DNA of 52,069 bases from NCBI GenBank assembly GCA_051874735.1, contig JBJEGD010000039.1, forward strand, positions 23,838 to 75,906, written 5' to 3'. The DNA comes from Candidatus Bruticola sp. (lineage in GTDB: Bacteria; Vulcanimicrobiota; Xenobia; Xenobiales; Xenobiaceae). The notes under the pieces are model-generated. The model was not told the origin of the DNA, ran no database searches, and saw only the letters and a list, made by a program, of their open reading frames with translations. Below, piece after piece: positions 1-52,069 of this stretch (position 1 is its first letter; each line of letters starts with the position of its first letter). The translations under genes and the position numbers were made by a program.

Positions 1-55
1 GAGCGCTAGCATGGGGCGTTAGAGGCCCCCGGTTCAAATCCGGGCACTCCGACCA
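1..55 (+). tRNA. tRNA-Pro(GGG), 5' end cut by the window edge
   Basis: Identical to the 3' 55 nt of the complete copy at 364-441: anticodon arm CTAGC-ATGGGGC-GTTAG, T arm CCCGG-TTCAAAT-CCGGG, encoded CCA. Confidence 0.9.
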
Positions 56-60
56 CAATT

Positions 61-84
61 AAGAGAGTTTGGGCTCTCTTTTTT
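61..84 (+). terminator. Intrinsic terminator after the first tRNA-Pro
   Basis: AAGAGAG-tttggg-CTCTCTT followed by a T run. Confidence 0.65.
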
Positions 85-286
85 GTTTTGCTGAAAAAAA
101 TAACCCGCACCAGACGAACTATAAAACTACCCATACTTAAAATTAGACTACTTTTACAACTAAACAGACAGAGTATATTCAAGCAAATGCCAATCAAACA
201 GAGTCTGATCAACAAGATATAAGAACATATACTTCATCTGCTGAGAAATAAATTTAATAATATTGGTAAAAATTAGCTCTATACTA

Positions 287-315
287 TTGCATTTTTATAT
301 GTAAGCTGCTATTAT
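287..315 (+). promoter_or_regulatory. Sigma70-type promoter for the second tRNA-Pro
   Basis: TTGCAT (287-292), 17 bp spacer, TATTAT (310-315), about 50 bp upstream of the tRNA. Confidence 0.6.
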
Positions 316-363
316 CTTCGGGCGCAAGGGAAAGGTTGTTTTTCTAAGCAGACAGTTTTATAT

Positions 364-441
364 CGGGGTGTAGCTCAGCTTGGATAGAGCGCTAGCATGG
401 GGCGTTAGAGGCCCCCGGTTCAAATCCGGGCACTCCGACCA
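364..441 (+). tRNA. tRNA-Pro(GGG)
   Basis: Cloverleaf CGGGGTG...CACTCCG-ACCA with D arm GCTC/GAGC, anticodon GGG and TTCAAAT T loop. Confidence 0.97.
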
Positions 442-446
442 TAATT

Positions 447-472
447 AAGAGGGTTTATAAGCTCTCTTTTTT
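447..472 (+). terminator. Intrinsic terminator after the second tRNA-Pro
   Basis: AAGAGGGTTT-at-AAGCTCTCTT followed by a T run; a variant of the hairpin at 61-84. Confidence 0.65.
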
Positions 473-603
473 GTTTTGCTGAAAAAAAATGATCCTAACT
501 AAGCGACAACGAAGAGGCCGCCAACTTTAAAAATAGTCAACATCCCATTCCAACCTGGAGACCGGATGAGCATTTTTTTATATTTGACAGGTCTTTTTAT
601 TAC

Positions 604-1836
604 ATGAAAATTAGTACCATGCGCATTTTGGATCAGTGGGTGGGCGTTCCTCTGTGCACCCTTGCCCGCCTATCTTCCGGTTCAATAAAGCGAAGTAAAC
701 TTACCCAAGAACAGCTAGAGCGCTCCATACTTATAATTCATCTTTCAGAAATGGGGGCCATGGTTTTAGCCCAACCAGCTATAGACTATCTAAAACGAAG
801 TCTTCCCAATACACCGCTATATTTTGTCGGTTTTCCCCCCGTTACAGAGCTACTCAGTACTTTAAAAGTTGTACCTGACAGTAATCTGTTGACGCTCGAT
901 ACCAGCAATTTTACTAACTTAGTAAAAAGTGGAATAAACGTTTTGCGCAGACTGCGCGCTATAAATTTGGGAGGGGTTATCGACTGCGAAGGTTTTTCCC
1001 GAGCTTCTGCTTTGCTTTCTTTCCTAGCTTGTCCGCGCGGTTTCCGCCTAGGCTGGCATCCTTACTCAATGCCCCATCTTTACAGAGGCGACTTACTTAC
1101 TCACAGGGTTCAATATAATTGCCATCAACATGCTTCCCAAGCTTATTTGACTCTTTTTAGTGCCCTTTGGGCTGATCCCAGTCAAGAACCTTTTCCTCAG
1201 CAAACATCTGTACTGCCATTATCTCCCTCTGTTCCCTTGGAATTCGATTTTAAATATCATTCTAGTGAAGAAGACAAACAGTATATAGATTCATTATTAG
1301 AAGAAAGCGGAGTTTCACCTAACAGTGAAATTATCATTGTCAATCCGAATAGCTCAGATATGCTGCCACTGCGCAAATGGCCTTTAGAAAAATATGCTGC
1401 CGTACTGCACAGCCTCTTTATAGAGCGTCCTCAGCTTCAAGTTGTGGTTACAGGTACTGCGTCGGAAAAGCCAGGCGCCTTAAAGCTGAAATCTCAAATG
1501 GTCGGAGCTCCCATACACGATTTCACAGGCAAAACAAGCCTAGCTCAGCTACTGGCCTTGTACGACCGCAGCAAATTACTTTTAACTAACGATAGCGGCC
1601 CCGCTCACCTGGCTTCCATAGTGAATCTGCCCAGTGTAGTCTTGTACGGTCCGGAAACACCAGCCCTCTTCTCCCCCTTGGGCCATAAAACAAAGATTGT
1701 TTACGATAATTGGATATGCAGCCCTTGCGTCAGTCCGTATAACGGCAAAAACAGTTTATGCCGGACGGGGGGATGTCTGCGCTCCATAAGCCCCGAAAAA
1801 GTTCTTCAGGCGGTACAAGAGCAACTAAAATCATAA
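604..1836 (+). CDS. Glycosyltransferase family 9 (heptosyltransferase-like)
   Basis: GT9 motifs: SEMGAMVL (GDxV-like), RKWPLEKY, TGKTSLAQL, LLTNDSGPAHLA, VVLYGPE, and C-terminal CSPC...C...C. Confidence 0.9.
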   Translation: MKISTMRILDQWVGVPLCTLARLSSGSIKRSKLTQEQLERSILIIHLSEMGAMVLAQPAIDYLKRSLPNTPLYFVGFPPVTELLSTLKVVPDSNLLTLDTSNFTNLVKSGINVLRRLRAINLGGVIDCEGFSRASALLSFLACPRGFRLGWHPYSMPHLYRGDLLTHRVQYNCHQHASQAYLTLFSALWADPSQEPFPQQTSVLPLSPSVPLEFDFKYHSSEEDKQYIDSLLEESGVSPNSEIIIVNPNSSDMLPLRKWPLEKYAAVLHSLFIERPQLQVVVTGTASEKPGALKLKSQMVGAPIHDFTGKTSLAQLLALYDRSKLLLTNDSGPAHLASIVNLPSVVLYGPETPALFSPLGHKTKIVYDNWICSPCVSPYNGKNSLCRTGGCLRSISPEKVLQAVQEQLKS

Positions 1837-1971
1837 AAATTTCCCCAATAAGTTAGAAAAAAACAACCTTTTTTCCTTAAAAAACGGTTTTAATACTGTA
1901 CATGTCGAATTGGCGTGAGCTGGGCTTTTTACTGAGCCTACCTGCTTAAGGAAGATCTTATTTGCAAGGAT

Positions 1972-3642
1972 ATGCTAATGACCGAAGAGTACATCAACAT
2001 TATTGTCAACAATGAAGTAATGAGTATAGTTCCCAAAACTACTGTGGGAGAGGCTCTGCACGCTGACAGGAACCCGGATATTATAGGAGGCCTAATAAGC
2101 AATGACGTTGTCGGCCTCAATACTCCGCTGAACGTACCAGTCAATCTTTATCCCGTCTTCCGCAACAGCAGAGAAGGCCGACAGATTTTCAACCGCACGT
2201 GTTCTCTTCTGTTAGACTACATTTTGGCTGTTCACTTCAAAAAATATCATTTTCAAGTGGGCCAGGCTTTCAATCAAGGATGCTACTACGAACTAGTCAG
2301 CATCGAAGACGAAAGTACAGACCAAATAAACTTAGTGAAATTAGCCGAAGACATAGACAAAGCTATTTGCGAAGCTATTGCTTCCGATCTAAAATTCACC
2401 ACTAAAGTTCACAGTGTAGAGACCGCCTGCGTCTTACTTAATGACCGCAGCGGTTCCATGATCCGTCTTTTAGAAACTTGGCCTTATTCGCAAGTTCCCA
2501 TTGCCAGCCTCAACCACTTTCATGTTATCCAATACGGCCCCATAGCTCCTTCTACACGATACTGCCGCAATATAAGAATATTACCTTATGAGCGAGGCAT
2601 ATTTCTCCAGTTCAACCGCAAACAACCTACCCCAGTTCCTAAATCAAACTTGCGCCTTTTCTCTGCCTATAAAGAAAACCGCAATTGGAACAAAATGATA
2701 GGAGTAGCCACAGTGGGCGATCTTAACGAAGCGGTGCTCAATGGCAGAATTAGTGATATCATACGCCTTCAAGAAGGTTTGCATGAGAAAAAAATTATTC
2801 AAATTGCTGATCAAATTGCCAACCACAAAGACAAATTGCGCTTAATTTGCATCGCTGGTCCGTCTTCTTCTGGTAAAACTACTTTTTTGAAACGTTTATC
2901 GGTGCAGCTGCGCGTAGCCGGCCTCGATCCGGTTACCATAAGCCTCGATGACTACTACCGCGACATTTCAGATCGGCCCGTTGACGCCCAAGGAAATATC
3001 GATTTTGAAGCTTTAGAATGTTTGGATATTCCGCTGCTCACCGAGCATCTACAAACGTTAGCTGATGGCGGCAAAGTTATGACGCCGCGCTATGATTTCG
3101 AGGCAGGTAAAAGGGCTCCAGCTAGCAAGTTCACCCCTATGCAACTAAAGAGCAATCAAATTTTACTAATTGAAGGCATACACGGGCTGAATCCGGCTAT
3201 TGCTGACGCCGTTCCTGCTAAGGCTCGCTTTCGCATATTTGTGAGCGCTCTCACTCAACTAATTATTGATGAGCATACTCGCATACCCACTTCAGACGCC
3301 AGATTGCTGCGCCGAATTGTACGCGACCGCCGTTATCGCGGCACTTCAGCAGCCGACACTATCGATCGCTGGCCCAGCGTGCGCCGCGGCGAACAGCGCA
3401 ATATATTCCCATTCCAAGAAAATTGCGACGTCATGTTCAATTCGGCGCTAGTTTACGAAACGGCCATACTCAAAACCTTCGCTTGGCGCTACCTTCTGGA
3501 AGTTCCCCGCAATTCTCCAGCCCGAGTGCGAGCCCAACCGCTGTTGCGTTTCTTAGATCTTTTCGTCCCCATCTTCCCCGATGATATTCCTTCTAATTCG
3601 CTACTGCGCGAGTTTATAGGTGGATCCAACTTTTCTTATTAA
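1972..3642 (+). CDS. Uridine/nucleoside kinase family protein with ThrRS-like N-terminal region
   Basis: Walker A IAGPSSSGKTT, SLDDYY, IEGIHGLNP, RLLRRIVRD and SLLREFIGGS; about 280-aa N-terminal extension typical of this fused family. Confidence 0.88.
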   Translation: MLMTEEYINIIVNNEVMSIVPKTTVGEALHADRNPDIIGGLISNDVVGLNTPLNVPVNLYPVFRNSREGRQIFNRTCSLLLDYILAVHFKKYHFQVGQAFNQGCYYELVSIEDESTDQINLVKLAEDIDKAICEAIASDLKFTTKVHSVETACVLLNDRSGSMIRLLETWPYSQVPIASLNHFHVIQYGPIAPSTRYCRNIRILPYERGIFLQFNRKQPTPVPKSNLRLFSAYKENRNWNKMIGVATVGDLNEAVLNGRISDIIRLQEGLHEKKIIQIADQIANHKDKLRLICIAGPSSSGKTTFLKRLSVQLRVAGLDPVTISLDDYYRDISDRPVDAQGNIDFEALECLDIPLLTEHLQTLADGGKVMTPRYDFEAGKRAPASKFTPMQLKSNQILLIEGIHGLNPAIADAVPAKARFRIFVSALTQLIIDEHTRIPTSDARLLRRIVRDRRYRGTSAADTIDRWPSVRRGEQRNIFPFQENCDVMFNSALVYETAILKTFAWRYLLEVPRNSPARVRAQPLLRFLDLFVPIFPDDIPSNSLLREFIGGSNFSY

Positions 3643-3657
3643 AAATGCCACCTAATG

Positions 3658-3700
3658 AAATGGGCCCCCTGCTGTCAGCTGACAGCGGGGGGCCCATTTT
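3658..3700. terminator. Bidirectional terminator hairpin between convergent genes
   Basis: 20-bp inverted repeat AAATGGGCCCCCTGCTGTCA / TGACAGCGGGGGGCCCATTT with one mismatch. Confidence 0.8.
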
Positions 3701-3746
3701 ACTTATAAGTGCTACAGAATGCAGCTTTAGCGGTACTCAGTAGTAC

Positions 3747-4862
3747 TTACATTTCTTCTACATCGATATTAGAAGTGACGGCATCTTCTTCAGGATCAAC
3801 TAATCCAGCTCGTACAAGCACACCTCTATCGATACAATGATCGAAAGCGGTCTTCGTATCGATCCATCCGCTCTTACAAAGCTCAATTAAGTGAGAATCC
3901 ATCGACTGCATGCCCTCTTCGGCACCCATATGTATAAAAGAGGGAATCATAGAAGATTTAGCTTCGCGAATTAAGCCGGCAATACCGAAGTTAACTAACA
4001 TAACCTCTTGTACAGCTACACGGCCTCGACGATCGCGGGTACGCAGCAGCTGCTGAGAAATAACGGCTTTCAAAGACTGGGAAAGCATCTGACGAATTTG
4101 TTCCTGCTCCTCAGCCGGGAATACATCGATAATACGATCGACGGTTCTGGCGGCAGAATTAGTATGCAGAGTTCCGAATACTAAGTGGCCAGTTTCTGCA
4201 GCACGAATAGCTTCAGAAATTGTCTCCAAATCGCGCATCTCACCCAACAGAATAATATCGGGAGATTCACGCAAAGCGGCGCGCAAAGCTTGATTGAAAC
4301 TTCTAGCATGAGTGCCAATTTCGCGCTGCTGAATCATAGATTTATCAGACTTGTGCACAAACTCGATAGGATCTTCGAGAGTGATAATATGCTTTCTTCT
4401 GGTGCGGTTAATATGATTAACAATCGCTGCCAGAGTAGTCGATTTTCCCGAACCGGTAGGACCAGTTACCAATACTAATCCTTTGTTTAAATGAGCGATG
4501 TTGTTAACAATTGGAGGCAAATTCAGATCGTCAAAAGTAGGAATACGGTTAGGAATAACGCGGAAAACGCCCCCCATACCACGGCTCTGCAGCAAGAAGT
4601 TGACGCGGAATCTGGCCATACCTTCAACTTCATAGGAGAAGTCAACGCTGCCAGTATCGAGAAATTCCTGCGACAAATGCTCGGAGAGGATAGGCAAAAG
4701 AATATCTTCTGTTTGCGTACTCTCCAAAGGAGGCTCGTCTAAGAATTTAATATCGCCGTTGATACGCACCGCCGGCGGAGCGCCGGCTTCGAGGTGAAGG
4801 TCGGAACCACCGTAATCGAGCACGACCTGCAGATAACTTTCAAGAATTGGGCTGACACTCAT
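3747..4862 (-). CDS. pilT: Type IV pilus retraction ATPase, PilT/PilU family
   Basis: GSDLHL, GPTGSGKSTTLAA, ITLEDPIEF, ALRESPDIILLGEMRD, AAETGHLVFGTLHT. Confidence 0.93.
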   Translation of the reverse strand: MSVSPILESYLQVVLDYGGSDLHLEAGAPPAVRINGDIKFLDEPPLESTQTEDILLPILSEHLSQEFLDTGSVDFSYEVEGMARFRVNFLLQSRGMGGVFRVIPNRIPTFDDLNLPPIVNNIAHLNKGLVLVTGPTGSGKSTTLAAIVNHINRTRRKHIITLEDPIEFVHKSDKSMIQQREIGTHARSFNQALRAALRESPDIILLGEMRDLETISEAIRAAETGHLVFGTLHTNSAARTVDRIIDVFPAEEQEQIRQMLSQSLKAVISQQLLRTRDRRGRVAVQEVMLVNFGIAGLIREAKSSMIPSFIHMGAEEGMQSMDSHLIELCKSGWIDTKTAFDHCIDRGVLVRAGLVDPEEDAVTSNIDVEEM

Positions 4863-4863
4863 C

Positions 4864-5946
4864 TTACTCTAAGTAGCTCCTTATCGCATGTATAAAAGTC
4901 TGCTTGTCTACAGCACGATCCAAGGCCTCATGAGGATCGATCTGATGGCTCTCTACTAACTCCATCAAAGAGGTGTCCATCAAACGCATACCTTGTTTCG
5001 CTCCAGTTTGAATGGAGGAGTTGATCTGATGCAGTTTAGCTTCACGAATCAAAGTACTAATAGCACTGTTACAAATCATCAGCTCAGTAGCTACTACACG
5101 GCTGTTTCCATCTATACGCGGGATTAACTGTTGAGAAAGTACACCGCGCAAAGATTCAGCTAACATAACACGAACTTGTGCCTGGCGCGAAGGCGGAAAT
5201 ACGTTAACTGCACGGTTAATAGTCTGGGCTGCTGAAAGCGTATGCAAAGTTCCCAAAACTAAGTGGCCCGTTTCTGCAGCCGTAATAGCCAGTTGAATAG
5301 TATCTAAATCGCGCAACTCACCGACTAAGATGACGTCTGGGTCTTCGCGCAGAGCCGAACGCAAAGCAGCACTGAAAGATTCTACATGAGTACCAACTTG
5401 ACGCTGTACTACCATGCATTTGTTGACTGGATAAACAAACTCAATAGGATCCTCGATCGTTATAACATGAAGAGGACGCGTATTATTAATGTGATTAACT
5501 AAGGCCGCCAAAGTTGTAGTTTTTCCAGAACCAGTCGGCCCTGTAACCAACACCAGCCCTTGATGGAACTCAATAAGCTTCATAACTTCTTTGGGAAGCA
5601 AAAGTTCATTGGGCGTGGGGATCTGCACAGGAATAGTACGCAAGACTATACTCAAACCCAGACGCTGGTAAAAAGCGCAACCGCGGAAGCGGCGCACACC
5701 AAAACCTGGCAAGCGAGCTTCATAAGCATAGTCGATATCCTGCTCTTCATCCAGACGTTCAAAATCGGCATCACTAATAAAACGACGAACGATACTTTCA
5801 ACCTCTTGAGGAGTACTTTCTGGCATATCAAGTGGCTGAAGTAAACCATTTACCCGCAAAGTAGGAGCATGGCCGGAAGTAATAAACAGGTCGGAGCCAT
5901 TTTTAGTAAGCAGCTCCAACAGCATTCCATCAATGTTTATCCCCAA
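4864..5946 (-). CDS. pilT: Type IV pilus retraction ATPase, PilT/PilU family (second paralogue)
   Basis: GSDLFI, GPTGSGKTTTLAA, EDPIEF, ALREDPDVILVGELRD, GHLVLGTLHT. Start moved to TTG at 5946, which has a GGAGG SD, rather than 6066. Confidence 0.9.
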   Translation of the reverse strand: MGINIDGMLLELLTKNGSDLFITSGHAPTLRVNGLLQPLDMPESTPQEVESIVRRFISDADFERLDEEQDIDYAYEARLPGFGVRRFRGCAFYQRLGLSIVLRTIPVQIPTPNELLLPKEVMKLIEFHQGLVLVTGPTGSGKTTTLAALVNHINNTRPLHVITIEDPIEFVYPVNKCMVVQRQVGTHVESFSAALRSALREDPDVILVGELRDLDTIQLAITAAETGHLVLGTLHTLSAAQTINRAVNVFPPSRQAQVRVMLAESLRGVLSQQLIPRIDGNSRVVATELMICNSAISTLIREAKLHQINSSIQTGAKQGMRLMDTSLMELVESHQIDPHEALDRAVDKQTFIHAIRSYLE

Positions 5947-6498
5947 CTGAATCCTCCAAACTAATAACAGCGCCTTAAACAGCCCAAGCAGTTTCTTAAA
6001 CTGGAATAGGCGCAATAGAACATAAACTTTGGCACAACTTCCGCACCTACAGCGAAAGCCTCTCACAATAATAGGAACAAACTCAGCAGCTGTAAACTGC
6101 AGCTAACTGAACTGCCCCTAAAGTGTTTAATCTTTCTTCACAATTCCGCGTGCCTGACGATACGTACATTTAGAACTAAAAGCTAATCGGAACCGCGCTA
6201 CTGCATATATCTGCCTCTAGTTTATGCAGAAAGAGCAAAAACACAACCCGAAGAACCATTTTTTAACCTTCGACTCCCTTGGAAAAAGGCCTTCCCAAAC
6301 GTCCTGTAGAATGGAATATAGCGATTTATACATGTGAGGAGAACAAAATAAACTTAGATAAACCTCATAAAATCGATTCGTAAGTTTTATTGTGCATGAA
6401 CGGTGATAAGAATTTAGTTTTATTTAAGTTTTTTTATACGAGCCAAGGCAGAACAGAATTGTCGAGTCTGTTCTATGTTGCCTGAAAGGATCTATTTT

Positions 6499-6891
6499 AT
6501 GCCAACAAATGAAATAAACGCCCAAGATCTACAGATGGGCGCCTCTGTGTACAGCAAAGAGAACGATAAAGTAGGTACTTTTCGTTTTGCTCTGAGCGCT
6601 GCCACTCCACCTTATCAAGTGTACCAATTAGTAGTTGATCGGGCCGACGGCGTTGAAGGCGCCCTAGTAGTAAGTGCAGATTCCGTAGAAGCGGTGAATA
6701 GTAACACCATTCGTTTAACAATAGGAGAAGAAGAGTTTTTAGGACTCAATCCCTTTATGGAATCTCAATGGTTTTCTGTCCATCCAACTTCTTCGCGCGA
6801 TCATCGAACTTTAAGCAAAACTAGAAACCCGCGCCGCCAAGATCGCCGTCCTCGCTATCCTTCCCGTCCGCAAACTCGAAGCGGAATGTAA
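6499..6891 (+). CDS. PRC-barrel-like protein with basic C-terminal tail
   Basis: GASVYSKENDKVG...LVVD...VSADSVEAV...IRL resembles a PRC barrel. ATG at 6499 follows AAGGA. Confidence 0.55.
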   Translation: MPTNEINAQDLQMGASVYSKENDKVGTFRFALSAATPPYQVYQLVVDRADGVEGALVVSADSVEAVNSNTIRLTIGEEEFLGLNPFMESQWFSVHPTSSRDHRTLSKTRNPRRQDRRPRYPSRPQTRSGM

Positions 6892-6924
6892 AAATTACCA
6901 CCGTCAAAAATAGAGGTTTTTTCT

Positions 6925-7545
6925 GTGGATTCACCAGCCGTTCAAGCTTATCTGGCCGATTTAGAAAAATCCCGTTTGCAGATAGAAGACAGACTGATTC
7001 ACTTGCCAGAAACTAGCTGCCTACTGAATCAATTTGATAACAAGTTAAAAATAAATGTCCGAGATTATCTGCATGCTGTGCCCATAGTTTCTTCGTTGAT
7101 ACGCAGTTTTGTTTACTCTCCACGCACCAACGAAACGATCAATCAGCGCTGCATGAAAGCGGGATTTTCTTGTCCTTTCGACCCGCCTCTTGTAGGCCGC
7201 GTACTTACTATATTTGCTTTTGCTTGCATATATAAAAAATGCGCTAAAGAGACGGAATCTTCCGAATTCGCTAAGCAATTTTCGACAGTTTTATGTCTTA
7301 GCTCTTACGATTATACCCATCTAAAGCAGATAGACTGGGCGGTCAAAGTGATATCTGAAAGCCGAAAAAGCGGTCCAGAAAATTGGCTAGCTCCAGCTAT
7401 GCTAATAATGGTGCAGCTAACAGGATTGGAATCTACAGAAAAAGCTCGGGCCATAGCAGGTTTTGTTGAGCAATACGAAGTTTATGTAGGCAGAGTTTGG
7501 GAAGCAGCTAAAAATAACCGCGTCCTCATCGATTTTCCTTGGTAG
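6925..7545 (+). CDS. Hypothetical protein
   Basis: 206-aa ORF, GTG start after GAGG, co-oriented and closely spaced with its neighbours. Confidence 0.7.
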   Translation: MDSPAVQAYLADLEKSRLQIEDRLIHLPETSCLLNQFDNKLKINVRDYLHAVPIVSSLIRSFVYSPRTNETINQRCMKAGFSCPFDPPLVGRVLTIFAFACIYKKCAKETESSEFAKQFSTVLCLSSYDYTHLKQIDWAVKVISESRKSGPENWLAPAMLIMVQLTGLESTEKARAIAGFVEQYEVYVGRVWEAAKNNRVLIDFPW

Positions 7546-7560
7546 TGAGACGATAATAAC

Positions 7561-7806
7561 TTGCTGTTATGTCTATCCTTAGGAATGGCAGGGGGCTTTT
7601 TTATTTCGGTCTGGTACTCAATCTGCCGATATAAACTAAAACTGTGGGAAGTCTGCCGCAACGATCCATTCTCTAATGTAGACGGCTCATGGTTCTTTCT
7701 TTTGGAATGTTTTTCCCAAATTTCCTTGATTTTAGGCCTAATTTTTGCATTGTTCTGCACAGCTACGGCAATCAGAGCATTTTTTGCAAGCAGTAGTTTT
7801 TATTAA
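7561..7806 (+). CDS. Small membrane protein (about 2 TM)
   Basis: Two hydrophobic stretches; fills the gap between co-oriented ORFs. Confidence 0.45.
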   Translation: MLLCLSLGMAGGFFISVWYSICRYKLKLWEVCRNDPFSNVDGSWFFLLECFSQISLILGLIFALFCTATAIRAFFASSSFY

Positions 7807-7824
7807 TGTTCTAGGTTTATTTTT

Positions 7825-8259
7825 ATGTGCAAATCTCAATTGACGTCATCTGAAGCTTGGCGCAAACTCAATCCCTCCAGCCAAGATATGCTTTTTATAG
7901 CTTCTGACAACGAAGAGGGATTGACTTTCTGCCGATATGCCTATGAGCATAACTTAATAAAACAAACTTTCTACGCTGATAATAGCGATCAGCGCCGAAG
8001 ACAGGCCAACGCTCAATTTCCAGGATTGACTTCAGGCCCTATTTCGCAACTAAAAGAAGCTAAAGGCAAGCTAACCGAAGGATACGGTTTCACTAAAGGA
8101 TTAGTCACGGCTCATCAACTCAATTTTGTAGATCAGGCAGCTGCATCTTTGGCCAAAGGCTCTGTACTGATGCTGCGTTCAAGCGATCCTCAGCCGCCTA
8201 TTCTAAGTTTTTCTACAAGTAGGCTTCATTACGACCAGTTGACTATTATGGGCGGTTGA
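7825..8259 (+). CDS. Stand-alone degenerate Rossmann domain of a Zn-dependent dehydrogenase
   Basis: Colinear with the C-terminal half of 8416-9462 (LTEGYG...DQAAASLAKGS.L...LSFSTSRLHYDQLTIMG) but lacks GxGxxG. Confidence 0.55.
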   Translation: MCKSQLTSSEAWRKLNPSSQDMLFIASDNEEGLTFCRYAYEHNLIKQTFYADNSDQRRRQANAQFPGLTSGPISQLKEAKGKLTEGYGFTKGLVTAHQLNFVDQAAASLAKGSVLMLRSSDPQPPILSFSTSRLHYDQLTIMGG

Positions 8260-8415
8260 TTGCCTCTGATCCAAATACTGGCAGGTATAAAAGATCGAGC
8301 TGTATTCTAAAAAATACAAGTTCTTCAATATTATCAGGCAAAAGTTCCGTGCCAATTCTATGTTCTTGACGTCAAACAGCGGGCTTAATCCCGTTGAGAA
8401 TGAAAGGATATATAT

Positions 8416-9462
8416 ATGATAATTCCCCGAACTATGCGCGTAGCCATGGCTCACGATTATAATGACATACGTGTGGAGACAATGACAGTGCCTCAACCAG
8501 GTCCTGGAGAGGCTTTAGTTAAGATACACGCTTTAGGCATATGTATGGGCGATGTAACCCCCTGGTATGTACATAAAAAATGCCCTATTGTGATAGGTCA
8601 TGAACCCACCGGCGAAATAGTGCAACTAGGTGAAGGGGTCAGCAAATTTCAAATAGGCGATAGAGTTTATATACATCACCATGCCCCCTGCATGAAATGT
8701 CGCCATTGCCAAAACGGAAATTTCGTTATGTGCCAAACTTGGCGCAACTCTAAACTTATTCCCGGCGGAGCGGCAGAATATTGTTTAGTTCCGGCTAATA
8801 ACCTAGACAAAGATACGCTCGTACTGCCAGACTCTATGTCGTACGCCGAAGGCACTCTAATTGAACCTTTAGCCTGCGTAGTAAGAGCTTATAAACGGGC
8901 TCGTTTAATTCCCGGAGACAGCGTAGCTATAATGGGCCTAGGAGTCATGGGCCAAATGATGGCAGTACTGGCCAAATATATGGGAGCGTCAAAAATTATT
9001 GCTTCAGATAAAGTTCCTTTTCGCATGGAGCATGCTCTTAAACTAGGTGTTAATAGAGTGGTCGATTATACTAAAGAGTCTTTTCCCCAGGCAGTATTTG
9101 AGGCCACAGACCATAAAGGAGCAGATATTGTCATGGTCTGCCCCACTTATCCTGAAGCTATGCAGGAAGGTGTTGAATGTGCAGGGCGCTCCTCAAGAGT
9201 GCTGCTGTTTATGGGCCCGAAACCTGGCACGATGCTATCTGTAGATATGAACAAGATCTATTTTGATGAGATTGATCTTATATCAAGTTATTCCTGCGGT
9301 CCCACCGAAACTCGAGAAGCTCTTTGGTTGATCAATCAAGGTATATCTACAGCCCAGCAAATGATTACGCACCATTTTCCACTGGAAAAAATAAACGAAG
9401 CGGTAGCCTTGTCCCGTCAGGCCCAAAACTCCTTAAAAATCATAATCGATATAAACGAATAA
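8416..9462 (+). CDS. Zn-dependent alcohol/polyol dehydrogenase (MDR family)
   Basis: GICMGD, GHEPTG, structural zinc site CMKCRHC...C, GLGVMG. Confidence 0.93.
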   Translation: MIIPRTMRVAMAHDYNDIRVETMTVPQPGPGEALVKIHALGICMGDVTPWYVHKKCPIVIGHEPTGEIVQLGEGVSKFQIGDRVYIHHHAPCMKCRHCQNGNFVMCQTWRNSKLIPGGAAEYCLVPANNLDKDTLVLPDSMSYAEGTLIEPLACVVRAYKRARLIPGDSVAIMGLGVMGQMMAVLAKYMGASKIIASDKVPFRMEHALKLGVNRVVDYTKESFPQAVFEATDHKGADIVMVCPTYPEAMQEGVECAGRSSRVLLFMGPKPGTMLSVDMNKIYFDEIDLISSYSCGPTETREALWLINQGISTAQQMITHHFPLEKINEAVALSRQAQNSLKIIIDINE

Positions 9463-9480
9463 AACTAACAGTATACCTAT

Positions 9481-9535
9481 AAAAAAGGCCCCGAAGAGCT
9501 ATATCAGTAAAACTGTAAGCTTCGGGGCCTTTTTT
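9481..9535. terminator. Bidirectional intrinsic terminator
   Basis: AAAAAAGGCCCCGAAG...CTTCGGGGCCTTTTTT between convergent genes. Confidence 0.85.
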
Positions 9536-9546
9536 AGGCCAATATT

Positions 9547-11535
9547 TTAAATACCTACTGAACCATTTCTTTTGCTAAGCCAAACCTGCCAAGAGTAAGG
9601 CAGCAAAATGAAAATAAACAATATAATCCCGTAAGCAGAAGCATTAAAGATATTGCCTTCCTGAATCTCCATAAAAATATAAGTAGACACGGGACGCCAT
9701 TTCGGAGGGCAAGTCATTAAAGTAACGGCCACTTCCTGCATACAGGCTATAAAAATCATGACACCACCTGCAGCTATACCGGGCCAAATTAAAGGGGCCG
9801 TAACCTTGAAAAAAGTAAGCGCAGGGGGTGCTCCCAAAATTAAAGAACTTTCTTGAATAGATGGGTTAAGCTGACTTAGCGAAGCAGTTATGGAGCGCAC
9901 TCCGTAAGGCATACTAGTCAGAATGTAGGCAAAAACAACTAAAGCAGCTGTAAGATGCCAAGCTAAAGGCGGGCCATTAAAAGTGCAGATTAAAGCTACC
10001 GCAAACACAACTCCAGGTACAACAAAAGGCATTAAAACGCAGAAATCAAACAAGCTGCGCAATTTGCTTCGACCATAAGTTATAAAAACAGCGGAAGCAG
10101 AAGCCAGCAATAAAGACCAAAACAGCCCAGGAATGGCCAGCAAAAATGAATTAGCTAAAGGAGAATGGGCAGACCAGGTATTTTGCCAAATTTCCGCGTA
10201 GCGGCTAAATGTATAGGAAGAGGGCATTACTTCAACCCCCCAAGTTCCGGCTATACTTACAATAAAAGTTACAATTATAAAAGAAGCAGGCACCATAAAG
10301 AGCAAAAAGCAGAAAATAAAAGCTCCCCAACGCAGACCAACATGATGACAAACTCCAGCAGAGGCTCCGCTTTTACCATTCAAAATTTCAAAGTTCAAAC
10401 TGTTCAGAAAATAATTTTGTATATACATCCATATTAAAACGGTCAAGACCATCAATACAGAAAGCATGCAAGCTCCCCCCCAGTAGGTAGAACCTGAAAG
10501 ATCGCGGTAAGCCTCAATAATAATCATAGGATATTTTATCGGCATAAGCAGACTTATAGCCGAGAAATCGCCGAACGATCGCACAAAAACTAAAAAAGCC
10601 CCACTAAGCATACCAGGCATGAGCATAGGCAATATCACGGTACAAAAAGAGAAAGTAGTATTTGCCCCCATAACCTGAGAAGCTTCACTCATAGAATTGT
10701 CAGAATATTTAAGAACAGCACTAACTGTCAATAAAACAAAAGGAAAATACAAGAAAATCTGAGTCAAGCCTGCGGCCCAAACTGATTGAGCCTCAAAAGG
10801 CAGTCCTAATCCTAAACAACTTAAGACTTTAGCGACTATGCCATTAATCCCCAAAATATTTTTTACAGCTAAAGCACCTAAAAAAGAAGGTAGAGCTAAT
10901 GGCATAATACAGAGCAGCTTAAAAATTCCTCGGCCTGGAATATCCACTCTTTCTAAAAAAAACGCACCTAATATGCCTAATAAAGAGGCTATAACGGTAA
11001 CTGCAGAACAGAAACCAAAAGTCTGTATAATAACCGCTTCAGCCGTTCCTCCTGGAGCTAGCCACATCATAATCTTATAAAGAACAAATTCTTTAGGAAG
11101 CCAAAAACGCCAAGTTAAAGAGAAAAGAGCTATTGTAGTAGATGTGCAAACAGTAAAAGCTACACTCAGTATACGCTTTGTTAACTCTGCTAGGCTAGAA
11201 TTGATAAATTCTAAGAACTTATGCAAGCCTATAACCGCAATCAGAATAAGAGATGTTATCCCCGGAACGAATCCCACAGCATTAATTAAGCCCTGAGTGT
11301 AACGCTGCGTATCAAAGATTTCAGCATAATACTGAATACTAAAATTGTTTATCAAATCTTGTTGTATGTTTTTAAAACTGCCAGATACCAAATATTCTAA
11401 AATTGGCATAGGCTCACCAGTAAAACTGGTTAAAAACAAAACAAACATAGGGATAGCGACAAACAAAGTTATAAACAGCCCTGCCCCCAGCCCAGCTGTA
11501 CATCTAAAAAAACGGGACAATTCGTAAAGCACCAT
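9547..11535 (-). CDS. ABC transporter permease, FbpB/ThiP-like fused double TM domain
   Basis: Two EAA loops (SEASQVMGA; QESSLILGA), PLALPSFLGA and PFVVPGVV. Confidence 0.88.
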   Translation of the reverse strand: MVLYELSRFFRCTAGLGAGLFITLFVAIPMFVLFLTSFTGEPMPILEYLVSGSFKNIQQDLINNFSIQYYAEIFDTQRYTQGLINAVGFVPGITSLILIAVIGLHKFLEFINSSLAELTKRILSVAFTVCTSTTIALFSLTWRFWLPKEFVLYKIMMWLAPGGTAEAVIIQTFGFCSAVTVIASLLGILGAFFLERVDIPGRGIFKLLCIMPLALPSFLGALAVKNILGINGIVAKVLSCLGLGLPFEAQSVWAAGLTQIFLYFPFVLLTVSAVLKYSDNSMSEASQVMGANTTFSFCTVILPMLMPGMLSGAFLVFVRSFGDFSAISLLMPIKYPMIIIEAYRDLSGSTYWGGACMLSVLMVLTVLIWMYIQNYFLNSLNFEILNGKSGASAGVCHHVGLRWGAFIFCFLLFMVPASFIIVTFIVSIAGTWGVEVMPSSYTFSRYAEIWQNTWSAHSPLANSFLLAIPGLFWSLLLASASAVFITYGRSKLRSLFDFCVLMPFVVPGVVFAVALICTFNGPPLAWHLTAALVVFAYILTSMPYGVRSITASLSQLNPSIQESSLILGAPPALTFFKVTAPLIWPGIAAGGVMIFIACMQEVAVTLMTCPPKWRPVSTYIFMEIQEGNIFNASAYGIILFIFILLPYSWQVWLSKRNGSVGI

Positions 11536-12118
11536 TCATACAGACAGCTATTTTATATATCAAGCAAAAAAATGCTGCCTGAAAATCTCAGCTTCTGCCA
11601 ATAAATCGGCCTCAGCAGCCCGACTGCTTTCCCTGCCTCCAGGGCACTTCCTTTGTGTTACAATCTTTATTCTCATAACGGCTATCGAACTAGATCCAAA
11701 GAAAAACCTTATATATCCATAGCTGAAGCTAGTAGGTTACAGTTAAACTTATGGGAAGAGATAACATTAAAAATTTACAGAAATTAACACAAAAATTACT
11801 GTCTCCTCGCTTTAGATTCTGCTTAACTAAACATAATAAAGATTTTATATGTTAAACTAACTTTACAATCAGTATTCTCAAGTTCAGCTTTAGCTGACCT
11901 TGAGAATACCGTCGGCAGCCTATACAAAGAGCATGCCGCTCACTGCTTTCCATAATAGGCAGCCTCTTCTAATTGTCAGTTTTGACAAACTAATAATATC
12001 GAAAAAGATTCAAGTTTTCTCAGCAGCGTTTATCAAAGCTGGTACTTTCCAAAATTAGACTTACTATTTATCAATAGTAATTGCTTAATTTTTGGCATAT
12101 CAATAAGGAGAACATATT

Positions 12119-13507
12119 TTGCTTAAATTAAACAGCAAATTTACCCAGAGCTTAGCTCTAATTCTGGCTATCTTTAGCTTTATGTTTACTACGAGTCTCA
12201 ATAGTCAAGCGGCTTATCCGTCCGTGCGAGTACTAGTAGACAATACGGAACTATCCCAATCGGGAGTCATGTTTAATGGGGCCACTTTAGTACCAATGCG
12301 CGCTATTTTCGAAGCTTTAGGAGCCGAAGTTAAATGGCAAGGTACTACCCGCACTATCACCGCAGTCAAAGATTCTACCACTATTGTTTTAACATTAGGA
12401 AAAACTGACGCTCTTATAAACGGAAGTCTCAAGCAACTTTCAGCCCCGGCTATTTCTATAGACGGGACAACTATGGTTCCCCTTCGTTTTATCGGCGAAG
12501 CTTTAGGTGCTGAAGTCAAATGGGAAGGTTCATCTAAAACCGTCTACGTAAATAGTAAAACTGCAGCTGCAGGCTTAAATATTGAGGAACTTGTCATCAG
12601 CCCCCGACGTGCTTTAAAAACGGGAGATACTCTTAGCGTACAGATGCGCGGCGAAGTCGGCTGTAAAGCTTCTTTTGATATTGTTGGTTTCAAGAGCAAT
12701 ATTCCTATGCACGAAGATTCGGACGGCGTCTATTCCGGCTCTCTGACCGTAATCAAAAATATGAAAGTCTCTGACGGAATTTTGATTGCCAGACTGAAAA
12801 AAGACGGTAAAGAAGGAAGCAAAGAAGCAGCTCAGTCTATCACTATAAACAGTACTTCCTCAGCTAACAACACTTCTTCCCTCGGCAGTGATGAGTCCTT
12901 AAGCAAAATTTTTGCCGATATTAATCCTGCTCCCAATTCTTCTGTCTATCGCGCCAATCTTATTAAAGTTAACTTTGTTAATCAAATTAGCGAAGGTTCG
13001 GTGCGTCTTTTCTTAGACGACAAAGAAATTACCGCTTACTGCACTTACGATGCTCGCTCTATAAGCGGTGCTCCGGAAAAAGGCATAAGCGCCGGGAAGC
13101 ACAATGCTAAAGTGTTGGGTACCGACAATGAAGGACAAAAAATCGACTACTCTTGGACTTTTACCAGTCAAAATCAAAGTTCTGCGGACGGCAGCCAAGC
13201 TTACGAACTGACTCTTAAAGTTCCGGAAGCCAACGAAATGGTAGGAGCTAACCTCTATTTAGTAGGTTATACTGCTCCTAAAGCTTCTGTCAAATTTGAA
13301 ATTATCGGCAAAGCTTCCGTAATGAACCTGATAACTATCAAGGGCAAAGCTATAAATGTAGAAACTACGGCCGACGATCAAGGTATGTTTGAAGTCAAAG
13401 CCGATCTCTCATCTATGCGCACAGGAACTATTGTAACTATTAACGGCGAAGCCTATCTGGACGGTACTAAAGTTGCTTCCTGCAGCCGCACGGTTACCCG
13501 CGAATAA
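12119..13507 (+). CDS. Secreted protein with copper amine oxidase N-terminal (stalk) domain and beta-rich C-terminal domains
   Basis: Signal peptide ending AQA-like (SQAA); duplicated TLVPMRAIFEALGAEVKW / TMVPLRFIGEALGAEVKW; TTG start after AAGGAG. Confidence 0.88.
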   Translation: MLKLNSKFTQSLALILAIFSFMFTTSLNSQAAYPSVRVLVDNTELSQSGVMFNGATLVPMRAIFEALGAEVKWQGTTRTITAVKDSTTIVLTLGKTDALINGSLKQLSAPAISIDGTTMVPLRFIGEALGAEVKWEGSSKTVYVNSKTAAAGLNIEELVISPRRALKTGDTLSVQMRGEVGCKASFDIVGFKSNIPMHEDSDGVYSGSLTVIKNMKVSDGILIARLKKDGKEGSKEAAQSITINSTSSANNTSSLGSDESLSKIFADINPAPNSSVYRANLIKVNFVNQISEGSVRLFLDDKEITAYCTYDARSISGAPEKGISAGKHNAKVLGTDNEGQKIDYSWTFTSQNQSSADGSQAYELTLKVPEANEMVGANLYLVGYTAPKASVKFEIIGKASVMNLITIKGKAINVETTADDQGMFEVKADLSSMRTGTIVTINGEAYLDGTKVASCSRTVTRE

Positions 13508-13773
13508 TAGTTAACTATTAACTAACCTAAACGCCTCAGAGCTCCCTATCTTATTTCAATAAGTAGAGAGCTTTTTTGCATTCTGTTTAAATTTATTTTG
13601 CATCCGAGTATTATTCACCAGCCCAAATAGGCAGCGTCTATCTAAACATTACGCTATTTTGTAAATTTTTTTTCTGCAAAAGCATAAGTTATCAAAAAAT
13701 TAACTTTTCTAATATTTACTCTTAAGCTAATTGTCGGGAATTATTATTAAATTTTAATAAAGAAGGAGGCTGT

Positions 13774-16700
13774 ATGTCCTTTAATTCCGCTTCTTTTATG
13801 AATTTAATATCGTCTGTAACTGGTAACGTACCGAACCTAGGTACTCAAGGTGCGTTCGCCGATCTGATGCCCCAATTTAACACAAACGACCTAGTATCAA
13901 TCGGCGGTTTTGCTCAGCTGGAAGGCAGTGAACAAGCTGAAGATGTCGGCAAAGCCCAAAGGGAAAATTTTGACCAAGCTTTTACAACCGACGACGTAGC
14001 CGCACTTTTTGGTAAAGACGCCAGCGAGCTAACTGAGCAGCAAAGTGCCGATCTGAGTAATCTTCTGTTTGATATCAGCCAAGAAAATGCCAAGCGCAAA
14101 GAAGCTGGAGAGTCCCCTCTTACTAAAGATGAACTCAATGAGTACATTAATTCTTCAGTAACAGATTACAAGAGCAAAATTGCTAAGGGAGAGAAATCCG
14201 AAGAAGCTAATGAAGCTGGTGAAAAAGAGCAGGAAAATACCTTAGGCAAAACTCTTTCTGAACTTGGCATTGAAGAACTTAACGATGAGCAAATTGAAGG
14301 CATAAACAAGGCTCTCAACCAGTACGAAAACGGCGAAAAAGTCACTGCAGCCCAAGACGCCAAAGAAGCTAAAGAAGCTCAAGCGGCCAAAGAGGCTCAA
14401 GAGGCGGAAAAGGCTGCCTCTGAAAATGAAGTAAAGAACGCTCTTGACGAACTACAGAAGGCTATTCAGCAAGCGGCTCAGCAGCAGGCTAATCAGTCTT
14501 CTCCCACTGGCGGTTCGGGCAACGTAGGCGGTTCAGGCAGCGTGGGCGGTTCTAGTCCTGTAGGTTCAACCAACGGAGCTTCCGGCTCTGCATCTCCCAC
14601 TTCAGCCGGAGAGACGGCCTCATCTTCTAATATTCCGGAAATGGCTGAAGATCTTCAGGGTCTGCAGCAGCAAAAGGCTGACGCTCAAACTGCTGTTGGC
14701 GATCTCGGTTCGCAAATAGATTCCAAAAAGTCTGAAATCAACCAGCGCAAATCGGACATTGCTCAAGGAATCGGCACTGATAACCTTAGCCCGGAGCAGA
14801 AAATAGCCCAGGCCAAGAATCAGGAAGAATACGACAAAGCTAAGCAAGATTACGACAGAGCTAATAAAGAGAAGACTAAAGTTCAGGAAGAGAACACTCA
14901 AACTAATCAAGAGATCGCCCAAAATCAGCAGAATCTGTATGCTAAAGCTGCCGAAAAACAGGCCAAGAGTGCCGAAGTCAGCGCAGCTCAAAGTGAGCTT
15001 GATTCTTTGACTCCACCTTCCGCTCCCAGCAGTTCTGATAAAGAAGCTCAATCGGCTTATGAAGCAGCTATGGCTGAGTACGAAGCTAAAAAGGCAGCTC
15101 TCCAGGCGAAAGTTGATCAGCTGAAGAACGAAGAACAGGCTATTCAAGACGAAATTTCCCAATTAGAGAACAAGCTCTCTAATCTTGAGAGGAAGAAGTC
15201 TACTCAAGAGCAGAGAATCTCTAATTATGAAGCTCAGATGACCAGAGCTCAGTCCATCATGGATGAGAAGATGGCAGCTATCCAAGAGGGCAACCCGGCA
15301 GTCAAAGAAGCTATCGAAAATGATGAAGAACTTCAGGCTTTGGAATCTGATATTTCTGACTTAGAGAGCCAAAAAGCTGAGCAGGAATCATTTATTAGTC
15401 AGCTTGATAATCAGATTGCTTTAAAAGAGAAGCAAGATAGTGCCGTCCAGCAGCTGCAAGAGCAGCAAGCTCAAGCTAATTTAGAAGAGGCCCTGGCCGA
15501 GGCGGGCAATCCCACTGGTGAGCCTAAAGAAGAATTATTGCAGCTTCCCTTCGTCGAAAAGAAGCGCCAAGCGGTCGATGTAACCGATCCGGAACAGACT
15601 GATAAAGCTATCGAATGGGCTCGTGAAGCTTTAGAGCAAGATCCTAATAATGAGAAAGCTCAGGCGGTTCTCGATGCCGGTCTCGATTATCTTGAGCAGC
15701 GTCAGGCTAGTGCAGAAAATGCAGCTGTCGATGCCATCAGCAATCTTCCCGATCATTTAAAAGATGGTGCTAATGCCTGCATCCAAGAAGCTATTGAAAA
15801 GGCAGATGGCAAAAATCCTAACGATGCAGTTAGAACAGCTATCGCCGAGTACACCAAAGACTTGCTCAACAACGATGAACTTTCTGAGGAAGATAAAGCC
15901 TTAGTTCAAACTGCCGCTGACGCCACAGCTGCCAGCGTCAAGATGGATGAAGTTTTTGACAAAGCCCGCAGTGCTCAGTCCGACGTCGAGTTCTACAAAG
16001 CTGTTGAGGAGCTCCCCGATAATGCTAAAGCTGAAGCTTATGCGCTGCGCGACTCTATTAATGCCTTAGATAAACGCGGTTCTTACCAGAGCGTCACCGA
16101 TGCTTACAACGAAATCTCCGAATATCTGGACAAAAACCCCGATGTCGATCTGGATATGCAAACCGCTAAGTCCATGTTTGGCGATTACGGTCCCGTAGCT
16201 CTGAGCGCTCTCCAAGATGGAAGCGGTGAGATGGCTGAACAGCTCTTGAATGAAGAGAATTACGCCGACTATACTCCTGAGCCTCTGCCTATTGCCTTGC
16301 CTCTCAAAACCCCAGAGAGCATTCCTCATGCCGGCGGATACACTGGAGACACTGCTTCTATGTACCGCGACAGCACTATCGATTTGGCTAACAAAAATAT
16401 TGACAGCTTCTCCGAGAAGTATAGTGAAGTTTCTTCAGGCAGCTATTCCCCTTACAGCAAGGAATGGAAAGCTCTCAGCTCTATGGCCAAAGACGCCGAA
16501 GGCTGGCAGCAACTTACTGATGAGTACGGCGTTAAAGTTAATGCAGAGCGCAATACTGACTACGACAACCGTATGTTCAACGCTTCTCTTTCTGAAGCGG
16601 CCCTCAAAGCTATGAGTGAGCCTACCTTGGAAGATTGGATGAGCGGCAGCACTGAACTGGGCCTCAGATTGGCTAAGAGCTCCCTGAATGTTGCTCAAAA

Positions 16701-17040
16701 TATGGCTACTACTGGTTGGTGTTACAGCGGTGTATCCAAGGCTTTAGGCCGAGAGGGTATTAGCATTGGTGGTCCTAGTGCTTTCTGCGCTGTAGATGAA
16801 CTCGACTCCAAGTACCCCGATCAGTTCGTAAAATTCACTAGTGCTGATATAACTAAAGACCAACTTAAAGAGCTTCCCGCTGGTGCTATCGTAGTCTACG
16901 GTTCCGGCAGCGGCGCCAACGGCGGTTATCACGGCCACATCTATGTGTCCCAGGGCAACGGCCAAGAGACTTCCGACCACGTAGCTACGGTACGTCCTGA
17001 AAGATACGGCGAAGAATACTACGTCTACTTCCCTAAATAA
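13774..17040 (+). CDS. Large coiled-coil protein with C-terminal Cys-His (NlpC/P60/CHAP-superfamily-like) domain
   Basis: SD AAGGAGG; E/Q/A/K-rich helical body with a G/S linker; C-terminal GWCYSGVSKAL...LPAGAIVVYG...HGHIYV...ETSDH. Confidence 0.7.
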   Translation: MSFNSASFMNLISSVTGNVPNLGTQGAFADLMPQFNTNDLVSIGGFAQLEGSEQAEDVGKAQRENFDQAFTTDDVAALFGKDASELTEQQSADLSNLLFDISQENAKRKEAGESPLTKDELNEYINSSVTDYKSKIAKGEKSEEANEAGEKEQENTLGKTLSELGIEELNDEQIEGINKALNQYENGEKVTAAQDAKEAKEAQAAKEAQEAEKAASENEVKNALDELQKAIQQAAQQQANQSSPTGGSGNVGGSGSVGGSSPVGSTNGASGSASPTSAGETASSSNIPEMAEDLQGLQQQKADAQTAVGDLGSQIDSKKSEINQRKSDIAQGIGTDNLSPEQKIAQAKNQEEYDKAKQDYDRANKEKTKVQEENTQTNQEIAQNQQNLYAKAAEKQAKSAEVSAAQSELDSLTPPSAPSSSDKEAQSAYEAAMAEYEAKKAALQAKVDQLKNEEQAIQDEISQLENKLSNLERKKSTQEQRISNYEAQMTRAQSIMDEKMAAIQEGNPAVKEAIENDEELQALESDISDLESQKAEQESFISQLDNQIALKEKQDSAVQQLQEQQAQANLEEALAEAGNPTGEPKEELLQLPFVEKKRQAVDVTDPEQTDKAIEWAREALEQDPNNEKAQAVLDAGLDYLEQRQASAENAAVDAISNLPDHLKDGANACIQEAIEKADGKNPNDAVRTAIAEYTKDLLNNDELSEEDKALVQTAADATAASVKMDEVFDKARSAQSDVEFYKAVEELPDNAKAEAYALRDSINALDKRGSYQSVTDAYNEISEYLDKNPDVDLDMQTAKSMFGDYGPVALSALQDGSGEMAEQLLNEENYADYTPEPLPIALPLKTPESIPHAGGYTGDTASMYRDSTIDLANKNIDSFSEKYSEVSSGSYSPYSKEWKALSSMAKDAEGWQQLTDEYGVKVNAERNTDYDNRMFNASLSEAALKAMSEPTLEDWMSGSTELGLRLAKSSLNVAQNMATTGWCYSGVSKALGREGISIGGPSAFCAVDELDSKYPDQFVKFTSADITKDQLKELPAGAIVVYGSGSGANGGYHGHIYVSQGNGQETSDHVATVRPERYGEEYYVYFPK

Positions 17041-17064
17041 TATAACTTAATTAACTGAAAAGAT

Positions 17065-17099
17065 GGGCCGCCGTTCAAACTGAACGGCGGCCCTTTTTT
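17065..17099 (+). terminator. Intrinsic terminator
   Basis: GGGCCGCCGTTCA-aac-TGAACGGCGGCCC-TTTTTT. Confidence 0.9.
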
Positions 17100-17339
17100 C
17101 TATAACAGCTTATTTATTTGTTTATAAAAGTTCGGCTGTCAAATTTGACACTGTCCACGCTTTACAGTCAAAGTTTTTCAGTTCACCAACTTTATTAAAA
17201 ATATTAGGCCCTATCTATATAACTGTTGGTATGCTAAGAGAGGTAAAAGAAGCGCGAAAACAGTAGGCAAACGACGCTCTAAAGTCAATATTAACTAACA
17301 GTTTAACTTATCTGAATTTAATATTTCTTCATTAGCGTC

Positions 17340-17804
17340 TTACAAAGAAATTACTTCTTTATTTTTAGTTAATAAAGAGCCATATAAACTGCGAATTGTC
17401 TTTCCAGTGCGTCCGTCCTCAATTAACAGAACCAAAACAACTTCTTTTATATAATGGCTCTTGGAAGTTTCTGCTTTTATCTTTATTTGGCTGCCTGCTC
17501 CATGTTCTTTTTCATCTATCTCTATAAACTGAGTGCTTTCTACAGTACCGCCAACAATATCTAGGAGAGAATTAGCAGAGATCTTAGCTTCTTCAGATAA
17601 CAAGCTGCCTGCACTATTTCTATCGTTTTTAACTAAAGCGGCCTCAGCAAAAGCCCAAGCTATCTCCTTGGCACTTAAGCTGCTGCCAGAAGGAACATTG
17701 TAACAGGCAGACAGAGTGCCTAGCGATACTACTACTGCGCTTATTAGTAATAATCTAAGAGCGGATAAACACCAATTTTTTATATGCTTCATAAAATCGC
17801 CCAT
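17340..17804 (-). CDS. Putative lipoprotein
   Basis: Signal peptide with lipobox LSAC; 4 bp downstream of the macroglobulin stop. Confidence 0.65.
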   Translation of the reverse strand: MGDFMKHIKNWCLSALRLLLISAVVVSLGTLSACYNVPSGSSLSAKEIAWAFAEAALVKNDRNSAGSLLSEEAKISANSLLDIVGGTVESTQFIEIDEKEHGAGSQIKIKAETSKSHYIKEVVLVLLIEDGRTGKTIRSLYGSLLTKNKEVISL

Positions 17805-17808
17805 AGAA

Positions 17809-20800
17809 TTATGACCTCTTGTCTCCTACAAATAAAGTAAAGGGAGCCCCTTGAGCACACTCAAAAGGAGAATTCAAGAAACGCACCAAAGCCGGTTTGG
17901 CCGTAAATTCACCTTGGTAAACTAAATTACCCTTAAGTCTGAACAGATAATCTCCTTTGGGCAAAGCGGTTATATAAATTCGGTTAGCCTGCTTATTAAA
18001 ATATCCGTTTAATTTTTCCAGACCTTCCACTTTAGAAATTTCAAAACCGCCCAGATAAGGAAGCTCTATAACAGCGTAGCGGCCACCTTCTTTTACTTTA
18101 AGTTTAATATCGACAATGGCCTGATCGCCTAAATTGCCCAACAGTCTATCTTCAGCTACACAGGTTTCATCTTTAATAGAGCGGTTGATTTTACATTCAT
18201 TAGTTATAAAGAAAGGAGCTTCTTTAGAAGAATGTATATATTTAAAAGAAGCTTCTTCACGATAGCCCTCATCAGGCAAACCATGCACAGTAAGGCTCTC
18301 ATGTACATGTACCCAAGCTGAATCTGAACCATTTTTTATAACCTTGATATTCAAAGGACTGTCAGGTAACTGCGCTACATTAAGCACGAACCACTTATGC
18401 CAAGCACTATCTTCAGCTAAACCGTTGCCGCTTTCCAATTCATTGCCATTAATCCAGACTCCATAACTAAACCCTTGAGAAGCTTCAAAAAATTTGTACA
18501 TATAAGACGAGACAGCTTCTAAGGCAACCATAGTATCATATGGCGTATACCAAGCTTGTCCGCAGCGGTTAGCCAACAGCCAATGTAAATACGCCCTACT
18601 CTTATCATTGTCACCTTCTAACTTTAAATTAACTATCAAAGCCAAAGCGGTAGTTTTACAGTCACTAAGAGTACGTTCACCAGGCCAATAAGCAAAGGAA
18701 ACCTTATCAACTCCCTTATCAGCAGAATAATCTAATGAAAGGCGAATGCGGCGCCCAGCTTTCTTCCATAATTGAACAGCTTCAGTTCTACGTCCGACCG
18801 TCTCTAAATAATAAACTAAAGCAATGAAGGAAGGGTTATCTAAACTATCAGCGTTCTTAATAGCTTCAGATAGTTCCTGAGGCTTAAATTCAGAGCTATC
18901 CAGAGCCACGCTTAAAAGCAAACGCTCGCTTAATTTTAAACTTGCTCTGCTCTTAGAGAGGTAAATTTCACTGCTTTTAATTAAACTATCGACTTCACCT
19001 GCACCGGCTTCGCGCAACGCTTTTAGATAACGTAATGTAAAGGCTGTGTAAATAGGATCGGAAAAAGTTCCGGTGCACCAGGAAAAACCGCCATCTTGAT
19101 TCTGAGCCATACGCAAAGCTAACAAGTTATCTTGAGCCTGCTCAGGAGACAAATTAAAATATGGCGGAACTTTTAAATTATGCTTAATAAAAGGAGGACT
19201 GCAAATTGCCGGTGCAGCCCACGCAGCCAATACTTGTTCGCTGTTTCTGTCAGAAGAAATAGTTAAATAGTGCACTGAAGACGACAGAACGCCGGCCAAA
19301 CCGTTCAGAATTTCAATATGCAGCTTACGGTCAAAAACTCTACCAATAAATTCTCGGCGGAAACGATTAAGACTTAAGTTAACCTGGCGCTGCAACAAAG
19401 CGCTCTCCTCTTGAGAATAAACTGTAGCCAGAGGAAATACCTCCACAGACCTAGAGAACCGTTCGCTGATGCCGTCACCTTGAAGCTCGGCCGAAAGGTT
19501 GCTGATACCGGGCAAACCGCTTTTAACCATAAAACTAAAGGAAGTTTCTGCTAGCGGAGCAAGCACAATTTCCCCCGCTTCCTGACTTTTATCTAAAGAG
19601 ACGCCACTCTGCACTAAAAGTATAGAAGTATCCTCAGCTTTAACTACAGCATTGAATTTTAGCTCATGATCCGTGCAGTTGCGCATAGTTAAATTGTATT
19701 TGGCAAAATCACCCCTGTTAATCACCGTAGGACCCACAATAGCCATTTCTACATCTTTTTTTAGCACAAAAGGAATAATTGTTTGAGCTAATAGACCATC
19801 TTGAGTTACCCCCACAGCAGACAGCTTCCAAGCTCCCTCTTCTAGAGGCATGTTAATAGAGCAGGAAGCGAATCCCCGATCCAAAGCAGTACGCACCTGA
19901 GTGACAGACAGACATTTATTTTCCGGATAGAGGATGACTGATGCAGAGCTGGAACAGGAGCTATCTTTTTCAGTAAAACACTTGCTGAACTTGTCTTCAT
20001 TGCAAGCATAAGAAGATAAACGGCTCAGATCAGAGCGACCCAACGCAGAGAATACGTTATCACCAGCTAAAAACAGATGATCTTTGGGACCAATTAGACG
20101 TATATCAGCCCAACTTGTTAAAGGACAGCCGTTACTATCCGTAGCTTCAATATTTAAACCAACTGGTTGACCGCAAACTGGATGGCCAGAAAAAGAAACT
20201 TTTAAATTAAAACTTTGCTTACCGTTAAGTACATTAATTAGCTCCTCAGCCTTTTTTAGCTGTCCATCTGCCCAAGCAAACGCCGCGACTCTAACAGAGT
20301 TAGTAAATTCTTTACCAATAGGCAGTATAAAAGACGCTTTACCCTGATTAACTTCTAAAACAAAACGGCTGATCTGCCCATCTCTATCTAAAACTAGCAA
20401 AGCTTGGCGGACGCTGGCAGGAGCGTACAGCTTTATTTCCTCATAACTGCCTGTTTTAGCGAAATGACTGCTTAAATCTAGGTCAAAATTATCGTCACTG
20501 TCAGATGCAACCTCGACAGAGAGCATATGCCTGACTTTAGAATTTTTTAATGAATGAGCTTGCAAAGTATAGTGACCGGGTATTCTGGGCTGCCAATTAA
20601 AAAGACAACGCCCTTGGCTATCCGTTGTAAATACACCAATTTCTTCAAAGTGACCGTCATCACTAAGCGCAGAGACTCCAATTTTTTGATTCGCCATAGG
20701 AGAACCAGTCAAATCAGAAGCTAGCATAAAATACTGGGCTCGTGAGCTCGATCTAACCTCTTCAGGTCCATCTAAAACCAAAAATCCTGGAGCGGATGCC

Positions 20801-22290
20801 ACTGAGAAACTGCAAGCGGATCTATACAGCTGGCCTTTATTTCTCCGTACAGAAGCTAAAACGCGCACAACAGCCATCTTTGAATCACTGTTTACTATAG
20901 GAGGACAAATAAATTTTACCTGAGCCTGGCCTGACAAGTTAGTGTTAGTTTTTAGAGCATTAAGTTTGGAAGAAGCAGCAAAACTGGAATCTGCTTCAGC
21001 TCCCAAAGTTCCAAATTCATAACTAGCCGACAAATTAGCCTGACAAACACTAAAATTCAGAGTTACATCAGCGTCGGCTATAGGGGCCCCCTCCCCATCA
21101 GTTAAAAATATATCAATTGGGACAATATCACCAACGGAAAACATAGGAGCAGCTGCTTCTATCCTGAGCTTAATATCTGCATATTCAGACAGCGCACTAG
21201 CTAAACTACACTGAGCGACAGTTCCCCCTTGGCCATCCTTAAGAACAAGCACATATGGTTCATGTAGCAAATCTGAAGGCAACTCTAAAACGCCACTTAA
21301 AACCCCACTAAAATTGAGGGAAGCTTTGTTTTCTACGATAATATCTCCCTGCAGAGTACATAAGCTTATGGTAAATACTTCTTTAGAAGCACTACTTACT
21401 ACACCGCTTCCGCCTAGACTGCGCACCACAGCTTTGTAAGCGATTGATTCACCAGGAACAGCTGAGCGAGAATCACACCACAAAAAAGCTTTCCAAAACT
21501 TAGAAATACGGCAAAATTCTTCAGTAAAAATAATGGCCGTCTCTTGATTCTTTACCGCTACACAAACATATTTATTAGTTTTCGATTGAAATGGCAGATT
21601 TACTAGACCATCAGGGCTGCAATTTAAAGAAATTACTTGGCCCTTATTTGCTTCAGAATAGGAGTAGCAGTAAACTTTATCTGCTTGAACAGGACTTCCA
21701 GAATCGGCGTTTGTTATCCAAAGTATTCCCGAATTAGATTGCGAATTCACACTAAGCAACTTCAAATTGGAAATACTAATTATTTGGAAACTTTCCTTAA
21801 TAGCAGCATCACTATCTTTTTTGTAAGTTAGTTTGAGAAGATAGACTCCATCAGCTAGCTTAGGCAAACTTTGCTTATAAAGTCTGACACTGTCTGAGGA
21901 AAGCTCGTCTTTGTCCTCAGGAAGAGCCGCAAGAGCTTGTAACTCCAAAACATGTCCCCCAGTAAGAGCGAACTGGAGCTTTTGGAAATCTTGATGAGTT
22001 AAAGCAGTATAGTTAATCGCAGCCTGATTTTGTAAAGCAGCGACAATATCGAAACGGTACAGTTCTAAAGACAATTGGGCTAATTGCTCAGAAGCAGCCC
22101 AAAATTTGGCGTCAACGTTCTCTCCGGAGACTGCACAATGGAAAGGAGAAACAAAAGTCGCTGCAGACTTTTCTTTATAATCTGTTCTTCCAGAAGCGAC
22201 CCAAAAGCCCGGTTTATTCTGTGCCCAAACTGGTGTAACAAGAAGAGCCAATATTGTAATCAGACAAAATAACTGCCACAGCTTTTTCAT
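17809..22290 (-). CDS. Alpha-2-macroglobulin family protein (YfaS-like, no thioester motif)
   Basis: Signal peptide MKKLWQ...VWA; MG-domain motif PGESIAYKAVVR; QNQDGGFSW; W.TPYDT..AL.AV. True start is ATG at 22290; the longer ORF runs into tRNA-Ala. Confidence 0.85.
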   Translation of the reverse strand: MKKLWQLFCLITILALLVTPVWAQNKPGFWVASGRTDYKEKSAATFVSPFHCAVSGENVDAKFWAASEQLAQLSLELYRFDIVAALQNQAAINYTALTHQDFQKLQFALTGGHVLELQALAALPEDKDELSSDSVRLYKQSLPKLADGVYLLKLTYKKDSDAAIKESFQIISISNLKLLSVNSQSNSGILWITNADSGSPVQADKVYCYSYSEANKGQVISLNCSPDGLVNLPFQSKTNKYVCVAVKNQETAIIFTEEFCRISKFWKAFLWCDSRSAVPGESIAYKAVVRSLGGSGVVSSASKEVFTISLCTLQGDIIVENKASLNFSGVLSGVLELPSDLLHEPYVLVLKDGQGGTVAQCSLASALSEYADIKLRIEAAAPMFSVGDIVPIDIFLTDGEGAPIADADVTLNFSVCQANLSASYEFGTLGAEADSSFAASSKLNALKTNTNLSGQAQVKFICPPIVNSDSKMAVVRVLASVRRNKGQLYRSACSFSVASAPGFLVLDGPEEVRSSSRAQYFMLASDLTGSPMANQKIGVSALSDDGHFEEIGVFTTDSQGRCLFNWQPRIPGHYTLQAHSLKNSKVRHMLSVEVASDSDDNFDLDLSSHFAKTGSYEEIKLYAPASVRQALLVLDRDGQISRFVLEVNQGKASFILPIGKEFTNSVRVAAFAWADGQLKKAEELINVLNGKQSFNLKVSFSGHPVCGQPVGLNIEATDSNGCPLTSWADIRLIGPKDHLFLAGDNVFSALGRSDLSRLSSYACNEDKFSKCFTEKDSSCSSSASVILYPENKCLSVTQVRTALDRGFASCSINMPLEEGAWKLSAVGVTQDGLLAQTIIPFVLKKDVEMAIVGPTVINRGDFAKYNLTMRNCTDHELKFNAVVKAEDTSILLVQSGVSLDKSQEAGEIVLAPLAETSFSFMVKSGLPGISNLSAELQGDGISERFSRSVEVFPLATVYSQEESALLQRQVNLSLNRFRREFIGRVFDRKLHIEILNGLAGVLSSSVHYLTISSDRNSEQVLAAWAAPAICSPPFIKHNLKVPPYFNLSPEQAQDNLLALRMAQNQDGGFSWCTGTFSDPIYTAFTLRYLKALREAGAGEVDSLIKSSEIYLSKSRASLKLSERLLLSVALDSSEFKPQELSEAIKNADSLDNPSFIALVYYLETVGRRTEAVQLWKKAGRRIRLSLDYSADKGVDKVSFAYWPGERTLSDCKTTALALIVNLKLEGDNDKSRAYLHWLLANRCGQAWYTPYDTMVALEAVSSYMYKFFEASQGFSYGVWINGNELESGNGLAEDSAWHKWFVLNVAQLPDSPLNIKVIKNGSDSAWVHVHESLTVHGLPDEGYREEASFKYIHSSKEAPFFITNECKINRSIKDETCVAEDRLLGNLGDQAIVDIKLKVKEGGRYAVIELPYLGGFEISKVEGLEKLNGYFNKQANRIYITALPKGDYLFRLKGNLVYQGEFTAKPALVRFLNSPFECAQGAPFTLFVGDKRS

Positions 22291-22317
22291 GCAAACTCCG
22301 CCGAGATACTGATAAAT

Positions 22318-22342
22318 AAAAAAACCCCGATCTCTCGGGGTT
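22318..22342 (-). terminator. Terminator of the tRNA cluster
   Basis: On the minus strand AACCCCGA-gaga-TCGGGGTTTTTTT directly after tRNA-Ala. Confidence 0.8.
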
Positions 22343-22346
22343 AAAG

Positions 22347-22422
22347 TGGTGGAGCTAGACGGATTCGAACCGACGACCTCCTCCGTGCAAGGGAGGCGCT
22401 CTCCCAACTGAGCCATAGCCCC
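22347..22422 (-). tRNA. tRNA-Ala(TGC)
   Basis: GGGGCTA...CCTCC-CTTGCAC-GGAGG...TTCGAAT...TAGCTCCACCA, 76 nt, with the G3:U70 pair. Confidence 0.97.
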
Positions 22423-22486
22423 AAATTAATAAACCTGGGAAAAAATATAGGAGCCCTCAAGAGCTCCTATAACCTACCTACCAATA

Positions 22487-22563
22487 TGGTGGGTCTAATA
22501 GGACTCGAACCTATGACCTCATCCTTATCAGGGATGCGCTCTAACCACCTGAGCTACAGACCC
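22487..22563 (-). tRNA. tRNA-Ile(GAT)
   Basis: GGGTCTG...CATCC-CTGATAA-GGATG...TTCGAGT...TAGACCCACCA, 77 nt. Confidence 0.97.
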
Positions 22564-22637
22564 AACTTCAGCTACCAGCCATTCTCCACACGTTACAACA
22601 CTGAAAGACTAATTTAAAGCCTTACCTGGAGAAGCTG

Positions 22638-22714
22638 TGGTGGGTCTAATAGGACTCGAACCTATGACCTCATCCTTATCAGGGATGCGCTCTAACCACC
22701 TGAGCTACAGACCC
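22638..22714 (-). tRNA. tRNA-Ile(GAT), identical second copy
   Basis: Same 77-nt sequence as 22487-22563. Confidence 0.97.
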
Positions 22715-22766
22715 AACTTCACCGTCCGAACGAAGTATTTCTACCACCTCGCGGGGGAACGGGAAA

Positions 22767-22795
22767 ATTCTACTAAAAAGAATAGCGTTTGTCAA
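22767..22795 (-). promoter_or_regulatory. Sigma70 promoter of the tRNA cluster
   Basis: Minus strand TTGACA (22795-22790), 17 bp, TAGAAT (22772-22767), then a GC-rich discriminator. Confidence 0.85.
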
Positions 22796-23200
22796 TAGAT
22801 GCCAAGCAAAAAAATCATTAAAACCGACTCGATTATTCTGTTGTGCCTTTATCTAACCATATATGCCCAAACTAGTTATCATTGCGAATGCGTCTTTTGT
22901 GCTCTTAGTATTAATAACCTTCACAAATAATATGAACAAAGCAAGTAATGCGGAAATATCCGTAAAAACTGTATTTAATTTTCTATAGTTCTTCCCTGTC
23001 TATCAGCTTTAATTTGGACATTATTCCAATTTACCAGCTTCAGTTAGAGGAACTTTTTTTCACATTTTATTAACAAAACTGTAACTAAGTCGGCTCTTTT
23101 TACTTAGCTTTGTATTATATACTATCAAGGAGTAGAGTTTTCTTCAACGAATTACTTTGTATTTCCGGCGTTACTCGGGTAGCGATGAAAGGAGTACGAG

Positions 23201-23614
23201 ATGGCAGGTGACCATCAGGATAAAATTGAACAGATCAGAGCGCGGCGCAGTCGTGACAGCGTTCAGATAGGTTATAATCCATACGACATCCAGCAGCAAC
23301 AGCAGCAGGTCGGCGGCGTCGGTGCCAGCGGTATTGGTGGCGTAGGCGAAGCTTCTGCAGCCAGAGGAGTGCAGGGCGTCGGCGACGACAGTACTTCCAT
23401 TCTCGGAGCGGACTTTAAGAGCCCGTGGTTGCGCGACCGAGTCACATTGAGCTTAGAGGGTCAAATGGCTCTGCTAGAGCAGCGTGCTGCTGGTCGCACT
23501 AACATAGTCGATCTTGGCTACAGCAACCGCAACTCGTTCGTTTCTTTCAGAAATGGAGCTTCTGTACAGATTGAGCCTCCTGGTACTTACAGGCTCATGT
23601 ATAATCGCGGTTAA
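23201..23614 (+). CDS. Hypothetical low-complexity protein
   Basis: Strong SD AAAGGAG, poly-Q and G/V-rich stretch, own terminator. Confidence 0.8.
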   Translation: MAGDHQDKIEQIRARRSRDSVQIGYNPYDIQQQQQQVGGVGASGIGGVGEASAARGVQGVGDDSTSILGADFKSPWLRDRVTLSLEGQMALLEQRAAGRTNIVDLGYSNRNSFVSFRNGASVQIEPPGTYRLMYNRG

Positions 23615-23647
23615 AGTTAGCAGCGTTTTTTTCAATCATTATTAAGT

Positions 23648-23686
23648 CGCCGGAGATATTCTTTCGAATATCTCCGGCGTTTTTTT
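23648..23686 (+). terminator. Intrinsic terminator
   Basis: CGCCGGAGATATTC-tttc-GAATATCTCCGGCG-TTTTTTT. Confidence 0.9.
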
Positions 23687-23783
23687 GCAGCGACAGCAGC
23701 ACTTTGTGGGGCGGCGGCAGTTAGTTTTGATATTTCTAATTAAATTAGAGTTATTATCCTTAATAGCCGCAACATTTACATAA

Positions 23784-25295
23784 TTAATTATAAATACAAA
23801 ACTTAGCTACTACATGGGGCAAAGACTCGGCCTCCTCGGGTACTTCACGACAAGCCTCTAAAAGCCACTCTGGGTAAATATTCTCTTCATAAAGCCTCAT
23901 AATATCGCGATTAACCAAACCGAAAGGACGTCCCTCAAACATAGCCTGAGCTTTAGGGGCGGGGTAAGCTTTCAATACAGCTTCTATACGATAGTAAGTA
24001 AAGAACTCTAAAGAGTTGGTTTCTATTTGAAGATATAATGAAAAACTGACCGCTACTGCTATAACTAAAGCCAGTGCTTTACTCTGCCAAATTGACCAAT
24101 GTTCAAGAACATATTCAAAAACAAGCAAAACTGGCCAGGAAAGTTGACTGAGTACAAAAAGCAAATAGCGAGGCCCGTATCCCCAGTGACCGCCCCAATT
24201 GATAAATTTAGCATTTACCAACAAAAACACCAGAAAGATGATACCCACCAGCAGACTCTCTCGGCGGAAACGTTTATAAAAAGCTTTGACTGCAAACAGA
24301 GCAAATATTAGAAGAGGCTGATAGATAAAAATACTTTTATCCGAGCTGAATAAAAAGCCGCTCAATCCCTGCCATAAATTGCCGGCAAAAGCCTGAGCTT
24401 CCCTACTCCATTGAGTGTAGCCGGTGTTAAAGGGACTGCCGAAGCGCCAATAATTAGTGACCAGTAACAGGGCAGCGGCAAAAATTGTCGGTCCAATCTG
24501 CCAAGCCTCAAGGCGCATCTTACTCAACCAATTAGAACTTTTGCTCACCTCATTCTGAGCCAAATCTTCAGATTTAGCGGCTGTCTTACAGCGGTCAGGA
24601 CAGTTTTGAGGCCAATACCAAACAGCGAACCAAATAGGTACAATTAAAACATAAATGCTCTTAAGCATTATCAAACTTATTAAACTTATCCACAAAGCGA
24701 CTTTTATATACAAAAACGGTCCTTGACGGGATATTTGGGCACGTAAGCAGGCAACAGCAGCCGCAAAAAATATTGAAGCAGCTGTCCACTGAAAAATTTC
24801 GCCACTCTGAGCACGCAAATAATTCCAACCAAAACCGGCAAACATACTGATAAGAGTCCACAAAGCCGCTATTTCTGAGCGCTTGCAGAAGAAAGAGGCC
24901 CCCCAGTACAAAGATGCAGCTAGTCCTAAAGTCCAAATAAGGTTGAAACAGTTGAGCATTAAAAGGAAGTAAGGAGAGCGTTGGTCACCGATATAAAAAG
25001 ATTCACAACCACATACTTTCCACAGCCAAGCCATAGGCAGCATAAAAAAACTATTAAATAAACCATACTTGCTGTAATATTTGCCCGAAGCCTCGTTATA
25101 AAAGCAGTACTGTCCTACTTCTAATTTTGAAGCATACTGAGCGGGAATATCGTCCTGCCCATCAACCCAAGCCTGGACTTGGGCTCTCATCCAATAAGGA
25201 TCACCTATATAAACATGCTTAGGAAAACTACAAATACTGATAATCGCCGTAATTACTAACATCAGCCCCCAAATTAGCTGAGGCTTATTTTTCAT
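23784..25295 (-). CDS. Polytopic membrane protein, GT-C-fold glycosyltransferase-like
   Basis: Many TM helices; GD motif after TM1, YYSKYG, NYWRFGSPFNTGY and WGGHWGYGPRYL. Confidence 0.65.
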   Translation of the reverse strand: MKNKPQLIWGLMLVITAIISICSFPKHVYIGDPYWMRAQVQAWVDGQDDIPAQYASKLEVGQYCFYNEASGKYYSKYGLFNSFFMLPMAWLWKVCGCESFYIGDQRSPYFLLMLNCFNLIWTLGLAASLYWGASFFCKRSEIAALWTLISMFAGFGWNYLRAQSGEIFQWTAASIFFAAAVACLRAQISRQGPFLYIKVALWISLISLIMLKSIYVLIVPIWFAVWYWPQNCPDRCKTAAKSEDLAQNEVSKSSNWLSKMRLEAWQIGPTIFAAALLLVTNYWRFGSPFNTGYTQWSREAQAFAGNLWQGLSGFLFSSDKSIFIYQPLLIFALFAVKAFYKRFRRESLLVGIIFLVFLLVNAKFINWGGHWGYGPRYLLFVLSQLSWPVLLVFEYVLEHWSIWQSKALALVIAVAVSFSLYLQIETNSLEFFTYYRIEAVLKAYPAPKAQAMFEGRPFGLVNRDIMRLYEENIYPEWLLEACREVPEEAESLPHVVAKFCIYN

Positions 25296-25391
25296 ATTTC
25301 ACTCCTAAAACACCGAAGAAAACTTTAGCCCTCCCTGAAAATATACTATCAGAGAGGGCTAAAAAAATAATAATCTAGACCATAGATTTTA

Positions 25392-25721
25392 CTATTTATA
25401 AATTATTTCAAAACGATCTTTACTACCAAATGGAACTACTACTATTTCTTTTTCGTAACGACGATCTAAAATTTCTGAGAATTTCCAGCGTTTATCTCCA
25501 TCTTTAAATTTAACAGTAATATACATGCCCTCAATTTCTATAGGCACTTTTTCATCGATAACCTGCTTAGTAGTCAGGTTAGTAACTTTAGCTTCATAAG
25601 TGCCGTCGTACCTGCCACTTTCGTTGCTGTAGCTAGAAACAGCTTGAGCTCCTAAAGTTAATCCCAGCAGCATTCCTAAAACGCATAAAAAGCTCAACAA
25701 CTTTTGGCCAATTTTATCCAT
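25392..25721 (-). CDS. Small secreted protein
   Basis: Signal peptide ending AQA; beta-rich mature part. Confidence 0.7.
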   Translation of the reverse strand: MDKIGQKLLSFLCVLGMLLGLTLGAQAVSSYSNESGRYDGTYEAKVTNLTTKQVIDEKVPIEIEGMYITVKFKDGDKRWKFSEILDRRYEKEIVVVPFGSKDRFEIIYK

Positions 25722-25862
25722 ACTTTACCCCACAATTAATAACTAATTCAGCCCCTCGCTTAAGGAGCGACAAAATGAACTGCGATGCAGGAAGATTTCT
25801 CACCTAACTACACTCTATAAATTGACTCCATACTCAATTTAACAATAAAGAGGCGCCCAAAC

Positions 25863-27242
25863 TTAATCTAAAATGAAAGTGGCCGTAGCTCCGCCTCCCG
25901 AAGTCACATTACAAAGAGAAGTTCCTGAAAGACGAGTCATAAAACTAGTAACACGACCGCTGAAAATATAAGGATCTAAATCTACAGCGTACTCTCCCAT
26001 TTCTACAGCAGAACCGTTCCAACTAGGATAATGTTCACGGGCAACACTGACCTTAACTTGCACCAAGTAGTCGTTATTTAGACACTTTTCTATAGCCTGT
26101 TCCCAAGTAGACTGGTCACTATCCCAACCGATAATAACACCGTGCCCGCCGTAATCATCATTGGGCTTCATCACCAAATTATCTTTGTTGCTACGAACCC
26201 AATCCAGCAAGTCTACTTCCCGGCCATCAGGGCTGGAAGTCTTTTCGTCTATCAGCATGCGCGTCCAAGGAATATGGGAATAGACTGCCTGCAGCTGTCG
26301 TTCTGTAAAACCTTCTTGGTACTTAGGATCGGTAAGAATGGCAAATATGGCTTTTTTATGGAAGATTTTACAGCGGAAGGAATTTACGAAACAGGCGGCA
26401 TGATTTTTATAAGCTTCCCAGACAGCCTGACACTCAGAGGCTCTATCCAGATATTCATTCATCAACAAGCGCTTATAGAATATATGAATCTGCTGTCCAC
26501 AATAACTCAAAGCACCATTACTGTATTCTAAACGACGCGGATCAGCAATCAGACACTTGTAACCGCTCTTTTGGAAATGGTCGCGAATGCGACGAAATTC
26601 TGGTACGGTAGGCAGCCCCTCATAATCTATAATGCCTATCGTGGGTTTCTCCGTACCTCCCCATTCTTCATAAGCATCAAGCAAAGACTGCAGTAAACGA
26701 TCGCCGCTATAGTAAGCTTGGCAGGGGAATTCGCGCATAAATTCGTGGAATAAACCGGTGCGAAGGAAACTATTGTTCATTTCATCAGAGTATATTACTC
26801 CAGCCGGCGTCTCGGCATTATACTCGACAAACTGCAAAGATCCGCCCATGAAGAAACTGTCCAGACGAGATGTAACAGAAATTTCCTTATAACCAGGATC
26901 TATTTCTATTAAACGGCGATCGTCATCAGTTAAACCGAGCTTAACTTTAAGCTCCTCTTCGGCTAAAAGCCGCGGCGTCAGTACCTGCAAAGCTCCGTAT
27001 ATGCCTCTGACAGCATCACGCATGAGCAGAACTTGCTCTCTTCCAATAAAATGAGGCCTAAGAAATGGGCATAAGAAGCGACCGCCAAATTCAACTTCAC
27101 GACTACGCAACTCATTTTGAAGTTCCTCAGCGAAACGAGAAACATCACATTTTTCCAGAAGCTCATGATAACGGGCTATAGCTGCCTGACGGTATGGTTC
27201 ACGAGCCGCAGCCATAAGCATAAGATCTATAACGTCTGCCAT
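25863..27242 (-). CDS. Circularly permuted ATP-grasp / glutathionylspermidine synthase-like ligase
   Basis: SRLDSF...FVEYNAETPAG, IPWTR, LVMKPNDDYGGHGV, CNVTSGGG. Start placed at ATG 27242. Confidence 0.8.
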   Translation of the reverse strand: MADVIDLMLMAAAREPYRQAAIARYHELLEKCDVSRFAEELQNELRSREVEFGGRFLCPFLRPHFIGREQVLLMRDAVRGIYGALQVLTPRLLAEEELKVKLGLTDDDRRLIEIDPGYKEISVTSRLDSFFMGGSLQFVEYNAETPAGVIYSDEMNNSFLRTGLFHEFMREFPCQAYYSGDRLLQSLLDAYEEWGGTEKPTIGIIDYEGLPTVPEFRRIRDHFQKSGYKCLIADPRRLEYSNGALSYCGQQIHIFYKRLLMNEYLDRASECQAVWEAYKNHAACFVNSFRCKIFHKKAIFAILTDPKYQEGFTERQLQAVYSHIPWTRMLIDEKTSSPDGREVDLLDWVRSNKDNLVMKPNDDYGGHGVIIGWDSDQSTWEQAIEKCLNNDYLVQVKVSVAREHYPSWNGSAVEMGEYAVDLDPYIFSGRVTSFMTRLSGTSLCNVTSGGGATATFILD

Positions 27243-27702
27243 TTTTTTCAGCCTCACAATCTTGAGTTTTGTTAGATAAGCGGCGGCAGTTTTTTTCTGA
27301 TAATAGCCGCAACTTCATTTTTGCCCGCAATACAGTTCCGCTGTGTGGCGAAGCTGAGCTGATACTGAAAGCATAAATCTAGGTATGAGAGATTGATCTG
27401 TAAAAAACTAATATAACTTAAAAATCATTAGTAGTTAGTACAATTAACTGCACGCTTTTTTCTATAAAAGAATAAATATAGCCTTCTTTAAGACGGATAA
27501 CAGCGGTTTTTACGATACGTTCTCAGCAAAAATATCATTTACAAATAAATGAGCACAACGGCATAACTTTATAAGCCTTCAGCAAACACGCTTTGAAGGA
27601 TACTACTTTTTATAAAAGAACTCATCAGCCCATTAAAATCTGGAGAAGGATTATAACTATTCCTTTCCGCTTCTGCTTTTATACTAGGAACTTAATAAAG
27701 AT

Positions 27703-29808
27703 ATGACAGAAAGACTTTCCCCAACTGAACCCAATTCTAAGCCTGTCATGCCTGCTGTTGACAGCAGCGATTCCAAGCTTAGTTTAAATTTTAACAGCTC
27801 TTCTGAAACCAATAGCGCTGACAACTTACCTAAAAAGTCGGGGGAATTTTCTAATGTTTCTGAAAAAGCACAGGAAACAGATAAGATAGCTCGTCTTGTT
27901 ATTAAGAAATCATCCTCTGGAGAATTCAAAACTGCCAATACAACGAACAATGCTTCGACAACTCATACAGAGGTAAAATTATCGACAGAAAACAGCCAAC
28001 GGAAAGCTCCTCCTCTGCCTATTTCAGATGACGATGAGGAAAGAGCAGCTTCAGATAAAGCTAAGCAGGAAAATAGGCATACCGATTCAAAAGGCCGCAC
28101 TAGCCGGGAAGTAAACGCAATTAATCATCAGCATAAAGATATTCCCACAGAGACAAAAACTGACGCAGGGGCTGATTTAAAAATATCTAGTCCTTCTTCA
28201 TCAGCTCATCATTCCTCATCTGATGGCGGCCGGAAAAGTAGCGAACATACTTCTCTAAAAGGTACAGCCCATCCGCCTCATGGCAACGACTCCCATAATC
28301 AGAAAGCAGCTACGGAGCTACACAACCAGCGCCACTTAGCTCCTCCTTTATACTCTCCTAAAGAGGATAAAGACTTTGAGCACAATAATAAAGGCGCAGA
28401 AGCTTCACCGAACGAAGTCAAACCCTATAATTCAAAAAGCCACGAAGATAGCTCCAATGAAGACAAGCCTGTGCGACTTTCTACGTCTGGTACTAAAAAT
28501 GATTTAATTATTTCTCTAGTTTATCTAGCCTTTTTAATAATTGGTCTGCTTTGGGGAGCCAACAGCCTGCTAGTTTGGAAACACGATCTTGATGTCCAAC
28601 CTAGCATTTCTTACCGCCAGCTCTGCTGGTCTTACAACAACGAATCCCTAGCCTTCATGCGATCCGAGAACAAGCACATTTCTAAAGGTCAGTCTCTCAA
28701 AAATTCGCTGTGGGTAAGTGATCGCTTTGGCGATGGAGCCAGATGCCTCCAGGATAATCTTCCCGAAAATTATGAGCTGACTGGCTGGTTTGCTAATGAC
28801 TCCCTTTTAGTTCTCAATTCTTCCAACCTACCTATAGATATAGAGAAATTAAAAGAGTCATCAGAAAAGAAAAACATCCAGCTTAGTGAAATTAAATTGC
28901 CCGCTAACGGATCAGACACGGCCAAGAACAATGCTTCAGGACTTTCGTTTGCGGAAATAAACTGCCAAGACAATTCTATTAAGTTTTTGAGCCTAGGTGT
29001 AGGCAATGTCCAAGTAGTTGGCTGTAACTCTAAGGAAATATTCCTAGCTCAATACCTTGCTTCCAACAACGGCATGAGCCACATAAATCTGCTATCTTAT
29101 CAACCTGGCAGCCAAGAAGCCAAACTCTTAGTTTCTATTCCTTCGCGTAAAGACGAAATGATGCATGTGGACAGCGTCACTTCATCGCCAGACGGCAACA
29201 AACTAGCCATAGTAATATCCATGATCGCTTCCTTGAGCCAACAAGTTGATCAAAATAACGATACTCCTTTAGGAGTTTGGATATTTAGCAGAGATACCAA
29301 AACTTTAGCCTGGACAGCTATTTCCGCCAATAATGCTAAAGATCTCAGTGTGGTATGGTCAAAAGATTCTAAATGGCTGGGCGGTGTGGCTCGCTATACT
29401 GATGAAGCAGAAATTTTTGCCTTTTACGGAGATAATAACTGCCAAGCGGCTAGATTGCGCGGCGTTCCCCAAGAAGGCCCGATTACTCCTTTAATAGACA
29501 GCAACGAACACGCTTTAACCTTTATTTCCTTAAACCGCATTGACCGCTACAATTTTGATACGCAACAAGATGTGCCTCTGCTCTCGGCAGACAATTTAGA
29601 ATATATGCCTAGCAATTTTGCTGTCTCTACTAACGGAACTGTGGCTTACGCCGCTAAGCCCTACAATGCACATAACATTTATATCTGTACCCTCAACAAT
29701 CCCAATTCTACAGTAGTAAAAATTCCTACAGATTCAGCAAAGCATACTTGGCTTTACAGAGCGGTAGGCCGTCTGCAGTACTCAGTAGATTACTGGCTAA
29801 ACTTCTAG
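27703..29808 (+). CDS. Bitopic membrane protein: disordered N-terminus, one TM, TolB-like beta-propeller
   Basis: About 265-aa S/E/K/H-rich N-terminus; TM LIISLVYLAFLIIGLLWGA; propeller-like motifs SSPDGNKLAI, VWSKDSKWL and AVSTNGTVAY. Confidence 0.65.
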   Translation: MTERLSPTEPNSKPVMPAVDSSDSKLSLNFNSSSETNSADNLPKKSGEFSNVSEKAQETDKIARLVIKKSSSGEFKTANTTNNASTTHTEVKLSTENSQRKAPPLPISDDDEERAASDKAKQENRHTDSKGRTSREVNAINHQHKDIPTETKTDAGADLKISSPSSSAHHSSSDGGRKSSEHTSLKGTAHPPHGNDSHNQKAATELHNQRHLAPPLYSPKEDKDFEHNNKGAEASPNEVKPYNSKSHEDSSNEDKPVRLSTSGTKNDLIISLVYLAFLIIGLLWGANSLLVWKHDLDVQPSISYRQLCWSYNNESLAFMRSENKHISKGQSLKNSLWVSDRFGDGARCLQDNLPENYELTGWFANDSLLVLNSSNLPIDIEKLKESSEKKNIQLSEIKLPANGSDTAKNNASGLSFAEINCQDNSIKFLSLGVGNVQVVGCNSKEIFLAQYLASNNGMSHINLLSYQPGSQEAKLLVSIPSRKDEMMHVDSVTSSPDGNKLAIVISMIASLSQQVDQNNDTPLGVWIFSRDTKTLAWTAISANNAKDLSVVWSKDSKWLGGVARYTDEAEIFAFYGDNNCQAARLRGVPQEGPITPLIDSNEHALTFISLNRIDRYNFDTQQDVPLLSADNLEYMPSNFAVSTNGTVAYAAKPYNAHNIYICTLNNPNSTVVKIPTDSAKHTWLYRAVGRLQYSVDYWLNF

Positions 29809-29870
29809 AGCCCAAAGCAGATAAGTAAATTCACTCTAAACATAAACTTAGAACTGGAAAGGTATTAAAA

Positions 29871-31373
29871 ATGAAAAGCAGCATCTTGTACTTGACTTTG
29901 TGTTCTACAGTTCTCGGATTCAGCCTGATAAGCTCAGGATGTTCCGACAGCGAGAGTGAAGGAAATCTTAGTTTTAAAATTACTAACTCAGGCTCCCCAT
30001 CTGAACCGCAAATATTTATTCCTGAAGCCACTAAAAATATCAAACTCGAAGTCTTTCAGGAGCCCTCCTTCACAGGGCGAGCTGTCTCATTTTCTTCCAA
30101 AATTAGTCCTGTCAACGCTCTCTCGAAAAATAACGATTTGGTGAGTGCCCCCCATGCAGTACAGCCGCTTTACGCTTTAGGAACTTCCAGCGAGGATAAA
30201 AACAAAAATAGCGGCAAAACTTACTACACAGTCTCGGCCGCTTACGAAGGCGGTGAACCAGAACTAAACATAGATGGCATTTCCGATGGAGAATGGATAA
30301 TTAGAGTTTCTGCCTTAGACAGCAACAACAATGTTTTGGCTTACTATCAAGATGGGTTGACTATGAACGGCAGCAATCGCTCTGTCAAAGGCTGGCTCCA
30401 ATCTGGAGCAGCCCCTTCGGGCTACCTTTATGCTACCCATACTTCTAACGGCACCATAACTAGAGTTAGTCTTTACAGCAATTTAATCGACACTATTAAA
30501 TTAAGCTCTGGAAACCCAGCTTATCTTTTTGCCAAGCGCACCGAGACGCCATCATTTAGTGACCTTTTTTACGCTACTACGGGTGGACCAAAAATTTTGC
30601 AGCTTACCCCTGCTTTCATCGACAAAAGAATCGATGTTGAAGACTTATCCTTCCCTACTAACGGCACGTTCGTGCGCAGCAGCCTAAACAGCGATACAGC
30701 AGCCGTATCTTTCTTTAAGGAAGGCATGGTGCGCTTTTTCAATTTTGAGCAGGATGTCAACTACGATTATATCTACACTGGAAACGGAGCAGGATACATC
30801 AGCCATCTTACATCTAACAACCAATTTTGGGTATGCAATGAAACAGATAAAAATTTAAGCTTGGTAGATATGAATAGCCGCAGTTTAGCCTATGACGACA
30901 ATCTGCGCTTAGGTAACGATACGCCCAGAGCAGCTGAGCCTAACAGCGACAACTCAAAAATCTGGGTTATCGGTACCCGCTCCTCAGGTGGATTCATTCG
31001 AGCTGTAGATTTCAGCCATCAAGATATGGGCGGACATAACTGGGGCGAATTTACTACCAATATCATTAATCCTGGAGCTATTTGCTTAGTTTCAGAATCT
31101 TTAGGTTGCGTAACTGATAATACACGCGGCGAACTTATCTTCTTCGACGCCGAAAATCTTGATGAAGAAGGCAATATTAAAGAAATATTTGGCAAAAGTG
31201 GAGCGCGCCTGCGCTTGACAGGCGGAGGTGATCAGATTATATCGGACGGCACACGTATTTATATACTGCAAATGGAACAAGGAAAGATTAGTACTATCGA
31301 TCTGGCAACTAAAACGGAAGTTTCGTCTTACAATTTAGGCTCAAGCGCTCGCAGTTTAATGCAAGTAAAATAA
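29871..31373 (+). CDS. Lipoprotein with YncE/YVTN-like beta-propeller
   Basis: Lipobox SSGC; repeats LYATHTSNGTITRV, FWVCNETDKNLSLVD and IYILQMEQGKISTID. Confidence 0.7.
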   Translation: MKSSILYLTLCSTVLGFSLISSGCSDSESEGNLSFKITNSGSPSEPQIFIPEATKNIKLEVFQEPSFTGRAVSFSSKISPVNALSKNNDLVSAPHAVQPLYALGTSSEDKNKNSGKTYYTVSAAYEGGEPELNIDGISDGEWIIRVSALDSNNNVLAYYQDGLTMNGSNRSVKGWLQSGAAPSGYLYATHTSNGTITRVSLYSNLIDTIKLSSGNPAYLFAKRTETPSFSDLFYATTGGPKILQLTPAFIDKRIDVEDLSFPTNGTFVRSSLNSDTAAVSFFKEGMVRFFNFEQDVNYDYIYTGNGAGYISHLTSNNQFWVCNETDKNLSLVDMNSRSLAYDDNLRLGNDTPRAAEPNSDNSKIWVIGTRSSGGFIRAVDFSHQDMGGHNWGEFTTNIINPGAICLVSESLGCVTDNTRGELIFFDAENLDEEGNIKEIFGKSGARLRLTGGGDQIISDGTRIYILQMEQGKISTIDLATKTEVSSYNLGSSARSLMQVK

Positions 31374-31380
31374 TTAAGTT

Positions 31381-31803
31381 ATGATTGCCGATAACCTACT
31401 CTATATAGCTTTCAGCAGTATACTTGTACTAGTCTGGTTAAGCTTAATAATTCGACTAAATTCTAGCCGAAGCAGCCGCAAATTTAATGATTGTAGCAAC
31501 CATTCCGTTCATAACAGTTACGATAACGGCGATCTATCTTCGAAATCGTTTATAGATATAAACGTGCCTACTCTATTACATACTTCTTTTGTTATGATCA
31601 TGCTACCCTTGCTGATGTTTATAGCTTCATTGCTGAGACCAGCTATTAAACTAGGATACATTACCAATTTTTTAGTTTTACTGACAGTTATAGCTGTCAG
31701 CACAGCGGTTGTTATCTGGGCAGCTATCTCTCAAAATATGCTTAAAAGCATTTTTTATAATGTTGCAAATGATCATAATAAACAGGACATAAAACACGGC
31801 TGA
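31381..31803 (+). CDS. Highly diverged NuoA/ND3-like membrane protein
   Basis: 3 TM with a long TM1-TM2 loop containing SYDNG (cf. PYECG); the FDVE motif is absent. Confidence 0.5.
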   Translation: MIADNLLYIAFSSILVLVWLSLIIRLNSSRSSRKFNDCSNHSVHNSYDNGDLSSKSFIDINVPTLLHTSFVMIMLPLLMFIASLLRPAIKLGYITNFLVLLTVIAVSTAVVIWAAISQNMLKSIFYNVANDHNKQDIKHG

Positions 31804-31835
31804 ATCACTGCCTAAGCAGCCGACACTTTATCTAT

Positions 31836-32927
31836 ATGCGTATTTTTATAGACAATTTTTTTCAGAATTGCTGCGGTTTTGATCTCAGCCAAACTAGCAC
31901 TTGGTTGATTAGTGCCTTTATAAGTGTGGCTATCATTGTATTTTTAACCGTCTGCCAGATGCTTTCGCGACAAGCTGGGCAAAGAATTAGTTTACTGTGG
32001 ACTCATATACAGAAAGGCTTCGGTCTGCACAATTGGATACCTAAAGCAATAAGCTGTCTGCCCCAGCGTCTGTCCAGTCCTAAAAATTTAAGATTCTGGT
32101 CCCAAGAAGGCCCTAGCTTCTATTTATCAGTTTTAATTTTATGTCTATCCTTTACATCGTGCCTGCTGCTGCCCTGGTCAGCTTCACACTGCAATCTTCC
32201 TTCTAAAGTAACTCTGTGCGGATTTGAAAACTCTTTTAGCTTTATTTTGTTTTTCGGCTTACTGCTCGCCTCCAATAGTCTAACAGTTATAAGTAAACTA
32301 CTTTATGCTCATAACTCTGAATTTGCCAACCAGTTCATTAAACGGTCAGCCTGGATGTCCGCCTTTATGATTGCCTGCTTAGGTCCGGTCATCTTAACAG
32401 GTCAGCTCTCTATAAGCGCTATAGCGGAAAAGCAAGAAGAAGGTTTATTCGGACTACCGTGGTTGGGAATTTACGCTTTTCCTGGTTTTCTAGGTTTAAC
32501 TGCCGCCTTAGTTTGTCTATGCCGCTGGGAAGACGCCATCACTCCAACTTGTAACTTACAGAGCAAATATAAAAATAATAGTTTTAGCCAATTTATAGAC
32601 TCTGTAACTGAGCGCTTCAATTTTCTAGCTCTGAGCAGCCTAATTATTATATTATTTGGCGGCAGCTGGAATCTGCCTATGCTAACTTATCCAGCTTATC
32701 TAAATTTAGGATTTTTAATAGCCCCCTATACTGACCTTATCTGTGGTTTAGGTGTATTTATTCTAAAGCTCTGCTTTTTTTCAATTGTTTGGCCATCCTT
32801 ATCTGCTTACATAAAATGGCAAAGAAAAATTAGACCTTCCGTTACTTTGTGTATACTGCTCATTTCGCTAAATTCAGCAATTTGCGCTATTTTAGCCGGG
32901 ATGTATCAACTATATCTGGGAGGCTAA
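31836..32927 (+). CDS. Highly diverged NuoH/ND1-like membrane protein
   Basis: 363 aa; LLPW, VILTGQLSISAIAEKQ (cf. GSLxLxxIVxxQ), TERFNF...SSLIIILFGGSW (cf. AEYxN...SxLxxxLFLGGW), FILK...W. Confidence 0.7.
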   Translation: MRIFIDNFFQNCCGFDLSQTSTWLISAFISVAIIVFLTVCQMLSRQAGQRISLLWTHIQKGFGLHNWIPKAISCLPQRLSSPKNLRFWSQEGPSFYLSVLILCLSFTSCLLLPWSASHCNLPSKVTLCGFENSFSFILFFGLLLASNSLTVISKLLYAHNSEFANQFIKRSAWMSAFMIACLGPVILTGQLSISAIAEKQEEGLFGLPWLGIYAFPGFLGLTAALVCLCRWEDAITPTCNLQSKYKNNSFSQFIDSVTERFNFLALSSLIIILFGGSWNLPMLTYPAYLNLGFLIAPYTDLICGLGVFILKLCFFSIVWPSLSAYIKWQRKIRPSVTLCILLISLNSAICAILAGMYQLYLGG

Positions 32928-32935
32928 AAAGAATT

Positions 32936-33562
32936 ATGATCTTGGGCACTTACATATTTCCTGTCGGGTTAAGTACTTGGCTATCCTACAGTTTACTCAC
33001 TATGCTCTGTCTGTTTTTAGCTTTCAAAGCGGTTCTGAGCCGCAACAGTCTTTTAGCCTGCACTTATACGGGAGCCTTTATGCTGTCTCTAGGCCTAATT
33101 TACTTCTGTTTAGATTTGCCTTATGCAGCTGGGTTACAAATTTTTCTTAGCGCCGGTCCCACTAGTATGCTTTTGCTATTTGCAGCTCTCCGCCATTCTT
33201 CAGCAAATTCAACCGCATTGTCAGTCAATCCCGACGATGCCAAACGCCCCAAAAGGTGGGCCACAGCCGCTGCTTTATCGTTCTTTGCCTCCGCTTGTAC
33301 GGCAGTTTGGCTTAGCACACCATTTTTAAACAGCTCCCTGCCCATTCCGGCTTCTACTGAAATCTTTCCCCATACAGACTATACCTTTTTTCTGGAAGAC
33401 TACGCTTCAATAGATAGTTGGACAATAATTATTCTGAGTATCTGCAGCCGCTATCCTCATATAGCGGCCTTACTATCTGTAGTAGTCAGTGCTTTACTTA
33501 TGATTTCCTGTAAAACAACTCGCCCTTTATTAGCCTCTTTAATTGACAAGAAAGGCAATTGA
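32936..33562 (+). CDS. Diverged NuoJ/ND6-like membrane protein
   Basis: AVLSRNSL...IYFCLDLPYAAGLQIFLSAGPTSMLLLF (cf. NPV...YxxLxAxFxAxxQIxVYAGAIxVLFLF). ATG at 32936 follows GGAGG. Confidence 0.75.
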   Translation: MILGTYIFPVGLSTWLSYSLLTMLCLFLAFKAVLSRNSLLACTYTGAFMLSLGLIYFCLDLPYAAGLQIFLSAGPTSMLLLFAALRHSSANSTALSVNPDDAKRPKRWATAAALSFFASACTAVWLSTPFLNSSLPIPASTEIFPHTDYTFFLEDYASIDSWTIIILSICSRYPHIAALLSVVVSALLMISCKTTRPLLASLIDKKGN

Positions 33563-33566
33563 CTTT

Positions 33567-33851
33567 ATGGTTCCTCTTCAATTCTTTTTAGTATTTGCAG
33601 CTGCTATATTCAGTCTAGGCCTGTACAGCCTGATAGCCAACTCTTCCAAAATAGCTTGCTTAATAGGCGGCCAGTTATGCTTAGGTGGAGCATGCCTAAC
33701 TTTAGCGGCAGCGGCCAGATATATGCCCAATCAGGAAGCCTTAATCTTTAATTTAGTTATAAGTCTGTATGGTGCAGGGCAAATGGCTGCAGCTGTCTTC
33801 TTGCTAAGTGGCCTTGCCGAAACTACAGAAAGTAAAAACTCTGATCACTAA
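33567..33851 (+). CDS. Diverged NuoK/ND4L-like membrane protein
   Basis: MVPLQFFLVFAAAIFSLGLY...LIGGQLCL...GAGQMAAAV (cf. MxPLxxYLxLxAxLFxIGL...LMSxELML...AAAEAAVGL); 94 aa. Confidence 0.75.
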   Translation: MVPLQFFLVFAAAIFSLGLYSLIANSSKIACLIGGQLCLGGACLTLAAAARYMPNQEALIFNLVISLYGAGQMAAAVFLLSGLAETTESKNSDH

Positions 33852-33965
33852 ATAAGAGGATTATTTTACCAGACCATAAAGAGGCCAAAGGCACAAGTTG
33901 TCGGCAGCTTTTTATATGTTTCAAAGTACTATATAAAGAGAAAATTTTTACGTTGAGGTGTACTT

Positions 33966-34757
33966 TTGCTAGACAAAACAGCTGCCTTTTATGTAGCGAT
34001 ACTTCCTCTGACAATAATTTTAAGCACCGTAGCAGCCATCTGCTTAACCGCTCTTCCTGCCGCCAGAAGTGAAAGATCTGGTTTCTGCTTGGCTGTTTCC
34101 GGCTTGCTCTCTAGTGCCGCTGCCGCTTTAGTTCTATTAGTTAAGCTACCTTCTTGGACACCTCTCAGCTATGGAAATGGAGCTTTCACTTTTAATGTAA
34201 GCACAGCTGCCTTCATAGTATGTTTAAATATACTCGGTCTAGCAGAACTTTATTCGCTTTATAAAAGATCCGAAACCAAACGAACTGTATATATAAACAT
34301 TCTGTTAAGCGTTAGCGGTTTAATTGTGTGTACCAGCTGCCATGAATTAATTTGTCTATCTTTAGGCATGGCTCTGGCTTTTTGGCCTATGATCAACACT
34401 GTATACAGACAAATCGACTCCCATCATTCGCCAATGCTGCAAAAAGCCGATCATTTAATCAACATGCAAATTGGAGCTTCAGCTTGCCTTTTTTATTCAA
34501 CGCCTCTATTTCTCCTCATCAATCGTACAACAATTATAAATCAGTTAACTTTATCAACTGAAGCTATCTCCTTATTAGCTTTAATTATGTTGCTAATGGG
34601 ACTAGTAGCAGAGTTAGTTGCAGCCTGCCTATTCGCTGATATCATGCGTAGATTACACAACACTCTATGGTCCCGTTTTATCTTTTTAAATGTCGCTCTG
34701 GCCTTAGTTCCACTTTTTACTGTCGGGCACTCTGTATATCATTTTTTATTTACATAA
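33966..34757 (+). CDS. Diverged, C-terminally shortened NuoN/ND2-like membrane protein
   Basis: ILLSVSGLIVCTSCHELICLSLGMAL (cf. LLxSxxGMxxxxSAxDLxxxFxGLE), IGASACLFYS. TTG start after GAGGTG; 263 aa, roughly half the usual length. Confidence 0.6.
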   Translation: MLDKTAAFYVAILPLTIILSTVAAICLTALPAARSERSGFCLAVSGLLSSAAAALVLLVKLPSWTPLSYGNGAFTFNVSTAAFIVCLNILGLAELYSLYKRSETKRTVYINILLSVSGLIVCTSCHELICLSLGMALAFWPMINTVYRQIDSHHSPMLQKADHLINMQIGASACLFYSTPLFLLINRTTIINQLTLSTEAISLLALIMLLMGLVAELVAACLFADIMRRLHNTLWSRFIFLNVALALVPLFTVGHSVYHFLFT

Positions 34758-34820
34758 CTCAATGTATTAATATAGTATCTGATACCTTTTGTTTTTAATA
34801 AATAAAATAGGACGGGGTAT

Positions 34821-36275
34821 ATGGACAATCAATCTGAATCAATTTTGAGCAAACTACTAGTTCTCAAAGGGGCTATACGAGAGCTATGGAACATGTTTGC
34901 TTGTAAAATTCTCCATATAGTTGCCTATGGACTATGCAACGGTACAATTATACTCTGGCTTTCCAAAGATCTAGGAATGTCCGATATGAATGCCGGCTTG
35001 ATGGTAGCAGGATGGTCAACTCTCCTTACTTTAATCACAGTAATGGTGGGTTCCTTAGTAGACGCCATAGGCATAAAAAAAGCTCTTCTTATAGGCTTTG
35101 TTATATGCATAATTTCACGCTTTATTATGGCCATTACTACTATAAAGGCCATAGTGCTGCCTTTAGGATTTATGCCATTGGCTGTGGGTGAAGCTTTAAT
35201 GGTGCCAGTCATGGTGGCAGCTATAAAAATGTACACAACGGCTGCCCAACGTTCTATGGCTTTCTCTATATTCTATGCAGTAATGAATGTCGGTTTTGCC
35301 ATTGCGGGTTTCTTGTTTGACCAAATTAGAAGAAACATGGGAGAAACAGGTTCTATCTCACTGGCAGGCTTGAACTTATCGACATATCAAACTCTTATTT
35401 TTATAAGTTTCATAGTTACTATACCGAGCTTGCTGATTGTTATATTCGGTATACGAGAAAATGCTTCTGTAGATGAAAACGGCTGCTATAAAGAAGTAGA
35501 ACATCAAAGCGCACCAGCTTCCTCAGCTCTGCATGCATGTATCAATGCTCTGGTAGAATGGAAACGAATTTTTTGCAGCCTCTGGCATCAGACAGCTTTT
35601 TATAAATTCTTAGCGTTCTTGACTATTGTTGTATTTGTACGCTTAATTTTTTATCATTTTCACTATACGTTCCCCAAATACGGTATCCGTGAGTTAGGCG
35701 AGGGGGCTCCAATAGGTCAGCTCTGGGGGGTTCTTAATCCTATACTTATTATTGTGCTCGTTCCCTTAGTTGGAGCGCTAACTCAAAAACTTAGTGCCTA
35801 TAAAACGGTTGTCATTGGAAGCGCTATTGCAGCTTTAGGACCTCTTTTTATGGCTGTTCCTCCGCACTATTTCAAAACTTTAGCAGACGGCCCTATGGGC
35901 AATTTTATAGCTCACACTTGGTTGAATGTTGCAGACCCTAACGTTAACCCTTTATATGTGAGCATATTTTTAGCTACTATATTTATTTCCGTAGGTGAAG
36001 CTTTTTACTCGCCTAGGCTTTATGAATACCCAGCCGCTATTGCTCCTAAAGGTCAAGAAGGCTCTTATATGTCTCTATCCATGCTGCCTTACTTTATTGC
36101 CAAGTTCTTCGTCGGCATCCTCTCTGGATGGCTGCTGCAGACTTTCTGTCCAGAAACGGGTCCGCGCAGTTCTCACTATATTTGGCTGATTGTCGGTTTG
36201 ATGGCGCTGGCTACTCCCATTTGCTTAGTTATTTTCAAAAAGTTCATCCAAGTGCATGAGGATGGACGCGAGTAA
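34821..36275 (+). CDS. MFS transporter (POT/peptide transporter-like)
   Basis: Motif A GSLVDAIGIKK, AFSIFYAVMNVG, LNPILII, GEAFYSP, APKGQEGSYM. Confidence 0.85.
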   Translation: MDNQSESILSKLLVLKGAIRELWNMFACKILHIVAYGLCNGTIILWLSKDLGMSDMNAGLMVAGWSTLLTLITVMVGSLVDAIGIKKALLIGFVICIISRFIMAITTIKAIVLPLGFMPLAVGEALMVPVMVAAIKMYTTAAQRSMAFSIFYAVMNVGFAIAGFLFDQIRRNMGETGSISLAGLNLSTYQTLIFISFIVTIPSLLIVIFGIRENASVDENGCYKEVEHQSAPASSALHACINALVEWKRIFCSLWHQTAFYKFLAFLTIVVFVRLIFYHFHYTFPKYGIRELGEGAPIGQLWGVLNPILIIVLVPLVGALTQKLSAYKTVVIGSAIAALGPLFMAVPPHYFKTLADGPMGNFIAHTWLNVADPNVNPLYVSIFLATIFISVGEAFYSPRLYEYPAAIAPKGQEGSYMSLSMLPYFIAKFFVGILSGWLLQTFCPETGPRSSHYIWLIVGLMALATPICLVIFKKFIQVHEDGRE

Positions 36276-36302
36276 CACAACCGCCTAAAGTTAATAAAAA
36301 AG

Positions 36303-36341
36303 TTTGGAGCCGCTATGCTCTATTAGCATAGCGGCTCCAAA
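36303..36341. terminator. Hairpin between convergent genes
   Basis: TTTGGAGCCGCTATGCT-ctatt-AGCATAGCGGCTCCAAA. Confidence 0.8.
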
Positions 36342-36364
36342 TTATGTAGGACCCCAAAATATAA

Positions 36365-36745
36365 TTAAAGTTTTCTTAATTCAAGGTAATATTCCCGATG
36401 CAACTGGTTATCTAAGAAAATTTGCACTTTATAGTGTCCGGCTACAGGAAACACAATATTGTCTAAGCGGAATAAGGTAAGAAAGGGAGTGTACTGATTA
36501 TCTAAACTGAAATCCTTCTCGAAGGTTGAACCTTTAAGAGTTTCCCCATTAGGATCGAGAATGCGCATCTTCACATTGAAGCGCCCCTGCCCCATGCTCC
36601 AACCATTAGCAATAAAAAATTTATCGAAAGCGGGCGTAGGGAATTCAGAACTAGGCAGATCGAAGAAGACTCTGTTGAAAGACAGATTATTGCCCTCCAT
36701 AACGGCATCGAGACATGGCACAGAGAACTGCAAAGAAGGTTTCAT
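36365..36745 (-). CDS. Hypothetical beta-sandwich protein (DUF6941-like)
   Basis: C.D...GNNLSFNRVFF...FP...RILDPNG...FPVAGHYKVQIFLD. ATG at 36745 follows AAAGGA. Confidence 0.6.
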   Translation of the reverse strand: MKPSLQFSVPCLDAVMEGNNLSFNRVFFDLPSSEFPTPAFDKFFIANGWSMGQGRFNVKMRILDPNGETLKGSTFEKDFSLDNQYTPFLTLFRLDNIVFPVAGHYKVQIFLDNQLHREYYLELRKL

Positions 36746-36864
36746 GCTAATTCCTTTCAAGTTCAACAAGCAAAACTTTAGGCTCCTAAGTTTCGCAAAA
36801 CTAAAGGCAATACCTGCTCCAGGGAAGAGTTGGACTCACAGATAAATAATGGCCTTATCGGCAG

Positions 36865-37176
36865 CTATGACAAGAAACTCTGCAAAAGTTCATGAGCACG
36901 GCTGACCGAAACACCCTCTAAAAGAATTAACTTATGCCGAGACTTCTCCCCTAACTTAATATGTATCTGACGGCGGCGCAATTTAAAACATTTAGCCAAA
37001 AAATCTAGCAAAGCGCTATTAGCTTTTCCATCTACAGCTGGAGCGGTCAAACGAACTTGCCAAGCTCCATCAGATCCCTCCTTGGGAGCACACAAAGCAT
37101 TGCTTCCAGCCCTCGGCACCACTTTTATCGTTAAAATACATCCTTCAGCCGACTCACTTACACCCGACAAGCCCAA
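36865..37176 (-). CDS. DUF167 / YggU family protein
   Basis: IKVVPRA, VRLTAPAVDGKANSALL, GEKSRHK. Confidence 0.9.
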   Translation of the reverse strand: MGLSGVSESAEGCILTIKVVPRAGSNALCAPKEGSDGAWQVRLTAPAVDGKANSALLDFLAKCFKLRRRQIHIKLGEKSRHKLILLEGVSVSRAHELLQSFLS

Positions 37177-37187
37177 CTTTTACCACC

Positions 37188-37946
37188 TTAAAGCATAGGA
37201 TCATCTAATACAATCAAAGGCCTAATTTCTAAATCGAAACCTATCTGCAAACGAAGTAAACACAGAGCCTGCTCAGCAGCGATCTGACCAGCATTCTGTT
37301 TAGTATGACCTTCACCGCTACCTAAAACTTCCCCAGCCAAAGAAACCTCTATCTGAAAAAAGCGATCGTGAGCCGGGCCTTCTTCTTTAACAACTTTGTA
37401 AACAGGCAAGATGTGGAAACTCTTTTGAGAGAACTCCTGCAGTAGACTTTTATAATCACGCTGGGAACCTTCCATATTATCCATGGCCGTTTTAAGCATA
37501 CTCAGAACAAAACGCTGAGCAGGCTCAAAACCACCATCTAGATATATAGCCCCAATTAAAGCTTCCATAGCATCAGCTAAAACATTAGACTTACTGTAAC
37601 CTTTAGAAAGGAGCTCACCTCGGCCCATTTTCAGGAATTCGCCTAGTTTCATAACTCTAGCCTTATCGGCCAGGTAAGCAGTACTGGCAATAAGTCCTTT
37701 CACTTGAGCCATGCGCCCTTCATTAACTTTAGGATGACGTTTATACAAATAAAGACAAATAATCATCCCTAAAACGGAATCGCCCAAAAATTCCAAGCGC
37801 TCATTACTGCCACACTCGAAATTATGCTCATTAGAATAAGATTCATGAGTTAGAGCTAACTCTAAAAGAGAAAGATCACGAAAGTAATAGTCTATCTTCT
37901 GCTGAAAAGCTCCTAGATCGGAACTCGGCAGCACAGCCGATTTCAT
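37188..37946 (-). CDS. rnc: Ribonuclease III
   Basis: ALTHES, NERLEFLGDSVL, ADAMEALIGAIYLD, dsRBD DYKSLLQE...GPAHDRFF. Start placed at ATG 37946 after GAGG. Confidence 0.96.
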   Translation of the reverse strand: MKSAVLPSSDLGAFQQKIDYYFRDLSLLELALTHESYSNEHNFECGSNERLEFLGDSVLGMIICLYLYKRHPKVNEGRMAQVKGLIASTAYLADKARVMKLGEFLKMGRGELLSKGYSKSNVLADAMEALIGAIYLDGGFEPAQRFVLSMLKTAMDNMEGSQRDYKSLLQEFSQKSFHILPVYKVVKEEGPAHDRFFQIEVSLAGEVLGSGEGHTKQNAGQIAAEQALCLLRLQIGFDLEIRPLIVLDDPML

Positions 37947-38049
37947 AATAGTAAAGCAACCTCTCACCGCCGAAGGCCTCAAACAAATATATATTGAGCC
38001 TTCGGCGGATATAATAGAAGAAAAAAATGATTGCTAGTATTAACTAAAC

Positions 38050-39300
38050 CTAGTTCTCATACCTGCGCAAAACTACGACAGCATTTTGTCCACCAAAACC
38101 GAAGGAATTATTAAGTACAGCCTTTATCTCCGCTTTGCGAGCTACGTTAGGCACAACGTCTAAATCACATTCTGGATCGGGATACTCATAGTTAATAGTA
38201 GGAGTAATAATACCGTGCTTTATCGTTAAAGCGCAAACCGCTGTCTCCAAAGCACCTGCGGCTCCCAAAGCATGTCCAAACATAGATTTCGAAGAAGAAA
38301 CGGCCAGCTTGTAAGCGTGTTCCCCAAAAACTCCTTTTATAGCTTTTATTTCAGCCGGATCACCTAACGGAGTAGAAGTACCGTGAGCGTTAATATAATC
38401 TATTTCTTCAGGCTGCATGCCGGCATCGGCTAAAGCTGCTTTCATAGCTTCTTTCGCTCCATTGCCTTCGGGATCGGGAGCGGTAATATGATGAGCATCA
38501 GAGGTAGCGGCACTGCCAGCTAAAACGGCATAAATCTCAGCCCCTCTATCTTTAGCATGAGCATATGATTCCAAAACCACGGTGGCAGCGCCTTCAGCCA
38601 TAACAAAACCGTCGCGTTCTTTATCGAAAGGACGTGAAGCTTTGGTAGGATCGTCGTTGCGGGTAGACAGGGCGTGAAGCGAGCAGAAACCTCCGACAGC
38701 CATAGGGGTCATAGCAGCCTCAGCCCCTCCAGCCAAGACAATATCAGCGCGGCCCGCTCTTATAGCATCGGCAGCAATACCTAAAGCATGAGTACTAGAA
38801 GCGCAGGCTGACACTACGCAGAAACTCATACCTTTAAGACCCAACTCAATAGATACAACACCTGAAGCCATATTAGAAATCATCATGGGAATAAAGAAAG
38901 GACTAATTCTGCTCGGTCCCTTCTCCATATAGATCTTCATGTTGTTTTCAAAAGTTGATATACCGCCAATGCCTGAACTGATAATAACGCCAGCACGCAG
39001 ACGATCTATCTGAGCATTTTCCAAGCCGGCATCTTGCCAAGCTAATCTAGAAGCCGCTGAAGCCATCTGAATGTACCTATCACGGCGGCGAGCTTCCTTA
39101 CGATCCATATAATCTTCAGGCTTAAAATCTTTTACTTCAGCAGCAATTTTTGTAGTAAAGTTAGTGGCATCGAATTGAGTTATGGGACCTATTCCGCACT
39201 GACCGGCAACTAAATTGTTCCAAAAATCTTTTACACCACATCCCAAAGCGGAAATTACCCCTAAGCCGGTAATGACTACGGTGTTATCTGATAATGACAT
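38050..39300 (-). CDS. fabF: 3-oxoacyl-ACP synthase II
   Basis: VVITGLG, SACAS, YINAHGTST, SKSMFGHALGAAG, NSFGFGGQN. Confidence 0.96.
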   Translation of the reverse strand: MSLSDNTVVITGLGVISALGCGVKDFWNNLVAGQCGIGPITQFDATNFTTKIAAEVKDFKPEDYMDRKEARRRDRYIQMASAASRLAWQDAGLENAQIDRLRAGVIISSGIGGISTFENNMKIYMEKGPSRISPFFIPMMISNMASGVVSIELGLKGMSFCVVSACASSTHALGIAADAIRAGRADIVLAGGAEAAMTPMAVGGFCSLHALSTRNDDPTKASRPFDKERDGFVMAEGAATVVLESYAHAKDRGAEIYAVLAGSAATSDAHHITAPDPEGNGAKEAMKAALADAGMQPEEIDYINAHGTSTPLGDPAEIKAIKGVFGEHAYKLAVSSSKSMFGHALGAAGALETAVCALTIKHGIITPTINYEYPDPECDLDVVPNVARKAEIKAVLNNSFGFGGQNAVVVLRRYEN

Positions 39301-39610
39301 GTATTAGTACCTCAACATTAGCAGCCGCCTGCGGAGGCTGAAACTTACAATCAAATCCAGGGGGCAGCCTCTTAACAAACGCCATGGCAACAGGCATTTA
39401 CGCTATCGAGCGTCTCAGCGGAGCCATTATATTTTTAATTTAGCGGAAATTGCCTTCCACGCCTGAAAACGGCTTCCTTCTTGAGCTTAATTTCTAACTT
39501 TCAGCTATAGTAACTTTTCTTCATTTTGCTTTATTTATATTATCGCCAGGCAATGTCAGTTAAAGTTAAACTGGCAGGAGCTCAAAGACTCATGAAATAA
39601 AAAAAAAGCC

Positions 39611-40651
39611 ATGCGCATAAAATTAAACAAAATTGTTTATTGTTTTATTTTAATACAGCTGCTAGCCCAGCTGCTTTTATATTCAACAGTTTCAGCTAAT
39701 GAACCCTCAATCTCTTCTCCCTCTACTGCAATACGAAAAGTTAATAAATTAATACCCTCCAGCTTCAACGTCGATCCGCATCCTAATTCAGTTATCAAAG
39801 AGACACGCCCTTCTGTAGTTATTACCTTTGCCCAACCAAACGCCATACGCTATGAACTTTCCAGAATATGGATCAACAACTCCGAAGTCAGCGACAAATG
39901 TTTGAAAACACCTGCTTTCGTAAGCTATCGCCCTTTTACCGACTATCCTAGCGGACCAATTCAAGTGAGAGCTGTAATTATCGATATAAATGGAAATAAT
40001 ATTGAGCTTGGCTGGACTTTTACTATCGCTAAAGTTCAACATATTGAGTCGGTACATATTACTAGCCGTCTCGATCTGGGGGCGTTTGAAGATCTCACAG
40101 TTGAACTGAAAGGTATAGCTAAGGCCGACCGAGCTTGGTTTGACATTGAAGATTACCGCTTTGACATACCTTTGCAAGAAGATACTGAACATCCTGGACT
40201 TTATAAGGGCAGCTACCGCATAAAGCACGGAGATAACCGCCTAAGAGCTAGGGTGATAGGTTATTTGCAGAAAGGAAGCCAAACTTTCGAAACCGCAGCC
40301 CCAGAAACGGCAGCCATATGGGGCCAGCTTTTCCAAATTGTCATTCTGGAACCTCAAGATCATGCTACTGTACCCCTTAATTTTAAAATAAAAGGAAGAA
40401 CTCTACCTAATTGCCATATCAGCATCATTCCTAAAATAGGATTTAGCGACAATATAGAGCCTGCTACTAACAACGCCCAAGAAGACATTATGGGCACTAT
40501 TCCCTGTAATTCAGATAATGAGGGCTACTTTGAGACTGATTACGGATTTTTAGTAAAACTGCCGGGTATGCAGGCCGTCTTTACTATCATTGCCGTAGAT
40601 GAACATGGCAATCGATCTATACCAAAAAATTTTCAAGTAAAATTTAAATGA
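39611..40651 (+). CDS. Secreted protein sharing domains with 12119-13507
   Basis: Signal peptide ending VSA; three beta-rich domains align by eye with the C-terminal domains of 12119-13507. Confidence 0.75.
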   Translation: MRIKLNKIVYCFILIQLLAQLLLYSTVSANEPSISSPSTAIRKVNKLIPSSFNVDPHPNSVIKETRPSVVITFAQPNAIRYELSRIWINNSEVSDKCLKTPAFVSYRPFTDYPSGPIQVRAVIIDINGNNIELGWTFTIAKVQHIESVHITSRLDLGAFEDLTVELKGIAKADRAWFDIEDYRFDIPLQEDTEHPGLYKGSYRIKHGDNRLRARVIGYLQKGSQTFETAAPETAAIWGQLFQIVILEPQDHATVPLNFKIKGRTLPNCHISIIPKIGFSDNIEPATNNAQEDIMGTIPCNSDNEGYFETDYGFLVKLPGMQAVFTIIAVDEHGNRSIPKNFQVKFK

Positions 40652-40672
40652 CTCTTATAAAATCAATAATAT

Positions 40673-40713
40673 AAAAAGTGCCGCTGCCTTTATTGACGAA
40701 GCAGCGGCACTTT
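40673..40713. repeat. Terminator-like hairpin, copy 1
   Basis: AAAAAGTGCCGCTGCCTTT...CGAAGCAGCGGCACTTT; near-identical to 44658-44703. Confidence 0.85.
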
Positions 40714-40869
40714 ATTTAAACGGTGACAAGTATAATAAATATCTAGCTGCGTTATTATGTCCACGACAGCTCTGCTAGTTAACGAAAAATTTTTTATAGA
40801 ACCGCAAGCTCAAAAATACTGATCCGCCCCAGCTAATCCACAAGAAAAGCTCCTAATTCTAAAAATTAG

Positions 40870-40922
40870 TTGACAATTGTTGATTAGAAATCTAAAATAT
40901 CACATAGAAACTTTTCTATATG
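40870..40922 (+). promoter_or_regulatory. ars promoter and probable ArsR operator
   Basis: TTGACA (40870-40875), 17 bp, TAAAAT (40893-40898), then the palindrome ATAGAAA-ct-TTTCTAT. Confidence 0.8.
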
Positions 40923-40933
40923 TGGTTAACAAC

Positions 40934-41263
40934 TTGGAACAGATTTACTTAGATATGGCCAAAGTGCTCAAAGCGCTCTCTGATCCGAAGCGCTTGCGAA
41001 TCGTAGATATGCTCTCCTGCGGGGAACTGTGTGCCTGCGAAATTTTAGAGGCTTTCCACATCACTCAGCCAACCTTATCCCACGACATGAAGGTCTTAAT
41101 TCAGGCTGGCATAGTGAATGACCGGCGGGAGGGTAAAAATATCTACTATTCCTTAAACGTAACCTATCTTGATTCTTTTCAAACTAAATTAAAGCATATA
41201 TTTGAGGAAAAAGCTGATTGCATCTGCCACAGAAAGAGAAATTGTAATTCCTGCTGCCCATAA
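40934..41263 (+). CDS. arsR: ArsR/SmtB family repressor
   Basis: KALSDPKRLRI, ELCACEI, TQPTLSHDM, C-terminal Cys cluster. Start uncertain (TTG 40934 or GTG 40922); 40877 lies inside the promoter. Confidence 0.92.
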   Translation: MEQIYLDMAKVLKALSDPKRLRIVDMLSCGELCACEILEAFHITQPTLSHDMKVLIQAGIVNDRREGKNIYYSLNVTYLDSFQTKLKHIFEEKADCICHRKRNCNSCCP

Positions 41264-41314
41264 GAACCGATGGCGTAAAGTATTCTTCAGCATCGGTTTT
41301 TTGTTTGCCTAACA

Positions 41315-41332
41315 TATAGAAAAATTTCTATA
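41315..41332. promoter_or_regulatory. Second copy of the putative ArsR operator
   Basis: TATAGAAA-aa-TTTCTATA upstream of arsD. Confidence 0.65.
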
Positions 41333-41356
41333 ATTCAATTAAAGGAAACTCCCCTT

Positions 41357-41734
41357 ATGAAAACTATAAAAATCTATGAACCTGCTATGTGCTGTCCTAC
41401 TGGGTTATGTGGCGTCAGCGTCGACCCAGAATTACTTCGCATTTCCACCAAGCTTAACACCTTAAAGCAGAATGGAATCGAGGTTAAGCGCTTTAATCTC
41501 TCTAACGCCCCTCAGGAATTTGTAAATAACAAGGCGGTAGCAGAATTTTTGCAAAAATTTGGGCCTGAGAAACTTCCTGTAGTGGTTGTTGACAATAAAA
41601 TTGTGATCGCAGGCCACTACCCTTCCAATGAGGAGTTTGCCCAATGGATGGGGGTTCCCACCAAACTTTTAGGTGTCCAAGACGAGAAGAAATCCGGAAA
41701 TAGCTGCTGTTGCAGTGTCGGCTGCTGTGGTTAA
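41357..41734 (+). CDS. arsD: Arsenite metallochaperone ArsD
   Basis: IYEPAMCCPTGLCG, RFNLSNAPQEF, C-terminal CCC..CC. Confidence 0.96.
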   Translation: MKTIKIYEPAMCCPTGLCGVSVDPELLRISTKLNTLKQNGIEVKRFNLSNAPQEFVNNKAVAEFLQKFGPEKLPVVVVDNKIVIAGHYPSNEEFAQWMGVPTKLLGVQDEKKSGNSCCCSVGCCG

Positions 41735-41755
41735 GAAAGCGGGGCTTCTCATATC

Positions 41756-43492
41756 ATGAAAGTATTTCAGCCCAATCAGTTAGTCGGCACTAAGTACTTG
41801 TTCTTCACTGGAAAAGGAGGCGTTGGCAAAACCTCCGTAGCCTGTGCTACGGCGGTTGCTCTAGCCGATCAGGGACAGCGTATTTTGCTCATCAGCACTG
41901 ACCCAGCGTCTAACCTGCAAGACGTATTTAACATAGAACTGAACAACAAAGGGACGCCTATACCATCTGTACCGAATTTGATAGTAGCCAACTTAGATCC
42001 TATACAAGCGGCAGCAGAATACCGAGAGAGCGTAATAGCCCCCTATCGAGGCATTATGCCCAATGCGGTGATCGCTAACATGGAAGAACAACTTTCCGGC
42101 TCCTGTACTATAGAAATCGCTTCCTTCAACGAGTTCGCTAACTTTATTACCGATCAACAGGTGCAAACGAGCTATGACCATATCCTCTTTGATACTGCTC
42201 CTACCGGCCACACTCTGCGAATGCTGCAGCTGCCCTCAGCCTGGAGCAGTTTTATAAGTGAAAGTACTCACGGTGCTTCCTGTCTGGGGCAGCTCTCCGG
42301 TTTAGAAAGTAAGAAAGCCGTGTACAAAGATGCAGTTAAAACCCTCTCCGATAGCCGTCAAACAACCATGGTCTTAGTGACCCGTCCGGAGGAATCTCCA
42401 TTAAACGAAGCGCAACGGGCTTCTAATGAACTCGCGGAGCTGGGGATAAATAATCAAATTCTCATAGTGAATGGCATTCTTAGTGAAAGCGACGATATAG
42501 TTTCCCAAAAATTATTTGCCAAGCAACAAACCGCACTTACAAATATGACTGAAGGATTACGGCATCTTCCCAACTATCAGATACCCCTGAGAGCTTACAA
42601 CATTACAGGCTTAGATCATGTGCGTTCTATGCTTCGTGAAGATCGACAAGAGGTTCGCACTGAGAAATTGAACGCCGTACAAATTCACAGATTGCAAGAT
42701 ATTGTGGATTCAATAAATAAAAATGGCCGCAAGATAGTTTTCACTATGGGCAAAGGTGGCGTAGGAAAGACTACAGTTGCTGCCGCTCTGGCATTGAGCT
42801 TGGCCCAACGTGGCCATAATGTACATTTAACTACTACCGACCCAGCAGCACATCTGAAATTTGTACTAGAGCAGACTGACAACATTACTACAAGCCATAT
42901 AGACGAACAGGCTGAACTAAAAAAATACCAGGAAGAAGTGTTATCCAAAGCCAGAGCCAATGGCTTATCAGATGATGATATTGCCTATATTGAGGAAGAT
43001 CTGCGCTCTCCCTGCACCCAGGAAATTGCGGTATTCCGAGCTTTTGCAGAAATAGTAGAAAAAGCAAACGAGCAAATAGTAGTCATAGATACTGCTCCTA
43101 CTGGCCACACTCTACTGTTACTAGAATCAACGGAAAGTTACGACAAGGAGATCCGACGCACTAAAGGCGAGCCCCCAGAATCTGTCAAGCGCCTTTTACC
43201 CAGGATAAAAAGTGCCGAGACTCAAGTCGTTATCGTTACTCTGCCGGAGGCCACCCCTGTTTATGAAGCCCTACGGCTGGAAGAGGACTTGAACCGAGCG
43301 CATATCGCTGTGGGATGGTGGGTCATTAACCAATCTTTTTATCAAGTTGGCGCTACCAACGCTTTACTTAAAGCAAAAGCAGCCAATGAAGTAGAGTGGA
43401 TCAACAAAGTTGATCAGCATACGGGTGGGAATTTTGCACTAATTGCCTGGAGCGCTGACCAGATCAAAGGTGATAAACTCCTGGAGCTTTGA
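41756..43492 (+). CDS. arsA: Arsenical pump-driving ATPase ArsA
   Basis: Two GKGGVGKT and two DTAPTGHT motifs; SGSCT, ASCLG, SPCT. Confidence 0.97.
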   Translation: MKVFQPNQLVGTKYLFFTGKGGVGKTSVACATAVALADQGQRILLISTDPASNLQDVFNIELNNKGTPIPSVPNLIVANLDPIQAAAEYRESVIAPYRGIMPNAVIANMEEQLSGSCTIEIASFNEFANFITDQQVQTSYDHILFDTAPTGHTLRMLQLPSAWSSFISESTHGASCLGQLSGLESKKAVYKDAVKTLSDSRQTTMVLVTRPEESPLNEAQRASNELAELGINNQILIVNGILSESDDIVSQKLFAKQQTALTNMTEGLRHLPNYQIPLRAYNITGLDHVRSMLREDRQEVRTEKLNAVQIHRLQDIVDSINKNGRKIVFTMGKGGVGKTTVAAALALSLAQRGHNVHLTTTDPAAHLKFVLEQTDNITTSHIDEQAELKKYQEEVLSKARANGLSDDDIAYIEEDLRSPCTQEIAVFRAFAEIVEKANEQIVVIDTAPTGHTLLLLESTESYDKEIRRTKGEPPESVKRLLPRIKSAETQVVIVTLPEATPVYEALRLEEDLNRAHIAVGWWVINQSFYQVGATNALLKAKAANEVEWINKVDQHTGGNFALIAWSADQIKGDKLLEL

Positions 43493-43589
43493 GATAGGAA
43501 TTGCACTCTCCTAAGGGGGCAATCAGGCAAGCTGTTCCGGAGAGCTATTTGTAGACAACCTAAGCATAGATACTAGCGATAAAAGCATT

Positions 43590-44642
43590 ATGGCGAAAAC
43601 GGATTATAACATGAACGAGGAAAACGGTGCTGGAATTAATTTTTTCCAGCGCTATCTGACAGTTTGGGTATTTCTTTGCATGGTAGTTGGTGTTTTGCTG
43701 GGTCATTTGGCCCCGCCCCTGCCCACCATACTTGAAAATTTAGAAATTGCCAAAATTTCTATTCCCATGGCAATTCTTATCTGGGTAATGATCTACCCCA
43801 TGATGCTCAAAGTTGATTTTCAGAGCCTTCGCAACGTGAGTAAAAATCCCCAAGGCCTGTTCGCTACTTGGATCGTAAACTGGCTAGTCAAGCCCTTCAC
43901 CATGTATGCTATAGCCGCTCTGTTCTTCTTCGTGGTCTTCAAAGCATTCATACCATCGGAAATGGCCACCCAATATCTTGCGGGCGCAGTATTATTGGGG
44001 GCAGCCCCCTGTACAGCGATGGTGTTCGTCTGGAGTACTCTGACTCGTGGTAATCCTACCTACACAGTAGTTCAGGTGGCTACTAACGATCTCATCATCT
44101 TAGTAGCCTTCGTGCCTATCGTAAAGTTCCTGTTGGGAGTGTCGAAGGTAACGGTTCCTTTTGACACCTTAATCCTCAGTGTAGTGCTATTTGTGGTCAT
44201 ACCTTTGGTAGGGGGCATCCTGACCAGACTGGCAGTCATTAAGCAAAGAGGACTAGAATACTTTGAAAATGTCTTTCTCCATAAATTCGATTCCGCTACT
44301 ACTCTGGGGCTGCTGCTGACGCTAGTACTCATCTTCATGGGACAGAGCGAAGTCATTCTGAAGAATCCTTTACACATCGTTATGATCGCTGTGCCCTTAA
44401 TTTTACAAACCTTTCTGACCTTTGGAATTGCCTACGGCGCCTGCAAGCTGCTAAAACTTCCCCATGATATTGCGGCTCCCGCCGGCTTGATTGGCGCTTC
44501 TAACTTCTTTGAACTCGCAGTAGCCGTAGCGGTGTCCCTATTTGGCACAACCAGTCCGGCGGCCTTGGCTACCACAGTAGGCGTGCTGACCGAAGTTCCG
44601 GTGATGCTAATACTAGTAAAAATTGCGAACCGGAATACATAA
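43590..44642 (+). CDS. acr3: Acr3 family arsenite efflux transporter
   Basis: RYLTVWV, MIYPMMLKVDF, NWLVKPF, AAPCTAMVFVW, SNFFELAVA, EVPVML. Confidence 0.95.
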   Translation: MAKTDYNMNEENGAGINFFQRYLTVWVFLCMVVGVLLGHLAPPLPTILENLEIAKISIPMAILIWVMIYPMMLKVDFQSLRNVSKNPQGLFATWIVNWLVKPFTMYAIAALFFFVVFKAFIPSEMATQYLAGAVLLGAAPCTAMVFVWSTLTRGNPTYTVVQVATNDLIILVAFVPIVKFLLGVSKVTVPFDTLILSVVLFVVIPLVGGILTRLAVIKQRGLEYFENVFLHKFDSATTLGLLLTLVLIFMGQSEVILKNPLHIVMIAVPLILQTFLTFGIAYGACKLLKLPHDIAAPAGLIGASNFFELAVAVAVSLFGTTSPAALATTVGVLTEVPVMLILVKIANRNT

Positions 44643-44657
44643 CGCTTAGAGAACATG

Positions 44658-44703
44658 AAAAAAGTGCCGCTGCCTTTTTGTTAGCGAAGCAGCGGCACTT
44701 TTT
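44658..44703. repeat. Bidirectional terminator hairpin, copy 2
   Basis: AAAAAAGTGCCGCTGCCTTT...CGAAGCAGCGGCACTTTTT between convergent genes. Confidence 0.85.
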
Positions 44704-44730
44704 ACCTAGTCAAATATTTACAAAGATAAA

Positions 44731-46191
44731 TTAATAATTGGTAGCTTTCAACTGGAAGTAAGCCTTATCGTGACCGCAAACAGGGCACTTTTCAGGAGCT
44801 TTCTTACCTACAACTATATTGCCGCACTGCAGGCACTGCCAGATAGCGTCTCCTTCACGGGAGAAGACTAAACCGCCCTCAATGTTGGCTAACAATTTGC
44901 GGTAACGCTCTTCATGCTCTTTTTCGATTTTGCCTACGGCTCTGAAAAGACGGGCAATTTCAGTAAAACCTTCTTCATCAGCCTCTTTGGCGAACTCAGC
45001 GTACATGTTAGTCCACTCATAGTTCTCACCCTCAGCAGCGTCAAGAAGATTCTCAGTAGTGGTCGGTACAGAACCGCCATGCAGGTGTTTGAACCAAAGC
45101 TCAGCATGCTCGCGCTCGTTCTCAGCGGTCTCTAAGAACAGATTGGCAATCTGCTGATATCCCTCTTTGCGGGCCTTACTGGCATAGTAAGTGTACTTAT
45201 TGCGAGCCTGGGACTCACCGGCAAAAGCAGCCTGTAAATTTTTTTCGGTCTTTGAACCCTTAAGTTCCATATTCTTTCCTCCCACATCAGCTTCAGCTGA
45301 AACTGATGAGCTATTATGTTGAATTTCTTCAGCTTTGTCAGCGTCTTCGTCATCAACTTCAATTTCTATTTCCATCAGTTCAAACGCCTCAGTGCCATGT
45401 TTGCACCAAGGACATACGTAATCATCAGGAAGTACATCTCCATCATAAACGAAACCGCAAACATTGCAGACCCAACGTTTGACAATTTTGGTACGTTTTT
45501 TAGTTTTATTCACTGCCGATACGATTTGAGATGGAATTTCCTCTGAGCTTTCTGTTTCTGGATGGAACATATCAGCTCCTACACCGCATAGCGGACAAAC
45601 AAAGTCTTTAGGAAGTTCTTCGCCTTCATAGGCATATCCGCAAACATCACAGACCCAACGCACTACTTTTTTAGAAGACTCGGCAGCAGGTGCCTGAACA
45701 GTAGAAACAGTCCCAGGCTTAGGCTTAATTTGACTATGATAATAGGCATAAGTTAAAGAAGGAGCAGTGCCTGTTACTTTCATGTCAAAAACTTCTGCTA
45801 CATAAAGATAATGCGTGCCTAAATCTTTGGTTTCTAATACTTTACAAAGCATAAAGGCGTTACAGTCTTTCATTAAATACGGCAGACTGCTCTGCAAATC
45901 TATTTCATGGGGATAAAGAGCGAACTTATCACAGTCACGCCCACTCTGGAAACCAAAATGCTTAATAGTTTCAAAACCCGTTTGCTCAGTCAGAACAGAC
46001 ACAGAAAACTGCTTAGTTTTATTAATAAGTTCAGATGTATAGTTAGCCTTATTAACTGCCACAATCAGACGGTAGGGAGCATCTGCCACTTGAGTCACAG
46101 TATTGACTACACACCCGCTGAGCTTTTCCCCATCGCGCACACCAAGTATATAAAGCCCGTAACTTAATTTAAATAATGCAGCTTTATCCAT
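44731..46191 (-). CDS. Flavin reductase - rubredoxin x2 - rubrerythrin fusion
   Basis: [24 protein letters not shown]; WVCDVCGY...CPLC; WVCNVCGF...CPWC; [20 protein letters not shown]...EREHA...EKEHE...CLQCG...CPVC. Start at ATG 46191 after GAGG. Confidence 0.93.
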
Positions 46192-46527
46192 TCTGTCTCT
46201 GTACCTCCGCAAACTCAAGATAGAAGGGGCAAATATCCACAAAGATTCAATAAAAACCGCTGACGGCAGCTTCACCCGCAAACGAGGCTAACCAGAACCG
46301 ATTTTTATAACAACGAGGCCACGCTGCCGCGGCTACTAAGCCGCTAAGCGCAACTTGCAGCCCTCCCCCTCTGCCCTTTTTCGCCCCACAAACTACTCAA
46401 AAATCCCCGCAGGAATTCTCAAAAGTAAAATGCAAATCCTGCCCGATTATATTTTAAGGATAAAAAAATGGCGTAGTTGCCGACATTTAGATGAATAAAA
46501 TCATAAATTAAAGTCGGCTACTTACAC

Positions 46528-47400
46528 TCAATTGGGATGACTATTTAAACGATGCGGACGAGCCATAGGTAAACCGGCAAATACTAAGACAACTCCAACA
46601 GTCTGAGATAAGCTCAAAGTCTCACCCAACAATAAAGCGGCTATTAAGACAATAATAGGACGCTGCAGCAGCTGAAACACAGAAGTAGAAGTAGCTCCTA
46701 TCAATCTTATTGACCAAATAAAGGCACTGTTAGCCACAGCTGCCGAAAGACCTACTCCAACAGCTATGGGCCAACTGCTTATACTAGGCATCGATGAAAA
46801 CGGAGACAGAACCGTAAACACCACTAAAGCATTTATCCAGAAGGCCCAAATCCAAAGCAGCTTGAGATCAAAATTGCCAGTCAAAGTTTCCATATTAACT
46901 CTGTAAAGTACCGCGCAGCTAACTGCAGCTAGGCAAGCTAAAATACCCCCTAAATCGGTAAGAGCCATAGTCCCTTGGGCCAAAGCTTCAGGTAATTTAG
47001 CTACTAACAGCACCCCTGCCAAACAAATAGCCACTCCAATCCAGAATTTAAACGTTAAAACTTCCCTTCTGAAAAAAAATCGGTTGATTAAAGCTACAAA
47101 AATAGGAACTGAAGCGGTCAAAGTAATGACTACAGAAGCGGGAAGCAGCTGAAGAGCTAGCAATGAAAATCCGTTGATGCCCAACACTAATACACTGACT
47201 CTGGCGATGCGCCAAATTTCTTCCCGCTTCAGCCAACGAAACGAGCTAATAAAAGGCAGCACTATTAATGCCGAAAAAAAGTTTTTGACCAACAAAAGCT
47301 GAGCAGCATCTAAATTGGTACGATAGCCTAATTTAACTAAAATAGGCTGCACGGCCGTTGCAGCAAGTATAAGCCCAATCCATAATGCAGGATTATCCAT
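46528..47400 (-). CDS. EamA/DMT family transporter
   Basis: About 10 TM in two EamA-like halves; LLLGETLS...GVVLV. Confidence 0.85.
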   Translation of the reverse strand: MDNPALWIGLILAATAVQPILVKLGYRTNLDAAQLLLVKNFFSALIVLPFISSFRWLKREEIWRIARVSVLVLGINGFSLLALQLLPASVVITLTASVPIFVALINRFFFRREVLTFKFWIGVAICLAGVLLVAKLPEALAQGTMALTDLGGILACLAAVSCAVLYRVNMETLTGNFDLKLLWIWAFWINALVVFTVLSPFSSMPSISSWPIAVGVGLSAAVANSAFIWSIRLIGATSTSVFQLLQRPIIVLIAALLLGETLSLSQTVGVVLVFAGLPMARPHRLNSHPN

Positions 47401-47499
47401 ATATAATCACCACAATCAATATAAAAAAAGCGGTGTACAGACGACAGAAAAATAGCCAACGAAGAGCGGCTACTTTTTGTCCCTAACGCAGCAAAAATC

Positions 47500-48588
47500 T
47501 CAACAGGCAGCAGTTATAATTCCGCCTCCCAGCACCAAATCGCCATCGTAAAAAACAGCCGCCTGTCCGCAAGCTGCTCCAGGTATATTGTCTGCAAAAA
47601 CAACTTTAACCTGATGTTCATTTTCTCCCTTGACAATCCGGGCTCGCTGCGGCTTAGAAGAGTAGCGTACTTTAACCTCGCAATCGATAGATTCAGTTAT
47701 ACCGGCAATAGAAACCCAATTAACTTCTTCAACTAAAATCGTCTTAGTTTGTAGCTGATCCAAGGTACACACGATCAGGGCGTTGCGAGCTACATCTTTG
47801 CTACACACAAACAGGGGCTCCTGGTAAGATACCCCTAAGCCACGCCTCTGACCTATAGTGTAACGAATAAGCCCTTTATGCTCACCAACTTTAAGCCCAT
47901 CTTTAGTAAAAATTGGCCCAGGAAGACTGGCGGAGCCTCGATAATTTTCAATAAAATCGGCATAACTGCCGGTCTGTACAAAACAAATATCTTGGCTTTC
48001 CTGTTTATGAGCCGTCACTAAACCGTACTCATCAGCATAGGAGCGTACCTCATCTTTGGTAAGGCTACCAAGAGGGAACTGGCTATGGGCCAGCTGTTCC
48101 TGACTTAAAAAGTAAAGTACATAACTCTGATCTTTATGTTCGTCTACAGCTCGGCGCATAATAAATCGTCCGGCCTTTTCATCATAACTGACGCGTACAT
48201 AATGACCTGTCACAATGTAATCGCAATCTAATTCTTTAGCTCTTTGGTAAAGTTTCTTAAACTTCAAAAAGCGATTGCAGTCTATGCAGGGATTGGGGGT
48301 AAATCCTTTTTCATAGGCACATACAAAGGGCTCTATCACTCTTTCCTTAAAATTTTCAGCGAAGTTAACCACATAGTAAGGAATATTCAAGTTTGTAGTC
48401 ACACTACGGGCATCATCTACATCAGAAAGAGAGCAGCAAGACTTTTCTCGACTGATTCCGACGTCTTCATTATCAAACAATTTCATGGTAACGCCTATGC
48501 AGTTATAACCAGCTTTGTGCATCAGCAAAGCAGCTACAGAACTGTCAACCCCTCCGCTCATGGCAATTAAAGCACTTTTACAAGCCAT
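47500..48588 (-). CDS. mnmA: tRNA 2-thiouridylase
   Basis: AMSGGVDSSV, TPNPCIDCN, TGHY, KDQSY, ESQDICF, YTIGQRRGL, GQAAVFY. Confidence 0.97.
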   Translation of the reverse strand: MACKSALIAMSGGVDSSVAALLMHKAGYNCIGVTMKLFDNEDVGISREKSCCSLSDVDDARSVTTNLNIPYYVVNFAENFKERVIEPFVCAYEKGFTPNPCIDCNRFLKFKKLYQRAKELDCDYIVTGHYVRVSYDEKAGRFIMRRAVDEHKDQSYVLYFLSQEQLAHSQFPLGSLTKDEVRSYADEYGLVTAHKQESQDICFVQTGSYADFIENYRGSASLPGPIFTKDGLKVGEHKGLIRYTIGQRRGLGVSYQEPLFVCSKDVARNALIVCTLDQLQTKTILVEEVNWVSIAGITESIDCEVKVRYSSKPQRARIVKGENEHQVKVVFADNIPGAACGQAAVFYDGDLVLGGGIITAAC

Positions 48589-48602
48589 AAAGAACCAGCT
48601 TT

Positions 48603-49763
48603 CTACTTAGACTTAAGACGACGCAACACATCTTCATATTTTTCTACACTGCGACTGAAATTGACCTGAAGAAGAGCTTCGGCCTCATTGGCGCCATCCT
48701 TAGCCTCCTTCAGTTCTTTTTCTGAGAGATGACTGCTGGCCGCCGCCTTAGCGACTTCCTGATTGTACGTTTTGCGCAAAAGTTCACTGCTAACTTCTAT
48801 GGTACGCTGTACAGCTCTCATTTCAGCTTCATTATCGCCTGATACAGAAAATTTTTGAGCGTTGGCATCACAGTCGAATATAACTTTCGTATCAACTCTG
48901 TACATGTCTAAAACTTCAGCCGCGTACATATACTGATTAACTAAAAAGTCGCGCTTAACTTCGTAAGCAGCCCCACTCTGAGCAGCTGAATCGATAGTTA
49001 AAGGACGTCCTTCAAAGGAGGGCACAAAGGGAGAAGCAGGCAGCTCAGTAGCCAAAGACGATTCTTCAACCGGCGCACCGTTAAATTGATCTCTCGCAAC
49101 AGGATTGAGTTTGGAAGCAACTTCAGCAGATGGGCTGGAACTAGGAGCGGAATTAACGTTAGCCTCAGCAGACGGGCCGGAACTAGGAGCAGAATTAACG
49201 TTAGATTCAGCAGACGGGCCAGAACTAGGAGCGGAATTAACGTTAGCTTCAGCAGACGGGCCAGAACTAGGAGCGGAATTAACGTTAGCTTCAGCAGATG
49301 AGCCAGTGGACTCTCGATCATTTTCGCTACGCGCAGGAGCCGCACCAGTTTCCGGCCTTAGACTGGGCTCTGCAACTTGGGGAGGCAGTATTCCATGAGA
49401 CGCGACTTTGTTATCATTTTTAATTGGAAAACGTTGCTCTGATGGAGAAGTGAGGAAGACGCGCATATCGGGCCCTAACGAGCGGTGGCGGGTAGTCAAC
49501 CAATAACCGATATTGGCTAAAACTAGCACGATAAGAAACAGCGAAAACCAATCTATAGGTTCTTTTTTGTCCTCGTTTTTGCTGTTATTCTCTGCTTTAT
49601 TATCATTTGTCGGCGCTATTTCAACTACTGTTTCTTTCGTTGAATCAACTTGCGCGCTCTCTGTTTCAGAAGAAGCGCAACTATTATCAGCTTCTTTGGT
49701 AGCTGTTTCTTGCACCGAATTAGAAGAAGTGTTCTGCAATTTTTCTACTTGTTCATTACTCAT
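48603..49763 (-). CDS. Bitopic membrane protein with 14-aa tandem repeats
   Basis: Acidic N-terminus, one TM, (SAEANVNSAPSSGP)x4, helical C-terminal domain with QYMYA. Confidence 0.8.
   Translation of the reverse strand: MSNEQVEKLQNTSSNSVQETATKEADNSCASSETESAQVDSTKETVVEIAPTNDNKAENNSKNEDKKEPIDWFSLFLIVLVLANIGYWLTTRHRSLGPDMRVFLTSPSEQRFPIKNDNKVASHGILPPQVAEPSLRPETGAAPARSENDRESTGSSAEANVNSAPSSGPSAEANVNSAPSSGPSAESNVNSAPSSGPSAEANVNSAPSSSPSAEVASKLNPVARDQFNGAPVEESSLATELPASPFVPSFEGRPLTIDSAAQSGAAYEVKRDFLVNQYMYAAEVLDMYRVDTKVIFDCDANAQKFSVSGDNEAEMRAVQRTIEVSSELLRKTYNQEVAKAAASSHLSEKELKEAKDGANEAEALLQVNFSRSVEKYEDVLRRLKSK
49122..49298. repeat. 42-bp coding tandem repeat, about 4 units
   Basis: Unit TTCAGCAGACGGGCCAGAACTAGGAGCGGAATTAACGTTAGC with few substitutions. 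Confidence 0.95.
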
Positions 49764-49845
49764 AAATAAGACATACCCGTAACTATATGTAAACGCCTAA
49801 CCGCACCTTCTATCTGCATAACTCTATTCCCGCTTTTCAAAAGAC

Positions 49846-50940
49846 TCACGGAAGATCGTGGCGATCAGAAAAGGCAGGCAGTCCCAAAATTTCGCCGTTA
49901 TAAATACTGCTCATAATTTTCAAAGAGTATTGGCAGCAGCCAGCACATTTACTGACAAGTTGCCTGGCCCGTTCCAGGCTGCCACTTTGCCAAACTTCAG
50001 CAAAATTTTGAAAAGCTAAGTTAGCCAGCGGTTCTTGACGCAGTCCGCAAGTTGCTAAGCTACCATCAGGCATAATGTAAAGAATGCTGCGATTAGCTAA
50101 ACAGGTGAAACGCTTACTGCTAACACTATTCTGAGCTTGAGCATAAAGACGTTTAACTGTGCGCCTCAATAAAAAAGCCTCCCAGAAAGACAATCCTTCA
50201 TTTTGCTTATAGATATTTTCCAACCGGCGGCCAAAAGCTTCCAAATCGTCTATGAGAGCTCGGGAATCTTCTGGACGACCTGGCTCCAAAAAAGGCCAAA
50301 CCCAAAATCCGGGGATAAAGTTAAGCTTTTCTCGATGGCACAGATCTAGAATCCAGGGCAGATCAGACTCAGTTTCAGGAGCAATATTGTAATTTATGCC
50401 AATGGTAAAACGGCGGCGGCGCATGATAGGAAGCAAGGCCTCTAAACTGGCCATAGTTTTGTCAAAAGCTCCAGGACAACCGCGCAGTTTATCATGGATT
50501 TTTCCTCTTCCCTCAAGAGACAAACGAATATGTAAACCGGGACGACCGCACTGCTGAGCAAAATCGAGTAAACGGTCGGTCATAGTACCATTAGACATAA
50601 CGACTAAACAGTAAGGATTTAGACGCTTCTGCATATGGCTGATAATTTCCGTACAATCCGGACGCAGAAAAGGTTCGCCTCCGCTAACTTTGATAATATC
50701 CAGAGCAGGCAAATTATCTATAAGACGTAGAAAATCGCTGGTGCGGGCTTGAATAAAACGCTCTTTCTTCCAAACACTACACATGACGCACTTTAAATTG
50801 CATTTCCAAGAAAGCATAAAGTGGGCCATTCTCGGCTGAAACAGCCGACCCGCTCTGTTAGCGCAGATAGAACCGGCTGTTCCCCAAACCATTTTAGCGA
50901 AACTTAAGCATCTCTTTAACGGCTGAAAATCCATTACCAA
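49846..50940 (-). CDS. Radical SAM protein with SPASM/twitch-like C-terminus
   Basis: CNLKCVMC, SGGEPFLR, HDKLRG, C-terminal CLA...PDG.L.TC...CAGC. Confidence 0.9.
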   Translation of the reverse strand: MVMDFQPLKRCLSFAKMVWGTAGSICANRAGRLFQPRMAHFMLSWKCNLKCVMCSVWKKERFIQARTSDFLRLIDNLPALDIIKVSGGEPFLRPDCTEIISHMQKRLNPYCLVVMSNGTMTDRLLDFAQQCGRPGLHIRLSLEGRGKIHDKLRGCPGAFDKTMASLEALLPIMRRRRFTIGINYNIAPETESDLPWILDLCHREKLNFIPGFWVWPFLEPGRPEDSRALIDDLEAFGRRLENIYKQNEGLSFWEAFLLRRTVKRLYAQAQNSVSSKRFTCLANRSILYIMPDGSLATCGLRQEPLANLAFQNFAEVWQSGSLERARQLVSKCAGCCQYSLKIMSSIYNGEILGLPAFSDRHDLP

Positions 50941-50941
50941 G

Positions 50942-52069
50942 CTACCGACTAACTTGGTCGTTATAGACCTTCTTTTCCAAACCGCAAGCCGTTTCGTAAG
51001 TGCGAACTCCGTTGCTAATATCTCCCATAGCGAAATACTGGTCAGCTTCAGCAGCTAATTTTTCTTTATTTTTAACTTTGCTTGAAGAGAGCTTAGGAGT
51101 AAAATAATTCTTTAATAAACTAACAGCCGTCTCTTCAGCCTGCTTAACCAACTTATCCTGTTCCTTGCCATCAGGATCATTACCAGAATTAGCTAATTTC
51201 TGTGCTTTACTGTCGAACTCATCAATAGCACTGCTGTCCGATCCAGAAAAAGACAAGTAATCACGGGCATACATATACTGACTGACCGTAATATCTCTTT
51301 GTACTATAGGATTGTCCACTTTGCGATAAATAGGAGGAGTGAGGATGGCCATCTCCAGATCGCTGATGGTAACTTTATTCTGCTCTTCTGTTATAGGCGC
51401 CACCTGTCCACTTGCTGCAGATGGCGGAACAGGCGGAGTGGGATCCTGACGCTTAGGCCCTGCTGGTCCTCCTGTGTCAGTACTATAGCTGGCTGTGGTA
51501 TCAGTTCTTGCCCCTACAACTCTAGGAGGCTGGGCATCTTTACCTAATTCAGGGGTGATAAAATATCCCCAATAACCTATGGCAGCCATTAACAGAACGG
51601 CTGCCGCCGCCATACCGACGACAGAAGAGGTGCTGCGCTCTTTACACTTACTTGACGAAGCAGTCTGAACTTTTTCAGCAGGCGCAGACTTTTGAGCCTC
51701 AGCTTTTTCAGCGGAAACAGATTCTTGAGCTTCGGCCTTGTCAGCAGAAGCAGATCCTTGAGCCTCAGCCTTGTCAGCAGAAGCAGATCCTTGAGCCTCG
51801 GCCTTGTCAGCAGGCGCAGACTCTTGAACCTCGGCCTTATCAGCGGAAACAGATTCTTGAGCTTTGGCCTTGTCAGCGGAACCAGACTTTTGAGCTTCGG
51901 CCTTGTCAGCAGAAGCAGATCCTTGAGCCTCAGCCTTGTCAGCGGAAGCAGATCCTTGAGCCTCGGCCTTGTCAGCGGAAGCAGATCCTTGAGCCTCGGC
52001 CTTGTCAGCGGAAGCAGACTTTTGAGCTTCGGCCTTGTCAGCAGAAGCAGATCCTTGAGCCTCAGCCTT
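50942..52069 (-). CDS. Bitopic membrane protein with 11-aa tandem repeats, paralogue of 48603-49763; 5' end outside the window
   Basis: The frame stays open upstream of 51613 into (KAEAQGSASAD)n; the C-terminal VSQYMYA...FDSKAQK..SGND matches 48603-49763. Confidence 0.8.
   Translation of the reverse strand, partial: KAEAQGSASADKAEAQKSASADKAEAQGSASADKAEAQGSASADKAEAQGSASADKAEAQKSGSADKAKAQESVSADKAEVQESAPADKAEAQGSASADKAEAQGSASADKAEAQESVSAEKAEAQKSAPAEKVQTASSSKCKERSTSSVVGMAAAAVLLMAAIGYWGYFITPELGKDAQPPRVVGARTDTTASYSTDTGGPAGPKRQDPTPPVPPSAASGQVAPITEEQNKVTISDLEMAILTPPIYRKVDNPIVQRDITVSQYMYARDYLSFSGSDSSAIDEFDSKAQKLANSGNDPDGKEQDKLVKQAEETAVSLLKNYFTPKLSSSKVKNKEKLAAEADQYFAMGDISNGVRTYETACGLEKKVYNDQVSR
51675..52069. 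repeat. 33-bp coding tandem repeat, about 12 units, running off the window end
   Basis: Unit like CCTTGTCAGCAGAAGCAGATCCTTGAGCCTCAG with variants. Confidence 0.95.

Follow-up and report, generated by a model that had tools for sequence, protein, structure and literature searches.

Organization of the locus

The window, which is the whole 52,069-nucleotide stretch of Candidatus Bruticola sp. DNA that was analysed, contains five membrane ORFs at 31381-34757 (Table 1). The first-pass annotation described them as intact and co-oriented, and this observation is confirmed: all five are present, open and on the + strand. ORF A starts 8 bp past the end of an upstream lipoprotein gene, and the G+C content of the five-ORF region is about that of the remainder of the window. 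Good SDs, which had been claimed for several of the genes, were found for J (GGGAGG) and N (GAGGTG) but not for A and H. The longest NuoJ ORF begins with GTG at 32849 and overlaps H, and GGGAGG lies upstream of the start shared with its orthologues (32936). The longest NuoK ORF begins with TTG at 33543; its orthologue-shared start is at 33567.

Table 1. Positions of the five ORFs, the spacers and the downstream gene in the window.
Feature	Position	Strand	Description
ORF A	31381..31803	+	140 aa; three hydrophobic segments; NuoA position
Spacer, 32 bp	31804..31835	.	nuoB-C-D site in sister genera
Divergent NuoH homologue	31836..32927	+	363 aa; ~8 predicted helices; PF00146
Divergent NuoJ homologue	32936..33562	+	208 aa from orthologue-shared start; PF00499
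Divergent NuoK homologue	33567..33851	+	94 aa from orthologue-shared start; PF00420
Spacer, 114 bp	33852..33965	.	nuoL + nuoM site in sister genera
NuoN N-terminal half	33966..34757	+	263 aa; 8 predicted helices; hhalign to NuoN
Spacer, 63 bp	34758..34820	.	between half-NuoN ORF and MFS gene
MFS transporter gene	34821-36275		downstream of half-NuoN ORF

Homology of the individual ORFs

The ORFs had been read as nuoA, H, J, K and half of nuoN. This assignment stands for H, J, K and half of N, as remote homologues, and is too strong for A. The NuoH ORF matches PF00146 (NADHdh; E 6.3e-5, 22.9 bits), below the cut-off of 27, and it was the sole match in the genome when the canonical NuoH of a relative was used in tblastn (E 2e-22). 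Its AF2 model (pLDDT 64, pTM 0.69) was compared to the PDB with Foldseek, and all of the 50 matches listed were NuoH/ND1/NdhA chains. The NuoH/ND1 homology is remote but real. The NuoJ ORF matches PF00499 (E 1.2e-5, 25.5 bits), below the cut-off of 33.2, and the NuoK ORF matches PF00420 (E 4e-6, 26.9 bits), above the cut-off of 26.1, as well as the FpoK/NuoK models of NCBIfam (1e-7 to 1e-5). The half-NuoN ORF has no Pfam match, and its residues 10-222 align to columns 9-230 of the 503-column family NuoN profile (hhalign probability 97.1%, E 5e-11). In Foldseek its AF2 model (pLDDT 79, pTM 0.79) gave NuoN/ND2/NdhB chains at ranks 1-17, with a query TM of 0.64-0.78 and a target TM of 0.38-0.46, and it covers half the length of these chains. 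MrpD chains were among the lower matches. No trace of the C-terminal half of nuoN was found in the 63-bp spacer.

ORF A has hydrophobic segments at about 1-29, 62-91 and 91-119 by hydropathy and sits where nuoA would be once nuoBCD are removed. It has no Pfam or NCBIfam match, and hhalign to the canonical NuoA of relatives gave a probability of 0.2%, with no detectable homology. A profile search of 1.84 billion representatives returned six proteins of 78-149 aa. The relatives' NuoA carry FDV(E/D), and no FDVE-type motif is present in ORF A. Thus, it is only position and topology that suggest a NuoA identity for ORF A.

The single-sequence Pfam scores, near or below the cut-offs, would suit unrelated hydrophobic ORFs that resemble Nuo by chance or composition, or a cluster acquired horizontally. 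However, three adjacent ORFs match H, J and K in canonical order, the fourth matches NuoN at 97% probability, a gradient of similarity leads by way of G064 to the family's own canonical operons, and the G+C content is like that of the surroundings. This explanation is hardly credible, and it is refuted as far as sequence data can do so.

Replacement of the coupling residues

In complex I, NuoK E36 and E72, the NuoH acidic loop and transmembrane residues, and the NuoJ Tyr (the E-channel) are needed for pumping. The residue readings given earlier for K, J, N and H were right in this genome when checked by alignment. Both NuoK Glu read Gln in the alignment to E. coli NuoK (3rko_K); E72 is Gln in 5/5 species and E36 in 3/5. 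The NuoJ LSAG reading holds, with FLSAGP here and VYVGAI in relatives. In NuoN, which had been reported as about half length and is present as its N-terminal half only, the TM5 Glu is replaced by Ala and the TM7 Lys by Glu, and the second half of the antiporter fold is missing. The TM7 Lys site is acidic in 5/5 species. The cytoplasmic-loop motifs of NuoH, described as eroded, are gone: 12 of the 154 canonical-invariant NuoH columns are retained by all seven degenerate sequences, and the 142 that are not include 38 charged, His or Tyr columns. The window's proteins therefore lack the E-channel carboxylates and the NuoJ Tyr of complex I.

Relatives and stages of loss

The larger-genome sister genera of the Xenobiaceae have a canonical nuoA-B-C-D-H-J-K-L-M-N operon (loci L022-L027); such operons were found in genera g2, g4 and g5 and in one other family. 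G064, of genus g3, has no NuoD and retains, at the ancestral locus, two weak antiporter-like genes together with degenerate forms of H and J; the NuoN TM5 Glu and TM7 Lys are still in place. Between the degenerate forms and the family's canonical operons, G064 is an intermediate in a graded series of similarity. In the H tree the degenerate forms join the family's NuoH through long branches, and a GLFGxPxLG loop insert is common to degenerate H and the canonical NuoH of family f1 and is missing in the f9 outgroup. These sequence comparisons support descent of the ORFs from nuoH, J, K and half of nuoN, apparently by vertical inheritance.

The whole module is gone in G042 and G034, where up2 is followed directly by the MFS gene. 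On the flank-gene tree these two genomes do not group as sisters (supports 99/98 and 96/98), and the last codons and stop of nuoN are left as a footprint in G042 but not in G034. Two independent clean deletions within the genus indicate that the module is dispensable. It was also not found in G003, G054 and G062. Both upstream genes, up1 and up2, remain where the module is missing, and up2 occurs across the family, in 18 of 19 genomes.

Missing partners and quinone context

The intervening genes had been called cleanly absent. This holds for nuoB, C and D and for nuoL and M, at the locus and in the rest of the genome, but the gap at nuoI between H and J is an ancestral trait of the family and no part of the loss; in the canonical relatives, too, J comes straight after H. 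The genome (92.4% complete, 42 contigs) has no PF01058, PF00346, PF00507 or PF00361 match, and the B, C, D, L, M and N proteins of relatives gave a best E of only 0.058 against it in tblastn. The NuoI model found only generic ferredoxin-type matches of at most 34 bits; among the five relatives searched it scored about 77-82 bits in four and only 34 bits in the NuoD-less G064. Neither NuoD nor PF00361 was found in any of 10 genomes of the genus, G000 included (88-98% complete). No UbiA-family prenyltransferase (MenA/UbiA family) was found in the 92.4% complete genome, with a control positive in 14/14 known genomes, which points to no quinone synthesis. Cytochrome bd and Rnf/Nqr were not found in the genome; an ATP synthase c subunit is present.

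Thus, what defines complex I is absent from the genome in several respects. First, there is no Q-module of NuoB/C/D with a NuoI-type ferredoxin. Secondly, there are not three full-length antiporter-like subunits with TM5 Glu and TM7 Lys. Lastly, the lack of a UbiA-family enzyme leaves no sign of a quinone substrate made by the cell. Neither does the locus qualify as an Mrp or group 4 [NiFe] hydrogenase module, as no full-length MrpA/MrpD-type subunit and no NuoB/NuoD-like subunit was found.

A working energy-converting complex would need partners that are too divergent to detect or are encoded in the 8% of the genome that is not assembled. The completeness and number of contigs leave some room for this, and H itself falls below its Pfam cut-off, so partners could be equally eroded. 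However, NuoD and the antiporter-like families are absent from all 10 genus genomes, the locus spacers are only 32 and 114 bp, a UbiA-family enzyme is absent, and the coupling carboxylates and the NuoH loops for Q-module contact are gone. A working complex is very improbable.

Selection on the module

The five genes are all open in five species, and A and H are also open in a sixth, whose contig ends in J. For the closest pair, the dN/dS of H is 0.20 (bootstrap 0.13-0.31) at a dS of about 0.39. Between G000 and G019 all five genes give 0.13-0.28, with dS saturated there, and the range across the module tests is 0.13-0.41. In neutral simulations the H frame stayed open in 0/3000 runs at d = 0.39, and H, J and N were each open in 0/3000 at all divergences tried. 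At d = 1.5, K was open in 0.8% and A in 0.1%; A was open in 17% at d = 0.18. The claim that the genes are kept under selection, unlike ordinary pseudogenes, is borne out by both dN/dS and simulation. A pseudogene cluster was rejected, with frames open in five species and dN/dS at 0.13-0.41 rather than near 1.

The amino-acid rate of the module is far above that of the flanking genes; for example, dN is 0.080 for degenerate H and 0.004 for up2. By the same computation, canonical H in high-G+C relatives has a dN/dS of 0.03-0.18, which overlaps that of degenerate H. Because of this overlap, it is mainly the comparison of rates with the flanking genes that supports calling the module relaxed.

Constraint on the frames could also arise with no function of the proteins, if stops were harmful through polarity on the highly conserved MFS gene that follows in one transcription unit or through toxic truncated membrane proteins. 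From up1 to the end of the MFS gene all genes are on the same strand with short gaps, no terminator-like site was found on the + strand over that span, the MFS gene is itself very strongly constrained (dN/dS 0.006-0.023), and the module is dispensable as a whole. However, the H dN/dS indicates that most amino-acid changes are removed, not stops alone, and conservation patterned by loops is not expected from polarity. Immediately before the MFS gene there is also a promoter-like match, which fits the consensus weakly and does not exceed the shuffles. An effect of polarity or toxicity alone is improbable.

Distribution of conserved positions

The best-conserved parts of H are loops whose counterparts in canonical complex I lie in the periplasm. 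Three of these loops are 62-71% identical across the two clades of the genus, whereas TM1-2 and TM5-6, loops on the cytoplasmic side of canonical NuoH, are 4-12% identical and the helices 16-48%. The same three loops are also the best conserved in comparison to canonical NuoH (24-49%). In ORF A the conserved part is the turn between segments 2 and 3 (RPAxKLGY), which is 62-67% identical, whereas the other segments reach 7-27%; the 50% identity of TM1 to G025 and G037, in which ORF A is 83 aa and the first segment is missing, represents 12 aligned positions with 44 gaps. Loop 2-3 of NuoK is 67% identical, with TM1 nearly equal (61%). Loop 6-7 of NuoN shares the tendency, and its loop 2-3 is only 16% identical. 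In addition, 24 positions of H are invariant in the degenerate forms only, including the block H118-C-N-L-P-S123, and this derived HCNLPS motif is common to G064 and the window's genus. These 24 positions could mark newly acquired constraint.

It is possible that the module has a new function. A neo-functionalised proximal arm, kept for a new job and lost only where that job is unneeded, is doubtful and would be our second choice of explanation. Candidates for the job are a docking platform at the periplasmic face and a polar Gln/Glu membrane path that replaces the Glu/Lys relay. Several observations favour it: the concentration of H constraint in the three loops and the same tendency in A, K and N loop 6-7 (N loop 2-3 excepted), the positions invariant in degenerate H only, with HCNLPS in two genera, and the acidic NuoN TM7 site and Gln at K E72 in all five species. 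The module is also older than saturated synonymous divergence; its frames have stayed open since before the two genera split, a long time for genes that contribute little, and this speaks for a genuine and perhaps novel function. However, the module was twice deleted cleanly and independently in the genus and was not found in three further genomes, no partner was found, up1 and up2 persist without it, and the conservation of the same loops against canonical NuoH may mean that they are simply needed for folding. The earlier proposal of a repurposed scaffold or channel is weakened by these deletions, since a module that two species removed whole is dispensable, and a channel is less likely because the carboxylates are lost.

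Proposed origin of the module

The module is probably, though with some reserve, what vertical inheritance has left of the proximal membrane arm: a redox-dead remnant, still selected and being lost stepwise. The ancestor of the two small-genome genera would have lost the quinone-reducing module NuoB/C/D, and the window's genus would then have lost NuoL, NuoM and the C-terminal half of NuoN. This would leave A?-H-J-K-N(half); in known structures these subunits adjoin one another at the proximal end of the arm. All five proteins are putatively still made, and purifying selection retains them. The work of complex I would be impossible for them because there is no electron-input module and no UbiA-family enzyme, the coupling carboxylates are replaced and the quinone-cavity loops of NuoH are erased. 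They may fold and pack as a small redox-dead membrane subcomplex, an assembly that their ancestry suggests, with constraint now in helix packing and in the canonically periplasmic loops. Its role would be accessory, structural rather than catalytic, and subject to stepwise loss in the lineage.

Comparison with known systems and significance

Complex I is thought to have arisen from modules, an Mrp-like membrane part and a hydrogenase-like part, and Mrp is a complex-I-like membrane arm that works without a redox module. In mitochondria, the proximal membrane-arm module of complex I (ND1, ND3, ND6, ND4L and ND2) is an assembly unit that can pre-exist. The window has the same set of neighbouring subunits, if assembly is assumed from ancestry; however, it is an end state and not an intermediate, its ND2/NuoN is halved and its coupling residues are gone. 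With the family's canonical NDH-1 operon it shares homologous H, J, K and first half of N in the same order, and its NuoH shares family-specific periplasmic loop features with the canonical NuoH; it differs in lacking NuoB/C/D, NuoL/M and the second half of NuoN, in the replaced NuoK Glu, in the few invariant NuoH columns kept and in the rate of amino-acid change. The modules of the Mrp antiporter and group 4 hydrogenases (Mbh, Ech, Fpo) also contain NuoK-like and antiporter-like folds, but they need full-length antiporter-like subunits with a Glu/Lys relay and, in the hydrogenases, NuoB/D-like subunits, none of which was found in this genome. G064, with its two antiporter-like genes and intact NuoN Glu and Lys, is closer to such a state than the window.

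Genome surveys place clusters with at least one of the 14 nuo genes missing under 'Nuo-partial' (bioRxiv 10.1101/2025.03.13.643058). In the parts of that survey available to us these are treated as a bin, and no selected set that lacks the Q-module and is stripped of charges is described there. H and J score below the Pfam cut-offs, and the hits could be reported by a pathway tool as 'partial complex I', which is a warning for annotation.

The family presents the reverse of modular assembly in stages, from the full operon to the G064 arm without a Q-module, the five-gene stump and clean absence in G042 and G034. The series identifies the subunits that outlast catalysis, the neighbours NuoH-J-K and half of NuoN, and the parts that stay constrained, the periplasmic loops and not the cytoplasmic loops or charges. 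A tentative possibility is that NuoH-J-K and half of NuoN form a novel membrane machine with no respiratory role, such as a docking platform that faces the periplasm or a passive polar conduit, with selection moved to the periplasmic face and a Gln/Glu polar axis. If this is true, it would be a natural minimal proximal-arm module for studies of complex I folding and packing free of partners. A function proper to the stump would mean that a much-studied membrane fold has been put to a new use; if there is no function, the stump would be a well-dated case of the slow decay of a polytopic membrane-protein operon.

Identity of the reading frames

The module consists of five co-oriented ORFs, A, H, J, K and N, which lie between up2, a lipoprotein gene, and an MFS transporter gene. 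The first-pass annotation had read them as divergent nuoA, nuoH, nuoJ, nuoK and half of nuoN, and the last four assignments held. The H, J and K ORFs gave weak Pfam matches in canonical gene order: PF00146 (NuoH, E 6.3e-5), PF00499 (NuoJ, E 1.2e-5) and PF00420 (NuoK, E 4e-6), only the NuoK match being above its curated cut-off. NCBIfam concurred with Pfam on J and K. The N ORF had no match in the Pfam search. In a profile-profile comparison, this ORF and four orthologues aligned with residues 9-230 of the canonical NuoN of the family (probability 97.1%, E 5e-11). AlphaFold models of H (pLDDT 64) and N (pLDDT 79) support the NuoH and NuoN identities, and are biased toward the canonical fold by input alignments that held canonical relatives. 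All 50 PDB fold matches listed for H were NuoH/ND1/NdhA chains, and ranks 1-17 for N were NuoN/ND2/NdhB chains, with about half of each target covered. For H, phmmer against PDB sequences gave no match, and fold search alone gave PDB matches. Searches for homologous proteins returned four with H and two with N, each including the window's own protein and otherwise genus-level relatives.

ORF A could not be identified as NuoA; its place and topology fit, and no method linked the two. It had no Pfam match, and its genus alignment was not linked to canonical NuoA by hhalign. A profile search of 1.84 billion representatives gave 6 matches of 78-149 aa with no NuoA link, and the best score in a protein atlas, 0.85 to tetraspanin clusters, was under lead level. 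In predictions of a complex with H, J and K, ORF A as partner had a median score of 0.11 (runs 0.48, 0.00 and 0.11), values that speak neither for nor against its packing with them. Two relatives carry a version of just 83 aa (Table).

Table. Window features and relatives' loci referred to in the text.
Feature	Position	Strand	Description
Glycosyltransferase gene	604-1836		Family 9 (heptosyltransferase type)
Very large ORF	13774-17040	+	1088 aa; no Pfam match at E 1e-5
Very large ORF	17809-22416	-	1535 aa; no Pfam match at E 1e-5
ORF	23784-25295		One of several more of 460-500 aa, no Pfam match at E 1e-5
ORF	25863-27257		Another of these
up1	27703-29808		Conserved; N-terminal part of low complexity and rich in Ser/Asn/Lys, single hydrophobic segment, large C-terminal domain
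up2	29871-31373		Conserved; lipoprotein-type signal with Cys, weak beta-propeller repeat hints
Module	31381-34757	+	ORFs A, H, J, K, N
ORF A	31381-31803	+	140 aa, three hydrophobic segments
MFS gene	34821-36275		Transporter; downstream flank
Arsenic resistance cluster	40877-44642		ArsR-type regulator, ArsD, ArsA ATPase, SBF/ACR3-type carrier
Fusion gene	44731-46281	-	Flavin reductase domain, rubredoxin-like domain, rubrerythrin
Short ORF A, G025	L021 7336-7587		83 aa; first hydrophobic segment absent, RPxxxLGY turn kept
Short ORF A, G037	L041 1358-1609		As in G025
G064, one contig end	L028 1-2712		244-aa three-segment ORF; degenerate H without Pfam match; J (E 2.5e-13)
G064, another contig end	L042 6987-9821		Pair of weak antiporter-like genes (E 3e-12, 8.6e-15)
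G042 junction	L037 10229-10316		Compared with L020 of G012

Coupling residues and missing partners

By established knowledge of complex I, quinone binding and proton pumping depend on the residues lost here from NuoK, NuoJ, NuoN and NuoH. As the first-pass annotation had noted, both NuoK glutamates read Gln in the window, at positions 36 and 72 of E. coli NuoK (3rko_K). Within the genus the E72 replacement by Gln occurs in all five species, and position 36 is Gln in three and Glu in two. Alignments with canonical relatives also upheld the loss of the NuoJ Tyr motif (FLSAGP in the window against VYVGAI), the NuoN TM5 Glu (Ala, Ala, Gly, Ser and Ser across the five species) and the NuoH loop motifs. 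Where canonical NuoN has the TM7 Lys, all five carry Glu or Asp. Six canonical NuoH sequences share 154 invariant columns, of which the seven degenerate sequences all retain just 12; among the other 142, 38 are charged, His or Tyr, with losses in the WLERK, KED, SYE, ESNRxPFDxPExE and RxRxDH motifs.

The absence of B/C/D and L/M extends from the locus to the whole genome (2.47 Mb, 42 contigs, 92.4% complete). Family searches for NuoB, NuoD, NuoA and antiporter-like subunits found no match in it, and the B, C, D, L, M and N proteins of relatives, as tblastn queries, gave nothing better than E 0.058. NuoD and PF00361 were each found in 0/10 genomes of the genus and NuoD in 7/7 of sister genera g2, g4 and g5; these relatives are few and mutually related, so the counts are not independent. 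Hidden partners, or chance, take up what little probability the other readings leave. Redox-driven pumping by the remnant is excluded, since gene content offers no electron input, UbiA-family prenyltransferase, complete antiporter subunit or coupling carboxylates.

The UbiA-family search was positive in 14/14 known genomes used as control and negative in the window's genome, and searches there for cytochrome bd and Rnf/Nqr were also negative. The genome encodes an ATP synthase c subunit. The rubrerythrin fusion in the window fits an oxygen-stressed anaerobe. Together with the missing UbiA, bd, Rnf and Nqr and the [FeFe] hydrogenase that relatives carry along with HydF, it fits a quinone-less fermenting anaerobe.

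Selection on the module

Between the window's genome and the other clade of its genus, identity is 89-90% for the MFS protein, 69-71% for up2 (73% for the partial G037 copy), 47-52% for K, 36-39% for H, 32-34% for J, 23-26% for N and 18-25% for A. For most genome pairs dS is saturated. In the closest pair, G025/G037 (dS 0.18-0.39, Nei-Gojobori), dN/dS is 0.20 for H (bootstrap 0.13-0.31), 0.41 for ORF A (bootstrap 0.18-0.91) and 0.014 for up2. The window's genome against G019 gives 0.13-0.28 over all five genes, with dS saturated. The same method applied to canonical H of relatives yields 0.03-0.18; thus, relaxation is visible chiefly in dN, which is twentyfold that of the neighboring gene. In a neutral simulation at d = 0.39, H gained 13 stops on average and none of 3000 copies stayed open. 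These values indicate that the five ORFs are coding genes on which purifying selection acts, and they bear out the first-pass view that the frames are not pseudogenes.

Relatives and ancestry

The nearest named relative of H, at 64% identity, is a protein of "Candidatus Bruticola sp." (Vulcanimicrobiota, class Xenobia, family Xenobiaceae). Matches to H were found in 15 of 151 phylum genomes, including the window's own and 13 of 18 others of the family; the degenerate query is blind to distant canonical NuoH, so zeros elsewhere in the phylum are uninformative. Every genome compared is a draft bin. The module arrangement occurs in five further genomes of the genus. Four have the full order up1-up2-A-H-J-K-N-MFS, and in the fifth, G037, a contig end falls inside J.

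Genomes of g2, g4 and g5 (3.5-4.7 Mb, bar one 71%-complete assembly) and another family carry canonical nuoA-B-C-D-H-J-K-L-M-N with strong Pfam scores. In Xenobiaceae nuoJ comes directly after nuoH in these operons too, so the missing nuoI, first counted as part of the loss, is ancestral. The canonical operons of the family (L022 of G030, L023, L024, L025 and L027) have ten genes, without nuoI between H and J and without in-operon nuoE/F/G. A NuoI-like domain lies elsewhere, within a 698-784 aa frame, an arrangement that suggests a fused electron-input subunit; the best such domains (about 77-82 bits) are on separate contigs from the operon (G030:C69, G070:C71, G098:C220). In addition, larger g4/g5 genomes have a second cluster (G070:C10, G076:C86, G098:C99, G084:C442, G080:C16), missing from the small-genome genera, in which a NuoD-like gene (E about 1e-33) adjoins a pair of antiporter-like genes and which probably encodes either a hydrogenase-type (group 4) system or another complex-I-like one.

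G064, of sister genus g3, represents an intermediate stage; its remaining nuo-like genes sit at the ancestral nuo locus, divided between two contig ends. NuoD was searched for in it and is absent. Its 244-aa ORF upstream of H was linked neither to the ORF A alignment nor to canonical NuoA. Its H and that of the window's genus have the derived block HCNLPS in common. The antiporter-like genes are followed by SDR, HD and glycosyltransferase genes and then by a PfkB/cytidylyltransferase gene, which in the canonical G030 operon is directly 3' of nuoN. The NuoN of G064 keeps both the TM5 Glu and the TM7 Lys, and its arm without NuoB/C/D (the Q-module) could support Mrp-like ion movement. A weak BLAST match of G064 H to a 410-aa ORF near up2 in G003 was discarded, as that ORF is HydF. 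A single Q-module loss predating the split of the two genera is the simplest reading. Composition, the tree and a family-specific loop insert common with canonical NuoH argue for vertical descent, and horizontal transfer was rejected on the first two. Neither a Q-module-less nuoH-J-K-N remnant nor complex I in Xenobia was described in the literature searched; one survey paper bins "Nuo-partial" clusters.

Deletion of the module

In G042 and G034 the MFS gene directly follows up2 and the module is gone. A tree of three flanking genes places G042 as sister to module-bearing G012 (support 99/98) and G034 outside the group of G025, G012 and G042 (96/98). The G042 junction retains as a footprint the nuoN stop codon and the four codons before it, with the break at a short ATGGC-G repeat which is found at both ends in G012; the G034 junction is unlike it. 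Tree placement and differing junctions indicate two independent deletions. The module was not found in G003 and G054 of the genus or in G062 of g3, where the neighborhood is rearranged or contigs are short. Since up2 is in 18/19 family genomes, canonical-operon and module-deleted ones included, it was rejected as a module-specific partner; it stays put where the remnant is deleted.

From up1 to the MFS gene the gaps are short and consensus scans found no plus-strand terminator, which, with the gene order, fits a single predicted transcription unit. That the frames stay open through polarity or toxicity alone we regard as improbable.

Where constraint sits

Segments of H were set by the helices of its model, with topology borrowed from canonical enzymes and the loop sidedness of canonical NuoH from published structures. 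Between both clades of the genus, the three periplasmic loops are 62-71% identical, the helices 16-48%, and the TM1-2 and TM5-6 loops, which canonical NuoH has on the cytoplasmic side, 4-12% with indels. The periplasmic loops are also the most similar to canonical NuoH (24-49%). Other proteins of the module tend the same way. In ORF A the TM2-3 turn is 62-67% identical against 7-27% for other segments. In K the TM2-3 loop reaches 67%, with TM1 at 61%. The N TM6-7 loop is 49% identical, and its TM2-3 loop, at 16%, goes against the tendency. The heptosyltransferase-type gene of the window and the relatives' PfkB/cytidylyltransferase gene by nuoN are both hints of an outer membrane with lipopolysaccharide, which makes "periplasm" probably an apt term here.

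We consider it rather unlikely that the module has gained a new function at its periplasmic face or along its leftover polar axis; the periplasmic loops of H may be retained for fold and subunit contacts alone. The five proteins would still insert, fold and pack as a proximal membrane-arm stump, which would have no catalytic role and would be conditionally dispensable. We favor, with some confidence, the reading that the module is a residual, structural and slowly vanishing remnant.
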